Positions 1-64,000 of a stretch of DNA of 64,000 nt are shown here, one piece after another. A program made the translations under genes and the position numbers. A model generated the notes under the pieces. It was not told where the DNA came from. It worked only from the letters and a program-made list of their open reading frames with translations, and did not search any database. The stretch spans positions 159,339 to 223,338 of the forward strand of contig JADHVF010000001.1 in NCBI GenBank assembly GCA_016784145.1. The letters are read 5' to 3'. Origin of the DNA: Patescibacteria group bacterium. GTDB lineage: Bacteria > Patescibacteriota > Patescibacteriia > UBA2591 > UBA6264. How positions within the stretch are numbered: position 1 is the first letter of the stretch; each line of letters starts with the position of its first letter.

Positions 1-61
1 AGCTCTCTTTCTGATATCTTTAAAACATCGTTCATTAAAATAAAAAAAAGGAGAAGCAAAA

Positions 62-724
62 ATGAGAGAAGACGAAATCTTAAAACAAACGTTTAACTTT
101 ATTATGAATCACTTCAAGATATCAATAGATGACATTGAAATCATTTTATTATATGGAAACAAACAAGGTGAAGACATTGACTTATTGGTAGTACTGCCTG
201 ATTCATATAGAGGTTATTCTCACAAAAGAAAAGAATATCTTGATGTATTTTTCTGTGGAAAAAAAACATTTGTTGATTGGATAAAAAAAATGGAGCCAAT
301 CATCACAGAGCCTATTTTAACAGGCACAATACTTCTCGGAAAAATAGAAAAATACAAAAAACAAATCACGCAAACGAGAATAAGCAAAAAAATTAGAGAT
401 AACTTAATACTTCGTGCAAAAATATTTTATTCTTTTGCTAAAATTATTGAGCAAAACAATAAAATGTCTAATAATCTTAAGAAAGGAATAACTCAAGAAC
501 AAGAAGTTCCATTTGAAGCAATTGAAAATCTAAGATTTTCATTAAGTTATATGCTTTTTGCTGAATACTATAAAGATAATAAGAAAGTAATAACTTTTAA
601 GAAATTAAAAAAGAAAATAAGAAACAAAAAAACTCTTTTATTCTTAGAAGAAAAAAATAAAAAGCATTACTCAATAATGGAATTTGAAGAATTGTTAAGA
701 AAAGTTAAATCAGAAGTTTTTTAA
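62..724 (+). CDS. putative nucleotidyltransferase-domain protein (minimal NTase-like motif GNKQGEDIDLLVV)
   Basis: ORF preceded by AAGGAG RBS. The GN...DIDLLVV segment resembles the GS-x-DxD motif of the Pol-beta-type NTase fold, but with an atypically short spacer. Perfect-palindrome terminator follows. Confidence 0.35.
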   Translation: MREDEILKQTFNFIMNHFKISIDDIEIILLYGNKQGEDIDLLVVLPDSYRGYSHKRKEYLDVFFCGKKTFVDWIKKMEPIITEPILTGTILLGKIEKYKKQITQTRISKKIRDNLILRAKIFYSFAKIIEQNNKMSNNLKKGITQEQEVPFEAIENLRFSLSYMLFAEYYKDNKKVITFKKLKKKIRNKKTLLFLEEKNKKHYSIMEFEELLRKVKSEVF

Positions 725-741
725 AAAAGGAGGACAAAAAT

Positions 742-771
742 AAAAAAGGGGCTTTTAAAAAGCCCCTTTTA
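742..771. terminator. perfect-palindrome intrinsic terminator aaaaggggcttttaaaaagcccctttt (bidirectional)
   Basis: GC stem flanked by A and T runs on both strands, lying between convergent genes. Confidence 0.7.
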
Positions 772-780
772 ACTATCTTA

Positions 781-960
781 AAAAAAACACAGGCATGTAA
801 AATAATCCTATTAAAAAGTATCTTTGTTAAACTCGTCTTTCCTTGTAAACAAAAAGGCCAAGCTAAATCGGTTACAGAGGCCGTACCTCCTCTGGAGGTC
901 TGGCCTCTAAAGTACAAATCCTGTGCTTTTGAAAAAAGCACGGGCATGTAAAATAATATA
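781..960. other. structured intergenic element: two 25-bp imperfect direct repeats (aaaaaacacaggcatgtaaaataat / aaaaagcacgggcatgtaaaataat) flanking a nested GC-rich hairpin (agaggcc-gt-acctcc-tct-ggaggt-ct-ggcctct)
   Basis: Read directly. Sits between convergent genes 62..724 (+) and alr (-). GC-rich in an AT-rich genome. Candidate small RNA, REP-like element or composite terminator. Confidence 0.35.
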
Positions 961-973
961 ACCCCAAACATGA

Positions 974-2092
974 TTACACATAAATCCTTGGAATTGATTG
1001 ATTTATTCTAGTGATAATTTCGTAATTGATCGTATTTATTTTACTAGCAATATCTTCAGCCTTAATTTCCTGATTGGCCTGCTTGCCTAACAAAACAACC
1101 TCGTCCCCTGCTTTAACATCTTTTAATTTAGAAACATTAACCATTGTTATGTTCATACAAATATTTCCTATAACAGAACATTTAACTCCCTGAATTAAAA
1201 CTTGTCCGCAATTAGATAGCCCCCTATCATAGCCATCCCAATACCCGACAGGCAAAACAGCAATAATTGTCCTTTGTTTAACTTGAACAGTCCTGTCATA
1301 ACCAACAAAACTCCCTTTTGGTAATGTTTTAACCTGAATTATGCTTGTTTTCCATGATAAAGCTGGTCTGAGATTAAAATGTTTCATTTTCTTTTTAGCG
1401 AATATTTTTGTGCTCCCCGACGGCCAAAGCCCATACATGGCAATGCCAATTCTAACTAAATTAAAAAATGTTGCTGAATTATTTATGGTTGAAGCAGAGC
1501 ATCCTGCGTGAATTAATGGAATATCCATTTCATTAACTATGTTTTTGAATTTTTTTGTTTGACTATTTGTATATGTCTGGTCTTTTGACTCAGAATCAGC
1601 ATAATGCGTAAACATGCCATTGATTTTAAGATTAGAAAATTTTTTAATTTCTGTAATAAAATCTTTTATTTGTTCAGGGAAAACTCCTATCCTGCTGATG
1701 CCAGTATCAACTTTAATATGAACATTAACTTGCTTGTTTATTTTTTTTGCAATTTTTGACAAAAATTTTATTTGCTCTGTTGTGTATATTGGAAATTCGA
1801 TTTTTTGTTTAAGAGCTTGTTCTATTTTTTTAGATGATAATTCATAAAAACTTAAAATAAAAACAGGAATTTTAATTCCTGATTTTTTCAAATATAATGC
1901 TTCATCTAAATTAACAACTCCTAAATAATCAACTTCTGAATCACAAACAATTTTAGCAAAATCTAATATGCCATGACCATAAGCATTTGCCTTGACAATG
2001 GCCATTATTTTTATTCGTTTACCAACTATTTTTCTAAATTGCTTTAAGTTATATTGAATATTGGATTTTTTTATTTCAACCCAAGTAAGCAT
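974..2092 (-). CDS. alr: alanine racemase
   Basis: Canonical PLP-binding motif VKANAYGHG near the N-terminus. Length 372 aa, with overall Alr fold signatures. Confidence 0.9.
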   Translation of the reverse strand: MLTWVEIKKSNIQYNLKQFRKIVGKRIKIMAIVKANAYGHGILDFAKIVCDSEVDYLGVVNLDEALYLKKSGIKIPVFILSFYELSSKKIEQALKQKIEFPIYTTEQIKFLSKIAKKINKQVNVHIKVDTGISRIGVFPEQIKDFITEIKKFSNLKINGMFTHYADSESKDQTYTNSQTKKFKNIVNEMDIPLIHAGCSASTINNSATFFNLVRIGIAMYGLWPSGSTKIFAKKKMKHFNLRPALSWKTSIIQVKTLPKGSFVGYDRTVQVKQRTIIAVLPVGYWDGYDRGLSNCGQVLIQGVKCSVIGNICMNITMVNVSKLKDVKAGDEVVLLGKQANQEIKAEDIASKINTINYEIITRINQSIPRIYV

Positions 2093-2097
2093 AAACT

Positions 2098-2727
2098 TTA
2101 TTTAATCACAGACAAAGCATCTTCCACTATCTCTGAAATTGGCTTTTCAGTATCAATGTCAGCTAAAATTTCTTCTTTCTCATAAAAATCTATTAATGGA
2201 AATGTTTGTTGTTTGTAAACATTTAATCTTTTTTTAATTGCTTCTGGCTGGTCATCGTCTCTTTGAAATAAATCTTCGCCACATTTATCACAAATGCCTT
2301 CTTTTTTTGGTGGAATATTTGTAATATGAAATATGGCACTACAATTTTTGCATGTTCTCCTTCCAGACAACCTTTGAATTAATATTTTTTCAGAGGCCTT
2401 AAAATTTAATACTTTATCAATAAATATTTCTGCCTCTATCAAAGCTTTTGCTTGTGGAATTGTTCTAGGAAACCCATCAAGAATAAAACCACCAGCACAA
2501 TCACCTTTCTTAATTCTAGTTTTTAATAAATCAATCACCAATTCATCTGGTACTAATTTTCCTTCATCCATATAATTTTTTGCTCTCTGGCCAATTTCTG
2601 TTTCCGCTTTTACACTTGCTCTTAATAAATCTCCGGTTGAAATTTGTGGAATGCTTTCTTCTCTTGAAACATATTTAGCAATTGTTCCCTTCCCTGCTCC
2701 AGGTGGTCCTAAAAATATAAAATTCAT
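2098..2727 (-). CDS. adk: adenylate kinase
   Basis: P-loop GPPGAGKGT, FILDGFPRT motif, and a zinc-lid C-x2-C...C-x2-C. Confidence 0.93.
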   Translation of the reverse strand: MNFIFLGPPGAGKGTIAKYVSREESIPQISTGDLLRASVKAETEIGQRAKNYMDEGKLVPDELVIDLLKTRIKKGDCAGGFILDGFPRTIPQAKALIEAEIFIDKVLNFKASEKILIQRLSGRRTCKNCSAIFHITNIPPKKEGICDKCGEDLFQRDDDQPEAIKKRLNVYKQQTFPLIDFYEKEEILADIDTEKPISEIVEDALSVIK

Positions 2728-2790
2728 AATTTTTATTTTAATGATTATTTTACATAATTATAACATTTATTTTTAATAAATCAATATTTG

Positions 2791-2826
2791 AAAAACATAA
2801 AAAGCCGTATTTATTTTAAAACACGG
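2791..2826. terminator. intrinsic terminator hairpin agccgt...acggct plus T-run
   Basis: Downstream of minus-strand ORF 2830..3174. Functional in both orientations. Confidence 0.5.
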
Positions 2827-2829
2827 CTT

Positions 2830-3174
2830 TTATTTTTGTAATAATAATAACGATCTTTCTTTTGCCATCCTGTTATTGTTATTCGTCCTAGCACGAATAA
2901 TACAAATATTTTGACAAAAAACTTCCCATTCATAAAACTGACAAATTCGCCCATCCTTAATCCCAAAATGAAACTTATTACTTTTAGCCCATCTTAATTC
3001 TAGGATGTCTTGTTTTGTAATTTTATGATTACTAATTATATGCTTTTTAATCTCTAAAAAATCAACATAATTGTATTTAACAACTCTATGTTCTTTGTCT
3101 TTAGAATTACACAACAAACATTTGAACAAAAAAAATCTACTATCAATATTATTCATTGCTGTAAAGTATCTCAT
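2830..3174 (-). CDS. hypothetical small protein with C2H2-like zinc-finger spacing (C-x2-C...H-x4-H) plus an extra Cys cluster
   Basis: ORF with GGAGGG RBS 5 nt upstream and its own TTGACA-17-TATCAT promoter. Divergent from the hexapeptide protein gene. Confidence 0.4.
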   Translation of the reverse strand: MRYFTAMNNIDSRFFLFKCLLCNSKDKEHRVVKYNYVDFLEIKKHIISNHKITKQDILELRWAKSNKFHFGIKDGRICQFYEWEVFCQNICIIRARTNNNNRMAKERSLLLLQK

Positions 3175-3212
3175 TGAATCCCTCCATCTCTTTATTTAAT
3201 GTACTAATCAAC

Positions 3213-3275
3213 ATGATATCAAAAAATCTTGCTTTTGTCAATCTAATTGACAACCAACCCTCTTTCTGCTACACT
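3213..3275. promoter_or_regulatory. divergent promoter pair sharing palindromic -35 region TTGTCAAT-cta-ATTGACAA (3235..3253). Plus strand TTGACA-17-TACACT; minus strand TTGACA-17-TATCAT
   Basis: Perfect 8+3+8 palindrome read directly. Each half provides a consensus TTGACA -35 with a 17-nt spacer to a -10-like hexamer. Candidate operator. Confidence 0.55.
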
Positions 3276-3311
3276 TAAAACTGGTTCATTAAATAAAAAA
3301 AGGAGGAAAAA

Positions 3312-3830
3312 ATGGAAAAAGGAATGAAAGGAAGTGATGGCACAAATTATCATCGCCATAAAAATGGTGGTGGCTGGGTTGCAGAAACTGCTTATGTTGC
3401 ACCAACAGCCTTTGTAGGACAAAAAGCATTTGTACTAGAAAGAGCAACTGTTATTGATAACGCAAAAATATATGGTAAAGCAATAATTTCTGGATCAGCT
3501 ACAATTTCTGAAAATGCAATGATTTCTGGAGAGGCTGAGGTTTCTCGAGCAGCCAGAGTATCTGGCAATGCAATAGTTTGTGGAAATGCCAGCATATTCA
3601 ATGCAGCCAATGTTTCTGGCAATGCTGTAATTTGTGGAAATGCACGAATTCAAGATGACGCAGAAATTAAAGGAAATGCAGTAGTTTGCGACAATGGCCA
3701 TGTCTATGGTCAAGCAAAAATTAATATCAATTCAGTAGTTTGCGACAATGGAAACATTGGAGAAGAAATAGACATCTTTGAAAGCATTATTGCATTCAAT
3801 CCATTTCAAAAACCAATAAAAAGAAACTAA
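3312..3830 (+). CDS. hexapeptide-repeat (left-handed parallel beta-helix) protein. Contains 21 consecutive A-x-[VI]-x-[GSD]-[NK] hexads with a Cys ladder (VCGNAS, ICGNAR, VCDNGH, VCDNGN)
   Basis: Strong AAGGAGG RBS. Strict 6-residue periodicity across about 126 aa. Terminator 3841..3874. The antisense ORFs in the track are repeat artefacts. Confidence 0.7.
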   Translation: MEKGMKGSDGTNYHRHKNGGGWVAETAYVAPTAFVGQKAFVLERATVIDNAKIYGKAIISGSATISENAMISGEAEVSRAARVSGNAIVCGNASIFNAANVSGNAVICGNARIQDDAEIKGNAVVCDNGHVYGQAKININSVVCDNGNIGEEIDIFESIIAFNPFQKPIKRN

Positions 3831-3837
3831 AAACAAC

Positions 3838-3875
3838 AAAACCGCTCTTTGACTAAAATTAGAGCGGTTTTTTCT
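3838..3875. terminator. intrinsic terminator accgctct...agagcggt-tttttt
   Basis: GC hairpin plus T6, between convergent genes. Confidence 0.7.
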
Positions 3876-3880
3876 ATTTA

Positions 3881-4402
3881 TTATTTAGCAACCCAAATAT
3901 CTTTATAAATAGGTCCCTCAAGAGTTAAAGTACTTTTTATAAGTTTAAAAGATTTAACTTGAAATTGACTTGGCTTAAAATTTATATTTTCAATTTTCTT
4001 TTTTAATAAATTATTATCTTTAACATGTTTCACCCTGCCAAGAGTAATGTGTGGATGAAACCTTTTTTCTTTGGCATAAAATCCTGTCAAAGAATTATCA
4101 ACCTCTTGTTGTAACTTTATTACACTTTTATTATTTTCTAATCCAACCCAAATAACTTTTATTTTCTTTGGCGTAAAATGTCCAATAGTTGAAAAGTTTA
4201 TTAAAAAAGGATTGATATCTACTTTCTCAAGTAATTGTTTTATTCTATCAACGCTAGTATCTGCGACTTCTCCTAAAAATTTTAGGGTTAAGTGATATGA
4301 ATTAGTATATTTTATAGTTGCCTCATCTCCTTTAATTTTTGTTTGCAAATTAGTAAAAAAATCACACAAATTATTAACATCAATAGCTATAAATAATCTC
4401 AT
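3881..4402 (-). CDS. thpR: RNA 2',3'-cyclic phosphodiesterase (2H phosphoesterase, LigT/ThpR family)
   Basis: Two H-x-T-x motifs (HLTLKF and HITLGR) with the spacing typical of LigT. Confidence 0.8.
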   Translation of the reverse strand: MRLFIAIDVNNLCDFFTNLQTKIKGDEATIKYTNSYHLTLKFLGEVADTSVDRIKQLLEKVDINPFLINFSTIGHFTPKKIKVIWVGLENNKSVIKLQQEVDNSLTGFYAKEKRFHPHITLGRVKHVKDNNLLKKKIENINFKPSQFQVKSFKLIKSTLTLEGPIYKDIWVAK

Positions 4403-4480
4403 AAAAAAATTGATTATATTTTTTATTTATCTTTATTAAAACTAAATAAATTATAACAAGCCAAAAGTTCCTTGCCAACA

Positions 4481-4509
4481 TTGACAAGAAATCATTAGTA
4501 TGTTATATT
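4481..4509 (+). promoter_or_regulatory. sigma70-like promoter TTGACA-17-TATATT for cspA, with a leader of about 100 nt
   Basis: Consensus -35, 17-nt spacer and a -10-like hexamer. Long 5' UTRs are typical of cold-shock genes. Confidence 0.5.
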
Positions 4510-4619
4510 TATTTTATTAGATATTTTAATCTTATTAAAAATCTAAACTTTTTAGTAAATACGAAAACATCGTCGAATTTCTATTTATTATTAGAAATTA
4601 ATCATTATAATTCTATTTT

Positions 4620-4817
4620 ATGGAAGGAACCATTAAAAAGTTAACTGACAAAAACTTCGGTTTTATTACTCAAGAAGATAGCGACAAAGATTTATTCTTT
4701 CACGCTAGCGAACTAGACGGAGTTGAGTTCAGTGACTTAAGAGAAGGTGACGCAGTAACTTTTGAAGTAAAAGATACTCCAAAAGGACCAGCTGCAAATC
4801 AAGTAAAAAAAGCTTAA
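4620..4817 (+). CDS. cspA: cold-shock protein (CspA family)
   Basis: RNP1-like KGFGFI and RNP2-like FFH motifs. Length 65 aa. Confidence 0.9.
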   Translation: MEGTIKKLTDKNFGFITQEDSDKDLFFHASELDGVEFSDLREGDAVTFEVKDTPKGPAANQVKKA

Positions 4818-4843
4818 TACCACTTTTTCAATAAACAAAAACA

Positions 4844-4876
4844 AAGGACCGCTTTTATTAACGGTCTTTTGTTTTT
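4844..4876. terminator. intrinsic terminator (ggaccg...cggtc plus T-run)
   Basis: Lies between convergent cspA and the dehydrogenase gene. Confidence 0.55.
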
Positions 4877-4881
4877 AGTTT

Positions 4882-5901
4882 TTATTTTACTTTATTAATA
4901 AACTTACCTTTTATAAACCCATTAATATTATCAACAGTTGTATCTAAAATTCTTTCCAAGGCCTCTTGCGAGTTAAAGGCATTGTGAGGAGTAACCAAAA
5001 CCTTGTCATCTTGAATTAATAAATGCCCCTGTAAAATTGTCCTCAAATCACGCTTTTCCTGAAAAGGCTTGGCTAATAATTGTTTTTCTTCTTTGATAAA
5101 ATACTCCTGCTCCAAAACATCCAATCCAGCCCCGGCTAATATTTTTTTATTCAAAGCAGTCATTAATGCTTGTGTTTCAATCAATCCCCCTCTGGCCGTA
5201 TTAATCAAATACGAACCTTTTTTAATTAATTTAATATTGTCTTTATTGATTAAATGATGAGTATGTTTATTATATGGGGCATGCAAGCTAATAATATCTG
5301 AATGAGCTAATAAATAATTAAAACCAACATACTTAACTCCTAATTGTTTAGCTAATTTTACATTTTTATTAGGATCAGCCACAACAACCTTCATTTCAAA
5401 TCCCTTGCCTATTCTTGCCACATGCTTACCAATACTGCCCATGCCAACTATGCCTAAAACCTTCCCCTTTAAGTCAAATCCACATAAATCATCAAGTGTA
5501 AAATCATATTCCTGTGTTCTCTCAATTGACTCTGGTAATTTTCTAGACAAGGCCAAAATCAAAGCAAAAGTATGTTCAGCCACTGTGTTTTCCCCATAAA
5601 CAGGTACATTGCAAACTTTTATGCCTCTCTTTTTACATTCAACTAAATCAATGTGGTCAAAGCCAGTTGACATGGTTGTAATAAGTTTTAATTTTGGCAA
5701 AGCATCTAAAACTTTTTTATCAATTTTAGAGTAAATAAAAACAGCTAAAATATCTGTGTCTTTTATTTTCTTTAGATAAGAAATTGATAACTGTTTTTCA
5801 AAAAAATTTAATTTTAAATTCTTCTTATTTTTTAACTTGTCTAATAAATATCTTTCTTCCCACTTGGCCGCTTCAAAAAACGAAATTGTTGTTTTTTTCA
5901 T
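4882..5901 (-). CDS. D-isomer-specific 2-hydroxyacid dehydrogenase (D-lactate/glycerate dehydrogenase-like)
   Basis: NAD-binding GxGxxG (GIVGMGSIGKHVA) and a catalytic His/Arg-containing C-terminal half. Length 339 aa. Confidence 0.8.
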   Translation of the reverse strand: MKKTTISFFEAAKWEERYLLDKLKNKKNLKLNFFEKQLSISYLKKIKDTDILAVFIYSKIDKKVLDALPKLKLITTMSTGFDHIDLVECKKRGIKVCNVPVYGENTVAEHTFALILALSRKLPESIERTQEYDFTLDDLCGFDLKGKVLGIVGMGSIGKHVARIGKGFEMKVVVADPNKNVKLAKQLGVKYVGFNYLLAHSDIISLHAPYNKHTHHLINKDNIKLIKKGSYLINTARGGLIETQALMTALNKKILAGAGLDVLEQEYFIKEEKQLLAKPFQEKRDLRTILQGHLLIQDDKVLVTPHNAFNSQEALERILDTTVDNINGFIKGKFINKVK

Positions 5902-5924
5902 ATATTTTTTAATTATTATATTAT

Positions 5925-6461
5925 TTAATTACAAATATCTTTCGTTAGAATGATATGTTTCTCTCCTATAATATGTTTCAAGCTGTCTATTATTAAATCA
6001 TTGTTTGCTTGACCATGCAAGGAATTACAAGCATCTTTAATCACAAAAGTTTCCAAATTACTATCAAATAAATCCATGGCTGTTTTTATCACACAAACAT
6101 CTGTATAAACCCCACAAAGATAAACTTGCTTGATTTTGTTATTGAAAATAAAATCCTTTAACTTTTCGTTTAAAATAATATAAGCACTATGCTCTATCTC
6201 TGTATTGTCTGTTGATTGTAATTCTAAAAATAATTGCCGTTCTTTAGTATTTTGAAACTTATCACAGCCCAGTTGTTTTTCAAATAAAGAATCCTTATTA
6301 TTAATGAATTTTGTTAAAACTATCTTGCCTTTAAAAGATTTTTTTAATTTCAAAACATTTGACAATATTGCTTCTGACTCAATAGCCCTAAATCCCTCCT
6401 GCATATCAATAATTAAAAGTAACTTATTCATTTTATTCTTATTTTTTAAATTTTTTATCAA
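5925..6461 (-). CDS. isochorismatase-family cysteine hydrolase (nicotinamidase-like)
   Basis: LLIIDMQEGF N-terminal motif and a catalytic Cys in LCGVYTDVCV. Confidence 0.7.
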   Translation of the reverse strand: MIKNLKNKNKMNKLLLIIDMQEGFRAIESEAILSNVLKLKKSFKGKIVLTKFINNKDSLFEKQLGCDKFQNTKERQLFLELQSTDNTEIEHSAYIILNEKLKDFIFNNKIKQVYLCGVYTDVCVIKTAMDLFDSNLETFVIKDACNSLHGQANNDLIIDSLKHIIGEKHIILTKDICN

Positions 6462-6687
6462 TATAAATAATTCTCCACCAATATTTTCCTGCCAAACAAC
6501 CTCCTAATATTCCCAAAACAAAAAGAATTACTGAACCAATGTCATGGATTATTTGCCATTGCGACCAATTTAATCCACTTACAAGATATTTAAGCACTGG
6601 GATTTCTATTAAGGCATGAATTATCGTGCTAATAATAATTCCTAGCACAACCCAAAGAAAAATATATACAAACCTTTTTATCTTCAT
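6439..6687 (-). CDS. small integral membrane protein (2 TM)
   Basis: Hydrophobic ORF overlapping the downstream gene by 23 nt. Confidence 0.4.
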   Translation of the reverse strand: MKIKRFVYIFLWVVLGIIISTIIHALIEIPVLKYLVSGLNWSQWQIIHDIGSVILFVLGILGGCLAGKYWWRIIYIDKKFKK

Positions 6688-6726
6688 GCTTTCATTGTAT
6701 CATATTTTTAAATATTATTACATATT

Positions 6727-6762
6727 TATATTCTTGACAAAAACACCAAATCTGCTATTTTA
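6727..6762 (+). promoter_or_regulatory. promoter module copy 1: tatattcttgacaaaaacaccaaatctg (TTGACA -35 plus conserved downstream 15-mer)
   Basis: Identical 28-mer repeated at 7239..7266. Positioned about 60-85 nt upstream of the GTG start of ORF 6817. Confidence 0.5.
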
Positions 6763-6816
6763 TAAGCATTAGAAGGGATAATCCCTTTATTCATTAACAA
6801 TCAAAAGGAGACGATT

Positions 6817-7134
6817 GTGTTTATACACGAGAATAAACCCATGGACATAGAACAGATGAAAAAGTTGATAGAACAACTTCAAGCATATCTGCCATTTTAT
6901 GGAAAAATCTTGTCATGCAAACAAGATGCGCCAGATTCTCCATTAGGGAGAATTGATAAATTGTGGTTGATAAAAAGTCATCTAAAGATTACTATTGTTC
7001 AAGAAAGAATCAATAAAAAGGGACGAATATATGACAAACCGCCCTTAAGATTAAAAATACCAATAGACGAAATACATGATATTTTTTCTTTTAAGACAAA
7101 AGATGGTCGGAATATTATTCTTGAACAGGAGTAA
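6817..7134 (+). CDS. hypothetical protein (GTG start, AAGGAG RBS)
   Basis: RBS 6 nt upstream of GTG. Has its own terminator 7164..7198. Confidence 0.45.
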   Translation: MFIHENKPMDIEQMKKLIEQLQAYLPFYGKILSCKQDAPDSPLGRIDKLWLIKSHLKITIVQERINKKGRIYDKPPLRLKIPIDEIHDIFSFKTKDGRNIILEQE

Positions 7135-7161
7135 CAAATGTTAATCATGTCCAGTCAATAA

Positions 7162-7198
7162 AAAGCCCTGAGATTAAAATCTTAGGGCTTTCGCTTTT
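7162..7198 (+). terminator. intrinsic terminator agccctgag...cttagggct-ttcgctttt
   Basis: Hairpin plus U-tract. Confidence 0.65.
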
Positions 7199-7238
7199 AA
7201 TATTATTGATCTTCTATTTATTTTTTAATACTATTTTT

Positions 7239-7274
7239 TATATTCTTGACAAAAACACCAAATCTGATATGCTA
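7239..7274 (+). promoter_or_regulatory. promoter module copy 2 (identical 28-mer with TTGACA)
   Basis: See copy 1. Upstream of ORF 7347. Confidence 0.5.
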
Positions 7275-7346
7275 AAGTATATCAAAACTCAAAAGAATTT
7301 ATAATTTTTTGAGACACTTTAAAAACAAAATAAGGGGGGTTCTTAA

Positions 7347-7652
7347 ATGAGACAAACAGCACTTGCTTTTCGTGAACTAGAGATTGCATTAGAAAACCCG
7401 AGCTGGGAATATCCTGAATGCTTGATTATTAATGAAATTGGTTGCTTTTTTTATAATGGGCACAAACCAGCTGAAAAAATTCTTGGGGATTTATTAAAAT
7501 CAGATAAAAAAGATAAGAAATACATTGCTTATTGTTTTTTGTCTAAGCCTAAAAATAAATTATCAAGAGAGACACTTAAAAAAATTACTGAATTTGAAGC
7601 AGATCCAGCTAACCAAGAATTAGTCAAAGACGCAAAAAAATGTCGCGAATAA
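7347..7652 (+). CDS. hypothetical protein
   Basis: GGGGGG-type RBS. Has its own promoter module and its own terminator. Confidence 0.45.
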   Translation: MRQTALAFRELEIALENPSWEYPECLIINEIGCFFYNGHKPAEKILGDLLKSDKKDKKYIAYCFLSKPKNKLSRETLKKITEFEADPANQELVKDAKKCRE

Positions 7653-7665
7653 CAAAAAGAACAAC

Positions 7666-7698
7666 AACAGCGGATTTAAAAAATCCGCTGTTTCTTAT
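7666..7698. terminator. intrinsic terminator cagcggattt...aaatccgctg-tttctt
   Basis: Perfect 10-bp stem, between convergent genes. Confidence 0.7.
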
Positions 7699-7702
7699 TT
7701 AA

Positions 7703-7909
7703 TTAATTTTTTATTAGTTTTTTTATTTTTTCAATTTCATCTTCTTTTTTATTAAAAAAAATAATAAAAGCAAGAATCAAAAGAAATATTCCTAAAAGGA
7801 TAGCAAAAAAATCAATTCCTGGACCATCAACAAATCCTAGAAAAAAAATAAACCAAATTGATAATAATGTTAGTCCGACTCCACTTATTCTTCTGCTTAA
7901 TTTATTCAT
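7703..7909 (-). CDS. small membrane protein
   Basis: Two hydrophobic helices. Length 68 aa. Confidence 0.35.
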   Translation of the reverse strand: MNKLSRRISGVGLTLLSIWFIFFLGFVDGPGIDFFAILLGIFLLILAFIIFFNKKEDEIEKIKKLIKN

Positions 7910-8057
7910 TTTTCTTTAATTAAAAATTTGCTATCGTTAAAACTTAAAATGACATAAATATAATAAAATTTGGCTATCATTTTGTTAATAACTAATTATT
8001 GCCATGAACCAGAATAAATTCGGTTCACGGCATAAATCAGAACTTCGTTCTGATTTA

Positions 8058-8132
8058 TGGCTCCGGAGGGCGGGTTCGAACCGCCGACACGCTGGTTAAC
8101 AGCCAGCTGCTCTGCCACTGAGCTACTCCGGA
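8058..8132 (-). tRNA. tRNA-Asn (anticodon GTT), CCA encoded
   Basis: Cloverleaf found in the reverse complement: acceptor TCCGGAG/CTCCGGA, anticodon stem-loop GCTGG-CTGTTAA-CCAGC, T-arm GGTTCGAACCC. Followed on the minus strand by two hairpins (8034..8057 and 8001..8031). Confidence 0.85.
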
Positions 8133-8307
8133 ATAATATTCAATTATAATTTAAGTTCAGGCCTTTATTTTTTTAAAAAATCAAAGGATTTATACTTAAG
8201 AGGCACAATCTCCAAAAGGAGATTAGACCATTTCATGGAGGAAGTGAATATAAAAAGATTAGTAATGATTAATAAATGATTAGTGACTAAGAATTAGTGA
8301 CCAGGGA

Positions 8308-9579
8308 TCAATAATAATCTTTGATTTTTTTGGTATCACCAAGCTCTCTAATTCTTTCCAATGCTCGAGCTTCAATTTGTCTGATTCTCTCTCTAGTAAC
8401 ACCAAATACCTGTCCAACTTCTTCTAATGTATGAGCTACTCCGTCTGAAAGTCCAAATCTAATATCCAGTATTTTCTGCTCTCTTGATGAGAGGTCTGAG
8501 GTCACTTCTTTCATATATTTTTTCAAAAGAGCAAGCGCAGCCACTTTGTCAGGTGTTATTGTTTTTATGTCTTCAATAAAATCAGCTAGTTCTGTATTTT
8601 TGTCATCATCTTTTCCAACCGTTGTTTCTAATGAAATAACATCTTGTGATATTTTAATTAAATACCTGGCTTCATCTGCGCCTATTTCTAATTCGTCAGC
8701 TATTTCTTCTGGGGATGGTCGCCTGCCTAATGCTTGCGCCAAATATCTGTCTGCTTTTTTAAATTTTCCTAAAACTTCAACCACATGGACAGGAATTCTG
8801 ATTGTTCTTGATTGATCTGCTAATGAACGGATAATTGCCTGTCTTATCCACCAAACAGCATAAGTTGAAAATCTATAGCCTCTTTTCCAATCAAATTTTT
8901 CTACAGCTCTGAAAAGTCCGATGTTTCCTTCTTGAATTAAGTCCAAAAAAGTTAACCCATAACCAGAAAATTTTTTAGCAACACTGACAACTAAACGCAA
9001 ATTTGATTCTATTAACTTCATTTTGGCAAACTCATCTCCATCGTCTTTGAGTTTGGCTAGTTCTACTTCTTCTTTGGGGGTTATTAAAGATACTCTGCCA
9101 ATTTCCTTTAAATACATCTGAATCGAATCAGCTGACAACTTGCTTAAATCTAACATGAATTTATTGTCTTTTTTTTCTTCTTGATCCAATAGATTTTCTT
9201 TTGATTCAGCTATATTTATACCAGCTTTTTCTAATTTATCAAGAAAATCCTCGTATTCATCTAAATACTTTTCTAATCTAACAAAAACATGAAGTAACTC
9301 ATTTTCCGTCACAAATCCCCTTTTTCTCCCTTTGTTGGCTAATCTGTCCGCCTCTTGTTCTGGAAATTTAATTGAATAGATTGGATCTGTCTTAACCAGT
9401 TTGACAACTTTTTTCTTAAGAGATTTTTTCTTTTTCACCACTGTCTTTGGTTTAATCACTTTCTTTTTCACTTTTTTCTTAAGAATCTTTTTCTTTTTCA
9501 CAGCTGTCTTTGATTTAATCGCTTTCTTTTTTAGAAATGCCTTTGTTTTTAAAATTTTCTTTTTTTTCTTAATTGACAT
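8308..9579 (-). CDS. rpoD: RNA polymerase sigma factor RpoD (sigma-70) with lysine-rich N-terminal repeat extension
   Basis: Regions 2-4 are conserved ([26 protein letters not shown]...RERIRQIE). TGA stop. The first ~60 residues consist of KKK-x repeats. Confidence 0.93.
9414..9535. repeat. imperfect tandem duplication of about 60 bp encoding the Lys-rich N-terminus of RpoD
   Basis: Two near-identical units read directly (ttcttaaga...tttcaccactgtctttggtttaatcactttctttttcac). Confidence 0.6.
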
Positions 9580-9593
9580 AAATTATTTAAAAA

Positions 9594-11372
9594 TCATTTT
9601 GAAATTTGTTTTGATAATCCATTAATTTTTTGACTGATTTCTTTTATATCCTGCTTATTACCTTCTTCCTCTGCATGTCTTAACTCATCTATTAATCTCT
9701 CTATTTTGGTGTTTAAATATCTTTTTTTAAAGAGATTAAATGACTTGGTTAATTCTCTATCCACTTTTTCCTTTTTAAATCCCTTAAATTCTTTGTCTGC
9801 TAAAAAAGTTAAGAAAGTAAAATAATTAAGCAAATCTTTATCTTTGATTGTTTTCTTTATTTTTTCTGCTTCAATTTTTTCTGAATTGTCAAAATATTCT
9901 TTTGTTTTGGTTAGTATTTGTTTTAAGTTTTCTGTTTCAAACATGTCTAACAATAACTTATCTAAAACTTTTTTTCCTTGTTCAGGGAAAGTTAAAATCA
10001 TTGCTAAAAATTTTTCTTGTATTTGTTGAATGCCTGTTTTTAATTCTGCTAACTGAGCAGGTTGACTTGAATAAGTTGGTCTTTTTGAAGCATTAATCTT
10101 TTTCAAAGCATCAATCAAAAAAACTTCTGAAACATTTATTTTATTACTAAGATTTTTTAACCATAATCCCTGCTCTACTGAATCCCCTAATTTCGCAATG
10201 ATTGGCAAAAGTGTTTTGGTGACCTCTTTTCTGTCTGAAAGATTTGCTAAATCCTTATCTTTAAGTACTAATGAAAAATAATATTCCATAATTGGGATTG
10301 GATTTTTAACTGCTTGCTTCCAGCTCTTTATATCCTCTCTAATACATTCATCAGGGTCTTTGCCCTTAGTTAGTTCTAAGATTTTAACATCAAGTCCTTG
10401 TTTTAGCAAGAGGTCAATACTTCGAGAGGTAGCTGTTTGCCCGGCCAGGTCAACATCAAATCCTAAAATTATATTTTCAGTATATCTTTTTAATATATTT
10501 GCTTGTTGATCTGTTAAGGCTGTGCCAGAGGTACAAACAACATTTTTTGTATCTGCTTGGTGAGCTGAAATGACATCAACATTGCCTTCAACTAGAATTA
10601 CTTTATCATAATGTCTGATTTTTTGTTTAGCCATGTCTAAGCCATATAAAACCCTACTTTTGTTATAGATTTGAGTTTCAGGGGTATTAATATATTTACC
10701 AATCTGGTCATCTTCTGCTTCTGGCATTATTCTTGAAGTAAAACCAATTGTTTGCCCAAACATATCTCTTATTGGAAACATTATTCTATTACGAAAACGA
10801 TCATAATATTTGTTACTTGATTTTCTAGATTTAACAATCAAACCAGCCATTTCAATATGTTTAAAGGAAAAACCTCTTTTAATTAAAAAATTCAATAAAG
10901 TATCCCATTTGTCAGGGGCAAAACCAAGCTCAAACTCTTCAATTGTTTTTTTCTTTAAATTTCTTTGTTTTAAATATTTTCTGGCTGAATTAGCAGATTT
11001 TGAATCCATTAATACTTTATGATAAAACTTGGCACTAATATTACAAATATCAAGTAGCTTTGTTTTAGCGCTATCAAAACTTTTATCTTTCTTCTCAGAA
11101 ATATTAACGCCTGCTTTTTTTGCCAAAATGCGCAAGGCTTCTGGAAAATCAATTCCTTCTATTTCTTGGACAAAACCAAACATATCCGAACCCTTGGAGC
11201 AGCCAAAACAATGCCATATCTGTTTTTCTTGCGAAACATGAAAAGATGGATTTTCTTCCTTGTGAAACGGGCACGGAGCTTTAAAACTGGTGCCTGATTG
11301 TTTTAGATGAACATAGTCAGATATAACATCAACAATGTCTAGTTTTGATTTTATTTCATCAACAACATCCAT
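9594..11372 (-). CDS. dnaG: DNA primase
   Basis: CHC2 zinc finger (CPFHKEENPSFHV...CFGC) and TOPRIM (LVEGNVDVIS). Forms a dnaG-rpoD operon. Confidence 0.93.
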   Translation of the reverse strand: MDVVDEIKSKLDIVDVISDYVHLKQSGTSFKAPCPFHKEENPSFHVSQEKQIWHCFGCSKGSDMFGFVQEIEGIDFPEALRILAKKAGVNISEKKDKSFDSAKTKLLDICNISAKFYHKVLMDSKSANSARKYLKQRNLKKKTIEEFELGFAPDKWDTLLNFLIKRGFSFKHIEMAGLIVKSRKSSNKYYDRFRNRIMFPIRDMFGQTIGFTSRIMPEAEDDQIGKYINTPETQIYNKSRVLYGLDMAKQKIRHYDKVILVEGNVDVISAHQADTKNVVCTSGTALTDQQANILKRYTENIILGFDVDLAGQTATSRSIDLLLKQGLDVKILELTKGKDPDECIREDIKSWKQAVKNPIPIMEYYFSLVLKDKDLANLSDRKEVTKTLLPIIAKLGDSVEQGLWLKNLSNKINVSEVFLIDALKKINASKRPTYSSQPAQLAELKTGIQQIQEKFLAMILTFPEQGKKVLDKLLLDMFETENLKQILTKTKEYFDNSEKIEAEKIKKTIKDKDLLNYFTFLTFLADKEFKGFKKEKVDRELTKSFNLFKKRYLNTKIERLIDELRHAEEEGNKQDIKEISQKINGLSKQISK

Positions 11373-11382
11373 AATATTTATT

Positions 11383-12324
11383 TTAGTCGTAAATAATTGG
11401 CAACCTGTTTTCCATTAGAACTTTTGTGTTATATAGGTCTGGATCTATTGTTTTATCCCAACATACTTTTCCTTTGTCGTGCAACCATTTTTTATCAAAC
11501 CCCCTATAATATTTTGTATTATATTTATCCCCCTTATTATCTGTAGCAAAAGTAGCACATAATTCAAATTTGAAATTATCTTTTAAATTATAGTCATAGT
11601 CCTTATCCGTGTCAGGATCTTGCGGAGGAATAAATCCAGAAATACTATCTTCTAAATCAGTGAGGTTTTTAGGAAGAGTTTCTTTGTTCCTCCAATAATT
11701 TATAATTTCTGACTGAATCATGTTTAAGTCCTGAACTCTTTCATTGTCTATTCTTAAATCTCTTTGATGAGCTGGCGAACCGATTATGAAAAAACCGGCA
11801 ATAATAGCAATTAGAATCACTAACGAGCTAATTTTAGCAAACAATCCTGGAATACTTGATTTGGTTTGTTTTCGTTTTTTTAGATCCCAGAGATAATAAC
11901 CAAAAACAGCTCCAGCCACTACCATTACAACTAATAATTTAAGAAAAAACTTAATAGTTAAATCACCTTTTAAAAAATTATTTATCAAGGAGATTAAATC
12001 GATTATAATGGCTCCAGCAGCGATAAATAGAGTTAGATATAATAGCCAAGCCCTTGATCTCAAATCTCTTTTGTCGGGAGATTTTTTGTTTAATTTTTCT
12101 ATAGACCAAGCCATAAAAACAAAAACAGGCCAGAGAATTATTAAATTCGCCATGGAAGCCCGCACAACTCCGCTAATACTATTATAGCTATAACTTAATT
12201 GGTCTGGAAACAGAAAATTGATGTATTGGAATAGCAAGGCAATAAAACTGCCAACCCCTATATAAAGGGTGGCGATCATTAATAAATAGGAAAATATTTC
12301 TTTTGGAGTGCTTTTTGTTTTCAT
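11383..12324 (-). CDS. membrane protein, DUF5671-like N-terminal TM domain plus C-terminal Cys-containing domain
   Basis: Five predicted TM helices. Architecture is common in CPR genomes. Confidence 0.45.
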   Translation of the reverse strand: MKTKSTPKEIFSYLLMIATLYIGVGSFIALLFQYINFLFPDQLSYSYNSISGVVRASMANLIILWPVFVFMAWSIEKLNKKSPDKRDLRSRAWLLYLTLFIAAGAIIIDLISLINNFLKGDLTIKFFLKLLVVMVVAGAVFGYYLWDLKKRKQTKSSIPGLFAKISSLVILIAIIAGFFIIGSPAHQRDLRIDNERVQDLNMIQSEIINYWRNKETLPKNLTDLEDSISGFIPPQDPDTDKDYDYNLKDNFKFELCATFATDNKGDKYNTKYYRGFDKKWLHDKGKVCWDKTIDPDLYNTKVLMENRLPIIYD

Positions 12325-12343
12325 ATGTTTTTAATTAAAATGA

Positions 12344-13099
12344 TTAGTGATGATGAAAAGTTAATAATAAAATAATAGTAATTATTCCGGTTAATAATAA
12401 TAAAAATTGCGTGATGATATTTTTTACATTAGCACTAACATGCTTGCGATGAAGCTCTGGCACAAGGTCAGACAAGGCAATATAAATAAAGCTAGCAGCT
12501 GAAATAGCCATGATATAGGGGACAACTCCTTGAACTGGCTCAAGAATATAATAAGATAGAATTGCTGCTGGCAAAGTTGTTAAACTTGATAATATATTTA
12601 ATAATAACGCTTTTTTCTTCTTATATCCACTGTGAATTAAAATGGCAAAATCTCCTACTTCCTGAGGAATTTCGTGAAGAATCATAGAAAATCCAACCAT
12701 TATGCCAAAAGGAATTGATATCAAAAAACTAGCTGCAATCACCACCCCGTCAGCAAAATTATGAAAAGCATCACCAATTAAAATCATCTGACCAGAGGCC
12801 TTATGAATCTCGCATTTTTGGTCATGACAATGATGCCAGATAATAGTTTTTTCAATAAGAAAAAAAATAATAATTCCAATCAGAACTGTTAATAAGATTG
12901 GCCTTAATTCAAGCCGCTCCACTGCTTCTGGAATTAATCCTAAAAAAGCAGAGGCTAATAAAGTTCCGCCAGCATATGCTATTAAGAATGGGATAAGTAT
13001 TTTTTGGATTTTTTCTTTGAATAAAAGATAACTGCCTATTGTGATTATAACACCGATGCTTCCTAAAATACTAAATAAAATAATAAAAAATAAAGTCAT
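12344..13099 (-). CDS. zupT: ZIP-family zinc transporter
   Basis: ZIP signature motifs HNFADG and HEIPQEVGDF. Confidence 0.8.
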   Translation of the reverse strand: MTLFFIILFSILGSIGVIITIGSYLLFKEKIQKILIPFLIAYAGGTLLASAFLGLIPEAVERLELRPILLTVLIGIIIFFLIEKTIIWHHCHDQKCEIHKASGQMILIGDAFHNFADGVVIAASFLISIPFGIMVGFSMILHEIPQEVGDFAILIHSGYKKKKALLLNILSSLTTLPAAILSYYILEPVQGVVPYIMAISAASFIYIALSDLVPELHRKHVSANVKNIITQFLLLLTGIITIILLLTFHHH

Positions 13100-13139
13100 T
13101 AAAAATATTATAACAAAGTTTTTGAATAAAAAAAAGGCT

Positions 13140-13439
13140 CTACATTGAGAGCCTTTTGTATGTTTTTAAGCCAAAATTAATTGCTTTGAATAAATATAAT
13201 CCGAGCCAGATAAGTGACAGGATAAAAACCGGTATCATTCTAAGCAAAATATCAATCTCCGTGATGTTGCCTGTCAATACTGCTTTTATATCTTCCCAAT
13301 CAGCCCACCCCCATCCACTTGCATAAAAAACAAGCAACATGAGCGTGCTAAAGATTAACACATCTTCATTCAGTATTCCAGCAAAAAATCCTATTATTAC
13401 CGAAAATATGACTTTTGGCGTTTGTGTTGTAAGTTGCAT
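13140..13439 (-). CDS. small membrane protein
   Basis: AAAGGAGG RBS. Hydrophobic. Stop codon is embedded in a terminator hairpin (ggctctacattgagagcc plus T8). Confidence 0.4.
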   Translation of the reverse strand: MQLTTQTPKVIFSVIIGFFAGILNEDVLIFSTLMLLVFYASGWGWADWEDIKAVLTGNITEIDILLRMIPVFILSLIWLGLYLFKAINFGLKTYKRLSM

Positions 13440-13530
13440 TTCTGCCTCCTTTTTTTAAATTATTTCTTACTGTGACAAGGATAGCGCAAATCTCCCTTTC
13501 TGTCAATTCCCTATATCTACTATTTAACCT

Positions 13531-13552
13531 ACTGAGAGGCCTTGCCTCTCAG
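13531..13552. repeat. GC-rich palindromic element, variant ctgagaggc-ctt-gcctctcag
   Basis: 21-nt hairpin. Member of the family also seen at 15176..15215, 23282..23341 and 23540..23560. Confidence 0.5.
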
Positions 13553-13582
13553 TAAATTTTGGATAAATTTTATTTAGGGAAT

Positions 13583-14302
13583 TCAGGAGTCAGGGCCCCC
13601 AAAAGAAAGATAGAATTTGCGTTTTTCTTTAGAAAATTTTTCAATAGCATAACGCAACATCATACGTGGCATAATATGTGCCTGTTTTTTTAAAAATTCC
13701 TCTAATGTCTTTTTATCTCGTTTGCCAACCTCTCTAAGCATCCAACCACTAGCTTTATGAATTAAATCATGTTTGTCTTTTAAAAATATCTGAGCCAGTT
13801 TTAAAGTATCATTAAATTGATTGTTTTTAATAAATTGAAAAGTGGAAACCATGGCTATGCGTCGTTCCCACAAATTTTTTGATTTAGCCAGCTTATAAAG
13901 AATACTTTTATCTTTTTTCCCCATCAGCCAAACTCCTAATATATTTGAGGCTGTAATATCAACCAAGTCCCAGTTATTCACATTTCTGGCATTTTTCAAA
14001 TAAAAATTAACTATTTGTTTTTGTCGCCCAACATCAGCCTGCTTAAATTGATTAGTTAAAATCACTAAACAGGTTAATCTTTGTTCATGAATTTTGCTTT
14101 TTAATAATATTTGTAAATCTTTTAATTTTAAATTTGTGTATTTTTGGGCTACTTTTCTTTGTTCTGGCACAGTAATGCCCAGAAAAATATCCCCTGCACC
14201 ATATTGGCCTGGCCCTGTTTTAAAAAAACGAGACAAAATGATTGCTTTGTCTGGATTTTTTAATACTTTTAATTCTTTTTTTAAGGATATTAAATTACCC
14301 AT
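13583..14302 (-). CDS. DNA alkylation repair protein (AlkD/AlkC-like HEAT-repeat glycosylase)
   Basis: NNWDLVD motif and helical-repeat composition typical of pfam DNA_alkylation. Confidence 0.6.
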   Translation of the reverse strand: MGNLISLKKELKVLKNPDKAIILSRFFKTGPGQYGAGDIFLGITVPEQRKVAQKYTNLKLKDLQILLKSKIHEQRLTCLVILTNQFKQADVGRQKQIVNFYLKNARNVNNWDLVDITASNILGVWLMGKKDKSILYKLAKSKNLWERRIAMVSTFQFIKNNQFNDTLKLAQIFLKDKHDLIHKASGWMLREVGKRDKKTLEEFLKKQAHIMPRMMLRYAIEKFSKEKRKFYLSFGGPDS

Positions 14303-15060
14303 AAAAAGAAAATTATACTAATTATTATTCTATAAATGCCAAATAAAATAAAATTATTATTTTGAACATATTTTATAAAAAACTTAATAGTAATTAAAGC
14401 CACTAGAAAAGCAACAACAAAACCAATTCCCAGAGCAATAAAATTTTCTCCTGAAAATGACAGGCCTGATTTTAATAAATCATAACCAGTGGCTGCCAAC
14501 ATAGTCGGAATTGCCAGCAAAAAAGAAAATTCTACAATGGTTTTGCGACTCAGTCCTAAAATTAGTCCGCCAACAATAGTTGCTCCGGCCCTAGAAACCC
14601 CTGGAATCATGGCAATTGATTGGAAAATACCAATTAAAAAACATTTTGAAAAAGGTATTTTGCTGATTGCCTGAGTATCTTTTTCTTTTTCTTTGTGTAA
14701 TAAATCAAAAACAATTAAAAAAATACCGCCCAAAAATAAAGCGCCAATTATTATCTGATAACTTTCTAATAAATAATTTTTTACGATCTTGTAAGCCAAA
14801 AGACCCAAAACAGCTGTTGGCAAAAAAGCAATAACAATTCTTTTCAACACCTCGTACTTTATTAAAAACTTTTTCCAATAAAGCCAAACCACTGCCAAAA
14901 TTGCGCCTAATTGAATTGAAATCTCAAAAGTTTTTACAAAGTCAGTTTGAGATAATCCCAGCAGTTTTGAAGAAAGAATTAAGTGAGCGGTTGAAGAAAT
15001 CGGCAAAAACTCGCTCAAGCCCTCTACTATTCCTAAAATTAAACTATGTATATATCCCAT
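14290..15060 (-). CDS. uppP: undecaprenyl-diphosphate phosphatase
   Basis: GLSEFLPISSTAHL motif of the BacA/UppP family. Multiple TM helices. Confidence 0.9.
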   Translation of the reverse strand: MGYIHSLILGIVEGLSEFLPISSTAHLILSSKLLGLSQTDFVKTFEISIQLGAILAVVWLYWKKFLIKYEVLKRIVIAFLPTAVLGLLAYKIVKNYLLESYQIIIGALFLGGIFLIVFDLLHKEKEKDTQAISKIPFSKCFLIGIFQSIAMIPGVSRAGATIVGGLILGLSRKTIVEFSFLLAIPTMLAATGYDLLKSGLSFSGENFIALGIGFVVAFLVALITIKFFIKYVQNNNFILFGIYRIIISIIFFLWVI

Positions 15061-15175
15061 TTATCTTGTTTTGCTATATTTACTATTTATATGCTTGTCT
15101 ATACATGGATCAGGCACAATGGTCAGTCCTATTTAAGTGAGCTCTGATAACCCTATTAACTTAGTGGAAACCCCT

Positions 15176-15215
15176 ACTTAGAGGCCTTGCCCTACTTAGG
15201 GGCCTTGCCCCTAAG
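15176..15215. repeat. tandem pair of GC-rich palindromic elements (cttagaggccttgccctac / cttaggggc-ctt-gcccctaag)
   Basis: Read directly. The loop ctt is the reverse complement of the aag loop in the 23.3-kb copies, so the element occurs in both orientations. Confidence 0.55.
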
Positions 15216-15480
15216 TAAAATAAAAAATTGTGTAATATTTATATTAAGAATAACCAAAAAAAATAATTTTAACAACCATTTTTTTATTTTCCAAAATCCA
15301 ATTTTTTAGTAAAAATTACAAATATTGTAACAAATTATATTTTTACTCGTCATATTATAATGAGAGGGATAAAAAAAATAATAAATATTAAAAATGACTG
15401 TAATAAAAATAACTAATAAAAAAAGCAAGAAAAAAGTAGATTCCGCCTTAGAAAAATGGGCTATATTTTTATTATTTTTA

Positions 15481-15530
15481 ATGCAAAAAGAAAATAAAAA
15501 ATAAAATAAATATAATAAACAAACAAAAAA
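15481..15530. repeat. direct repeat DR-L (atgcaaaaagaaaataaaaaataaaataaatataataaacaaacaaaaaa), followed by hairpin terminator 15531..15560
   Basis: 49/49 identity with DR-R at 16966..17014. Confidence 0.7.
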
Positions 15531-15804
15531 AGCACTTATTTATTAAGTGTTTTTTTAATATCCTTGTGCTAACTCTAAGACCTCGTAAAATAAAGCTCTT
15601 CGTGATAGCTCAATCTGGCAGTACCTTTTAGTTGAAATGCGTGATAATTTGAACTTAAAACTTTATTAATCTATTAATAAATATCGTGTTTGCCAATAGA
15701 ATAAAATCTAACTGCATTTTTCTTTTTATCTACAAAATCAAAAATAATTCTATATTCATAATTTATAAAAAATGCTAGAAATAGTTACTCACAGTTTAAA
15801 TAAT

Positions 15805-15833
15805 TTGACTTATATTTATTAATTGGCTATAAT
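15805..15833 (+). promoter_or_regulatory. consensus sigma70 promoter TTGACT-17-TATAAT for the fic gene
   Basis: Read directly, about 30 nt upstream of ATG 15864. No SD sequence. Confidence 0.55.
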
Positions 15834-15863
15834 TGGGCATAGTTAATATAACCAATTAATCTT

Positions 15864-16961
15864 ATGATAAAAAAGCAAAAAAATACCACTAAAAAGGGTC
15901 TGGGTCTGGATAAATTCGATAAACGGCTTGAACACGTCCCAGCCAGCATCATCTCGAAAATAGGACAGATCGATGAATTAAAAGGAAGATGGATTGCAGG
16001 GGCAAAATTAAGTCCTCAAGTTTTAGGTCGTCTCAAACGGTCTGTTTTGATTACATCTACTGGTGCTTCTACTCGTATTGAAGGTGCAAAACTATCTGAT
16101 AAGGATGTTGAGAAAATGATGAGAGGTATTACTATCCAGAAATTTACTGACCGAGATAAACAGGAAGTTCAAGGTTATTATGAACTTTTAGAAAATGTTT
16201 TTAATTCTTGGAAAATACTTAAACTTAACGAAGGCACTATAAAGCATTTCCACGGTGAATTGCTCAAGTATGTTGATAAAGACCAAAGACATCGAGGTGA
16301 TTATAAAAAGCAGGAAAATAAAGTCCACATGGTAAATAAAGCTGGCGAGTCTGTGGGTGTTCTTTTTGATACCACCGCCGCCTATCTTACTCCCAAAGAA
16401 ATGCAGGAATTAATTGAGTGGACTAACAATGCTTTGACCGAGAAAAAATATCACTCACTTCTTATTGTCGCTAATCTCTTAGTAGAGTTTTTAAAGATTC
16501 ATCCATTCCAAGATGGTAATGGCCGGTTTTCTCGTGTTCTGACAAATCTATTGCTTCTTAAAGAGGGCTACGAATACATGCCCTATGTATCTCATGAGAA
16601 ATTGGTTGAGGATAACAAGCCAGAATACTATATTGCTTTACGTAAAAGTCAAAAAACAATGGGTTCAAAAAAAGAGGATATTACTCCATGGCTTAAATTC
16701 TTTTTCACTATGTTAATTCAACAAGCAGAAATGGCAGAAGAGCTTTTGTCAAAAGAAAACATAGAAAAACTTTTGTCTGAAAAACAGCTGGCTGTTTGGC
16801 AGTATTTACAGGAAGTAGAAGAAGTCAGCACTGGAAAGCTTGTTAAAAAAACAAAAATTTCTCGAGCTACTGTAAAACAAGCACTCGATAGATTATTACA
16901 GTTTAAGAAAATCGAACGCATTGGTCTTGGTAGAAGCGCGAGATACCGAAAACTAAAATAA
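15864..16961 (+). CDS. fic: Fic-family protein (AMPylator) with C-terminal winged-helix domain
   Basis: Canonical Fic motif HPFQDGNGRFSR. Confidence 0.9.
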   Translation: MIKKQKNTTKKGLGLDKFDKRLEHVPASIISKIGQIDELKGRWIAGAKLSPQVLGRLKRSVLITSTGASTRIEGAKLSDKDVEKMMRGITIQKFTDRDKQEVQGYYELLENVFNSWKILKLNEGTIKHFHGELLKYVDKDQRHRGDYKKQENKVHMVNKAGESVGVLFDTTAAYLTPKEMQELIEWTNNALTEKKYHSLLIVANLLVEFLKIHPFQDGNGRFSRVLTNLLLLKEGYEYMPYVSHEKLVEDNKPEYYIALRKSQKTMGSKKEDITPWLKFFFTMLIQQAEMAEELLSKENIEKLLSEKQLAVWQYLQEVEEVSTGKLVKKTKISRATVKQALDRLLQFKKIERIGLGRSARYRKLK

Positions 16962-16965
16962 ATAT

Positions 16966-17014
16966 ATGCAAAAAGAAAATAAAAAATAAAATAAATATAA
17001 TAAACAAACAAAAA
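16966..17014. repeat. direct repeat DR-R, followed by hairpin terminator gacggaag-taat-cttccgtc plus T6 (17015..17045)
   Basis: Identical to DR-L. Both are followed by a hairpin and then tttttaatat. Confidence 0.7.
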
Positions 17015-17057
17015 AGACGGAAGTAATCTTCCGTCTTTTTTAATATACAATAAATAC

Positions 17058-17567
17058 TTATTTCTCTTTTTCGTAAAAATTAGGATCAAGTCTTAGCCTT
17101 GAATCAATTTTGGATGGATCTTTCTCAGTCTCCTGTTGCTTGAGCCACATATAAAATTCTTCCTTATTTCTAATGAAATTATTATGTTCTCCTGGATTAA
17201 GCTTTCTCCCTAATTTTTGCTCTACATGCCACATTTCCGAACCTCTTTGAGAAGGAAGGTCTCTAATTTCCTTAGAAATATCAATTTTTCTAGAAGGAAG
17301 TAGCGGTTCTTTTTTGCCACTAATAAACGCACGAAGCTTTTTTAATAAACCATCTGTTTTTTTGATATCTTCTTCTACTAGTTTTTTGCTTTCTTCTGAA
17401 GTCTCAAAATCATCTTTTATTTCTTCTTCTTTATTTTCTTCTAGTTTTTCTTCCGTTCGACCATGCTCAGGGTCTTTGCCTTTATTTTCTTCCAATACTT
17501 CTTCATTTGAATTCTTTTCAAAATTCATAATAATTAAAGTTAATTTATTATGTATATATAATAACAC
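17058..17567 (-). CDS. acidic hypothetical protein (GTG start; probable real start at internal MNFEKN)
   Basis: ORF only. Glu/Lys-rich. Confidence 0.35.
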   Translation of the reverse strand: MLLYIHNKLTLIIMNFEKNSNEEVLEENKGKDPEHGRTEEKLEENKEEEIKDDFETSEESKKLVEEDIKKTDGLLKKLRAFISGKKEPLLPSRKIDISKEIRDLPSQRGSEMWHVEQKLGRKLNPGEHNNFIRNKEEFYMWLKQQETEKDPSKIDSRLRLDPNFYEKEK

Positions 17568-17664
17568 ATATAAAACAAAAAGTCAAACAGAGATTGATTT
17601 ATGAAGCTTGAGATAACAACCCCACTATCGCTACAAAAAGCTTTGGCAAAGTAAAAGTGAAACT

Positions 17665-17752
17665 TGGCGGAGAGGAAGGGATTCGAACCCTTGATACCTT
17701 GCGGTATACTGCCTTTCCAAGGCAGCGCAATCGGCCTCTATGCGACCTCTCC
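17665..17752 (-). tRNA. tRNA-Ser (anticodon GGA), long variable arm, CCA encoded
   Basis: Reverse complement GGAGAGGTCGCATAGAGGCC...CTGCC-TTGGAAA-GGCAG...long variable arm...GGGTTCGAATCCCTTCCTCTCCGCCA. Confidence 0.85.
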
Positions 17753-17808
17753 ATGATTTAATTCATAATAGCAAATATTTAAGTGATAAGCAATATTTAA
17801 AATATATA

Positions 17809-17837
17809 TTGACAAGATTTACATAATATGCTAAATT
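17809..17837 (+). promoter_or_regulatory. promoter TTGACA-17-TAAATT with extended -10 TG (TGcTAAATT)
   Basis: Read directly. Drives the + strand small gene 17991..18218 via a leader of about 150 nt. Confidence 0.5.
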
Positions 17838-17990
17838 ATAATTATTGTCATACTTGTTATTGATACTGACCTTTTGTAAAGGAAAATCATTTAAAAATAC
17901 ATTGACACCTAACGCAAGAAAGGAGTAATAGTATAACTAAAAATGGTTTTCAGCGCAATTACTTAATAACAAGATAAGAAGAAACTCATC

Positions 17991-18218
17991 ATGAGCGGAA
18001 TAAACAATCCCAATGACAATGGACCAGGACCAGTATACAGAACACCATGTGGCGATGGATCAATTACTGGAATCCGTGGTGGAGTAACCCATAATCATGA
18101 CTATAATGATGTTGGCATAGGCCATGTCAAAGATCAACGTAGCAATGAAATTATTGGAAACTACAATAACTTCAATGACAAAATTGATAGTCTATTACCA
18201 CCCTGGATGAAGAAATAA
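17991..18218 (+). CDS. small Gly/Asn-rich hypothetical protein (75 aa)
   Basis: ORF with its own promoter and a strong terminator (18236..18270). Confidence 0.4.
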   Translation: MSGINNPNDNGPGPVYRTPCGDGSITGIRGGVTHNHDYNDVGIGHVKDQRSNEIIGNYNNFNDKIDSLLPPWMKK

Positions 18219-18233
18219 TCCCTGGTTCTAAAA

Positions 18234-18272
18234 ACAAGGGGGCTGAAAAATCGGCCCCCTTTTTTCTTTTTA
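18234..18272 (+). terminator. intrinsic terminator agggggc...gccccct-ttttttc
   Basis: GC-rich stem plus T-run. Confidence 0.75.
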
Positions 18273-18292
18273 AGAAAAAACTACTTAAAATA

Positions 18293-18330
18293 AAGCGCCC
18301 GGGCATTTTTTTGCCCGGGCTTGGTTTTTG
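18293..18330. terminator. hairpin built from two copies of the palindromic octamer GCCCGGGC separated by attttttt
   Basis: Terminator for minus-strand ORF 18333..18599. Confidence 0.55.
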
Positions 18331-18332
18331 AG

Positions 18333-18599
18333 TTAATGTGAAAACTCAACTATAAATGTTCTACCATCTATAATTATTACTCCTCCATTTTTAATAACGT
18401 CTGAACAAATGCTCATTGGAATCTCTTTTATTTCACCATTTTTTCTTGCACTTACCTTCATTGCGCAAATGTTATGGATGCATATTCCATCATCCCTATA
18501 ATCTATCTTTACATCGCTATTCTCTCTAAGCCATTTAAGATTTCTTTTCCCGCGACTTTCTGATAAAGTAAGGCTTCTCAAACTGTAATTTGTCATCAT
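18333..18599 (-). CDS. hypothetical protein (88 aa)
   Basis: ORF only. Confidence 0.35.
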   Translation of the reverse strand: MMTNYSLRSLTLSESRGKRNLKWLRENSDVKIDYRDDGICIHNICAMKVSARKNGEIKEIPMSICSDVIKNGGVIIIDGRTFIVEFSH

Positions 18600-18712
18600 C
18601 TATATTCTCCGTAATTAGGTTTTAATGAATTATTATTAGGCAATAAAAAATCTCATCTTATTGCCTCTTTCTATATAATCAAGATAAACAAAAAAATGAG
18701 ATTTGTCAATAC

Positions 18713-21151
18713 TTATTTCTTTAATTTTTTTTCTTTTTTCAAAACTTGTAAACTTGTTTTTACAACTGTGTCTGGGGTCAATGAAATTGAATCAATCCCC
18801 TGTTCTACTAAAAATTCAGCGAATTCTGGAAAATCACTTGGTCCTTGACCACAAATTCCGATTTTTCTATTATATTTATGAGCCGTGGTTATCATTTGAG
18901 TGACTATTCTTTTAACTGCTTTGTTTCTTTCATCAAAAAGATGAGACACCAAGCCAGAATCCCTATCAAGCCCTAATGTTAGCTGGGTTAAATCATTAGT
19001 GCCAATTGAAAAACCATCAAAAATTTTAGCAAACTCATCTCCTAAAATAACATTAGACGGAATTTCAGCCATTACATAAACCTGTAATGGTTTTAATTTT
19101 GTTTGCTTTTTACGCAAGCCATGCTTGTCAATAATGGCTAATACTTTTTTCCCTTCTTCAATAGTCCTGCAAAACGGAACCATGACAATAACATTATCTA
19201 GTCCCATTACTTGTCTCACTTTTTTAATTGCCAAACATTCAAGGTCAAAGGCTTTTTTAAATTCAGGACTATAATAACGACTAGCCCCTCGCCAACCAAT
19301 CATTGGGTTGGTTTCTTGAGGTTCAAACTCTTTCCCGCCTATTAAATTAGCATATTCATTGGTTTTAAAGTCAGAAAATCTAACTATTACTTCTTTAGGA
19401 TAAAAAGCAGCTGCAATCTTGCCAATTCCTTCTGCTAGTTTATCAACATAAAATTGGGGTTTACTAGGATAACCAGCTGTTACTTTATCAATTTGCTTTT
19501 TGACTGTTTGACTGGTTAATTTTGAATAATTAAGTAGTGCTAAGGGATGAATTTTAATATAATTGTTAATTATAAATTCTTCTCTGGCTAAACCTACTCC
19601 ATCATTTGGAATAAATGAAAGCGCAAATGCTTGTTCTGGTTCTGCCAAATTCATCATTATTTTTGTGTTTGGTTTTTTAAAATTTTTAATTTTAGTTTGT
19701 TTGATTTTATATTCTTTGATTCCTTTATACACATATCCTGTCTCCCCTTCTGCACATGAAACCGTAATAGCTTGATTTGGTTTAATTTTTTTAGTAGCGT
19801 TTCTTGTCCCCACAATACACGGAATTCCCAACTCACGAGAAATAATAGAGGCATGACACGTCCTTCCACCTGAGTTTGTCACAATTGCCTGGGCCTGTTT
19901 CATTATTGGCACCCAATCAGGATCAGTCATTTGAGTTATTAAAATTTGTCCTGGTTTAAATTTTGAAATATCTTTAACACTCTTAATCACATTTGCCTGT
20001 CCTGCTCCTATTTTTGAACCAATGGCTGTCCCGCTAACAATTGGCGTAAATTGCGACTCCATGTCTTTGTACTTTCTTTGTCCAGGAAATACCTGCCTGG
20101 TTTTTTTATTAACAAAAATATATTCTGTTAAAACATCAATCGATTTTTGAGATTGAACTGTCTCTGGTCTGGCCTGTAAGATATATAATTTTTTGTCATG
20201 CCCATCTTTTGCCCATTCCATGTCCATGGCTCGCCTATAGTGTTTTTCAATTATTACTGAATATTTGGCTAATTCTAATATTTCATCATCTGTTAATGTA
20301 AAACTTTGTTTTTCTTTTAAAGTTGGTCTGACATTTTTAACTGACTTGCCTTTTACTGTACTATAAATCATCTTCCATTCTTTGCTGCCAATTTTTTTAC
20401 TAATAATAGGCTTAAACTTATCTAGGTTTGGCTCGTAAACCATAAACTCATCTGGACTAACCTTGCCTTGAACAATATTTTCTCCCAAGCCCCAAGAAGA
20501 ATTAATAACTGTCACATCAGCAAAGCCTGATTCAGTATCACAAGAAAACATAACCCCTGAACAAGAAATGTCTGAACGAACCATTTTTTGAATACCAATT
20601 GATATGGCTACTTTTAAATGATCAAATCCTTTCGTTTGCCTATATACAATTGCCCTGTCAGTAAAAAGAGAGGCCATACATTTTTGAACTGCCTCTAATA
20701 ATTGCTTTTTTCCTTTTATATTAAGGTGAGTGTCCATTTGTCCGGCAAAGGAGGCACTAGGCATGTCTTCGGCTGTAGCAGAACTTCTAACAGCTACATC
20801 AACTGCTTGAGTATTATACTGGGCTGATAATTTTTTATAAAAAGAAACAATTTCATCTTCCAGCTTTAATGGAAGCTGGGCTGATAAAATTAATTCTCTA
20901 ATTTCCTTCCCCTTTATTCCTAATTGCTTGATGTTGGCTATGTCTAAGTTATCAAGTATTGCTTTTATTTTTGGCTTTAGCCCTGCTTGTTTTAAAAAAT
21001 CCCAATAGGCCTCAGAAGTAGTCGCAAAACCATTAGGAATTCTCACTCCTTTTGAATTTAATTTTCTATACATTTCCCCCAAAGATGCGTTTTTACCACC
21101 AACCCTAGGCACATCTTTAATAACAATATCCTTAAACCACAATACTAACAT
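18713..21151 (-). CDS. ppsA: phosphoenolpyruvate synthase (pyruvate, water dikinase)
   Basis: PEP-utilising enzyme mobile-domain signature GGRTCHASIISRELGIPCIVG. Length 812 aa, with an N-terminal ATP-grasp-like region. Confidence 0.88.
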   Translation of the reverse strand: MLVLWFKDIVIKDVPRVGGKNASLGEMYRKLNSKGVRIPNGFATTSEAYWDFLKQAGLKPKIKAILDNLDIANIKQLGIKGKEIRELILSAQLPLKLEDEIVSFYKKLSAQYNTQAVDVAVRSSATAEDMPSASFAGQMDTHLNIKGKKQLLEAVQKCMASLFTDRAIVYRQTKGFDHLKVAISIGIQKMVRSDISCSGVMFSCDTESGFADVTVINSSWGLGENIVQGKVSPDEFMVYEPNLDKFKPIISKKIGSKEWKMIYSTVKGKSVKNVRPTLKEKQSFTLTDDEILELAKYSVIIEKHYRRAMDMEWAKDGHDKKLYILQARPETVQSQKSIDVLTEYIFVNKKTRQVFPGQRKYKDMESQFTPIVSGTAIGSKIGAGQANVIKSVKDISKFKPGQILITQMTDPDWVPIMKQAQAIVTNSGGRTCHASIISRELGIPCIVGTRNATKKIKPNQAITVSCAEGETGYVYKGIKEYKIKQTKIKNFKKPNTKIMMNLAEPEQAFALSFIPNDGVGLAREEFIINNYIKIHPLALLNYSKLTSQTVKKQIDKVTAGYPSKPQFYVDKLAEGIGKIAAAFYPKEVIVRFSDFKTNEYANLIGGKEFEPQETNPMIGWRGASRYYSPEFKKAFDLECLAIKKVRQVMGLDNVIVMVPFCRTIEEGKKVLAIIDKHGLRKKQTKLKPLQVYVMAEIPSNVILGDEFAKIFDGFSIGTNDLTQLTLGLDRDSGLVSHLFDERNKAVKRIVTQMITTAHKYNRKIGICGQGPSDFPEFAEFLVEQGIDSISLTPDTVVKTSLQVLKKEKKLKK

Positions 21152-21157
21152 AATATT

Positions 21158-21517
21158 TTATAAGTTTACTTTTTTAGAGAAACCATATACTATTGGGATT
21201 TTCCATTTTTTACCAGAAATGGCGTGAGCAAAAGCAACCACAGAAAGCACTAAACATAATATCCACCCCAAAAAACCAATTACCCAACCAATAAATGGGA
21301 TTATCCAAATCAGCGTAAAGACTATCTCTGCTAAAAATAAAACCACGCCTTGCCTCAGATGAAAGCGAACATATTCACTTTTTGGTTTGATAGCCAAGAC
21401 ACCTATGGCCAAGACACCTAAATAAGAAAACCCTGCTATAATTTTAGAAGTATGTTTTGGTTTTTTAATTGCTTCAACCACTCCTTCTATTTTTTCTACA
21501 ATTTTTTCTGTTTCCAT
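21158..21517 (-). CDS. DUF4870-family membrane protein
   Basis: YLGVL...VRFHLRQG motif. Three TM helices. Confidence 0.55.
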   Translation of the reverse strand: METEKIVEKIEGVVEAIKKPKHTSKIIAGFSYLGVLAIGVLAIKPKSEYVRFHLRQGVVLFLAEIVFTLIWIIPFIGWVIGFLGWILCLVLSVVAFAHAISGKKWKIPIVYGFSKKVNL

Positions 21518-21574
21518 AATTTTATTTTATTAAAAAAAATAATTATTTAACTTTATTATACCAATTAAAATATA

Positions 21575-23218
21575 TTAAACAATAATAACAAGTGGTTTTT
21601 TGCCTGTTTTGTTTAATATAAAATCACTTAAACTTAAAGCTATTTTTTCTTTTGACTTTTTGTCTGTGCCATGTTTCTTTGTGAGCGCATTAGCTTTTTG
21701 TTTTGTTTCCATTATTATTTGCTTGTCTGCCGACAAACCAAGAAAGTTAACCTTAACATTACGCGAATTTTTCTTTTTTCCATAAGAGATTGAAACAATA
21801 CAAATGCCTGCCTCTGCCATGATTTTGCGTTGCTTTATTATTTCAGGACTTATAATCTTAATGTTTTTCCCTTCCACAACCGGAGATGTTAACGAAATTT
21901 CCTTGCTTAATATTCTGGCATTTTTAATTTCATCTATTTCAAAAATACTGCCATTTTTAAGCATAAAACAATTTGATTCCCTGATATTGTTTTGTTTAGC
22001 TAATTTAATATGAGTTGACCTCATATATGGTTCTCCGTGAACTGGAATAAAAAAATTTGGCCTAATAATTTTCAACATTTTTGATAAATCCTTACCAAAA
22101 GCATGTCCTGAACTATGAACACCTAATCCTAACATTCTTCTATAGATTATTTCTGCTCCCTGAGAAACTAATCCGTTGATAACCCTGTGAACAGATAATT
22201 CATTGCCTGGAATGGTTGAAGATGAGAAAACAACTGTATCTCCTTTTTTTATTCGCACTAACCTGTGTTCTCCTCTGGCAATATTTGACATGGCTGACCT
22301 TTCTTCGCCTTGCGCTCCCGTAGCTAGAATTAGCAAGTTTTTATCAGGAATACTTTTAATATCCTTAACTTCTTTTATTAGTCCATTGGGAATCTTTAAA
22401 AACCCTAATCTTTCCGCAATGACAATACTTTTTTTAATTGAAAATCCAACTACAACTATTTTTCTATTGTATTTTTTACAGGATTCAATTACCTGAGAAA
22501 TGCGACTTATCAAAGTTGAAAAAGTTGTAAAAATTATCCTTGATTTTGACTGTTGAACAATTGAATCAATTACTCTGCCAACTTCTTTTTCAGGAGTGGT
22601 TGTGCCATCTATATTTGCATTAGTACTATCTGCCATATATAAATCAACTCCCTGCCTACTAATTTGCTTTAATCTTTTCATATTCATTGGTGTTTGATCA
22701 GCTGGGTTTTTATCTAGCTTAAAATCACCTGTATGAAAAATACTAATAAATTTTGTTTTTATAATCAAGGCAAAACTATCTGGAATATTATGGACAACAT
22801 GAAATGGTGTAATTTCAAAAGACCCCAATGAGAATGATTGGTCATCAAGAATCTCAACCAAATTAACATTATCTATTTTAAATTCTTTTAAATAAAATCT
22901 TATGAAGCCAATCGCTAATTTGCTAGCATATATTTTTGGATTGCCTATTTCTTTTATTAAGTGATGAATTGCCCCAATGTGATCCAAGTGGCCATGGGTT
23001 ATTACCAACCCCTTAATTCGTTTTTTGTTTTTTCTTAAATAACTTATATCTGGCAGAATATAATCCACCCCTGGCATATCAGGGCCTGGAAAATCCAATC
23101 CCATGTCAACTACAACAATATCTCCAGGGACATTGTTTTCTTTTATCTGCTCAAAAACAGTACAATTCTTGCCAACTTCTTCCAATCCTCCGATTGGAAT
23201 TATTCTTAATTTTTCCAT
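21575..23218 (-). CDS. rnj: ribonuclease J
   Basis: Metallo-beta-lactamase HxHxDH (VITHGHLDHIGA), beta-CASP and C-terminal domain. Length 547 aa. Confidence 0.9.
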   Translation of the reverse strand: MEKLRIIPIGGLEEVGKNCTVFEQIKENNVPGDIVVVDMGLDFPGPDMPGVDYILPDISYLRKNKKRIKGLVITHGHLDHIGAIHHLIKEIGNPKIYASKLAIGFIRFYLKEFKIDNVNLVEILDDQSFSLGSFEITPFHVVHNIPDSFALIIKTKFISIFHTGDFKLDKNPADQTPMNMKRLKQISRQGVDLYMADSTNANIDGTTTPEKEVGRVIDSIVQQSKSRIIFTTFSTLISRISQVIESCKKYNRKIVVVGFSIKKSIVIAERLGFLKIPNGLIKEVKDIKSIPDKNLLILATGAQGEERSAMSNIARGEHRLVRIKKGDTVVFSSSTIPGNELSVHRVINGLVSQGAEIIYRRMLGLGVHSSGHAFGKDLSKMLKIIRPNFFIPVHGEPYMRSTHIKLAKQNNIRESNCFMLKNGSIFEIDEIKNARILSKEISLTSPVVEGKNIKIISPEIIKQRKIMAEAGICIVSISYGKKKNSRNVKVNFLGLSADKQIIMETKQKANALTKKHGTDKKSKEKIALSLSDFILNKTGKKPLVIIV

Positions 23219-23281
23219 AACATATCCTCATTTTTATTTTATTTACTCTGTTTACTCTATTGTTTGCTCTATTTTATTTTA

Positions 23282-23341
23282 CTTAGGGGCAAGGCCCCTA
23301 AGTGATTGATTTGTACTCTACTTAGGGGCAAGGCCGCTAAG
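23282..23341. repeat. two GC-rich palindromic elements (cttaggggc-aag-gcccctaag and cttaggggcaaggccgctaag)
   Basis: Read directly. Left boundary of the minisatellite. Confidence 0.6.
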
Positions 23342-23349
23342 TGAGATTC

Positions 23350-23531
23350 TTGATTACTAATTATTGATTATTGATTACTAATTATTGATTACTGATTATT
23401 GATTACTGATTATTGATTATTGATTCTTGATTATTGATTACTAATTATTGATTATTGATTATTGATTATTGATTACTAATTATTGATTATTGATTACTGA
23501 TTATTGATTATTGATTACTGATTATTGATTA
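23350..23531. repeat. heptanucleotide minisatellite, 26 contiguous units of TTGATTA / CTAATTA / CTGATTA (one TTGATTC)
   Basis: Parsed unit by unit: T A T T A T C T C T T' T T A T T T T A T T C T T C T. Noncoding, with TAA in every variant A unit. Lies between rnj and ORF 23612..23890. Confidence 0.8.
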
Positions 23532-23539
23532 CTACTCTA

Positions 23540-23560
23540 CTTAGGGGCAAGGCCCCTAAG
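23540..23560. repeat. GC-rich palindromic element cttaggggc-aag-gcccctaag (right boundary of minisatellite)
   Basis: Identical to the copy at 23282..23302. Confidence 0.6.
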
Positions 23561-23611
23561 TGAGGTAAAAGCCACTAAGGGATGTAATTCAGGAGAATTT
23601 TAAGAGTAGGA

Positions 23612-23890
23612 CTAGGATTTTTTGAAAGAGATGGTGGATTTTTTTAAAGCAATTTTATAAATATTCTCTATAAAATCTCCACCAGCATAACCAACTATTA
23701 AAGAAACCATGGCGGTTGATTTGAATATATAAGCTGCAAACATCCCAATAAATCCAGACAAAAATGTCATTGTTAAAAAATAAAATAAATCAAACTTTAC
23801 ATTTTTATATGAAAATTGGTGTTTTATAAAACCAACTAATCCCCTGATTACTCCTCCGCAAAAGCCTGCGATTAAAATTTGCCATTCCAT
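23612..23890 (-). CDS. small membrane protein
   Basis: Hydrophobic ORF. Confidence 0.35.
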   Translation of the reverse strand: MEWQILIAGFCGGVIRGLVGFIKHQFSYKNVKFDLFYFLTMTFLSGFIGMFAAYIFKSTAMVSLIVGYAGGDFIENIYKIALKKSTISFKKS

Positions 23891-23901
23891 AATTTTTATT
23901 T

Positions 23902-24177
23902 TTAATATTTAATACTAAAATTTTTAAAATTAACTAATTCATTCTCCCAATCAACTTCAAAATTATCTATTTTAGCAGCCCCCAGCCCTTGATTAATTAA
24001 TTGAATCAATTGCTTGATATTTTGTTCTGGTCCTTGTACTTTTACTTTAACCGACCCATCTAACTCATTTTTTACCCAACCAACCAGCCCCAGCTTTAAA
24101 GCTAATTTTTGAATATTTAAGCGAAGAAAAACTCCTTGCACAATTCCTCTAAATATAATCACTGATTGTTTGTTCAT
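23902..24177 (-). CDS. acyP: acylphosphatase
   Basis: V-x-G-x-VQGV-x-FR signature (IIFRGIVQGVFLR). Start placed at the internal MNKQ. Confidence 0.7.
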   Translation of the reverse strand: MNKQSVIIFRGIVQGVFLRLNIQKLALKLGLVGWVKNELDGSVKVKVQGPEQNIKQLIQLINQGLGAAKIDNFEVDWENELVNFKNFSIKY

Positions 24178-24715
24178 TTTTTTTATACTTAAATGGCACA
24201 CCATGGCCAGGATAAATCATCATATCTTGCCTTAAGATTAATTCCAAATATCTAAGCGACTTTTTCAGGGATTGTTCATCTCCACCTGGCAAATCAAATC
24301 TGCCATAGCCATATTCAAACAAAGTATCACCCGTAAAAATAAAGTCATCTCCTAACAAGCAAATGCTTCCCAAAGTATGACCCGGAGTATGGATTATTTT
24401 TAAAGACTGACTCCCAATTGTGATGATTTCATCATTTTTTAAAAACCTGTCTACATTAAAATCAATAAAATCTTTTTCTTGTTGATGAATTAAAACATCT
24501 GCTCCAGTAGCTTGTTTTACTTCATCACTTTTCAAAGTGTGATCAAAGTGATAATGAGTATGAATAATCTGTTTCAATGATTTGCCAGTTTTATTAATCT
24601 CATCCAAAATCCTCTTTGTTTCATCCCCTGGGTCAATAACAATTAATTCATTGCCAGATGAAAATAAATAACAATTTGCTTCAAAGCTCCCTACGACTAA
24701 TGTTTTAATTTTCAT
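24149..24715 (-). CDS. MBL-fold metallo-hydrolase (hydroxyacylglutathione hydrolase-like)
   Basis: HTHYHFDHT (HxHxDH) motif. Confidence 0.75.
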   Translation of the reverse strand: MKIKTLVVGSFEANCYLFSSGNELIVIDPGDETKRILDEINKTGKSLKQIIHTHYHFDHTLKSDEVKQATGADVLIHQQEKDFIDFNVDRFLKNDEIITIGSQSLKIIHTPGHTLGSICLLGDDFIFTGDTLFEYGYGRFDLPGGDEQSLKKSLRYLELILRQDMMIYPGHGVPFKYKKNEQTISDYI

Positions 24716-25517
24716 TTTTTAATTTAATTATAGTTATTTCAGGCGAACAATTAAACCTAATAGGCAAGGCAGCCTCTCCAATACCCTGATTAACATATAG
24801 AAACATTTTTTTGACTATAAATAATCCCCTATCATATTTGCTTCGATATATGCTTGGTATCCAAAAACTGGGCACAAATGGAATTCTCACTTGTCCACCA
24901 TGCGTATGCCCTGTCAAAATCAAATCCACTTGTTTAGATTTAATGTCTCTAAGTATTTCAGGAGAATGTGCTAAAAGTATTTTAACTGCCTGCTTGCTAA
25001 TGCCTTGGCTAGCCAATTGAAAATCGTCATGCCTGGTATGTGGGTCATCAACCCCAATCAACCAAATGGATTTATGTTTTTGCTTTAACTCCCTATTGTT
25101 ATTAATTAAAACATCTATCCCTGTTTTTTTTAATGTCTGTATAAATAAATGGACATTAATTGAGGTATTGGCATGAGAGTGATTTCCTAGTACGCAAAAA
25201 ACTTTATATTGATGTTGCTTTGCTAATCTCTGCCAAAAAGGAATAATTTCTTCCAAATGCCTTGTTTTATAATCAATAATATCTCCTGTAATAAAAATAT
25301 AATCTGGAGATATCTTTTTTAATCTTTTTAATAATTTTTTTTCTTTTCTGCCAAATCTTTTAGAATGTAAGTCACTAATTTGAACAAGTCTTGTATTAGC
25401 AAATGAATCTGGTAGATTTTTTATAGTTATTGATATTTTTTTATTTTTAAAATTATATGGCTCAAATATAAGAACATAATATAATAAAAAAAATAAAATC
25501 AATATGAATAGTATCAT
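24705..25517 (-). CDS. calcineurin-like metallophosphoesterase with N-terminal TM anchor
   Basis: GDIID and GNHSH motifs. Confidence 0.75.
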   Translation of the reverse strand: MILFILILFFLLYYVLIFEPYNFKNKKISITIKNLPDSFANTRLVQISDLHSKRFGRKEKKLLKRLKKISPDYIFITGDIIDYKTRHLEEIIPFWQRLAKQHQYKVFCVLGNHSHANTSINVHLFIQTLKKTGIDVLINNNRELKQKHKSIWLIGVDDPHTRHDDFQLASQGISKQAVKILLAHSPEILRDIKSKQVDLILTGHTHGGQVRIPFVPSFWIPSIYRSKYDRGLFIVKKMFLYVNQGIGEAALPIRFNCSPEITIIKLKNEN

Positions 25518-25555
25518 ACTTGTTTAGTTTAACAAAAATATACTATTTTATCAAG

Positions 25556-25596
25556 AAACACCCTGTAGTTTCTACAGGGTGTTTGTTTGTTTTTGC
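25556..25596. terminator. hairpin caccctgtag-tttc-tacagggtg plus T-run, overlapping the stop codon of ORF 25572..26216
   Basis: Perfect 10-bp stem. Confidence 0.5.
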
Positions 25597-26216
25597 CATG
25601 GCTTGCGTTTCTTCAAGGATTGATATTGTGGTTTGCCTTGTTCTGCAAGTTGTTGTCTGTATTTTGTTCTTTGCTTTCTATTTTTTTTCACATAAGCCAA
25701 TGCTTTTGGTGGCAACCCATAATCCCAGCTCAACCAAACTGGCTGATTATCTTTATGTTCTGATTTATTGCAACAAGACCAATAACGAGATTTTATTCCT
25801 TTTGATTTGGCAATGTTCATAAATTTATTACATTGCAAACAAATAGGTCTATGTTTAATCTTGTACATTGCAATCCAGGCCTGTCTTAAAAATGTCACCA
25901 CAAAATTCTTGGTCCTATGGATTGGATGTGAAAAATAAAGAGCATTATCTTGCTTTGAAATAACTATCCAAGCAGCATCAGACTCACGAGCTTTTTGCTC
26001 TATCATCATCCAAGTTGTCCAAGCAGTTACTTCAAGTCCATTTTTAGCAAATACAAAACCAACTTCTCTGCCTGGCCTAGAACGTGGAGCCCTTAATCTC
26101 AACCGTCTAAATGTCTGTTGAAACTCTTTAACTCCTATTTGTCTAAATCCCCATGACCTAAACTGCTGTTGCATAAACTCAAAATCACTTCTATTTGGTA
26201 ATACTTGTTTTGGCAA
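25572..26216 (-). CDS. hypothetical zinc-ribbon protein (C-x2-C...CC) with basic C-terminal tail. Local GC visibly higher than surrounding genes
   Basis: ORF of 214 aa. No recognisable family. Composition shift judged by eye (about 40% against about 28%). Confidence 0.4.
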   Translation of the reverse strand: MPKQVLPNRSDFEFMQQQFRSWGFRQIGVKEFQQTFRRLRLRAPRSRPGREVGFVFAKNGLEVTAWTTWMMIEQKARESDAAWIVISKQDNALYFSHPIHRTKNFVVTFLRQAWIAMYKIKHRPICLQCNKFMNIAKSKGIKSRYWSCCNKSEHKDNQPVWLSWDYGLPPKALAYVKKNRKQRTKYRQQLAEQGKPQYQSLKKRKPWQKQTNTL

Positions 26217-26394
26217 TTTTAGCCTCCTTTTTTAATTGTTTTCTAAAAAGAACTGTTTCCATGATAGCAAAAAAGGGCTTGTTAGTCAATCATGATGTAA
26301 CAAAAGGATATCAATTTCGTCAAAATAGATATAAGTAAAAAATATTATGAATAATAACAATCAAAAACACTATAAATGTTCTTGGAGGAATACA

Positions 26395-26517
26395 ATGATT
26401 ATGGGTAAATCCAATAATGCATACCCATTTTTATTTGTTATGGATAAAAAACAAAACTCAGGAGCATTTTTAAATTTTTGGAAAAAATTAAAGAAATTGA
26501 AAACTCGTTATTAGTAA
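26395..26517 (+). CDS. candidate 40-aa mini-ORF (MIMGKSNNAYPFLFVMDKKQNSGAFLNFWKKLKKLKTRY)
   Basis: GGAGG RBS 6 nt upstream of ATG. Followed by hairpin terminator 26543..26569. Absent from the track because it is shorter than 60 aa. Confidence 0.25.
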
Positions 26518-26539
26518 AAATTTAAAAATAAAATTAAAC

Positions 26540-26572
26540 CACCCCTGAGTCTAAAAACTCAGGGGTTTTAAA
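26540..26572 (+). terminator. hairpin cccctgagt...actcagggg-tttt in the leader of the MFS gene (candidate attenuator)
   Basis: Read directly. Ends 37 nt upstream of the MFS start codon. Confidence 0.5.
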
Positions 26573-26605
26573 TAACATAATAAACTAAAAAAAAGGAGGC
26601 CAATT

Positions 26606-27793
26606 ATGGCTAATCAAACTATCAAAACATACCTATTAATCACAGCTGCATCAGAATTGTTGATAGGATTGCATGCTGCAATCTATGTCACTTACTTAAT
26701 GAGTAATGATTTGAGCTTATTACAAGTAAGTTTAGTCAACTTTTTCTTCATGCTGTCTGTCTTTGTTCTTGAAATACCAACCGGCGCGATTGCTGATATA
26801 TTTGGAAGGAAATTTTCTTTTGTTCTTTCAAATATTATCTGTGGAGCAGGCTTTCTAGTATATAGCCTATCTGAAAGTTTCACTGGATTTGTTGCATCTG
26901 AAATCATCATAGCGTTAGGATTGGTGCTATCATCAGGAGCATTTAAGGCTTGGATGGTGGATTCCCTCAATTTTTATCAATGGGAAGGCAAGTTGATAAA
27001 TGTATTCAAGCTTGAAGGAAGAATTGGCAGCATCGCTAGTATGGCTGGTGGATTAATCGGAGCATATCTTGGCGTGCAAAACCTGGCAATGCCGTTTGCA
27101 ATTGCTGGAACAGGTTTTCTCATTTTAGCTATCACTACCTTTGCGTTAGTAAAAGAAGAATACTTTGTTCACAAGAAAAGGAAAGATATAAATCTCTGGA
27201 ATAATATCAGGCAAATCTCGAGCGCTAGCATAAAATACGGGCTAAAACACCAAGTCGTGTTCTTGATAGTTAGTGTGACAGTTGTTTTCACTCTAGGATT
27301 TCAAGCATTAAACATGTACTGGCAACCTTGGTTTACCCCTCATATCTCAGGCAGTCAATATCTTGGCTATATCTGGGTTGGCATAATTTTCTGTAAGATG
27401 CTTGGAATAGAAATGGTTGGTTATTTTGAAAAAAGAGTTCCAAATTTTAAGATAGGGTATCTTGTTATCGGAACAAGCGTTGGCACGATGATTATGTTGT
27501 CAGCCATACCTTTTCTCAAAATATCAATAATAGCCTTTATCTTACATGAAGTAATAAGAGGGTTATCACAGCCATACACAAATACAATGATTCAAGAGAA
27601 CATAACCTCGTCAGCCAATCGAGCCACCATTGATTCCTTTATTTCAATGATGAGAACTGGGGCGGCTGGAATTGGACTACTCTTAGCTGGAATCTTGTCC
27701 AATGCTTATGGAATCAGCATCACTTGGATGATATCTGGAATAATCATAATTGTATTAACGCCTGTTGCCATGATAATAAACGGCCATGACTAA
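26606..27793 (+). CDS. MFS transporter (12 TM)
   Basis: AAGGAGG RBS. Has an MFS motif between TM2 and TM3 (GAIADIFGRK). Confidence 0.8.
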   Translation: MANQTIKTYLLITAASELLIGLHAAIYVTYLMSNDLSLLQVSLVNFFFMLSVFVLEIPTGAIADIFGRKFSFVLSNIICGAGFLVYSLSESFTGFVASEIIIALGLVLSSGAFKAWMVDSLNFYQWEGKLINVFKLEGRIGSIASMAGGLIGAYLGVQNLAMPFAIAGTGFLILAITTFALVKEEYFVHKKRKDINLWNNIRQISSASIKYGLKHQVVFLIVSVTVVFTLGFQALNMYWQPWFTPHISGSQYLGYIWVGIIFCKMLGIEMVGYFEKRVPNFKIGYLVIGTSVGTMIMLSAIPFLKISIIAFILHEVIRGLSQPYTNTMIQENITSSANRATIDSFISMMRTGAAGIGLLLAGILSNAYGISITWMISGIIIIVLTPVAMIINGHD

Positions 27794-27797
27794 TAGA

Positions 27798-27833
27798 AAA
27801 AGTCCGTCTGCAAAATGACGGACTTTTTTTATT
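27798..27833. terminator. intrinsic terminator agtccgtc...gacggact-ttttttt
   Basis: Perfect 8-bp stem plus T7. Confidence 0.75.
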
Positions 27834-27882
27834 CAATTTTTATTTCCCCTTCTACTGAGAAACAGGGGCTCTTAATTCCTTG

Positions 27883-28350
27883 TCAATCCTCTGCTATTTT
27901 TTTTGGTTTAGTAATATTTGGTTCTTTGCCATAAAACGGCAAAACCTGTTTAAGAGGTTTGGTTTTTAAGAACTTAGCAATCCCCTTTTCAAATAAATCA
28001 ACATTTATCTGCCTAATCTCATTACTTGGCAGTTGAGCCCCCAAGTGAGATGAGTGGGGATACGGGGGCAAACTGACTCCAATGGCAGGGATATTCAATG
28101 TCCATGACAAAGTATTCGCAATTGCTAAAGCAACCCTAATTCCAGAAAAAGAACCAGGGCCATTAACAACCACAATCCCCTGTAGAGATTTTATTTTTAT
28201 ATTATTTTTCTCCAAAATTTTATTTATATTAATTAAAATATTCTCATTTCTGTTGCCAGGATTATTAGAAAATAACCAAGTAATAGCATCTTTGACTTTA
28301 ATCCCTATAAATGTTTTTTGATTAGCTAGATTGTTTATAAACAAATACAT
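27883..28350 (-). CDS. tsaB: tRNA threonylcarbamoyladenosine biosynthesis protein TsaB (short form)
   Basis: GPGSFSGIRV motif. Length 155 aa. Confidence 0.65.
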   Translation of the reverse strand: MYLFINNLANQKTFIGIKVKDAITWLFSNNPGNRNENILININKILEKNNIKIKSLQGIVVVNGPGSFSGIRVALAIANTLSWTLNIPAIGVSLPPYPHSSHLGAQLPSNEIRQINVDLFEKGIAKFLKTKPLKQVLPFYGKEPNITKPKKIAED

Positions 28351-28432
28351 AAATTTTATTTACAGATTTATTATTTTATATTATAATAATAAAGAATAAT
28401 ATTGGCAACTTTTTAATTAATTATAAAAATTT

Positions 28433-30418
28433 ATGACTGATAAAATCAGTACTGAAAAAATTTGTTTTTCAAACCCGAAAGAATCAAATGTTTATTCTAA
28501 AATTTATGCTGTTAAGCCAGGTGAAAAATTTTTAAAAGAATTTGGCCAATTGATGATAATCTTTGATTTTGGGTTTAAGAAAGAAGTGAATGACAAAATA
28601 GTTGACAACCTTAAAAATTGGATTGGGAATTTTACTATTTTTGCTCAAGATAGTTTTTATAAAAAAGAAAAAATTAAAAAAGAAACAGAAGAAAATTTTG
28701 AAAATTTTCTACAAAAAATAAATAATTGGATGATTGAAGAAAAATCAGAATATGGAAAGTTTTTTGATGAATACATAGATGATATCAATATTAAAATAGC
28801 TTTATTAACTGAAAAAAATATTTACTTCAGTCAAGTTGGAGAAATCCAAGCACATATAATTCAAGACCAAGCAATTCAAAAAATATCAGCCAGCAAAAAT
28901 AAATCTAACAAATTCTCAGATATTGTTAGTGGAGAAATAGACAAGGATTCTGTCTTGATATTTAATACAAAAAACTTATTTGATTATTTTTCAAAAGAAA
29001 AAATAATACAAATAATAGAAACAACTCCCGTGAAAAAAATTGGCAATGCTATAAAAAAATTACTAGCAAACAATGATAGTTATAAAAATAATTTAGCCTG
29101 CCTAATCTTGTCTAATCAAAAAAAGATAACTGCTCTCCCTCAATCAAAGGTCTCAAAAAAAACTACTATAATGCAAGTCGAATCTGAAACTAAAGATAAA
29201 TATTTTAAAAAAGAAAAAGATAATCAACCAACTAAAATGAAACTTGAAATTAAAAAAGGCAAACCAAAATCAAGCATTATTCACAAAATACTCTTTCTGA
29301 TTTTAATAATTTTAGCAATCCTCTTCATCAGCAGTGTTGTAAAATTAACCAAACAAGAAATTGACCAAAACAAGAATAAAGAATATCAAACAGCTAGTGA
29401 TAATTTTTATAAAAAAATAAAAGCTCTTGACATGGCAATTGCCTTTAAAGATAAAAACAAAACAATTAAAATATTTTCCGAAATCAAAGAGATATTAAAC
29501 ATTTTCCCTAAACAAACAAACGAGCAGATTCAAACCTATAAATTATTAAACTCTGAATATTTTAAAAAAAGAAATAAATTCTACAAAATAAAAACAATCA
29601 CAGAACCAAATCTTTTATTTGACCTGTCTGAAATAGACACAAACATACAAGCTGATGGGTGGACAAACATTGGAGATGATTTTTATATTTTTAATTCATT
29701 AAATAATTACATTTATACTTTTAACATATCATCAAATGAATCTGAAATATTAAATAATTCATCTTCTAATATAGGTAGAATAAAAAAAATACTATCATTT
29801 GATAGTGATAATTTAATAGGAATTACACAAACTAATGACTTGATTAATTTTAATATAATAGACAAAGAAATAACATCATTAAAATTAAAATCAAACAAGA
29901 AACTAATGGAATTCAACGACATTTGTATATATAATGATCGTCTTTATGCATTAAATTCTTCAAACAATCAAATCTATAAATATTCAAAAACAATTGATGG
30001 TTTTGATAAAGAAGAAAAATGGATAAAGGATGAATCATCCGTATCTAATGGACTAAATATTTCAATTGATGGCAATATTTATGTCTTGTTAAAAAATGGC
30101 GAAATTATTAAATTTTTCAGAAACAAAGAAGCACAATTTAACCAAACAAGAATAGAGCCATTAATTTCTTCTATTGACCCTGGTATAATGAATAAAAATG
30201 GTGACAAAATTAAGCTATATTCTGATGCTGACATTGATAACATATATCTTTTAGATGGAAAGACAAAGCGTCTGATTATTTTTGATAAACAAGGAAAATC
30301 AAAGCAGCAACTTTATTTCCCTCAGTTTAATAATCTGAAAGATTTTATTATAAGTAAAAATGAACAAAAAGCTTGGCTTTTAAACGCCAACAAGATATTT
30401 GAAATAAATCTGGAATAA
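28433..30418 (+). CDS. hypothetical single-pass membrane protein with C-terminal beta-propeller-like repeats
   Basis: TM segment ILFLILIILAILFISSVV at about residue 290. The C-terminal half contains repeated D-x-x-[IL]Y-[VIL] motifs (IYTFN, LYALN, IYVLL, IYLLD). Confidence 0.45.
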   Translation: MTDKISTEKICFSNPKESNVYSKIYAVKPGEKFLKEFGQLMIIFDFGFKKEVNDKIVDNLKNWIGNFTIFAQDSFYKKEKIKKETEENFENFLQKINNWMIEEKSEYGKFFDEYIDDINIKIALLTEKNIYFSQVGEIQAHIIQDQAIQKISASKNKSNKFSDIVSGEIDKDSVLIFNTKNLFDYFSKEKIIQIIETTPVKKIGNAIKKLLANNDSYKNNLACLILSNQKKITALPQSKVSKKTTIMQVESETKDKYFKKEKDNQPTKMKLEIKKGKPKSSIIHKILFLILIILAILFISSVVKLTKQEIDQNKNKEYQTASDNFYKKIKALDMAIAFKDKNKTIKIFSEIKEILNIFPKQTNEQIQTYKLLNSEYFKKRNKFYKIKTITEPNLLFDLSEIDTNIQADGWTNIGDDFYIFNSLNNYIYTFNISSNESEILNNSSSNIGRIKKILSFDSDNLIGITQTNDLINFNIIDKEITSLKLKSNKKLMEFNDICIYNDRLYALNSSNNQIYKYSKTIDGFDKEEKWIKDESSVSNGLNISIDGNIYVLLKNGEIIKFFRNKEAQFNQTRIEPLISSIDPGIMNKNGDKIKLYSDADIDNIYLLDGKTKRLIIFDKQGKSKQQLYFPQFNNLKDFIISKNEQKAWLLNANKIFEINLE

Positions 30419-30458
30419 ATACTAATAGTCAAAATTAGAAATTACCACCAAATTCCAA

Positions 30459-30551
30459 GAAACAAGATACAAACAAATATCAACAAATAAATTCCAAATA
30501 AAATAACCAAGATTATTACATCTTGGTTATTGTTTATTTACTGTATTCTAC
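30459..30551 (+). other. conserved 3'-element copy 1 (gaaacaagatacaa ... caaataaattcc ... hairpin aataaccaagat/atcttggttatt ... tactgtattcta)
   Basis: Homologous to 51800..51930. Hairpin spans 30502..30531. Confidence 0.55.
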
Positions 30552-30991
30552 TTTAAAGCAACCTTGGCGCCAGCCTTTTCTAAAGTTTCTTTCATTTTAT
30601 CAGCATCTTCCTTGTTGGCTCCTTCTTTCACAACTGCTGGAACATTGTCTGTTAAATCTTTAGCTTCTTTTAACCCAATTGAAACAAACTCTCTAATTGC
30701 CTTAATAACTGAAATTTTACTCTCTCCCACTTCTATTAATTCAACATTAAAACTTGTTTGCTCTTCTTTGTCATCTTCTTCTCCTACTGCAGCCACTGCT
30801 GGTCCTGCCATTGCTACTGGAGCTTGAGCAGAAACATTAAATTTTTCTTCCAAAATTTTTACTAATTCTGACAAATCAATTGCACTCATTTTCTCAATTT
30901 CTTCAACAATGCTTTTAAATTTACTAGGAATTTTTACTTTTTTAGTTTCTTTTGATTCTTCTTTTTTTTCTTGTTTTTTTTCGTCTGCCAT
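30548..30991 (-). CDS. rplL: 50S ribosomal protein L7/L12 with Lys/Glu-rich N-terminal extension
   Basis: SELVKILEEKFNVSA and GLKEAKDLT motifs, plus an Ala-rich hinge. Confidence 0.9.
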   Translation of the reverse strand: MADEKKQEKKEESKETKKVKIPSKFKSIVEEIEKMSAIDLSELVKILEEKFNVSAQAPVAMAGPAVAAVGEEDDKEEQTSFNVELIEVGESKISVIKAIREFVSIGLKEAKDLTDNVPAVVKEGANKEDADKMKETLEKAGAKVALK

Positions 30992-31028
30992 AATATTTTT
31001 TTTATTATTTAATTAATATTAATTATAT

Positions 31029-31541
31029 TTAATTTTTTATAGATGATAGCACATAAACCAGATTTCTCATATTGCCATTTAATACAGAAGCAAACCCTCT
31101 AACAGGGGCTTGTATTATGTTTGCTAATTGTGATAACAAAATTTCCTTGGTCGGAATACTGGCCAATTCTTTAATTTTAGCCACATCAACCAACTCTGAG
31201 TTAAATACACCTCCATGAATATTCAATGATTTATACTTTTTAGAAAGATTAATAGCTGCTCTAGCCGGCTCTATTTCATCTTCATTGTTCAAGATAATGC
31301 CAAAACCACCGTTAATTTCTTTTAAGTTAACATCAAGCCCTATCCTCTTAATTGCTTTTTGTAAAAGTGTTTTTTTTGTTACCAAATATTCACAAGAACT
31401 ATTTTTTAACAATTGTCTCAAATTATTAATATCATTTGCCTTTATTCCATAATAATCAATTAAAACAAAATTTTTTGTCTTATTTAATTTGTCTTCCAAT
31501 TCTTTAATAATACCTGCTTTTTGTTGTATTGTTTTTGCCAT
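31029..31541 (-). CDS. rplJ: 50S ribosomal protein L10
   Basis: Similarity to L10 beginning at MAKTIQQKAGII. Start set at this internal ATG because the upstream part of the ORF looks non-coding. Confidence 0.85.
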   Translation of the reverse strand: MAKTIQQKAGIIKELEDKLNKTKNFVLIDYYGIKANDINNLRQLLKNSSCEYLVTKKTLLQKAIKRIGLDVNLKEINGGFGIILNNEDEIEPARAAINLSKKYKSLNIHGGVFNSELVDVAKIKELASIPTKEILLSQLANIIQAPVRGFASVLNGNMRNLVYVLSSIKN

Positions 31542-31715
31542 AAAAATTATAATTAATAATTTAAAAAATCTGCGCAATCGCAGACCCAAAAAATAAAATA
31601 AAATATTTTTGTTTGTCTAGGGAGGCATTTAATTAAGCTTTAACAAGCGCCCACTGTCTACGACTAATATAATTTTAAAATAATTAAATTTATTTGTCAA
31701 ATATTTTCTCCACAA

Positions 31716-32405
31716 CTATTCTATGATTGTTCCTTTAAATTGATTGCCTTGTAAATAATTTTTGAAATTATTGATTTTCTGGCCATTTAAAATAATAACC
31801 CTTAAGCCGAGCTGCTGAGCAATTTTTGAAGCCAACGGACCAAATGGAGCTGATTTCCTTGGCGACCACTTTGTCCCAACAATTTTCAAAAAATCCGTCC
31901 AGTTAATATTTCTAATTGGCTTGGCCTGCTTATATTTATCTGGGTCTTTATCATAAACAAAGTCAATATCACTTAAATTAATAATCTCCTTTGCCTTGAA
32001 ACTATCTGCCCATAAAACAGCATCTTTGTCAGTCGAACAACCTGGTTTCCAGCCACAAGCAATTACTAATGGCTTTGAAATCCTGGATGGCAATGAACTT
32101 GGGTCGCTTAAAACATCTTTATAAGCATGTTTAGCCAAAAGAACTCTGACTAATTCTGCGTTTACTCTAGTAGAAGCAATTCCCAACCAATCCAAGTCAA
32201 TGTTCTTTGGTTTGGTTATTTTTCTTGCCGCAGCATTATATTTTCTACTAGTATTCCCTCCTCCAACAATGATGACAATTTTATATCCCTGGCTTAATAA
32301 TCCTAAAATGAATTTCCTAAATTTTTTCAAAAAACTAACATCAATATCTCCTGGCACAACCAAAGACCCTCCTAAAGACAAAATTATTCTTTTTTTATTT
32401 TCCAT
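31716..32405 (-). CDS. pyrH: UMP kinase, archaeal-type
   Basis: Pattern ILSLGGSLVVP...IVGGGNTSRKY...GTKWSPRKS...GTIIE matches short archaeal/CPR-type PyrH. Confidence 0.7.
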   Translation of the reverse strand: MENKKRIILSLGGSLVVPGDIDVSFLKKFRKFILGLLSQGYKIVIIVGGGNTSRKYNAAARKITKPKNIDLDWLGIASTRVNAELVRVLLAKHAYKDVLSDPSSLPSRISKPLVIACGWKPGCSTDKDAVLWADSFKAKEIINLSDIDFVYDKDPDKYKQAKPIRNINWTDFLKIVGTKWSPRKSAPFGPLASKIAQQLGLRVIILNGQKINNFKNYLQGNQFKGTIIE

Positions 32406-32498
32406 AATTATATATTAATTGTCTTAACAATTTTTATTAAGATTGTTAGGGGGTGGACCTAACAAGGACTAATAAGGAGGTAAATGGGTGGGAGATGG

Positions 32499-34238
32499 TT
32501 ACATTTTTTCTAAAGTGTCTATGCCCAGCAAAATTAACCCTTTTTTAATAACATGTGCTACGGCCAAGATTAACTCTATCCGCGCTTTTTTTACTTCAAA
32601 TCCTGCTTTTAATACTTTATGCTGATGATAAAACTCGTTAAACTTTTGTGATATTTTTAATAAATAATTTGCCAAAATGCCTGTATTATGTTCTTGTCTT
32701 GCTTTAGCAATAGTATCTTCAAATAAAGATAATAATTTTAATAATTCTATTTCTTGTTTGTTTTTTAATAAAGAATAATCAATTTTTTTCATTATTTCTT
32801 CATCAGCTGGTTTATCTTTTCTGATTATTGATTTTATTCTAGCATAAGTGTATAAGACATATGGTCCGGTGTCACCTTCAAAAGAAATTGATTCTACTGG
32901 ATTAAAATTAACACTATGTTTGGGCGAAAACTTAAGAAAGAAAAATTTTAAAGCTGCCAGAGCAATTTTGTCTGCTCTTTTAGAAACATCTATCGGCGTG
33001 ATATCAGGATTTCTTTTCAAAACCTCTGTCTTGGCCAGTTGGTTCATTTTATCAATAATATCATCAGCATCAATCACAATCCCTTGCCTTGATTTCATTT
33101 TGCCTTCTGGCAAAAAAACCATGCCATAAGAAAGATGCTCGCAATCTTGAGCCCACTTAAATCCAAATATTTCTAAAACTCTAAATAAAACTTTAAAATA
33201 ATAATCTTGTTCTGAAGCAACCACATAAATTGACTTATGAGGAGTAAAATCCTTGTATTTTTTTTGAGCCAAAGCAATGTCTTGCGTCAAATAAACAGTT
33301 GTCTGGTTCGGTCTTATCAAGACCTTTTTGTCAAGATTATCTTTTATCAAGTCTATTTCAATTGCCTTGTCCTCTCGCTGATAACAAAGTCCTTTTTTTA
33401 ATGCTTTTAAAATAGTTTGTCTTCCTAATTTATAAATATCACTTTCAAAATACCATTTATCAAAACTTACTCCAATTCTTTGATATGTTTCTTTAATACC
33501 ATCCAAAGCCCATTTATTCATTTTTTGCCATAATAATATAATTCTCTGGTCCCCTGCCTCCCATTTTTCAAGTATTTCCTGTGCCTGATCTAATAATTCT
33601 GGATTTTTAATAGCCATTTTTTCAAATAAAGCATAATATTTTCCCACAAAATGATCGCCTTTTGTTTTAGTTGATTCAGGGGTTTTGTTTTCCCCCCAAT
33701 TATCATAAGCAAGCATTGATTTACAAATATGTATCCCCCTGTCATTAATCAAGTTAATTTTAACAACATCATAACCAGTAGCAAAATAAAAATTAGCCAT
33801 TGCCATGCCAATGAAATTATTCCTTAAATGCCCTAAGTGTTGCGGTTTATTAGTATTGGGGGCTGAATACTCAATTAAAATCCTCCTGTCTTTGCCTACT
33901 TTGGCATTACCAAATTTTTGCTTAGCCTTGTTGATGGCCTGAACAGTCAACTTAAACCATTTTTCTTTATCAATAAAAAAATTCAAATAAGGCCCCTTGT
34001 TTTCAGTCCTAATTAAAAGTGTCTTTTTATTTGCTTTAATTTGCTTGTTTATTTTTAATGACAAATCTGCTGCACATTTTGCTGGTGACTTCTTGATAAT
34101 TTTTGCCAAAACAAAACAAGATAAACAAATATCCCCCAAATTAATATCAGGGGGAATTTCAAACTTATATTCAAAATTACTTGGCAGGGCCAATGATTTT
34201 TTTATAATACTAATAATGTCTTGCTTGATTTCATTCAT
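32499..34238 (-). CDS. argS: arginine--tRNA ligase
   Basis: Class I HIGH-region variant NTNKPQHLGHLRN. Has a C-terminal DALR anticodon-binding domain. Confidence 0.9.
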   Translation of the reverse strand: MNEIKQDIISIIKKSLALPSNFEYKFEIPPDINLGDICLSCFVLAKIIKKSPAKCAADLSLKINKQIKANKKTLLIRTENKGPYLNFFIDKEKWFKLTVQAINKAKQKFGNAKVGKDRRILIEYSAPNTNKPQHLGHLRNNFIGMAMANFYFATGYDVVKINLINDRGIHICKSMLAYDNWGENKTPESTKTKGDHFVGKYYALFEKMAIKNPELLDQAQEILEKWEAGDQRIILLWQKMNKWALDGIKETYQRIGVSFDKWYFESDIYKLGRQTILKALKKGLCYQREDKAIEIDLIKDNLDKKVLIRPNQTTVYLTQDIALAQKKYKDFTPHKSIYVVASEQDYYFKVLFRVLEIFGFKWAQDCEHLSYGMVFLPEGKMKSRQGIVIDADDIIDKMNQLAKTEVLKRNPDITPIDVSKRADKIALAALKFFFLKFSPKHSVNFNPVESISFEGDTGPYVLYTYARIKSIIRKDKPADEEIMKKIDYSLLKNKQEIELLKLLSLFEDTIAKARQEHNTGILANYLLKISQKFNEFYHQHKVLKAGFEVKKARIELILAVAHVIKKGLILLGIDTLEKM

Positions 34239-34253
34239 TTTAATAACAAAAAA

Positions 34254-35258
34254 TTAAGAAATGTGTCTACCAACATATTCTGCCATCTCAACATACCTAC
34301 TAGCATAACCATATTCATTGTCATACCATAAAATTAATTTTATTAAATTGTCATTTACATTAGTTGCCAATCCATCTATTATGACCGAATATGGATTGGC
34401 TATAAAGTCAGAAGAAACAAGTGGTTCATAACTAACATCTATAATGCCTTTCATTTTTTGCTCACTAGCATTTTTTAATACATTATTAATATTATCAATT
34501 GTGGTTGATTGGTTAACCAGACAAACAATGTCAACTAAAGAAACAATTGGCACTGGCACCCTAACTGCCAGGCCGTGCAGTTTGGTGGCTAATTCTGGTA
34601 AAACAGCAATTACTGACTTGCTAGCTCCAGTAGTGGTTGGAATTATATTTAAATCAGCTGCTCTAGCTCTACGCAAGTCTTTATGTGGTAAATCTATTAT
34701 TTTTTGACTACTTGTATAAGCATGAATAGTTGTAAAAAATGAATTAAGAATTTCAAGTTCTTTATTTAAAATCTTCAAAACCGGAGCAATGCAATTAGTA
34801 GTACAAGAACCATTTGAAATAATAATATCATTTTTAAAATCAAGCTTAGCTTCATTTACCCCTAAAACAAAAATAGGGATGAATTCATCTTTAGGAGGAG
34901 CTGATAAAATAACTCTTTTAGCTCCAGCTTTAATATGTTTGTTGGCCAATTCTTTTGTGTTAAATTTGCCTGTGCTTTCTAAAACAATATCAATGCCTAG
35001 CTTTTTCCAAGGCAAATCAGATGGATCTTTGACACTTGAAACCGGAATTTGCTTATTATTAATATAAAGATTATCATCATTAAAATCTACTTGACCATCA
35101 AATTTCCCATAAACAGAATCATATTTCAAAAGATGAGCCAAGGTTTTGTTATCAACTAAATCATTAATTGCTACCACTTCTACTTTGTCTGATTTAAGGG
35201 CAATGCGAAAACTAGCTCTGCCAATTCTCCCAAATCCATTTATAGCTATTTTAATCAT
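34254..35258 (-). CDS. gap: glyceraldehyde-3-phosphate dehydrogenase
   Basis: NGFGRIGR Rossmann motif and the active-site SCTTNC. Confidence 0.92.
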   Translation of the reverse strand: MIKIAINGFGRIGRASFRIALKSDKVEVVAINDLVDNKTLAHLLKYDSVYGKFDGQVDFNDDNLYINNKQIPVSSVKDPSDLPWKKLGIDIVLESTGKFNTKELANKHIKAGAKRVILSAPPKDEFIPIFVLGVNEAKLDFKNDIIISNGSCTTNCIAPVLKILNKELEILNSFFTTIHAYTSSQKIIDLPHKDLRRARAADLNIIPTTTGASKSVIAVLPELATKLHGLAVRVPVPIVSLVDIVCLVNQSTTIDNINNVLKNASEQKMKGIIDVSYEPLVSSDFIANPYSVIIDGLATNVNDNLIKLILWYDNEYGYASRYVEMAEYVGRHIS

Positions 35259-35264
35259 AATTTT

Positions 35265-35909
35265 TTATTTTAAATTCTCAATTATTTTTTTACCAAAATC
35301 AAAAGCAACTGCTGGGCCGTTAGCTGTAATAATATTTCCATGAATAACCATTGGCTCATCAATGTATTCAGCCTCTGCTTGTTCTAATATTTCAATAGCA
35401 TCCTTGTTTAATTCATCAGACCAAACAGTCGCTTGCTTGCCTTTTAATATGCCTGCTTTAGCTAAAATTGTAGGGGCAATACAAATTGCTCCAATAATTT
35501 TCTGCTTATTGTTAGCCTGATTTATTAAATTGTTAACTAATAAATTATCAACATAATCTACTGCTCCTGGTCCACCAATAAATATAATTGCTTTAAATTC
35601 ATCTATATTGTTAATATCTTCAATTTTTCCATCAACTTCTAACTCAGTTCCAAATTTTCCAGTTGCTTGACCACCATTAAGGCTAGCCACAAAAACATCA
35701 ACATTACCTTGCTCAAGAGCTGCTCTAGTATCTTGATATTCAATATCTTGGAACCCTTTATCAGCGATGATTAGCAAAACTTTTTTTAAATTTTGTTTGA
35801 TGGACATGGGATTGTTGTCTTGATTATTTTGAAAATAAATATATGAAAAAATTATTACTAATATTAGTATAACATAAATAAACACAAATTTAAATTTAAA
35901 TTTTTTCAT
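35265..35909 (-). CDS. DJ-1/PfpI-family protein with N-terminal membrane anchor
   Basis: Nucleophile elbow AICIAP. Length 214 aa. Confidence 0.7.
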   Translation of the reverse strand: MKKFKFKFVFIYVILILVIIFSYIYFQNNQDNNPMSIKQNLKKVLLIIADKGFQDIEYQDTRAALEQGNVDVFVASLNGGQATGKFGTELEVDGKIEDINNIDEFKAIIFIGGPGAVDYVDNLLVNNLINQANNKQKIIGAICIAPTILAKAGILKGKQATVWSDELNKDAIEILEQAEAEYIDEPMVIHGNIITANGPAVAFDFGKKIIENLK

Positions 35910-36723
35910 TTAACACCTCTATTCTTTTATTTTGACCATTTTTATTATCTATTTCAACAATAACTGTTCCTTTTAATATTCTTCTTTCAATAATCTTCCC
36001 CTTGCCTGCCTTTGTCTTTACTATTGTTCCTATTTTGGGAATATTCTTCATCAATTCTTTATAAGCATCCTGTTCGTATGAAAGGCAACATTTTAGTCTG
36101 CCACAAATTCCAGACATCCTAGCTGTTCCTCTTTGAGATAATTGTTGGTCTGCTATTGCGCACATGGGTACATTCCCTAATTTCGTCAAAAAACCCTTGC
36201 AACAAAGGGTTCTCCCACAACAACCAATATCCCCCTCTGTTTGTGCTTCTTGTCTAGCACCAACCTGATGCATTCTAATTGATTTGAAAAATTTTTTACT
36301 TAAATCTTGAACCAATTTTCTAAAATCAACCCTGGATTTTGACACAAAAGCAAAAACAATTCGGCTACCATCAAAAGAAAATAAAATATCAACAATTCTT
36401 ATTGATAATTTTCTTTTATCTGCCATGGATTGAGCTTGCTTAATTACTGACTGTTTATTCTTGTTTTTACTATTATCCTTGGCCATATCTGCCTCAGTAG
36501 CTTTTCTTAAAATAAAACCATTATATTCTGCTGGTTTTATGTTTTTGTCTTTTGACTCCTCAATTTTTATTACTGTCATTAAATCTGTATTTGATTTATG
36601 CTTGACAATAATTTTATCATTGATTTCTAACCAATCTGGATCAATATCATCATCCCCTCTTATCTTGTTAAACTTGCTTGTCTTAGAGTCCCAAGAAGCT
36701 AATTGTGCTGAAATAATTACCAT
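35896..36723 (-). CDS. PSP1 C-terminal domain protein (RicT/YaaT-like, Cys-rich Fe-S motif)
   Basis: CCGRTLCC...CGRLKCCLSYE pattern, recalled as similar to B. subtilis YaaT (CGRELCC...CGRLMCCLRYE). Confidence 0.6.
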   Translation of the reverse strand: MVIISAQLASWDSKTSKFNKIRGDDDIDPDWLEINDKIIVKHKSNTDLMTVIKIEESKDKNIKPAEYNGFILRKATEADMAKDNSKNKNKQSVIKQAQSMADKRKLSIRIVDILFSFDGSRIVFAFVSKSRVDFRKLVQDLSKKFFKSIRMHQVGARQEAQTEGDIGCCGRTLCCKGFLTKLGNVPMCAIADQQLSQRGTARMSGICGRLKCCLSYEQDAYKELMKNIPKIGTIVKTKAGKGKIIERRILKGTVIVEIDNKNGQNKRIEVLNEKI

Positions 36724-36727
36724 TTAT

Positions 36728-37306
36728 TTAGATTGCGAATCTTGTAAATTTTTTGACTTTAATATTCTCTCCAAGTTTTGATATTTTGTCTTGCATTAAA
36801 TCATTAATACTAATCTGACTATTTTTAATAAATGCCTGCCCCATTAAACAAGACTCTTTATAAAAGCTCTCTAATTTACTATCTATTATTTTAGCCTGAA
36901 TTGGCTTTGATTTACTTTTGTCAATCTCTTCTAGGTATATTTCTTTTTCTTTTTTAATTACTTGTTCTGGAACATCTTCTTTATTAATCCATTGAGGACT
37001 AAGAGCAGCTACTTGCATTGCCAAATCATGAGCCAAATCTTTGAATTCTTTGTTTTTAGCTACGAAATCTGTTTCACAGGCCAATTCAATTAACACTCCT
37101 ATTTTCCCATTTAAATGAATATAGGCCTCAATAATTCCATTATTAGTAGATTTTGCCTGTCTATTAGCAATAATTTTTTCTCCTTGCTTGCGAAGCAATT
37201 CAAAAGCTTTATCAAAGTCACCCTTGGATTTTATTAATGCTTTTTGACACTCCACTATACCAACTCCGCTTTTAATTCGTAATTTTTTTATATCTTTTAA
37301 ATCCAT
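36728..37306 (-). CDS. tsf: elongation factor Ts (short form)
   Basis: N-terminal UBA-like LRIKSGVGIVECQKAL and a conserved TDFVAKN segment. Confidence 0.9.
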   Translation of the reverse strand: MDLKDIKKLRIKSGVGIVECQKALIKSKGDFDKAFELLRKQGEKIIANRQAKSTNNGIIEAYIHLNGKIGVLIELACETDFVAKNKEFKDLAHDLAMQVAALSPQWINKEDVPEQVIKKEKEIYLEEIDKSKSKPIQAKIIDSKLESFYKESCLMGQAFIKNSQISINDLMQDKISKLGENIKVKKFTRFAI

Positions 37307-37310
37307 GTTT

Positions 37311-37997
37311 TTATTTTGTTTTATTTTGCTTGATTGTTTCTGTAATTAATCCTGTTATTAATTCAACTGATTTTATAGCGTCATCATTAGCTGGTATAGG
37401 AAAATCAACCAATTCTGGATTAGCATTTGTATCAACAATAGCTATTATTGGTATTTTTAACTTGGTTGCTTCTTTTAGGGCTATTTTTTCTCTAACAATA
37501 TCTACTATGTAAATAACATCTGGCCTTTGTTCTAATGAACTAATTCCTTCAATTTTTGCTTTCATTCTATCCAATCCTTTTAACATTTCGTATCTTTCTT
37601 TCTTCGTATATTTCTCCCACTTGCCTGCTTGTTTGTCTTGCTTCATTGTATTAAACTTTTTAATTAATTTATGAATAGTTGGGAAATTAGTAAAAGTTCC
37701 TCCTAGCCACCGCTGATCAATGTAAGGAATTTTCAATTCTTTAGCATGTTTAACAATAATATCTCTAGCCAAGGGCTTGGTGCCCACAAATAAAAAATTT
37801 TTACCCTGTTTAGCTGCTTTAGCCACAAAATCAAGTGCTTGCTTTAATTTTTCTTCAGTTTTTTCCAAATCAATAATATGAATTGTGTTTTTTGTCCCAG
37901 TAATATAATCAGACATTTTAGGATGATACTTGGCCGTATTGTGACCAATATGTACGGCTGATTTTAGTAAATCTGAAACAGAAGGAATTTTTATCAT
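37311..37997 (-). CDS. rpsB: 30S ribosomal protein S2
   Basis: LLKSAVHIGHNT N-terminus. Length 228 aa. Confidence 0.93.
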   Translation of the reverse strand: MIKIPSVSDLLKSAVHIGHNTAKYHPKMSDYITGTKNTIHIIDLEKTEEKLKQALDFVAKAAKQGKNFLFVGTKPLARDIIVKHAKELKIPYIDQRWLGGTFTNFPTIHKLIKKFNTMKQDKQAGKWEKYTKKERYEMLKGLDRMKAKIEGISSLEQRPDVIYIVDIVREKIALKEATKLKIPIIAIVDTNANPELVDFPIPANDDAIKSVELITGLITETIKQNKTK

Positions 37998-38112
37998 AAA
38001 GTATTATATTAAATATTAAAATGTTTTAAGTAAAAATTATTATACCACATGATTTTAAAAAAAGCAAATAAACACTTGCTATTTTTTTTTAATATGTTAA
38101 AATAATTTTATT

Positions 38113-38367
38113 ATGAAAAAAAATATTCAACCAAAATATTACAAAAAAGCCCAAGTAACTTGTGGTTGTGGAAACAAATTTTCTATTGGCTCTACCAGAC
38201 CAACTATTTCTGTTGAAATATGTTCTGCCTGCCATCCTGTTTTTACTGGCAAACAAAAATTTATTGATACTGCTGGCCGATTAGAAAGATTTGAAAAAAT
38301 AGCTCAAAAATCTAAAAAAATTATTGAGAAAAAAAAGACAAAAAAAGTCCGTGAAAAGACAAACTAA
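38113..38367 (+). CDS. rpmE: 50S ribosomal protein L31
   Basis: MKKNIQPKYY start and a C-x2-C...C-x2-H zinc ribbon. Confidence 0.9.
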   Translation: MKKNIQPKYYKKAQVTCGCGNKFSIGSTRPTISVEICSACHPVFTGKQKFIDTAGRLERFEKIAQKSKKIIEKKKTKKVREKTN

Positions 38368-38376
38368 ACCCAATCA

Positions 38377-39414
38377 ATGGACAAAATAATAAAAATTAAA
38401 GAATTAGTAAAAAAATTAGAGGATCAATTACAAGATCCTCAAATTTATAATAATCAAGAAAAGCTAAAAAGCATATCACAAGAATATAATCAATCAAAAA
38501 AAATTTTAACAAAACTATTAGAAATAAAAGATATAGATGAAAAAATAAAAAAAACAGAAGAAATTTTGTCATCTAGTGATTTTGAACAAGACATGATTGA
38601 GCTAGCCAAAATTGAAATAGATGAATTAGTAAAAGAAAAAAATAAAATAACCAAACAAATAAACAAAGGATCACAAGAAGAATCTGATATGGATAACAAA
38701 AATATTATAATGGAAATTCGGGCTGGCACAGGAGGAGGAGAAGCAGCTTTATTTGCTGCTAATTTATTTAGAATGTATTCTCGCTTTGCTGAAAAAATGG
38801 CTTGGAAAACTAAAATCATTTCATCAAACAAAACAAGTATAAAAGGATTTAAAGAAGTAATATTTGAAATCAACGGAACCAATGTTTTTTCATTATTAAA
38901 AAATGAAAGCGGGATACATCGAGTTCAAAGAGTGCCTGACACAGAAAAAAACAATCGATTACATACTTCAGCCGCCTCTGTAGCTGTCCTCCCTAAAGCT
39001 AACAAAATTGATGTAAAAATAGACCCCAAAGACTTAAAAACAGATTTATTTAAAGCATCAGGACATGGCGGACAAAATGTTCAAAAAAATGAGACAGCTG
39101 TTAGAATAACTCATATACCCACAAATATAATTGTGTCTTGCCAAGACGAAAGGTCTCAAAAACAAAACAAAGAAAAAGCAATGATAATGTTATGCTCAAA
39201 ACTATTAGCACTAAAAGAAGAACAAAGATTAGCAAAAATAAAAGAAAAAAGATCGTCTCAAGTTAAAAGCGGAGACAGGTCTGAAAAAATTAGAACATAT
39301 AATTTTCCACAAGACAGAGTTACTGACCATAGAATAAAAAAATCATGGCATGGCATTGAAAATATTTTAGATGGAGAAATCTCTCCCATAATAAAGGCCA
39401 TGACCAACGACTAA
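38377..39414 (+). CDS. prfA: peptide chain release factor 1
   Basis: GGQ motif (SGHGGQNVQK). Codon-recognition loop of P-x-T type (VPDTE), pointing to RF1 rather than RF2. Confidence 0.88.
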   Translation: MDKIIKIKELVKKLEDQLQDPQIYNNQEKLKSISQEYNQSKKILTKLLEIKDIDEKIKKTEEILSSSDFEQDMIELAKIEIDELVKEKNKITKQINKGSQEESDMDNKNIIMEIRAGTGGGEAALFAANLFRMYSRFAEKMAWKTKIISSNKTSIKGFKEVIFEINGTNVFSLLKNESGIHRVQRVPDTEKNNRLHTSAASVAVLPKANKIDVKIDPKDLKTDLFKASGHGGQNVQKNETAVRITHIPTNIIVSCQDERSQKQNKEKAMIMLCSKLLALKEEQRLAKIKEKRSSQVKSGDRSEKIRTYNFPQDRVTDHRIKKSWHGIENILDGEISPIIKAMTND

Positions 39415-39417
39415 TAA

Positions 39418-40455
39418 CTAATACATTAACTCGTGATTATTTGACACAATCTCTATCCAAATAAGACCAGGAGCAAACTCTATTTCTTCCTGGCTTTTTT
39501 TATTATAAAATCTTGTTCTGTCTAAATCTTTTTCTTTCTTCCAAGTAGCTTGTATAATATTATTATGCTGAAAAACAACTGCATCACCAGAACCAACTGT
39601 CTTAATGCGCTTTCTGCCAATTTCATCAAACACAACCATGTCTGTTTTTTGAACAACTATATTCTTGACAACTATCTGCTCATCGCTATCACTTAAAAAA
39701 ATATCATTATTCTGATATCTTAAATATCCTCCAATGTCATTATTAAATTCCCAAACAACTGGTTCTTTATAATCAATCCTCAATGCATAAGTCGCATCAT
39801 TAGAATCATAAAAAAAATCTTCATTAACAGAATCTGGTTGTAAATTATCATTAAACTTCCATGACATAAATTCTTGTTTGATTTCTTTGTCAATATTTTC
39901 ATTAACAACAAAATTCTCAATAGAATTTGCTGAAATGTATAAATTATGTGGCTCTTGTCTTTGCCAGTCACGCCAAAAATAATTTCCATTACTGCTAATC
40001 TCATTTAAATCATAAATTGAATAAATATCTTGCTTAATATTGGCTAAAGCTATTGGACTTCCTCCTGCATGAATAAACAATGCTTCGTATTCGTCAGCCC
40101 AATCAATAAAATAAGGCCTAGCAGACCGAACTGGACCAATTTTGTCAGGCAAAGAATTAAACTGAAAAAGCATTAATAATCGCGTAATACCCCCTTCAAC
40201 TGGCGCCTCGTAAACAATCTTAGCATCACTGATTCCACTTAATGGCCTAGAATCCTTAAAGTTGTCAACCATGATTGCTACAGATAATCCTTGATTTTCT
40301 TGTAAAACAAAATCATCCAACTCTTTACTGGATGATTCTTTAGTTATAATGTCAATTGATTCTGGAGCAATAACAACTGCTTGGTCATTTGATTGGCAAG
40401 CTGATAATAAAATAAGTAAAACAAACAAAATTAAACCCTTAAATATTTTATTCAT
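39418..40455 (-). CDS. DUF3048-family lipoprotein (YerB-like)
   Basis: Lipobox LLSAC after internal ATG. IVYEAPVEGGITRLLMLF matches the DUF3048 N-terminal domain. Start trimmed from the track ORF to avoid overlap with rplY. Confidence 0.55.
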   Translation of the reverse strand: MNKIFKGLILFVLLILLSACQSNDQAVVIAPESIDIITKESSSKELDDFVLQENQGLSVAIMVDNFKDSRPLSGISDAKIVYEAPVEGGITRLLMLFQFNSLPDKIGPVRSARPYFIDWADEYEALFIHAGGSPIALANIKQDIYSIYDLNEISSNGNYFWRDWQRQEPHNLYISANSIENFVVNENIDKEIKQEFMSWKFNDNLQPDSVNEDFFYDSNDATYALRIDYKEPVVWEFNNDIGGYLRYQNNDIFLSDSDEQIVVKNIVVQKTDMVVFDEIGRKRIKTVGSGDAVVFQHNNIIQATWKKEKDLDRTRFYNKKSQEEIEFAPGLIWIEIVSNNHELMY

Positions 40456-40462
40456 ATTTATT

Positions 40463-41131
40463 TTATTCTTTTTGTTTTGATTCTTCTGCTTTGTCATCTG
40501 CTGTTTCTTTTTTGTCAGCCCCTTCGACTGGTTCATCTTCTTTGGGTTCATCTTCCTTGGGTTTATCTTTTTTAGGTCTTTCAATTTGAACAACCATGCT
40601 TTCTTCGTCTTGTAATGTTTTTAATTTCTCTGGAATACTTAAGTCCTTTATCCTGATTACATCTTCAAATGTAGATAGTCCTGTCATGTCTACTTCTATT
40701 TCGTGAATCAAATCTTCTGGCAAACATTCTACTTCAATTTTATCAAGCACAACTGCCAAAATTCCTCCTAAATTTTTGATTGCCGGGGCTTCTCCTATAA
40801 ATTTTAATTCTATTTCTGTTTTTAATTTCTCCCCTGCTTTGGTTTTATAAAAATCTACATGACTTATTTTACTCGTCACAGGATTATACTGAATGTCATA
40901 AACCAAGGCCTTCATTTTTTTGATTTGTTTGCCCCCTGAATCAACTTCTAAGTCTAACAAGCTACTTTGCCCTGCTTGTTTATAGATTTTAATAAAATCA
41001 AGATAAGGCATCTGAACATTAATTGAATCAATTCCATGACCATATATTATAGCTGGAATAATCTCATTGTTCCTTAATTCTTTTACTTTTTTTCCGATGA
41101 TTTTTCTTGTTTTTAATTTTAAATTTAACAT
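40463..41131 (-). CDS. rplY: 50S ribosomal protein L25 / general stress protein Ctc form
   Basis: L25 N-domain (RKIIGKKVKELRNNEIIPAIIYGH) and an acidic C-terminal tail. Confidence 0.85.
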   Translation of the reverse strand: MLNLKLKTRKIIGKKVKELRNNEIIPAIIYGHGIDSINVQMPYLDFIKIYKQAGQSSLLDLEVDSGGKQIKKMKALVYDIQYNPVTSKISHVDFYKTKAGEKLKTEIELKFIGEAPAIKNLGGILAVVLDKIEVECLPEDLIHEIEVDMTGLSTFEDVIRIKDLSIPEKLKTLQDEESMVVQIERPKKDKPKEDEPKEDEPVEGADKKETADDKAEESKQKE

Positions 41132-41132
41132 A

Positions 41133-42242
41133 TCATAATATTATAGTATTTTTATTTTTTGTAAAGGGTTGATGAATCACTATGCTCTCAATAATACCTA
41201 TTAATAACATGCTTACCAATAAAGAACTACCTCCATAACTAACTAAAGGCAATGGCAACCCCACTACTGGAGCAAGACCTATGTTCATGCCAATCACTAA
41301 AATTATTTGTATAAAAAAATATAAAACAGTTCCCAAACATATTATCATGCTAAAATTATCATATACTTGTGTGCTAATTTTTATTATTTTATACAAAAGA
41401 ATAATATAAAATAATATTAAAATCAATGAACCAAGTAAACCAAATTCTTCTGCAATTACTGAAAAAATAAAATCTGTCTGACCAGCTGGCAGAAAATTTA
41501 ATTGCGATTGAGGGCCAAGTCCAAACCCTCTTCCCAAAATCTTACCAGAGCCAACTGCTATTATTGACTGTGATACTTGGTAACTACTGCCAAGCGGATC
41601 ACTGTCTGGGTTAACAAAAGTTAAAATGCGTTGTTTTTGATAGTCCTGTAAAAAAAAGAGCCAAATAGAAGCAGCCAAAAGAATCATAATTAAAAATAGT
41701 CCAAATATTCTCTTTTTATCTTCTTCTCTTAAAAGAAATATGCCCAACCAAATAAATACTATTACCATGGCTGAGCCAAAATCTGGCTGTTTAATAATTA
41801 AATATATTAATGGCAATACTATTACAAAACTAAAAACCATATCCATGGTATTAACTGCTTTTTTCGATTTCTGCCAAAATTTTGCCAACATTAAAATGGC
41901 TGCTATTTTTGCTAACTCAGCTGGCTGAAAATAAGCAAATCCTAAATTTATCCAACTAAAATTTTGCCCAGCAAAAAAAACAAAAATCAACAACAAAATG
42001 GCTAAAATGTAAATAAAAAAAGAAACTAATTTAATAAGCCTGTAATCAGTAAATGAAATTATTAAAAACAAGGCCAGGCCAATAAGAAAAAAAATGAATT
42101 GTCTATTAAAATAACTTAATTGAATAGAATTATCATTTTCTAACGATAAACTATATAATATGGTTAAACTAATAATAATAATAATCATCATTGAAGCAAA
42201 CAAAACGATATCAAATCGTTTTATTTTTGATAAATTTATCAT
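41133..42242 (-). CDS. SEDS-family peptidoglycan glycosyltransferase (FtsW/RodA)
   Basis: PLPLVSYGGSSLL C-terminal motif. About ten TM helices. Confidence 0.85.
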   Translation of the reverse strand: MINLSKIKRFDIVLFASMMIIIIISLTILYSLSLENDNSIQLSYFNRQFIFFLIGLALFLIISFTDYRLIKLVSFFIYILAILLLIFVFFAGQNFSWINLGFAYFQPAELAKIAAILMLAKFWQKSKKAVNTMDMVFSFVIVLPLIYLIIKQPDFGSAMVIVFIWLGIFLLREEDKKRIFGLFLIMILLAASIWLFFLQDYQKQRILTFVNPDSDPLGSSYQVSQSIIAVGSGKILGRGFGLGPQSQLNFLPAGQTDFIFSVIAEEFGLLGSLILILFYIILLYKIIKISTQVYDNFSMIICLGTVLYFFIQIILVIGMNIGLAPVVGLPLPLVSYGGSSLLVSMLLIGIIESIVIHQPFTKNKNTIIL

Positions 42243-42250
42243 AAAAAAAT

Positions 42251-43090
42251 TTATATTACTGGGACAAAAATTGTCTCATCAAAAAGATTAATGCTTGGAC
42301 GAACATCTATACTAGTAGAAGTTGGAATATTTTTCCAGACAAAGTCCATTGATTTAGATTGTTGTGTCATTATTTTTTTAACTGGCAAGGCATTAAGCCC
42401 TACTATTTTTTTTCCACTATACAAAGCAATTATAAAATCAATTTCGTAAAAATCATAAATAGAATTATTTTTAACATTAAAAAAAACACTAGGCAATGCT
42501 TTTGTACTACCCTCTGGAATAGAATAAATTAAATCAACATCTTTAATTTCTATTTTATCTAATATTTCTAATAATTTAAGTTCAGTTGGTCTCACCCTCT
42601 TCCAATTAATATTTGAAATATTAATTTCAAAATCTTGCCCGTTTAAATCCCCCGGCTGATTAAAACTAAAAATATATTTTTCTTGATTTGGCAAAATAAA
42701 ATCTTTTTTAATATCTGTTTGCTTCCCATTAAAAGAAAAATAATATTCATAGGAAGCCACTCTCCATTTTTTATTAGGATTGTTTATCAGTGCAATAAAA
42801 TCATAAAAAATTCTGTCATTAGTAATAATTGTTTTTTTATTTATAACCAAATCATTGGGGGCAATATATTCATTTACTTTACTAAAATCAATCAAATCCG
42901 TGGTTAATGCTTTTAGGTTTTGCTTATTAAGCTCTTCTGTCTTGAAAAAATATACTACTTGATAAATTGCAATTCCCCAGATAATTAAATTTATAAAAAC
43001 CAAAACAATAATAATAATTTTATAAAACTTATTTTTTTGTTTTAAGTACCACCTAGCAAATTCAAGTTGTTTGTCTGTTAAATTTCTCAT
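42251..43090 (-). CDS. hypothetical membrane-anchored protein
   Basis: N-terminal TM helix, remainder unrecognised. Confidence 0.35.
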   Translation of the reverse strand: MRNLTDKQLEFARWYLKQKNKFYKIIIIVLVFINLIIWGIAIYQVVYFFKTEELNKQNLKALTTDLIDFSKVNEYIAPNDLVINKKTIITNDRIFYDFIALINNPNKKWRVASYEYYFSFNGKQTDIKKDFILPNQEKYIFSFNQPGDLNGQDFEINISNINWKRVRPTELKLLEILDKIEIKDVDLIYSIPEGSTKALPSVFFNVKNNSIYDFYEIDFIIALYSGKKIVGLNALPVKKIMTQQSKSMDFVWKNIPTSTSIDVRPSINLFDETIFVPVI

Positions 43091-43217
43091 CTTTATATTA
43101 ATTTTATACTTTTATTATTTTAATGTATTTAATAATTTTATGCAACAACATAATAGGGTTGGCTAAATCTATTTTTTTGTGTAAAATAAAAAATAAATAA
43201 ATATAAAATATTATTTT

Positions 43218-43484
43218 ATGACTATTCAAAATTTTTTTTATGCATCAGGAAGTATAATGTTCATTAGTATTGGTATTTTAGTAATTATTCTTCTATTTGC
43301 TCTTATTTTAATTGTTTTTAGAATGGCTAAATTTTCAAAAAATTTGACTCAAATGTCAGCCATAATTAAAGAAACAAGCATAAAAGCAAAGAACAAGCTT
43401 ATCTCTCCTATAATTAGTGGGGTTTTAAGAACAATTCTAGATTTATTTAAACCAAACAAGCAAAAGAATAATAAAAAAAAATAA
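43218..43484 (+). CDS. small membrane protein
   Basis: Hydrophobic ORF upstream of dnaE. Confidence 0.3.
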   Translation: MTIQNFFYASGSIMFISIGILVIILLFALILIVFRMAKFSKNLTQMSAIIKETSIKAKNKLISPIISGVLRTILDLFKPNKQKNNKKK

Positions 43485-43499
43485 CCAAGAATTTAAATT

Positions 43500-46400
43500 A
43501 TGTTCACTCATCTTCATGTTCATAGCCATTACTCTCTTTTAGACGGACTATCTAAAATAGATGAATTAATTGCTCAAGCAAAAAAATTTAAAATGAAATC
43601 CATTGCCCTAACTGATCATGGAGTAATGTATGGGTCTATTGAATTTTATCAAAAAGCAAAACAAGCTGGCATTAAGCCAATCATTGGATTAGAAGCATAT
43701 TTAGCGCCTGATGGATTGCATTCAAAAACTAGAAAAAATAGATATCATATTACTTTGCTAGCAAAAAATAATCAAGGATATAAAAATCTTTTAAAACTAA
43801 CTTCAATCGCTCACTTAGAAGGATTTTACTACAAACCAAGAATTGACCATCAGGTTCTAAAAAAACATTCACAAGGAATAATTGCTCTAAGCGGATGTTT
43901 ACAAGGAGAAGTTCCTCAAATGATAATCAACCAACAACTAGCCAAGGCAAATAAAGCCATCAAAAAATATATATCTATTTTTGGTAAGAAAAATTTTTAT
44001 CTAGAAATTCAGCATCACCCAACCCTATCAAAGCAAGAAATAGTCAATAAAACTCTTAAAAAATTAGCAAGCAAACATAAACTTGAACTAGTTGCTTCAG
44101 CCGATGTTCATTACATAAAAAAAGAAGACGATAAAATACAAGACATCTTGCTTTGTATTCAAACCAAGAAAAAAATAAACGACAAAAACCGTCTATCCAT
44201 GCTAGGGGAAAACTACTGCCTACATTCTCCAGAAGAAATGGCCAAAAAAATGAAAAAATATCCTGAGGCATTAAAAAATACTATGAAAATTGCCAAACAG
44301 TGCAATGTTGAAATTGATCTTGGAAAACCGCGTCTCCCCTACTTCTCTTTACCAAAAGGAAAAACAGAAGATGAATTTTTAAAAGAATTATGTGAAAAAA
44401 ATATTCCCAAAAAATATCCTAAAACAACTGCTTTATTTCTAAAACAAATAAAAAAAAGATTGTCCCATGAGTTAGAAATAATCAGTAAAACAGGATTTTC
44501 TTCTTATTTTCTGATTGTACAAGATTTTGTTAATTGGGCAAAAATAAATAAAATTGTTATAGGCCCTGGTAGAGGATCTGCGGCTGGCTCTATTATTTCT
44601 TTTTTATTAGGCATTACAAGTATTGACCCCTTAGAATATGGCTTACTTTTTGAAAGGTTTATGACTGAAGACCGAATCTCTCCACCTGATATTGACCTTG
44701 ATTTTGCTGACACTAGAAGAGATGAAGTTATTCAATATGTAGAAGAAAAATATGGTCGAGACCATGTTGCTCAAATTATTACTTTTGGAACAATGGCCTC
44801 AAGAGCTGCCATAAGAGATGTGGGCAGGGTGCTTGATTTCCCGTATTCTTTTTGTGATAAACTGGCCAAAATGATACCAATGGGCGAAACCTTAACTAAT
44901 TCTTTAAAAATATCTGATGAACTTAGAAATTTTTATCAATCAACCCCAGATGCAAAAGAAATCATTGACTCTGCTAAAAGATTAGAAGGCACTATAAGAC
45001 ATGCTTCAAAACATGCTTGCGGACTAGTTATTTCTCCACAAGCTTTAACCGAATATACTCCAATCCAATATGATGTTTCAGTTAAAAAAGAAAAAACAAT
45101 AATAACTCAATATGAAATGCATGCTGTAGAAGATATTGGATTACTTAAAATGGATTTTTTAGGATTAAAAAATCTAACTATCATAGAAAATACAATCAAA
45201 ATTTTAAAAAAGACACAAAATATAAACATTGACATTAATAAAATCTCTCTCACTAATAAAAAAGCATTTTCAATCTTGAAAAAAGCTAATACAAAAGGAG
45301 TGTTTCAACTAGAAAGCGATGGCATGAGGCGTTACTTAAAACAATTAAAACCAAATTGTTTGGATGACATTATTTCAATCGTGGCCCTATATCGCCCCGG
45401 TCCAATGGAATTAATTCCTGAATATATTGCCAGAAAAAATGGTAGGAAAAAAATTGAATACATCCACCCAAAATTAAAGCCAATCCTGACTAATACATAT
45501 GGCATTGCTGTTTATCAAGAGCAAGTATTACAAATTGTCAGAGAGCTTGCCAGCTTCACTCTTTCAGAAGCAGATGTTTTAAGAAAAGCCGTTGGCAAAA
45601 AAATCCCAAAACTTTTAAAAGACCAGAAAATAAAATTCATTCAAGGGTGTATAAAAAATAAAATTGACAAAAACATAGCTGAAAAAATATTTTCTTTTAT
45701 AGAGCCATTTGCTCAATATGCATTTAATAAGAGTCATTCTGCTTGTTATGCTATGATTGCTTATCAAACTGCCTTCTTAAAAGCAAATTATCCGGTTGAA
45801 TTCATGGCTTCTTTGTTAATATCAAACCAAAAAAACATCGAAGAAATGGCTAGTATTATAGAATCAGCCAAGAAGATAGATATAAATGTCTTGCCTCCAG
45901 AAATCAATGAAAGCTACAAAAATTTTACGGTTCTAAATAATAAAATACGATTTGGGTTACTAGCAATTAAAAATGTTGGTCAAGGAATTGTTCAAGAAAT
46001 AATAGATGAAAGAGAAGAAAATGGCCTTTTTCAAAATTTAGAAAACTTCTTAGACAGAGTAAATACAAGAAATCTAAATAAGAAATCCTTGGAAAGTCTA
46101 ATTAAGAGTGGGGCCATGGATTGTTTTGGTGAAAGAAATCAACTTTTTCAAAATACAAAAACATTATTAGAATTTGCTAGAAAAAAACAGGCTGAAAAAA
46201 TAAACGGACAAAAAAATTTATTTAAAATTATTAATTTTGGCTCTAAAATGAGTTTAAAATTAAAAAAATACCCTGTTATTGAGCATCAACAAAAACTTTT
46301 ATGGGAAAAAGAATTATTGGGATTATTTCTCTCGTCTCATCCATTAAAAGAATATCAAAAAGTTATTAAAAAATATTCAAAAACAATTGAAGAAACAAAA

Positions 46401-46703
46401 AAAACTCAAAATAATTTTAACTCAAATACTCATAAAGTAGTTGGCATAATAACAAAAATTAAAAAAATAGTTACACACTCTAAAGAAAATATGCTTTTTG
46501 CTAAAATAGAAGATACTACTGGAGAGATTGAAGCAATTATATTCCCAAATCTTTTAAAAGCAAATAAGGACACTTTAAAAGAAAATATGATAGTGGCTAT
46601 TTCTGGCCACCTCTCAACCAAAGATGGTAGCATTAAAATAATTGCTGACAAAATTAAACAAGTAAATAAAGACATTTTAGACGATTTATTATTAAAATCA
46701 TAA
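43500..46703 (+). CDS. dnaE: DNA polymerase III subunit alpha
   Basis: PHP domain start (HLHVHSHYSLLDG) and polymerase core. Length 1067 aa. Confidence 0.93.
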   Translation: MFTHLHVHSHYSLLDGLSKIDELIAQAKKFKMKSIALTDHGVMYGSIEFYQKAKQAGIKPIIGLEAYLAPDGLHSKTRKNRYHITLLAKNNQGYKNLLKLTSIAHLEGFYYKPRIDHQVLKKHSQGIIALSGCLQGEVPQMIINQQLAKANKAIKKYISIFGKKNFYLEIQHHPTLSKQEIVNKTLKKLASKHKLELVASADVHYIKKEDDKIQDILLCIQTKKKINDKNRLSMLGENYCLHSPEEMAKKMKKYPEALKNTMKIAKQCNVEIDLGKPRLPYFSLPKGKTEDEFLKELCEKNIPKKYPKTTALFLKQIKKRLSHELEIISKTGFSSYFLIVQDFVNWAKINKIVIGPGRGSAAGSIISFLLGITSIDPLEYGLLFERFMTEDRISPPDIDLDFADTRRDEVIQYVEEKYGRDHVAQIITFGTMASRAAIRDVGRVLDFPYSFCDKLAKMIPMGETLTNSLKISDELRNFYQSTPDAKEIIDSAKRLEGTIRHASKHACGLVISPQALTEYTPIQYDVSVKKEKTIITQYEMHAVEDIGLLKMDFLGLKNLTIIENTIKILKKTQNINIDINKISLTNKKAFSILKKANTKGVFQLESDGMRRYLKQLKPNCLDDIISIVALYRPGPMELIPEYIARKNGRKKIEYIHPKLKPILTNTYGIAVYQEQVLQIVRELASFTLSEADVLRKAVGKKIPKLLKDQKIKFIQGCIKNKIDKNIAEKIFSFIEPFAQYAFNKSHSACYAMIAYQTAFLKANYPVEFMASLLISNQKNIEEMASIIESAKKIDINVLPPEINESYKNFTVLNNKIRFGLLAIKNVGQGIVQEIIDEREENGLFQNLENFLDRVNTRNLNKKSLESLIKSGAMDCFGERNQLFQNTKTLLEFARKKQAEKINGQKNLFKIINFGSKMSLKLKKYPVIEHQQKLLWEKELLGLFLSSHPLKEYQKVIKKYSKTIEETKKTQNNFNSNTHKVVGIITKIKKIVTHSKENMLFAKIEDTTGEIEAIIFPNLLKANKDTLKENMIVAISGHLSTKDGSIKIIADKIKQVNKDILDDLLLKS

Positions 46704-46706
46704 AAC

Positions 46707-47852
46707 ATGCCTCGCATTTATATTTCACCTCAAAATAAAATTGGATATTCATTTCTTTTCTCAACTATTTTAATTAGTATTGGTGTCTTTTGGGGATTAT
46801 TTAATATGTCTCAATATGCTGAAATAATTATTACTCCAACAGTAGCAGAAATTGATATAAATTTTGAAGTAAAAATTAATGACATATCCTTATCCAAAAG
46901 CGACCAAACTTCCCTAATAGGCAGAATAGTTGAATCAATTCAAGAAGTTAAATCTAACACAAAAGTGACTGGCACATCAACTGAAAAAGGATTTAGTGAA
47001 GGAGAAATTACATTAAGTAATAACACATGGAATACTATTAATTTTGTTGCCAGCACAAGATTTGCTTCACCAGCCGGGTTAATATTTAGAGCAGTAAATA
47101 AAATCCGAATCCCTGCTAGAGGAAAAACAAATATATTAGTCCGAGCTGACAAAATAGGGGGAGAATATGATATAGAGCCAGCTTCTTTTTCAATTCCAAA
47201 TCTCCGCAACTCTTTTTTGAAAACAAACATCTCTGCTAAGAGCACCCAAGCAATGAAAGGGGGGTTTTTAGAGACTGGCACAATATTTCAGAAAGACATT
47301 GATGACGCCTTAAATAAATTAAAAGAGAAAGCATATTCTAGAGGGTTAAACGAGATACAAGAGCAATTGTTGAAAAATAATTTTACGATAATTCATAAAG
47401 ACAAAATAATAAAAGAAGAGGTTGATGCTCAAGCCCTTGAGAACAAAACTGAATTCAATGCAATCATAAAAATGAGCATAGGAGCAGTAGCCTTTGACGA
47501 AGCTGATTTACTTGATTTCGCAATTTTATTATTAAAACAAGCCATGCCTTATGGAGAAAAATTAGCTGCCTATGAATCAAGTAGTCTGTCTTATAGATTA
47601 ATAGATTATGACCCATCTGAACGATGGGGTATTCTAGAAACACAAATACGTGGATATACTGTAATCAATTCCAGCCACCCAGAATTACAACCAACAAACT
47701 TTGCTAATCTTTCAAAAAATGAAATAAAAACAATGCTTGAGGAAATGGAAAAAATTAAAGAAGTAAAAATAAAATTATGGCCACCCATAATTACAAAACA
47801 AATGCCAAAGAATATAAACAAAATAAAAATTACTATTAAAAATAATGAATAA
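46707..47852 (+). CDS. hypothetical membrane-anchored protein
   Basis: N-terminal TM helix. Overlaps the thrS start by 8 nt. Confidence 0.4.
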   Translation: MPRIYISPQNKIGYSFLFSTILISIGVFWGLFNMSQYAEIIITPTVAEIDINFEVKINDISLSKSDQTSLIGRIVESIQEVKSNTKVTGTSTEKGFSEGEITLSNNTWNTINFVASTRFASPAGLIFRAVNKIRIPARGKTNILVRADKIGGEYDIEPASFSIPNLRNSFLKTNISAKSTQAMKGGFLETGTIFQKDIDDALNKLKEKAYSRGLNEIQEQLLKNNFTIIHKDKIIKEEVDAQALENKTEFNAIIKMSIGAVAFDEADLLDFAILLLKQAMPYGEKLAAYESSSLSYRLIDYDPSERWGILETQIRGYTVINSSHPELQPTNFANLSKNEIKTMLEEMEKIKEVKIKLWPPIITKQMPKNINKIKITIKNNE

Positions 47853-49635
47853 AAAAATAAGATATTCAATAGATACAATCAGGCACTCAACCAGTCATTT
47901 AATGGCGGCTGCTATTTTGGAATTATTTCCAGCAGCAAAATTTGGCATTGGGCCTACAATTGAAAACGGGTTTTATTATGATATTGATGTTAAAGAAAAA
48001 ATAACATCTGAAGATCTCAAACAAATCACAACCACAATGAAAAAAATGATAAAACAAAAATTACCATTTGAAAAAAAGAAATTGAGTATTCCTCAAGCTA
48101 TAAAATTATTTAATCAAACAAAACAACCATACAAGATAGAGTTATTAGAAGACATAAGCAAACGAGGAACAACAAAAATAACAGGCAAAGCAGATAAACA
48201 AGAATTTGTTACTATCTATAAATTAGGTAATTTTATAGATCTTTGTAAAGGCCCTCATGTAAAAACCACCAAAGATTTAGGGTCTTTTAAAATATCAAAA
48301 ATAGCTGGAGCATATTGGAGGGGTAGTGAAAAAAATAAAATGCTTACTAGAATATATGGAATTGGATTCAAAACTAAAGATGACCTTAAAAAACATATTA
48401 CCAAATTAGAACAAGCTGCCAAAAGAGACCACCGAAAAATAGGGCAGGCATTAGATTTATTTCAAATAAATGAAAATATTGGCCCTGGATTAGTTTTATG
48501 GCACCCAAAAGGAGCTATCTTAAAAAAAACAATTGAAGATTATATTCTTAAGGAATATATGAAAAATAAATACCAACTAGTAAGTACTCCTCATATTGCT
48601 AAATTAAATCTTTGGGAAACATCAGGGCATAATGATTTTTATAGAGAAGACATGTTCCCTGTTATGCACTTAAAAGAAACTGACAAAGAAGCCAAAGAGG
48701 ATTATCAAATAAAACCAATGAATTGCCCTTTTCATATTGCTATTTTCCAAAATCAAATAAGAAGTTATCGTGACTTGCCAGTTCGTTACACTGAACTCGG
48801 GACCGTATATCGCTATGAAAAATCAGGTGTTTTACATGGGATTACAAGAGTAAGAGGATTTACACAAGATGATGCCCATATTTTTTGCACCAAAGATCAA
48901 TTAGACGAAGAAATATCTAAAACAATTTCATTCGCCTTAAAATTATTAAAAATTTTTGGATTTAAAGAGTATAAGATTTGCCTTTCAACTCAACCTAAAA
49001 AATTTGTTGGCTCTCAACCAAACTGGAACAAATCAATCAGAGCCCTTAAAAAAGCATTAAAAAAACAGGACATAAAATTTGAAATAGACAAACAAGGAGG
49101 TTCTTTTTATGGACCAAAAATTGATATTAAAATAAAAGACTCTATTGGCAGGGAGTGGCAATGCACTACTATTCAAGTTGATTTTAACCTTCCTCAAAAG
49201 TTTAATATATGCTATATTGATGATAAGGGCAAGAAACAAGAACCAATTATGATACACAGAGCTTTGCTTGGGTCATTGGAAAGATTTATAGGAATTTTAA
49301 TCGAACATTATACAGGAGCTTTCCCTGTCTGGCTATCCCCCATCCAAGTATATATTGCCCCGGTAGGAAAAACACATCAAAAAGCAGCTAGTGCGTTAGC
49401 AAAAGAGTTAGAAGCACAAGATATTAAAGTGCAAATAGACACATTAAATGAAACAATTTCATATAAAATCAGAAAAGCTACCAAACAAAAAATTCCATAT
49501 ATTCTTGTTATTGGGGACAAGGAAACCAAAGGACGATTTTTAAATATAAGAACAAGAGGAGGAAAAATTATCAAATTAACACTAAAACAATTTATTAGCA
49601 AAATATTAAAACAAATTAAAAATAAAACTTTATGA
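47845..49635 (+). CDS. thrS: threonine--tRNA ligase (lacks N-terminal TGS domain)
   Basis: Editing-domain HxxxH (RHSTSHLMAAA), class II motifs and the zinc-site region. Uses a TGA stop. Confidence 0.9.
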   Translation: MNKKIRYSIDTIRHSTSHLMAAAILELFPAAKFGIGPTIENGFYYDIDVKEKITSEDLKQITTTMKKMIKQKLPFEKKKLSIPQAIKLFNQTKQPYKIELLEDISKRGTTKITGKADKQEFVTIYKLGNFIDLCKGPHVKTTKDLGSFKISKIAGAYWRGSEKNKMLTRIYGIGFKTKDDLKKHITKLEQAAKRDHRKIGQALDLFQINENIGPGLVLWHPKGAILKKTIEDYILKEYMKNKYQLVSTPHIAKLNLWETSGHNDFYREDMFPVMHLKETDKEAKEDYQIKPMNCPFHIAIFQNQIRSYRDLPVRYTELGTVYRYEKSGVLHGITRVRGFTQDDAHIFCTKDQLDEEISKTISFALKLLKIFGFKEYKICLSTQPKKFVGSQPNWNKSIRALKKALKKQDIKFEIDKQGGSFYGPKIDIKIKDSIGREWQCTTIQVDFNLPQKFNICYIDDKGKKQEPIMIHRALLGSLERFIGILIEHYTGAFPVWLSPIQVYIAPVGKTHQKAASALAKELEAQDIKVQIDTLNETISYKIRKATKQKIPYILVIGDKETKGRFLNIRTRGGKIIKLTLKQFISKILKQIKNKTL

Positions 49636-51752
49636 ACAAATCAAACAAAATCCTAGTTATTTTAAATATTGGCTTTGCTTTGCTATTATTTTTATTACCA
49701 AATGCAATAGCACAAGCTCAAGCAACAGAAACACTTGAACCAAATTCAGCCATAACACCAACTACTTTAACAGAACCAGTTGAGCAAGAAGTAAAAACAA
49801 TAGAAGAAAAAATTTTGACAGAGGCGGTTGAGGAAACTCTACTGAAAACAGACAAACAATCCTCTGTAGAAGTTGTTCAAGACCAAAACATAACAGCTGA
49901 TATCCTTGGCATTAAAAAGCAAAAGATACTACCAACCAGTAGATTATATACTTTTAAAAACTTTTGGAGAGGAACAAGAACTGCTTTCACCTTTAACCCT
50001 ATTAAAAAAGCCAACCTCCAATTAAGATATGCTAATGAGCAATTGATTGAAGCTAAAAAAATGGCTAACAAAGAAGATAATCATGAATTAGTAATCAAAA
50101 GCATAACCAAATATAATGAACAAATAGCCAATGCCTCTGATGTGATTAAAAAAGCATCAAAGCAAGACATTGATAAGGTTTTAGAATTTGAAGATAAAAT
50201 AATCAAGAATTCTTTTCAACACCAAAACTTAATTGAAGGCATAGCCAACAAATTAAAACCTGTTATGACCGAAAGGATAATCAAACTTAAAGAAAATGGC
50301 ATTAAGCACCTTGCCAAAACAATTGAAAACTCTGTAGAGCCTGAAAAAATTGAAGGCAAAATAAACCTAATGATTAAAAATCAAACAGCTAGCGAATTTA
50401 AAAATTTTAAAAACCTCGAAATCCTTAAAGCAATCGAAGATAAAATGCCTGAAGAAAGAAAAATAATCATTAAAAATATTCAGAAAAAAACACTTGAAAA
50501 ATTAGGCAATGATTTAGAAAAAATGGAACAAAGCCAAAGAGAGAGGTTTAATCAATATATTAAATATACTGGCGGAGACAAAATTCAACACTTAAAAATT
50601 ATTGATGACATTAATCACCTCGAAGTTCCAGAGAATATTCGCCAAGAAATGGCTAAAGCAAAAGAACAAGCCATTGAACAAATCGAAGAAAAGATAAAAA
50701 AACTCGAGACAAAAGAACATAAACAAGAATTTTTCCGTCATTTAGAGGAAGGGCGAATGGAAGACCTTCGTATTGTAAAAGAGTTAGAGAATAATTTATC
50801 TCCTGAAGTTATTGAAAAAGTTATTGAGATTAAAAATAAAACTTTTAATAAATTTAAGGAAAAAATGGCCAATGCCAAAACGCCTGAGAAACAAGAAAAA
50901 ATTTTTAAAGAAATGAGCGAAATAAAAGATGTTAAACAATTTGAAGTTTTTAAAGAAATTGAAAAAATAATTCCAGAGGATAAACAAGAATTTTTCAAAA
51001 AAATGAAAGAAAAATCAATCAATGAAATGGAAACCAGAATTAAAAATGTTAAAAACAAAGAACAGAGAGAAATGATTTTAGAAAGAATATCAGGAGATAG
51101 GCCTGAACAAATTGAATTAATCAAAGAGTTTATTCCTGCTGGTGAAGCAAGAGAATATATAATGAATAAACAGGCAGTTAAAATAAATAGAAAAATAAAA
51201 GAAATAAATAATCCCAACAGATTGCAAATAATGGAAGAGCGCATTACTAATCAAGTTGATCTCAAAAGGGAAATAGAAAAAAGAACTCCTGCCATTTTTG
51301 AAAGGATTAAAGAGAAAAACAATGAAATTATTAATAATCAAGTTCAAATAGAAACTAATAAATTAATAAAACAGAAAATACTACCTGCTAAAGAAATTAA
51401 AGAATTAGAAAAAATTTGGAAGGAAAAACTAAAAAACAAGGAACAAATAACAACAGACGAACTAATGCCATTTCTAAAAAACCTTGACCTTTCAAATGAA
51501 AAAATTCAACAAATTAAACAACAAGCATCCAAAATAGAAAAAAATACTTTGATTAAAAAACTTGTGCCAATCAAAAATTTACCTAAAACCATTAATAAGC
51601 TTGAGGAAGAATATAGGAATATAAAAAGAATGGATTTTGATGATAACAGGGTTGAAAAAGAGTTTAATGATAACAGGGTTGAAAAAGAGTTTAATAAAAC
51701 AAAAAGTTCAACAGGGGGGATTTGGGATAGAATTAAAAACAAACTCCAATAA
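49632..51752 (+). CDS. secreted Lys/Glu-rich coiled-coil protein with C-terminal tandem repeat
   Basis: Signal peptide (LLLFLLPNAIAQAQA). Low-complexity helical sequence. 30-bp tandem duplication at 51641..51700 (DDNRVEKEFN x2). Confidence 0.5.
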   Translation: MNKSNKILVILNIGFALLLFLLPNAIAQAQATETLEPNSAITPTTLTEPVEQEVKTIEEKILTEAVEETLLKTDKQSSVEVVQDQNITADILGIKKQKILPTSRLYTFKNFWRGTRTAFTFNPIKKANLQLRYANEQLIEAKKMANKEDNHELVIKSITKYNEQIANASDVIKKASKQDIDKVLEFEDKIIKNSFQHQNLIEGIANKLKPVMTERIIKLKENGIKHLAKTIENSVEPEKIEGKINLMIKNQTASEFKNFKNLEILKAIEDKMPEERKIIIKNIQKKTLEKLGNDLEKMEQSQRERFNQYIKYTGGDKIQHLKIIDDINHLEVPENIRQEMAKAKEQAIEQIEEKIKKLETKEHKQEFFRHLEEGRMEDLRIVKELENNLSPEVIEKVIEIKNKTFNKFKEKMANAKTPEKQEKIFKEMSEIKDVKQFEVFKEIEKIIPEDKQEFFKKMKEKSINEMETRIKNVKNKEQREMILERISGDRPEQIELIKEFIPAGEAREYIMNKQAVKINRKIKEINNPNRLQIMEERITNQVDLKREIEKRTPAIFERIKEKNNEIINNQVQIETNKLIKQKILPAKEIKELEKIWKEKLKNKEQITTDELMPFLKNLDLSNEKIQQIKQQASKIEKNTLIKKLVPIKNLPKTINKLEEEYRNIKRMDFDDNRVEKEFNDNRVEKEFNKTKSSTGGIWDRIKNKLQ

Positions 51753-51799
51753 TCTCTCATAAATCTTTTTCTTCTAAAAATCCTTTGCAAGCCAACCGC

Positions 51800-51930
51800 G
51801 AAACAAGATACAAGATACAAATAAATTCCTCAACAAACCCAGTAAGCAGAATAGATGAAGTAAACAATAATCAATAACCAAACAAAAAAACCAAGAAATG
51901 TTTGGTTATTGTTATTCTTACTGAATTCTA
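51800..51930 (+). other. conserved 3'-element copy 2 (gaaacaagatacaa gatacaa ataaattcc ... hairpin aataaccaaaca/tgtttggttatt ... tactgaattcta)
   Basis: Homologous to 30459..30551, with a covarying inner stem. Hairpin spans 51873..51910. Confidence 0.55.
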
Positions 51931-51997
51931 ATAAATAATATACAAAAAGAGATATTAATTATTTTTTAAATTATTTCAAACAAATATCAACAAACAT

Positions 51998-53251
51998 ATG
52001 AAATATCATATTATCACCTTTGGCTGCCAAATGAATGAAAATGACTCAATTAAAATAAAAGCAATGCTTCAAGAACATGGCCTCAAACCATCTTTGACAC
52101 TTGAACAATCTGATATAATCATAGTGAATATGTGCTCTGTTCGACAATCTGCTGTTAATAGAGTTTTTGGATTGCTTCAAAAACAAGGACTTCAAAAAAA
52201 GAATCAAATTAAAATTTTATTTGGCTGTGTTTTGCCAGCTGATAAAAAAAAGTTAAGCCAAAAATTTAACTTAATTTTAAATATTAACAAACTTGAACAA
52301 CTTAAAGAAATATTACCAAACAAAAACATTAACAATATATGTGAACACACTAAAACTTCTAAGGCATCAAAATATGTTCCAATTATGACTGGTTGTAATA
52401 ATTTTTGTACTTATTGCGTTGTCCCATATACTAGAGGCAGGGAAATAAGCAAGGATTACAAAACAATAATAAAACAAATAAAAGATTTGCTTGAATCAGA
52501 CACCAAAGAAATAACATTACTAGGTCAAAATGTGAATTCATATAAAGATAAAAACATTGATTTTCCTAAATTACTAAAACTTATCTCAAAGTTGCCGAAA
52601 AAATTTTGGCTAAGATTTCTAACATCACACCCTAAAGACATCTCTAATAAACTAATTAATGTCATGGCTAATAACGAAAAAATTACAGAATACCTGCATT
52701 TACCAGTTCAATCAGGTAATAATGAAATATTAGACAAAATGAACAGAGGCTATACCATAGAGCAATATAAAAAAATAATAACTCACGCTCGCAATCAAGT
52801 AACCAATATCTGTATTTCAACTGACATTATAGTGGGTTTTCCTGGAGAAACCAAACAACAATTTGAACAAACAGCTAGATTAATGAAATGCGCAAAATTT
52901 GATATGGCTTATATTGCTGAATACTCTCCTCGACCCAATACTCCTGCTAAACAAATGAAAAACAATGTGCCTCAAGTAACTAAATCTGCTCGGCGAAAAA
53001 TTTTAGATAAAATAATAGCCAAAACAGCATTAGAAAATAATAAAAAATATTTAGACAAGGTTATTAATGTATTGATTAATAATAAAAAGCAAGGAGATTA
53101 TTTTGGGAAAACAAGTAATTTTAAAAATATAAAAATCAAGTCAAACAACCTGATTAATGATAAAACCAATTTAAAAAATAAATTTGTAAAAGCCAAGGTT
53201 ACTTCAGTTACTCCATGGAACTTGGAAGGATTGTTAATTAAAAATAACTAA
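51998..53251 (+). CDS. miaB: tRNA-2-methylthio-N6-dimethylallyladenosine synthase (MiaB-family methylthiotransferase)
   Basis: N-terminal MTTase domain (ITFGCQMNEND). Radical-SAM motif CNNFCTYCVVPYTRG. TRAM-like C-terminus. Confidence 0.8.
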   Translation: MKYHIITFGCQMNENDSIKIKAMLQEHGLKPSLTLEQSDIIIVNMCSVRQSAVNRVFGLLQKQGLQKKNQIKILFGCVLPADKKKLSQKFNLILNINKLEQLKEILPNKNINNICEHTKTSKASKYVPIMTGCNNFCTYCVVPYTRGREISKDYKTIIKQIKDLLESDTKEITLLGQNVNSYKDKNIDFPKLLKLISKLPKKFWLRFLTSHPKDISNKLINVMANNEKITEYLHLPVQSGNNEILDKMNRGYTIEQYKKIITHARNQVTNICISTDIIVGFPGETKQQFEQTARLMKCAKFDMAYIAEYSPRPNTPAKQMKNNVPQVTKSARRKILDKIIAKTALENNKKYLDKVINVLINNKKQGDYFGKTSNFKNIKIKSNNLINDKTNLKNKFVKAKVTSVTPWNLEGLLIKNN

Positions 53252-53979
53252 GACTTGTTTGTTAAAGATTTAATTTTTAAAAAACATAAAATATAAACAA
53301 ATATCAGAATAAAGGCTAATGGAAATATACTCCACCACACTTCAAACCTTATAATCGCATTATAAAATCCGTGTAGCAAAATTGCCAAGCCAAGACCTTT
53401 TAACCCTGCTAAATTGCTGATTGATTTCATTTTTACTAATGCAATATAATATCCAATTATCCCTCCTGTTAAAAAATGTAGAAATGTTGTTGTAACTCCC
53501 CTAACTAGAACAGTGCTCATTCCCGAAGAAATAGAAGTATCAACAATCCCGTATAAAAAATTCTCTGAAAAAGCAAACCCTAGTCCAAGAATCATTCCAT
53601 AAACAAACCCATCTCTTAATTCATCAAAATATTTTGATTTATAACTCCTAAAACGCAAAATAAAATATTTGGCTGATTCTTCGATAAAACCGTCAATTAA
53701 AAAAGAAAGCATAAATATATTTATAATTGTATTAATGTGTGTAATTTTATTGACTGTTCTTGTTAAGTAACCACTAATATAGATTAACGGGAAAGTAATC
53801 ATTACTCCCCATAAAAATATTTTTAAAATGGCTATTTTTGGCTCTGGAGCATCTCTATCAAGCCACAAACACACCAATAGCCACAATAAAGTTGGCCCAG
53901 CGCTTAAAACAAAATAAAGAAAAAATTCTTGATAACTCACTTGTTCTATAAAAAATTTTATTAAATTCATAAAAAACAA
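53248..53979 (-). CDS. PrsW-family intramembrane metalloprotease
   Basis: Motifs EESAKY, FLHFLTGGIIG and HGFYN in a polytopic membrane protein. Confidence 0.55.
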   Translation of the reverse strand: MFFMNLIKFFIEQVSYQEFFLYFVLSAGPTLLWLLVCLWLDRDAPEPKIAILKIFLWGVMITFPLIYISGYLTRTVNKITHINTIINIFMLSFLIDGFIEESAKYFILRFRSYKSKYFDELRDGFVYGMILGLGFAFSENFLYGIVDTSISSGMSTVLVRGVTTTFLHFLTGGIIGYYIALVKMKSISNLAGLKGLGLAILLHGFYNAIIRFEVWWSIFPLAFILIFVYILCFLKIKSLTNKS

Positions 53980-54905
53980 TGGAAAAACTTCCTAAATTAA
54001 TTGTAATTATTAGTCCGACTGCTTCAGGGAAAACAGATATATCTATAAAATTGGCTAAAAAATTTTCAGGGGAAATAATTTCTGCTGATAGTCGGGCAAT
54101 TTATAAAGAAATAAATATTGGCACTGCCAAACCATCAACCAAAGAGCAGGATGGTGTTAAACATTATATGATTGATGTTGTCTCTCCTAAAGAAATATTT
54201 ACCGTTGCTCAATTTAAACAACAATCTTTGAAAATTATTAATAATATTCTCAATCAAGAAAAAATACCTTTTTTAGTTGGTGGAACTGGCCTATATGTTG
54301 ATTCCATAGTTAATAACTTAGAAATTCCACCAATACTGCCTGATCAAAAATTAAGAAAAAAATTAGAAGAACAAATATTAAACAAAGGATTAGAATATGT
54401 TTACAAAAAACTTATTAAAATAGACCCTGGCAGTAAAGAATTTATTCAAGCAACTAATCCCAGAAGAATAATAAGAGCAATGGAAGTATGCATTAAGTCC
54501 AAGCAACCATTTTCTCAATTAAGAAAACAAGGAAAACCATTGTTTAATGTTCTTAAAATAGGAATTAAAACTTCTCCAGATATTCTTTATAAAAGAATCA
54601 CTAAAAGAACTCGCCAAATGATAAATAAAGGACTTGTCCAAGAAACCCGCAAATTATTTAAAAAATATGGAAATAAATCTATATTATCTTCAACAATTGG
54701 CTATCAAGAAATAATTCCATATTTAACAACTAACAGTAAAAAATTAAGCGAAACAGCTATAAATGAAATCACTGAATTAATTATAAAAAACACAAAACAT
54801 TATTCATCCAGGCAAATCACTTGGTTTAAACGTGATCAAAATATAAATTGGATTATTAATTACAAGCAAGCAGAAGATATATTAAAAAAATTTTTAAAAC
54901 AGTAA
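53979..54905 (+). CDS. miaA: tRNA dimethylallyltransferase
   Basis: P-loop ISPTASGKT and the ADSRAIYKEINIGTAKP motif. Confidence 0.9.
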   Translation: MEKLPKLIVIISPTASGKTDISIKLAKKFSGEIISADSRAIYKEINIGTAKPSTKEQDGVKHYMIDVVSPKEIFTVAQFKQQSLKIINNILNQEKIPFLVGGTGLYVDSIVNNLEIPPILPDQKLRKKLEEQILNKGLEYVYKKLIKIDPGSKEFIQATNPRRIIRAMEVCIKSKQPFSQLRKQGKPLFNVLKIGIKTSPDILYKRITKRTRQMINKGLVQETRKLFKKYGNKSILSSTIGYQEIIPYLTTNSKKLSETAINEITELIIKNTKHYSSRQITWFKRDQNINWIINYKQAEDILKKFLKQ

Positions 54906-54912
54906 TAAAATA

Positions 54913-56424
54913 TTACCCTAATTCTGTTTCTAAAATAGTCTTAACAATGTTTGGCTCAGCCTTTGACTGAGCTTTTTTCATTGTCATGCCAATTAAATAT
55001 TGAAGAACGCTCTTGTTCCCTTGTTTATATTTAGCTACTACATCTGAATTTTCATCTATTACTTGCTTAATTATATCTTTTAACTGTTGCTCGTCTTTTA
55101 TCTCCTTGAAATCATTTTCAGATAAAACCCTGTCCACGTCTTTACCAGTATTAACCATTTTAGCTAATACTCTTTGTGCTAAATTTTTAGAAATCTTTTT
55201 TTCAAAAATTAAAATAATAAATTCAGCAAAATTGTCTGGACTAATTTTAAAATTACTTAACTTATTTGATTTATCTATGGTTAAAAGCCCATTTATTATC
55301 CAATTTCCAATTAATTTAGTTAATTTTGTTTTATTCTGCTCCCAAATATCTTTAGCAGATCCTTCAACTGTTTCTGTTGATATTAACCAAGATCTCAACT
55401 CACTAACAACCCTTTCTGTCCAGTTTGACAAATTAACATTTTCGCATAAAATTTTTGCTTGATAGCTGTCAAATCCATAAACATCAATAAATCGCTTAAT
55501 TTTATCCAGCGGAAGTTCTGGTAAAGACTTTTTAATATTTTCCAGGTCTATCGGCCAGTTTTTGTTTGAATATAAAATTGGCAGATCTGGCTCTGGAAAA
55601 TATCTGTAATCCTTTTCTCCTTCCTTGCTCCTCTGTTCAAATGTTTTCGCCTGTTTGTCATTCCAGCCACGAGTAGTTTGCTTTTTGGAATGTTTATTTT
55701 TCTCCCATAGCCCTGTTTGTCTTTTTATTTCATAAACAAGCGCATTTTCAACTGCTTTAAAAGAATTAAGATTTTTAATCTCCGTTTTTGTATATAGTTT
55801 TTTTTCTTCATCCAAAGGCCTGAGAGATATGTTTACATCACATCTCATTTGTCCTTTCTCCATATCAGCAGAAGAAATATTCAAATATCTAACTATTCTT
55901 TGCAACTCTTGTAAAAAAATTTTTGCATGAATTGGACTATTTATAACTGGTCTGGTTACTAATTCTAGCAGAGGAACGCCTGCACGATTAAAATCTAACC
56001 AACTTGATTTATCTTTTTTTGAATGTATAAATTTTGCTGTATCTTCTTCTAAGTGTATTCTTTCAAAATTTATCTTAACCAATTCATTGTTTACATTAAT
56101 TTTTAAAAATCCGTTAGCAATTAAAGGCAATTTATATTGACTAATCTGATATCCTTTTGGCAGATCAGGATAAAAATAATTTTTTCTATCAAACCAACAT
56201 TCATCAAAAACATCTCCCTGTAAAGCAATGCCTAATTCTAAGACCTTTTTAACTGCTTGTTTATTCAAAACAGGCAAAACCCCTGGCTGGCCTGTACAAA
56301 TCGCACAAATATTAAAATTTGGTTTTAATACCATTGGATTATTAGCACAACCACAAAACAATTTACTAACTGTATTGAGCTCTAAATGAATTTCTAATCC
56401 AATTACTGGTTTAAGTTTAATCAT
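54913..56424 (-). CDS. gatB: aspartyl/glutamyl-tRNA amidotransferase subunit B
   Basis: N-terminal GLEIHLELNT motif. Length 503 aa. Confidence 0.9.
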   Translation of the reverse strand: MIKLKPVIGLEIHLELNTVSKLFCGCANNPMVLKPNFNICAICTGQPGVLPVLNKQAVKKVLELGIALQGDVFDECWFDRKNYFYPDLPKGYQISQYKLPLIANGFLKINVNNELVKINFERIHLEEDTAKFIHSKKDKSSWLDFNRAGVPLLELVTRPVINSPIHAKIFLQELQRIVRYLNISSADMEKGQMRCDVNISLRPLDEEKKLYTKTEIKNLNSFKAVENALVYEIKRQTGLWEKNKHSKKQTTRGWNDKQAKTFEQRSKEGEKDYRYFPEPDLPILYSNKNWPIDLENIKKSLPELPLDKIKRFIDVYGFDSYQAKILCENVNLSNWTERVVSELRSWLISTETVEGSAKDIWEQNKTKLTKLIGNWIINGLLTIDKSNKLSNFKISPDNFAEFIILIFEKKISKNLAQRVLAKMVNTGKDVDRVLSENDFKEIKDEQQLKDIIKQVIDENSDVVAKYKQGNKSVLQYLIGMTMKKAQSKAEPNIVKTILETELG

Positions 56425-56435
56425 AAATTAATAAA

Positions 56436-57857
56436 TTAACAGGCGCCTTTATGAGATAATACTACTGGGATGGTTTTTAAAAATATTTGCAAATCAAATA
56501 ATAATGACCAGTTTTCAATATAATATATATCTAGTTTTGCTTCTTCATCAAAAGATAACTCTGCTCGACCTGAAATTTGAGCCATGCCAGTAATACCTGG
56601 CTTGATGGCTAATAACTGCTTATGATAATTCTTATACCTAGAAACTTCTTCTGGCTCATGCGGTCTAGGACCGATCAAGCTCATTTTCCCTTGAATAACA
56701 TTAAATAGTTGAGGCAGTTCATCTATACTAAATTTCCTTAAAAATTTACCAAATTTAGTAATTCTTGGGTCTGCGCTCATCTTAAATAATGGACCTGTTT
56801 GTCTTTCGTTATATCTTGCTAATGCTTGCTTATTTTGATGAGCATTTTTCACCATTGACCTAAACTTATATAATTCAAATAATTCTCCTCTTTGTCCTAT
56901 TCGTTTTAGCTTTACAAAAACAGGGCCAGGTGAATCAATTTTAATAATTATAGATAAAATTAAAAACAATGGTAAACAAAATGTAATTCCACTCAATGCT
57001 AAAATTAAATCAAAAAAACGCTTAGACACTCTCCCCCAGCCATCAAGAGATGTTTTTTGGACCACAATAATCGGAATACCAGCAATTGTTTCTGTTTTTA
57101 TATTGCTAGACAAAGCATCAAAAATATCAGCAGCATACTTGAAAAGTATTTGATTAGCCCGACAAAAACCTATTAATCTTAAAACATCTTTTTTTGAAAT
57201 ATCAGGGTCTGTTTGAATAATTTGAGTAATAGCCCTTGGACTTGATTTCCATTGATTTATTAATTTTTCAACATTATCATATTTCCCTAAAATTTTATAC
57301 CCATGTCCTGGATTTTTTTTAATAAAATTTAAAATTTTATCAGATAATTCAGATGAGCCATGGATTAAAATTGGTTCAAGCCCTTTCCCTTTTTTGTAAT
57401 AACCAAGTCTAATCCAATGCAATAAAATCCTGCCAATGCTTACAAAAAAAATGCTCGTAATCCAGCCAGCTAAAATAATAAAACGTGAAGAAAAATATTC
57501 ACGCTTAAAAAAAATAAACAAAACCACCATCATTATTCCCATTGAAGAAGATAAAAATATTTTTGAAAATTCTTTAGAAAAATGACGCCTCTTACCCATA
57601 TTATAAAGTCCTGTCATGGAAAAAATTATAATCCAGCCAAAAAATAAAATAATTAAACTATAAAAATACTTTATAAAGGGAATCTCAAAAATAACTGGCC
57701 TTAATTCAACCAAAGCACTAAATCTTAAATAATAAACAAAAACGCCTGATAAAATTAACATTAAATAATCAACCGGAATTGTAATAACAGATAAAATAAG
57801 GTCAAATTTTTTTATCATATATAATATTATAGCAATAAAAAGCAAGTTGACAAGCAC
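56436..57857 (-). CDS. undecaprenyl-phosphate sugar phosphotransferase (WbaP/bacterial sugar transferase family)
   Basis: C-terminal catalytic domain (KFRSM...DELPQLFNVIQGKMSLIGPRP) and N-terminal TM region. Confidence 0.85.
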   Translation of the reverse strand: MLVNLLFIAIILYMIKKFDLILSVITIPVDYLMLILSGVFVYYLRFSALVELRPVIFEIPFIKYFYSLIILFFGWIIIFSMTGLYNMGKRRHFSKEFSKIFLSSSMGIMMVVLFIFFKREYFSSRFIILAGWITSIFFVSIGRILLHWIRLGYYKKGKGLEPILIHGSSELSDKILNFIKKNPGHGYKILGKYDNVEKLINQWKSSPRAITQIIQTDPDISKKDVLRLIGFCRANQILFKYAADIFDALSSNIKTETIAGIPIIVVQKTSLDGWGRVSKRFFDLILALSGITFCLPLFLILSIIIKIDSPGPVFVKLKRIGQRGELFELYKFRSMVKNAHQNKQALARYNERQTGPLFKMSADPRITKFGKFLRKFSIDELPQLFNVIQGKMSLIGPRPHEPEEVSRYKNYHKQLLAIKPGITGMAQISGRAELSFDEEAKLDIYYIENWSLLFDLQIFLKTIPVVLSHKGAC

Positions 57858-57884
57858 AAGTTTTTATGCTAAAGTTATTATAGA

Positions 57885-58180
57885 CTTAGACAAGCGAGCG
57901 ATTGCGTTCAACTATTTTGTTGAATGAGGAAAGTCCGAACACTCCCCTTTTTAATTAAAACTTTGTTTTAAAATAAAAGGGAGCAAGGTAGCGGGTAATA
58001 CCCGTCGTCAGTCATATTTTTATGGCTAGATAGAGGTGCGAACAGTGACGACTTAAATTCGAAAGAATTTAGTTGCCCTATATTTTAGGGTAAATCTCGA
58101 TAGAAATATTGAGAATGAAACGGCTAAATCTTTACCCGGGTGAAAGACCAAAAAAAATCTGTTATATTAATAACTGATTA
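57885..58180 (+). ncRNA. rnpB: RNase P RNA (bacterial, reduced)
   Basis: P4 5' strand GAGGAAAGUCCGAAC and P4 3' strand AGAAUGAAACGGCUAAAU read directly, with a P3-like hairpin gttcaac...gttgaa between them. Boundaries are approximate. Confidence 0.6.
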
Positions 58181-58269
58181 GGTGGGTCGCTAGAACTAAA
58201 TTGCAAAATTTAGTCAAGATAAATAATCGCTGCTCATTTATTGAGTACAGAATTCGGCTTATAGCTTGT

Positions 58270-58668
58270 TTAGGTCCTTTTCATTGCTTGGTTGGCCATT
58301 TTGTCGGCCTGATAATTTTTTTCTCTAGGAATATGATAAAAATTAATTTTATCAAAAACCTGACACAAGTTCCAAACTTTTATAAATAAAAATCCTAATT
58401 CAGGATTTTTTATTTTATATTTTCCATTAATATGATTAACAACTAACTGGCTATCTAAATAACAATCCACTTGTGTTGCTTTCATTTTTCTAACTTGGTT
58501 AAGCCCAATTATAAGAGCTTCATATTCTGCCTGATTATTTGTTTTAACACCTAAAAACTTTGCTATTTCTTTTATAACTTGTTTTTTGTCATTATAAATA
58601 ACAACTCCTGCTCCTGCTCGCCCTGGATTTCCTTTTGAACATCCGTCTGTGTAAATTATTAATTTCAT
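58270..58668 (-). CDS. rnhA: ribonuclease HI
   Basis: IYTDGCSKGNPG start and conserved DEDD residues (EYEALI, ADKMAN). Confidence 0.85.
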   Translation of the reverse strand: MKLIIYTDGCSKGNPGRAGAGVVIYNDKKQVIKEIAKFLGVKTNNQAEYEALIIGLNQVRKMKATQVDCYLDSQLVVNHINGKYKIKNPELGFLFIKVWNLCQVFDKINFYHIPREKNYQADKMANQAMKRT

Positions 58669-60350
58669 AATTTTGCTATATCTATAATTTTAATTTGTAA
58701 TTCTTTTTGTCCATTCCACTCATTAACACCAATTTGAACAATTATATCTACTTTATCACCTTGTTTAATTTTGTCCATTTTATCAGTGCCATTAAAATGA
58801 ATCATCTTTCTGTCCTGAATAACAATTTGATAATGATTATTATTTTTTCCAACGACTCTAATGGTTTCTATTTGTACCTTGGTTATTAAAAAAACAGGTT
58901 CTTTGTTTGCCTTGCCAAATGGCTCAAGAGATAAAATCCCATCATAAAGCTCCCAATCAATGTCCTCTATCTGAATTTTAGCATCAATTGTTTTGTGTTT
59001 TATTTTTTTATCTTTAAATTGTTTTTTAAATAACTTTATTGCTTGTTTTTTAAAATCAGGAAATAAATCAGGATTTTTCAAATTAAACCCAACCGCTGAA
59101 TAATGTCCACCAAAATCTGAAAAATATTTTTTTAATTTACTAAAAAAATTAAATAAATCAAAATCACCACTTGTTCTAGCAGATCCTTTAATTTTGTCAT
59201 TTGCCTTACTTAAAATAATAACCGGCTTTCTGTATTTATCAATCAATCTATTTGAGATAATCCCCAACAAGGCAAACGGCCAATCATTGCCTAAGATTAT
59301 CACTATTTCTTCAAAATCAACTGCTTTATGCTTAATAGAAATTTCTTTTAAAATCTCTCCTACTTTTTTCTGGCGCTGATAAACAATTTTTTCAATTTCA
59401 TTTGAAATACTACTTGCCATGGCAAAATTATCTGTCAAAAGTAAATCCATGGCAATTTTAGCACTATTCATTCTTCCACAAGCATTAATTTTAGGGGCAA
59501 TTCTAAAACTAATGTCCCTTGATTTAAGCTCATCCTTGATTAATAATCTATTTATCAATGCTTTAATGCCAAAATTAGACGTTTTATTAAGCACTATCAG
59601 TCCATATTTAACAATTGCTCTATTTTCTCCTATTAAAGGCATGCAATCAGAAATTGTACCAATGGCGACCAAATCTAACAACCACTTTTCAAACCCTTCT
59701 TTGTTTTTAAAATCACACCGACTATCTTTAATTAATGCTTGAGCCACCTTAAAACAAACTCCCACTCCGGCTAACACTTTATTCGGATAATTTTCTGACG
59801 ATAATTGCGGATTTATTATAGCCAATGCATCTGGCAATTTTTTTGGCTCTCTATGATGGTCTGTAATAATAACATCAATTTTATGCTTATTTAATTTTTT
59901 AACTTCTTCCACATCTGAAATTCCGCAGTCAGTTGTAATTATTAAATCTGCTTTGGCTAACAAAATATCATCAACAATACTATTAGTAATGCCATGCCCG
60001 TCTTCTTTTCCTGAGATATAAATATCTAAATTTTTTACTCCTATTTTTTTTAAAATAGCATAAAGCACTACCCCAGATGTAATCCCATCTGTGTCTGAAT
60101 CTGAAACAATAACAATTTTTTCATCTTTTTTTATAGATAAAAAAATACGACCAACTACCTTTTTCATTTGTTTAAAAATAAAAGGATCATGAAGATCGCG
60201 ATAATAATCTGGAACTAAAAAATCATTAATTTCTTTATTGGTTTTTAGCCCTCTATTATAAAGTAATTGTAAAATTATATGATGAGCATAATCTGATTTT
60301 TTTTTAAAACTAGCTGGCATTTGTTTAGCAACTGTCCATTCTTTATTCAT
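58665..60350 (-). CDS. recJ: single-stranded-DNA-specific exonuclease RecJ
   Basis: DHH motifs (VSDSDTDGITS, ITDHH) and DHHA1 domain. Confidence 0.85.
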   Translation of the reverse strand: MNKEWTVAKQMPASFKKKSDYAHHIILQLLYNRGLKTNKEINDFLVPDYYRDLHDPFIFKQMKKVVGRIFLSIKKDEKIVIVSDSDTDGITSGVVLYAILKKIGVKNLDIYISGKEDGHGITNSIVDDILLAKADLIITTDCGISDVEEVKKLNKHKIDVIITDHHREPKKLPDALAIINPQLSSENYPNKVLAGVGVCFKVAQALIKDSRCDFKNKEGFEKWLLDLVAIGTISDCMPLIGENRAIVKYGLIVLNKTSNFGIKALINRLLIKDELKSRDISFRIAPKINACGRMNSAKIAMDLLLTDNFAMASSISNEIEKIVYQRQKKVGEILKEISIKHKAVDFEEIVIILGNDWPFALLGIISNRLIDKYRKPVIILSKANDKIKGSARTSGDFDLFNFFSKLKKYFSDFGGHYSAVGFNLKNPDLFPDFKKQAIKLFKKQFKDKKIKHKTIDAKIQIEDIDWELYDGILSLEPFGKANKEPVFLITKVQIETIRVVGKNNNHYQIVIQDRKMIHFNGTDKMDKIKQGDKVDIIVQIGVNEWNGQKELQIKIIDIAKL

Positions 60351-60351
60351 T

Positions 60352-61671
60352 TTAACCTCTATTTAACTTTATTTTTTTAAAACCCGTATACTTTCTTAAA
60401 ACTTTTGGCACAACAACGCTTTTGTCCTTTTGCTGATAATTTTCTAAAATAGCAATCAAAATTCTCCCAATAGCAAAACCTGTTCCATTCAAAGTGTGAA
60501 TAAACTTGACTTGATTGTTTTTGTCTTTACATCTAATATTTAATCTTCTTGCTTGCCAGTCTGTACAATTAGAAGTTGAATGGGTTTCCCTATATTTATT
60601 TTGAGAGGGCAACCAACATTCAATATCATATTTAGCAGCAGCTGGGTCCCCTAAATCGCCAGTACACATTGCTATTACCTGATATGGAATACCTAATTGC
60701 CTGACCATTTCTTTCTCAATTGCTAATAAAAATTTATGTTCGTCTACTGATTTATCTGGACTACAAAAACTAAACATTTCTATTTTATTAAATTGATGAA
60801 CTCTAAATATTCCTCTAACCATTTTTCCATAAGAACCCGCTTCTCTTCTAAAGCAAGTAGAAAAAGCAACATACCTAATGGGCAAAGAATCAAAATCAAA
60901 AACCTCGTCCATGTGCATTGGTCCAATTGATTGTTCTGCTGTCCCAACTAAATAAAGGTTGTCTCTGATGGTCTGGTAAATTTCTTCTGATCCTCTTTCT
61001 AAATAACCCATTGCTTGCATTGCCTGTTTTTTTACCATAATTGGCGGAATAACTAGCTGAAATAAAGAATCTTTAATATTTAAATTTTGCCTGGTTATTA
61101 TATTTTTAATATTTTTTTTATTAGATAACCAGTCAAACACAAACCTAATTAAAGCATTTTCAAGTATTACTGCTTGATTTTTAAGATAGGCAAATCTAGA
61201 GCCAGCCACTTTAGCTGACCGTTCAATATCAATTAAATCCAAATGCTTGCCTATTTCTAAATGGTCTCTTGCTTTAAAATTAAAATCTTTAATATCTCCC
61301 CATGTCTCTAATATCTCGTTATCTGATTCATCTTTACCAACTTTCACATCAGTTAGAGAAGGATTTGGAATCTGCAACATTAACTTATTAAACCCTTGCT
61401 CAATATTCTTTAGCTTAACTTTTAATTCATTGAATTCAATAACCTTTGCCCGTGCTTGCTTTATTAAGCCCTCTTTCTCCTCTTTACTTGCTTTAGCTAC
61501 ATTTTTTGAAAGTTGGTTTTGAACTGCCTTTATTTTTTCTGTCTGTTGAATTAATTTGACCCTCTGCTTATCTATTTCTAAAAGCTTATCAATATCAACT
61601 TTAACCTGTTTTGCTAAACAGGCTTTTTTAATTTTGGTTGGATTTTTACGAATTAATTTTATGTCTAACAT
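60352..61671 (-). CDS. serS: serine--tRNA ligase
   Basis: N-terminal coiled-coil arm. Class II motif 2 FRREAGSYG and motif 3. Confidence 0.9.
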   Translation of the reverse strand: MLDIKLIRKNPTKIKKACLAKQVKVDIDKLLEIDKQRVKLIQQTEKIKAVQNQLSKNVAKASKEEKEGLIKQARAKVIEFNELKVKLKNIEQGFNKLMLQIPNPSLTDVKVGKDESDNEILETWGDIKDFNFKARDHLEIGKHLDLIDIERSAKVAGSRFAYLKNQAVILENALIRFVFDWLSNKKNIKNIITRQNLNIKDSLFQLVIPPIMVKKQAMQAMGYLERGSEEIYQTIRDNLYLVGTAEQSIGPMHMDEVFDFDSLPIRYVAFSTCFRREAGSYGKMVRGIFRVHQFNKIEMFSFCSPDKSVDEHKFLLAIEKEMVRQLGIPYQVIAMCTGDLGDPAAAKYDIECWLPSQNKYRETHSTSNCTDWQARRLNIRCKDKNNQVKFIHTLNGTGFAIGRILIAILENYQQKDKSVVVPKVLRKYTGFKKIKLNRG

Positions 61672-61683
61672 ATATAAAATTAA

Positions 61684-63153
61684 TTATTTATTTTTTTTCC
61701 GCATGGTTGGAAATAAAATAACTTCTTTTATGTTTTTAGTATCTGTCAAAAGACATGTTAATCTATCAATCCCCATTCCTAAGCCAGCTGTTGGTGGCAT
61801 GCCATGCTTTAATGCTAAAATAAAATCATTATCCGTCTGTTGAGCTTCCTTATCTCCTTTATCTCTTAATTGTTGCTGATATTTAAATCTTTGTTCTTGG
61901 TCAGCTGGGTCATTTAACTCTGAAAAAGCATTACATAATTCCATTTTGCCAACAACTAATTGAAACCTCTCAACATAATTATCACTATATTTTGTCTTCT
62001 TTGCTAAAGGAGAAAGTTCTATTGGGTGGTCAATTAAAAAACATGGGTTAATAATCATTGGTCTTATTTTTTCTTTATAAATTTCATCTATTAGTTTGTC
62101 TTTTCCCCATGTTTTATCTACTTTAATACCTATTCTAACGGCTTGCTTGGTAAGGGCTGATAAACTTTTATGCTTGTCTAGGTCTATGCCAGCCCATTTT
62201 ATAAAAGCCTTGTTAAATTTTATTTTCTTATATGGTGGTTTAAAATTAATTTGTTTACCTTGATATTTGATTTTTAAATCTTTGTTTGATGTAAATAATT
62301 TTTTAAAAATAAATTCAAAAAACTCCTCTACTAACTTCATTAAATCATTGTAATTTGCATATGCCCAATAAAACTCTATTTGAGTAAATTCTGGATTATG
62401 AGACCAGTCAATTCCTTCATTTCTAAAACATTTTGATATTTCATACACTTTTTCAAATCCACCTATAATCAATCTCTTTAAATAAAGCTCTGGAGCAACA
62501 CGCAAATACATATCCATGTCCAAAGAATTATGATGGGTAACAAAAGGAGTCGCAGTTGCTCCCCCAGCCATTGACTGTAAAATTGGTGTTTCAACTTCTA
62601 AAAAATCTTTTTTATTAAAAAAATTTCTTATTAATTCAACTAATTTACTCCTAAAAATAAAAATATCCATGACCTGGTCATTTGCCAGCAAATCAAGATA
62701 TCTTTTGCGAAATCTTTCTTCAATGTCTGATAATCCGTGCCATTTTTCCGGCAAGGGCAAGAAAGTTTTTGTTAATAATTTCCACGAATAGACTTTAAGT
62801 GTTTTGGCTCCTGTTTTTGTTTTAAAAAGGCTTCCTTTTACTTCTATAAAATCACCAACATCAATTAGTTTTAAAAAATTTTTATATTTTTCTTTTCCTA
62901 AAACATCTTGTTGAAAACATATTTGGAACTTACCTGAATCGTCCTTAATTTGAGCAAAACAAATCTTCCCGTGTGAACGAATCAATATCAAGCGCCCAGC
63001 TAAAACAATCGACTTCTCCTTTAATAATCCATTAAACTTTTTAAAAACTTCCTTGTTTTTATGAGTTCTACTAGATTTTGAAGGAAAAGGGTCAATTCCT
63101 TTAACTTGTAGTTTAATAAATTTTTGTATTCTATCTTTTTCTTCTTGAATCAT
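61684..63153 (-). CDS. lysS: lysine--tRNA ligase (class II)
   Basis: OB-fold N-domain and catalytic-core motifs (FRNEGID, GKMELCNAFSELNDP). Confidence 0.9.
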   Translation of the reverse strand: MIQEEKDRIQKFIKLQVKGIDPFPSKSSRTHKNKEVFKKFNGLLKEKSIVLAGRLILIRSHGKICFAQIKDDSGKFQICFQQDVLGKEKYKNFLKLIDVGDFIEVKGSLFKTKTGAKTLKVYSWKLLTKTFLPLPEKWHGLSDIEERFRKRYLDLLANDQVMDIFIFRSKLVELIRNFFNKKDFLEVETPILQSMAGGATATPFVTHHNSLDMDMYLRVAPELYLKRLIIGGFEKVYEISKCFRNEGIDWSHNPEFTQIEFYWAYANYNDLMKLVEEFFEFIFKKLFTSNKDLKIKYQGKQINFKPPYKKIKFNKAFIKWAGIDLDKHKSLSALTKQAVRIGIKVDKTWGKDKLIDEIYKEKIRPMIINPCFLIDHPIELSPLAKKTKYSDNYVERFQLVVGKMELCNAFSELNDPADQEQRFKYQQQLRDKGDKEAQQTDNDFILALKHGMPPTAGLGMGIDRLTCLLTDTKNIKEVILFPTMRKKNK

Positions 63154-63231
63154 ATATTTATTTTAACAATTCACAAAAATAAAACAAGAACTAATATATA
63201 TTCTTGTTGCATTTAAATTAAATAATTATAT

Positions 63232-63693
63232 TTATTCAATTTTAATAATTTCAAAAACAACGTCTTGCTTAGGTGTTTTAACTATTATTTTTTCCTTTAT
63301 TTTTTTTCCTATTACAGCTTCTCCAATTGGTGAATGAATCGTAATTTTTCCATTAGATGGGTCACTTTCTTCTGCCCCCACAATAACATAAGTTTTCATA
63401 GAATCTTTATTCGCAATATTTCTTATAACTATACTTGAACCAATTTCAACAACTAAACTGTCCTTTTGCTTGTCTACAACTTCAGCATTCCTGATAAGCT
63501 CTTCCAATCTAATAATCTCTGATTCAACCAATGCTTGCTCGTTTTTAGCTGTATCGTATTCTCCATTTTCTTTAAGGTCTCCCTGTTCTATGGCATCACT
63601 AATACGCGCAGAAATCCCCTTGCGCCTTGATTTAAGGATTTCTACATCTTGTTCAATTTTTTCTTTGCCATTTGGCGTTAAATATTCTTTCAT
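63232..63693 (-). CDS. greA: transcription elongation factor GreA
   Basis: Coiled-coil N-domain (DLKENGEYD) and FKBP-like C-domain. Start placed at MKEYLTP. Confidence 0.85.
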   Translation of the reverse strand: MKEYLTPNGKEKIEQDVEILKSRRKGISARISDAIEQGDLKENGEYDTAKNEQALVESEIIRLEELIRNAEVVDKQKDSLVVEIGSSIVIRNIANKDSMKTYVIVGAEESDPSNGKITIHSPIGEAVIGKKIKEKIIVKTPKQDVVFEIIKIE

Positions 63694-63808
63694 AATTAAA
63701 AAAACCAAAAAATGCTCTACTAAGAACATAATTTGAAAATATATTTTATTTACATTATTATTATAACAAAAAATTACCAAAAAATCAACCCCCCCTGTGG
63801 AAATCTTT

Positions 63809-64000
63809 TTATTTTATTAAAAAATAAAACAATTCTATTAAAGCTCCGCCTGCTAAAAGAAAAGCCAAAACATATGTAGATATGCCTGCCTTTCTTTGAA
63901 ACCTTTTTTTTAAAAAACTACGATAAATAAACAAAACAATTATCCCTTCTGTGCCCAGAAATACTGCACCGGTTACTCCAATTACATCAATAAAATTACG
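63809..64000 (-). CDS. C-terminal fragment of a membrane protein (gene continues beyond the window)
   Basis: Open frame running to the window edge, ending ...LAGGALIELFYFLIK-TAA at 63809. Confidence 0.3.
   Translation of the reverse strand, partial: RNFIDVIGVTGAVFLGTEGIIVLFIYRSFLKKRFQRKAGISTYVLAFLLAGGALIELFYFLIK

Follow-up and report, generated by a model that had tools for sequence, protein, structure and literature searches.

The window, by which we mean the whole stretch of 64,000 nucleotides analyzed here, contains two A/T-rich hairpin elements at gene ends, W1 (30445-30550) and W2 (51800-51930). W1 fills the spacer between ORF661 (28433..30418, plus strand), a membrane protein gene without a Pfam family, and rplL (30548..30991, minus strand), encoding L7/L12, on which ORF661 converges across the element. 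In the minus-strand reading W1 begins right after the rplL stop, and since this stop codon (TAG, 30548-30550, minus strand) lies inside the last block of W1, the element sits between convergent genes. W2 is found between ORF706 (49632..51752, plus strand), whose product carries DUF5667 and a signal peptide, and a radical-SAM MiaB/RimO-like gene (51998..53251, plus strand). As the initial annotation had it, each copy follows a gene for a large non-cytoplasmic protein. The rplL stop in the last block, the recurrence of an 18-mer and the 7-nt word structure described below had been overlooked there.

Two homologous elements in the window

The same blocks occur in the same order in both spacers, as first reported. 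Block 1 (GAAACAAGATACAA) is exact at 30459-30472 in W1 and 51800-51813 in W2, with no other exact copy in the window, and block 2 (CAAATAAATTCC) has exact copies at 30484-30495 and 51818-51829. The outer hairpin arms AATAACCA/TGGTTATT follow at 30502-30509/30524-30531 and 51873-51880/51903-51910, and the last block (TACTG[T/A]ATTCTA) at 30539-30550 and 51919-51930. The blocks are ~98% identical between the copies and are set apart by large indels.

A gapped local alignment of the two spacers scores 106.75, compared with a shuffle mean of 64.6 (sd 6.2, maximum 88.5), which corresponds to z = 6.8, with 0 of 1,000 dinucleotide shuffles scoring as high. This score, together with the exact 14-mer, 12-13-mer, 18-mer and 12-mer matches and the contrast with the window's remaining terminators, GC-rich hairpins with no relation to the element, leaves almost no credence for the idea that two ordinary A/T-rich terminators came to look alike by chance in a genome of 30% GC, even though the spacers are A-rich and of low complexity and block 2 alone is not above expectation (2 found versus 2.5 expected at no more than one mismatch). 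W1 and W2 are homologous copies of one element, not two generic terminators; to this extent the earlier view of them as more than terminators stands, while the dedicated 3'-UTR signal that it proposed is unsupported (see below).

The likeness is not left over from a duplication of the upstream genes, which were correctly described as unrelated: BLASTP of ORF661 against ORF706 finds nothing. Two other candidates were rejected, namely the attL/attR sites of an island (direct copies 21 kb apart), as the interval holds rplJL, pyrH, argS, dnaE and thrS, and a decayed rplL fragment beside W2, where by inspection there is no likeness past the TAG.

With respect to its parts, W1 opens with a long A/C-rich arm (30445..30513, plus strand) of 7-nt words, CCACCAA ATTCCAA GAAACAA GATACAA ... 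ATAAATTCCAA ... TAACCAA GAT, in which blocks 1 and 2 lie. Within it, the 18-mer CAAACAAATATCAACAAA (30470..30487, plus strand) recurs exactly at 51977-51994 (blastn-short, E = 1e-4). The tip hairpin (30502..30531) has arms at 30502-30513 and 30520-30531, with 12 bp, of which three are G-C pairs, and a 6-nt loop (30514-30519). It is followed by a short G/T-rich arm or tail, GTTTATTTACTGTATTCTA (30532..30550, plus strand), the last three bases of which are the rplL stop codon. W2 starts with the A/C-rich arm GAAACAA GATACAA GATACAA ATAAATTCC (51800..51829, plus strand), continued by 43 W2-specific nt (51830..51872, plus strand; 6 nt in W1) whose final words, AAACAA TAATCAA, run into the hairpin. 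The W2 tip hairpin (51873..51910; arms 51873-51884 and 51899-51910) has 12 bp, or 13 counting C51872-G51911, and a 14-nt loop (51885-51898) that carries AACCAAGA, a string identical to one in the W1 5' arm. Its short G/T-rich tail, GTTATTCTTACTGAATTCTA, occupies 51911..51930 (plus strand), and a solo A/C-word fragment, the 18-mer in common with W1, stands after the hairpin (51977..51994, plus strand) and ends 3 nt ahead of the ATG of the MiaB/RimO-like gene (51998). The tip hairpins fold at -14.5 kcal/mol (z = -4.5) in W1 and -15.6 kcal/mol (z = -5.1) in W2.

Both copies show a periodicity of 7 nt. CAA chains at this spacing run through 30445-30476, 51800-51824 and 51861-51885, and lag-7 self-identity is 0.46 in W1 and 0.45 in W2, compared with 0.31 in control spacers. 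A further heptamer array, of ~33 TTGATTA/CTGATTA units in one orientation, lies at 23318..23573 (plus strand; lag-7 self-identity 0.72). It is possibly related to W1/W2, as its minus-strand word TAATCAA is also found in W2 and in two of the outside elements described below (L037, L040), and an HMM built from 3' arms of other genomes matches it weakly (E = 0.64).

The identical outer stem and the compensating inner changes that had been described are present: 9 of the 12 stem pairs are identical, and the other three, which follow one another in the inner stem, differ in both arms (G-C to A-T, A-T to C-G and T-A to A-T, from W1 to W2), so that the hairpin is kept in both copies although the inner-stem sequence differs. 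The step from there to base-pair covariation and selection on RNA structure is not supported. As there are only two sequences, the inner-stem "covariation" carries no statistical weight, and the compensated pairs arise because the element is an inverted repeat of heptamer words, the stem arms running on into different neighboring words (GAT.../...ATC versus ACA.../...TGT). Selection on a single conserved RNA fold is not required to explain them. MAFFT mis-registers the 5' arms of the two copies.

A dispersed family of heptamer-built hairpins

We looked for relatives of W1/W2 by scanning for patterns and for heptamers, and with an HMM from independent 3' arms. A pattern of the 26 specified bases of blocks 1 and 2 matches 4 times across species-representative genomes totaling 596 Gb and 10 times in JGI metagenomes, against a chance expectation that we estimate at no more than ~0.1 even with all DNA at 30% GC. 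These matches represent 9 distinct elements, hosted by Omnitrophica, Moranbacteria, Saccharibacteria and unclassified metagenome contigs. The 4-nt block spacing of W2 and the 11-nt spacing of W1 both recur elsewhere, and the W2 30-mer at 51800-51829 is also present in an Omnitrophica element (L032) and in L044. The heptamer scan, which does not use the pattern, adds three more members, among them one in a relative of this organism (L026/L027, 6828-6970) between the co-directional genes dnaE and ORF386; the matching dnaE junction in the window is just 3 nt. Since 9 of the 12 outside members were found with the W1/W2-derived pattern, the 26 nt that they share are partly an effect of ascertainment. 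Members are nevertheless alike beyond the search pattern, and those found without it (L026, L034b and L038 arm A) have the core ACAAG..ACAAATAA.

In the loci from which we define the family (L026, L032-L035, L037, L038, L040, L043 and L044), full members are 120-200-nt hairpins that fill spacers at gene ends, with A/C-rich NNNNCAA heptamers (GAAACAA, GATACAA, TAACCAA, ATAAATTCCAA) in one arm pairing with G/T-rich TTGNNNN heptamers (TTGGAAT, TTGGTTA, TTGTTTC, TTGTATC) in the other. Lag-7 self-identity ranges over 0.39-0.64 (0.46-0.64 in all but L043). Full members fold at -36 to -62 kcal/mol with 37-72 predicted pairs, while W1 and W2 have minimum free energies of -17 to -29 kcal/mol and pair over 12-13 bp plus A/U flanks only. 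They lack a long 3' arm that would pair with the entire 5' arm, and no TTGTATCTTGTTTC-like partner is found on the plus strand near either copy; we therefore file them as truncated relics rather than as full members; truncation is read from this comparison, and they might instead be a distinct solo-arm form.

The W1 5' arm aligns with 5' arms from other genomes, with the word order GAAACAA GATACAA .. ATAAATTCCAA conserved. When the window is searched with the HMM of other genomes' 3' arms, the reverse complement of the W1 5' arm comes out on top (E = 3e-4) and that of the W2 5' arm second (E = 4e-4). In addition, L033 and L043 carry in their 3' arms the 13-mer TCTTGGTTATTGT that extends across the 3' stem arm of W1, and L026 has its reverse complement in the 5' arm. 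The 3' stem arm with its tail is common to W1 and W2 only: the pattern TGGTTATTGTT N3-6 TACTGNATTCTA has 0 matches in the genome, metagenome and viral collections, from which the source genome itself is absent. This restriction, together with ~98% identical blocks separated by large indels, would suit a purely local copying of one spacer to the other, by segmental duplication or gene conversion, with no wider family behind it. We consider that highly improbable, however, given that 9 elements from other phyla contain the 5' blocks, with their words in the same order and a hairpin architecture, and that an HMM of independent 3' arms matches both copies. Local copying stays as the last step of the account that we prefer.

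Independent heptamer arrays, generated in each spacer by replication slippage, an origin proposed for heptanucleotide repeats of bacteria, and turned into hairpins by chance or selection with no common descent or mobility, are very unlikely as well. Word duplications are visible in both copies (GATACAA GATACAA in W2, CAAACAAATA/TCAACAAATA in W1), the one-orientation array at 23318-23573 fits such a process, and among long simple repeats in bacteria heptanucleotides are the most frequent (Mrazek 2007, as summarized in PMC4679880). Slippage leaves unexplained, on the other hand, how the same non-repetitive word order GAAACAA GATACAA ... ATAAATTCCAA came to be in different phyla, and why AT-rich elements are found in contigs of 45-49% GC.

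Among the members compared, the family has no tie to any gene class. Genes that precede the shared blocks elsewhere encode DnaE, TatD, NusB/YceD, an M14 peptidase, a HAD hydrolase and a DHH phosphoesterase, which is at odds with the co-regulatory 3'-UTR site that the initial annotation suggested for the two gene ends. A dedicated 3'-UTR RNA element, whether an sRNA or protein target, a 3'-derived sRNA or a signal for localization or stability, co-regulating two genes for large non-cytoplasmic proteins, its hairpin kept by RNA selection, would account for the position of both copies after such genes, for the block order with three compensated pairs and for a likeness far above chance. It is nonetheless a very unlikely explanation, and on several grounds besides the unrelated upstream genes and the two-sequence limit on covariation statistics. 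No third copy is found in the window (blastn-short, motif searches, nhmmer profile), nor any in ~9.7 kb of extra flank (9.1 kb right, 0.5 kb left), the 73.7 kb so covered being part of a 237-kb contig; the initial annotation had itself named a lack of further copies as a refuting outcome. The expected conservation in related genomes is likewise missing. The order tsaB-ORF661-rplL-rplJ-pyrH-argS is maintained in relatives, whose ORF661|rplL spacers (L004 and L008/L009) hold GC-rich hairpins between A and T runs, unrelated to W1. The DUF5667|miaB spacer measures 8 nt in L026 and 90 nt, with a plain terminator, in L021; in L052 it is a nominal 294-nt gap, also with a plain terminator, the first ~110 nt of which resemble C-terminal coding sequence of the DUF5667 gene. 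In a near-identical strain, represented by a low-coverage contig, there are 2 SNPs in the 5' blocks (30479, 30484) compared with 2 in all 1986 nt of ORF661. Furthermore, the last block (TACTGNATTCTA), which includes the rplL stop in W1, starts 8-9 nt past the stem, no earlier than the position where a terminated plus-strand RNA is usually released, and the minus-strand (rplL) RNA would be released before the 5' blocks are reached. No Rfam family matches the element at its gathering threshold (best match 28 bits versus 55); Rfam matches in the window are tRNAs, RNase P and the L10 leader only, and there is none on the elements of the 9 other loci.

Origin and present role of W1 and W2

On the basis of their homology, their heptamer periodicity, their membership in a family that crosses phyla and their absence from orthologous spacers, we read W1 and W2 as copies of a dispersed inverted-repeat element made up of 7-nt words, both of them truncated and lacking an ORF, with a probability of roughly 0.7. 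Of the full element, they would have kept the long 5' arm, the hairpin at the tip and a short 3' arm common to both. One variant in this genome may have lost most of its 3' arm and then been copied to the second spacer, or both copies may stem from one truncated master. Truncation followed by copying would give identical blocks, a shared short tail and big indels, and a lineage-specific duplicated variant would be expected to have its 3' arm and tail nowhere else.

As part of the same account, the family may spread horizontally, and its short hairpins may derive from protein-coding cassettes of the kind described below through loss of the ORF. We observe presence and absence of the element at orthologous junctions. 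The outside matches are unlikely to be assembly artifacts, as the same locus was recovered from four separate samples (L035, L036, L039 and L042). Inspection of the flanks revealed no target-site duplication, and no clean empty site or transposase was identified in the loci examined, so that the argument for mobility is the patchy distribution. No annotated phage or plasmid record matches the element; an 18-mer of the 3' arm has 4 matches in viral contigs, one of which is a tandem word array (L063) while the others look like chance. Abutment on a stop codon (a gap of 0 from W1 to rplL, 0-30 nt in other members) is weak evidence, as the spacers are short. Several elements begin inside a TAA stop codon.

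Among known systems, the STRR of cyanobacteria are heptamer repeats. In PMC4692102, paired convergent GGGAATC arrays are described for Xanthomonas, with 70-75 such pairs able to form stem-loops, as well as GGGGA(C/T)T arrays for Nostoc/Anabaena; PMC4679880 reports TAACTGA repeats in Beggiatoaceae, Cyanobacteria and Bacteroidetes. Their spread across phyla is given there as patchy, horizontal transfer is proposed and "no mechanism is evident". To judge by term searches of their full text, neither paper links the repeats to four-helix-bundle genes. The elements described here resemble the repeats of Xanthomonas, Nostoc and Beggiatoaceae in having a 7-nt unit, in being intergenic and in being patchy across phyla, and they have the word TTGGAAT in common with a Dolichospermum array (L051). 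They differ in that their arms are an ordered string of different NNNNCAA words, conserved between phyla, and in that their hosts are CPR bacteria, Omnitrophica and the like.

The gene-end position, short length, hairpin and lack of an ORF are also found in REP/BIME elements and in terminator-carrying MITEs such as Correia, ERIC and RUP, which can act as terminators or stabilize mRNA. The presence of REP/BIME and MITE copies varies between strains, and copies outnumber any coding partner. REPs are species-specific palindromes of 20-40 nt, and in MITEs the terminal repeats are defined and accompanied by target-site duplications. Full members of the present family have inverted arms; no duplication is seen, arm length varies, the arms are built of heptamers, and the same sequence occurs across phyla.

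With respect to function, the 12-13-bp tip hairpins with their A-rich and U-rich flanks may now act as intrinsic terminators. The W1 hairpin, the only terminator-like structure in the ORF661/rplL spacer, is flagged by a terminator scan on both strands (tails GTTTATTT and TTATTTGG), as an A-rich stretch before it and a T-rich stretch after it make it read as a terminator both ways. To judge by this sequence layout, W1 is probably a bidirectional terminator for ORF661 and the rplJL operon, and it would stand in for the canonical GC-rich bidirectional terminator present at this site in relatives. A hairpin with A-rich 5' and U-rich 3' flanks between convergent genes is what such terminators look like; unlike them, W1 has an A/U-rich stem (3 G-C of 12 pairs) and ~60 nt of conserved upstream words that termination does not need, and W2, with its 14-nt loop, lies between co-directional genes. 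The W2 hairpin is not flagged by the simple scan because its loop exceeds 8 nt.

Four-helix-bundle genes and the ends of a putative cassette

At one locus, L038, both arms bracket a 120-aa ORF matching PF05635 (E = 1e-14) and TIGR02436 (E = 5e-21), that is, a four-helix-bundle "23S rRNA intervening-sequence protein", and the arm duplex folds at -62.8 kcal/mol compared with -27 for shuffled arms. L038 is the sole carrier and the single case that links CAA-type arms to such a gene: the ORF is absent from 11 of the 12 outside members and from both window copies, and tblastn found no homologue of the protein in the window or the other loci examined. Tandem heptamers upstream with their reverse complement downstream are found, moreover, at 10-11 of 14 homologous plasmid genes sampled from cyanobacteria and other phyla, with the same architecture in Chloroflexota. 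Such cassettes sit inside operons, and the TTGGAAT array of Dolichospermum adjoins a four-helix-bundle gene.

This layout is in line with that of rRNA intervening sequences, in which an S23p/23S_rRNA_IVP ORF lies between terminal inverted repeats forming a long stem (28 bp and cut by RNase III in Coxiella), with a GC content below that of the host and a sporadic distribution from which horizontal transfer was inferred (PMC4990558). IVP ORFs are also present in rRNA insertions of CPR bacteria (PMC11270868). L038 has the same layout with arms of the present family. Unlike intervening sequences, the elements described here lie between protein genes, are mostly ORF-less and have heptamer-periodic arms, which PMC4990558 and PMC11270868 do not report. 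We tentatively suggest, as a possibility rather than an expectation, that inverted tandem-heptamer arrays are the ends of a widespread four-helix-bundle (Avd-like, "23S rRNA IVS") cassette that inserts at gene junctions, insertion in rRNA being a special case, with the protein or a partner making or mobilizing the arms. Hosts of the proposed cassette would include CPR bacteria, Omnitrophica, Cyanobacteria, Chloroflexota and Bacteroidota. ORF-less hairpins and solo arrays would be relics or non-autonomous derivatives, among them W1, W2, perhaps the array at 23.3 kb in the window, the cyanobacterial STRR and the paired arrays of Xanthomonas. Our full-text literature search, of incomplete coverage, found no paper linking four-helix-bundle genes to heptamer repeats, and the literature covered likewise yielded no description of the CAA-type family or of such hairpins in CPR bacteria.

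The same identity of W1 and W2 can be combined with another role, in which the hairpins are RNase III processing sites or 3' stabilizers that cut or insulate cistrons, rather than terminators. RNase III prefers roughly two helical turns of stem, and the uninterrupted W1 and W2 stems, at just 12-13 bp, fall below this. Full members with 37-72 predicted pairs, the placement of cassettes inside operons, with the L026 element between co-directional genes, and the member that brackets an intervening-sequence-protein gene speak for such a role, as rRNA intervening sequences with this ORF have cleaved terminal inverted repeats (PMC4990558, PMC11270868). We regard it as a minority explanation, improbable yet worth keeping in view. 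No strand asymmetry of folding or of G-U pairs was found in the elements, and as the folding energies favor neither strand, they do not separate roles at the RNA level from roles at the DNA level.

For the window itself, these results remove an unsupported regulatory story and account for the two unusual A/T-rich hairpins at gene ends as relics of a repeat, probably on terminator duty by the rplJL operon. The suggested cassette would join three separate puzzles, namely intergenic heptamer repeats, rRNA intervening sequences and very common four-helix-bundle genes of unknown role, and the join rests on the same ordered arms in several phyla, on the bracketing at L038 and on most of the sampled plasmid genes being bracketed. 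Should the link prove general, culturable cyanobacteria would allow tests of where heptamer repeats come from and what the protein does, and annotators of CPR genomes would have a further class of repeats to model or mask out.

Two homologous copies downstream of unrelated genes

We observe the same two exact blocks, GAAACAAGATACAA (two occurrences in the window by motif search, at 30459 and 51800) and, downstream of it, CAAATAAATTCC (30484 and 51818), in the spacer between ORF661 (28433-30418, plus strand) and rplL (copy 1, 30445-30550) and in that between ORF706 (49632-51752, plus strand) and the miaB-like gene (copy 2, 51800-51930). In both copies these are followed, in the order described in the initial annotation, by the same outer hairpin stem (AATAACCA/TGGTTATT) and by TACTG[T/A]ATTCTA at the 3' end. 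The stems have 12 pairs each, nine of them the same and three consecutive inner pairs changed on both sides, confirming the compensated inner stem that had been reported. Aligned with each other, the two spacers score 106.75 (1000 dinucleotide shuffles: mean 64.6, sd 6.2, maximum 88.5), and both hairpins are far more stable than shuffled sequence (z = -4.5 and -5.1). An 18-mer internal to copy 1 is found again 3' of the copy-2 hairpin, directly before the start of the next gene, and the spacers are therefore not strictly collinear. Copy 1 lies between convergent genes, its final three bases being the rplL stop codon. The upstream proteins are, as had been noted, unrelated to each other: ORF706 carries DUF5667 and a signal peptide, and ORF661 (NCBI protein ISS06_00960) has no Pfam family and a single internal hydrophobic segment. 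The C-terminal repeat DNRVEKEFN of ORF706 (51640-51700) varies in copy number among near-identical strains (L011, L012), the protein having 706 aa in the window and 721 aa in L012; the homologue search recovered this exact 706-aa protein (P0013), the contig look-up did not.

Elsewhere in the window, terminators consist of GC-rich hairpins with A and T runs on either side and bear no sequence relation to the shared blocks; these blocks are thus not what typically surrounds a terminator in this genome. The proposal that the copies are more than generic terminators stands insofar as they are homologous to each other and unlike the other terminators, but its reading as a dedicated 3'-UTR function is unsupported. 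Further copies, for which a search had been suggested, are found neither in the window nor in the added flank (9.1 kb + 0.5 kb).

With respect to related genomes, near-identical strains are present in several ENA and Logan assemblies; one of them (L010, low coverage) has two substitutions in the 5' blocks, at 30479 and 30484, and two in the whole of ORF661. The next-nearest relatives share only 36-41% identity in ORF661, 26-45% in the DUF5667 protein and 43-52% in ORF381, yet their gene order is conserved. In their ORF661-rplL spacer, A and T runs enclose a GC-rich hairpin (aaaaggggcgcaaaggcgtcccttttaaaaaa in L004, aaaaaaaatccaatgc..gcattggattttctttttt in L008/L009; the L006 spacer is N-masked), and the DUF5667-miaB junction is 8 nt long in L026/L027 and contains a plain terminator, aaaaaggggctgattagccccttttt, in L021 and L052. 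The shared blocks are absent from both orthologous sites in all of these loci with readable sequence, so that the conservation in relatives that the initial annotation had proposed to check is not seen. As far as can be judged from sequence, position and a predicted terminator role are conserved at both junctions, and the sequence filling them is lineage-specific.

A cross-phylum family of heptamer hairpins

The 3' half (stem arm plus tail) has zero matches in 596 Gb of species-representative genomes, JGI metagenomes and IMG/VR, which means that the source genome itself is absent from the genome, metagenome and viral collections searched. The pattern GAAACAAGATACAA-N(0-30)-CAAATAAATTCC matches four genome contigs (Omnitrophica WOR_2, Moranbacteria, Saccharibacteria and one unclassified MAG) and 10 metagenome contigs, together nine distinct elements, and no viral contig; we estimate a chance expectation of <~0.1 matches even in uniformly AT-rich DNA. 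A 30-mer of copy 2 is found again in L032 and L044, and 37-mers with copy-1 spacing and a different insert in L033, L034 and L037. A pattern-free scan for CAA or TTG at 7-nt spacing adds three members, namely a second one in L034, one in L038 and one in L026/L027, a relative of the window organism in which the element lies between dnaE and ORF386, a junction of 3 nt in the window. (The dnaE of another relative, L052 at 5394-9968, contains an intein with a LAGLIDADG_3 endonuclease; that of the window, 43500-46703, has no intein.) Furthermore, a profile built from the outside 3' arms only ranks the reverse-complemented 5' arms of copies 1 and 2 first and second in the window (E = 3e-4 and 4e-4). 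L033 and L043 also have the 13-mer TCTTGGTTATTGT, which spans the copy-1 3' stem arm, in their 3' arms, and L026 has its reverse complement in the 5' arm; word order is common across the alignment (A3), the three pattern-independent members included.

The outside elements, imperfect inverted repeats 120-200 nt long, each occupy a spacer and begin 0-30 nt past a stop codon. The 5' arm is nearly all A and C, in 7-nt words ending in CAA (TAACCAA, GAAACAA, GATACAA, ATAAATTCCAA, TAATCAA, TATCCAA), and the 3' arm is its G/T-rich complement (TTGGAAT, TTGGTTA, TTGTTTC, TTGTATC). The hairpins are predicted to contain 37-72 pairs, with energies of -27 to -62 kcal/mol whichever strand is folded and no consistent preference for one of them. 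Self-identity at lag 7 is 0.39-0.64 in the outside elements (0.46-0.64 without L043) and 0.46 and 0.45 in the window copies, versus 0.31 in other window spacers. The two copies are heptamer-built and belong, as probably truncated forms, to a hairpin family that crosses phyla and is patchily present at orthologous junctions. The tie to secreted or membrane protein genes that had been suggested is not borne out, the neighbours of the family being functionally unrelated (DnaE, TatD, NusB/YceD, M14 peptidase, HAD hydrolase, DHH phosphoesterase, 7TM protein, PD40/FlgD_ig protein). The family is probably mobile or passed between genomes, since it is present at some conserved junctions and missing from others, its arms are nearly identical across phyla, and AT-rich elements lie within contigs of 45-49% GC.

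No Rfam family covers the window copies or the outside elements, and annotated phage and plasmid records contain no match to the element. The window has an L10 leader (RF00557, 31552-31681, 5' of rplJ) and a class A RNase P RNA (57886-58277), whose scores equal or slightly exceed the Rfam gathering cut-off, as well as tRNA-Asn (8058-8132) and tRNA-Ser (17665-17752).

Other repeats were also observed. A tandem array in L063, an IMG/VR contig classified as viral, alternates TTGGTTA and TTGTGTC/TTGTATC (~850-930), the vocabulary of the family 3' arms. GC-rich palindromes (e.g., gcccgcctcg..cgaggcggg) are nested in heptamer-hairpin loops in L033 (~1400-1440, minus strand) and L043 (~2838-2880), looking as though one small repeat had been inserted into another. 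In the window, the acylphosphatase-RNase J spacer (23219-23901) contains ~33 tandem heptamers TTGATTA/CTGATTA/CTAATTA/TTGATTC in one orientation (23318-23573), a word that reads TAATCAA on the other strand and is also used by the hairpin family; the GC-rich palindrome CTACTTAGGGGCAAGGCCCCTAAGTGA brackets this array in three copies (23272, 23311, 23530) and recurs at 15185, and a palindrome resembling it is located near 13540. An exact direct repeat of 54 nt (15481-15534 and 16966-17019), whose two copies precede different terminator hairpins, flanks a Fic/DOC-family gene (15864-16961) that looks like an inserted gene cassette. The promoter-like block tattcTTGACAaaaacaccaaatctg stands 5' of two small adjacent ORFs (~6760-6800 before 6817-7134; ~7290-7330 before 7347-7652), and the first window spacer (778-957, with two copies of ..cacgggcatgtaaaataat..) is partly repeated, with 95-97% identity, just outside the window on its left side (L019, 12377-12600).

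Probable truncation and the compensated stem

The window copies keep a long A/C arm of which just a 12-13-bp tip is paired; of their 3' side only three or four words remain, GTT(T)AT.. TTACTG(T/A)ATTCTA, block 1 (GAAACAAGATACAA) has no downstream partner at either copy, and they fold with roughly half the energy of full members. The two copies are probably relics of a heptamer-built inverted-repeat element. The short 3' side is common to both copies and found nowhere else in the collections searched. In the simplest history, one truncated variant would have arisen in this lineage and been copied into a second spacer, with word duplications and indels following later (in copy 1 a near-duplication of 10 nt, in copy 2 a doubled GATACAA and an insert of 43 nt).

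The initial annotation had taken the compensated inner pairs as a sign of selection on RNA structure. The arms run on as TAACCAA/GAT and ATC/TTGGTTA in copy 1 and as TAACCAA/ACA and TGT/TTGGTTA in copy 2, and both junctions are seen in other members (ATCTTGGTTATTGT in L033 and L043, TTGTTTGGTTATTGTT in L040). The compensated pairs therefore reflect inverted-repeat construction, and pairs from two sequences cannot show selection on a particular fold. The copy-2 loop includes AACCAAGA, of which the 5' arm in copy 1 is made, a possible sign of arm duplication or template switching. The copy-1 hairpin is the only terminator-like structure in the ORF661-rplL spacer and scores on both strands in a terminator scan; this tip hairpin probably now terminates both ORF661 and the rplJL operon. 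Copy 2, with a 14-nt loop, is a weaker candidate terminator; the corresponding junction in L026 is so short that the genes are presumably cotranscribed in that relative.

Four-helix-bundle cassettes

In L038, an A/C arm (186-264) and a G/T arm (630-700) flank a 120-aa ORF for a four-helix-bundle "23S rRNA intervening-sequence protein" (PF05635, E = 1e-14; TIGR02436, E = 5e-21). The arms pair at -62.8 kcal/mol, versus -27 for shuffled arms, and the cassette fills the interval from a stop codon to the ATG of the next gene. No protein of this type is encoded in the window. A tblastn search for homologues returned 31 plasmid records, mostly from Nostoc, Planktothrix and other cyanobacteria, with Bernardetia, Chlorohelix and Monoglobus in addition. 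The 14 plasmid genes examined from this set (L046-L062) are small inserts within operons, often defence operons, at sites such as DISARM drmD and MmeI, cas2 and cas1, hsdS and hsdR, helicase and N6-methylase, and DUF1156 and HEPN. Tandem heptamers stand upstream, and their reverse complement directly past the stop codon, in 10-11 of the 14; direct repeats are found in L046 and other repeats in L048 and L057. The heptamer varies between cassettes and is complementary within each, as in (AATTCGT)4/(ACGAATT)4, (AATTCGC)4/(GCGAATT)4, (AATTCAA)4/(TTGAATT)5 and (AATCCCC)6(AATCGTA)4/(TACGATT..), with arm duplexes down to -79 kcal/mol.

The L038 cassette resembles rRNA intervening sequences, in which the same ORF lies between terminal inverted repeats that form a stem cut by RNase III, and which have a GC content below that of the host and a sporadic distribution, with horizontal transfer thought likely (PMC4990558); insertions in the rRNA of CPR bacteria carry the ORF as well (PMC11270868). 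For full-length members of the hairpin family, a live alternative is that RNase III processes the long stems. Intergenic heptamer repeats have been described from Xanthomonas, where they often form convergent pairs capable of folding into stem-loops, and from Nostoc (PMC4692102); TAACTGA repeats, common to Beggiatoaceae, Cyanobacteria and Bacteroidetes, have spread with "no mechanism evident" (PMC4679880). Within the incomplete literature coverage, we found no work linking heptamer repeats with four-helix-bundle or intervening-sequence ORFs and none describing such hairpins in CPR bacteria. We infer that the short hairpins may be ORF-less derivatives of four-helix-bundle cassettes, and the interest of the two window copies lies mainly in the family to which they belong and in its apparent link to these cassettes.
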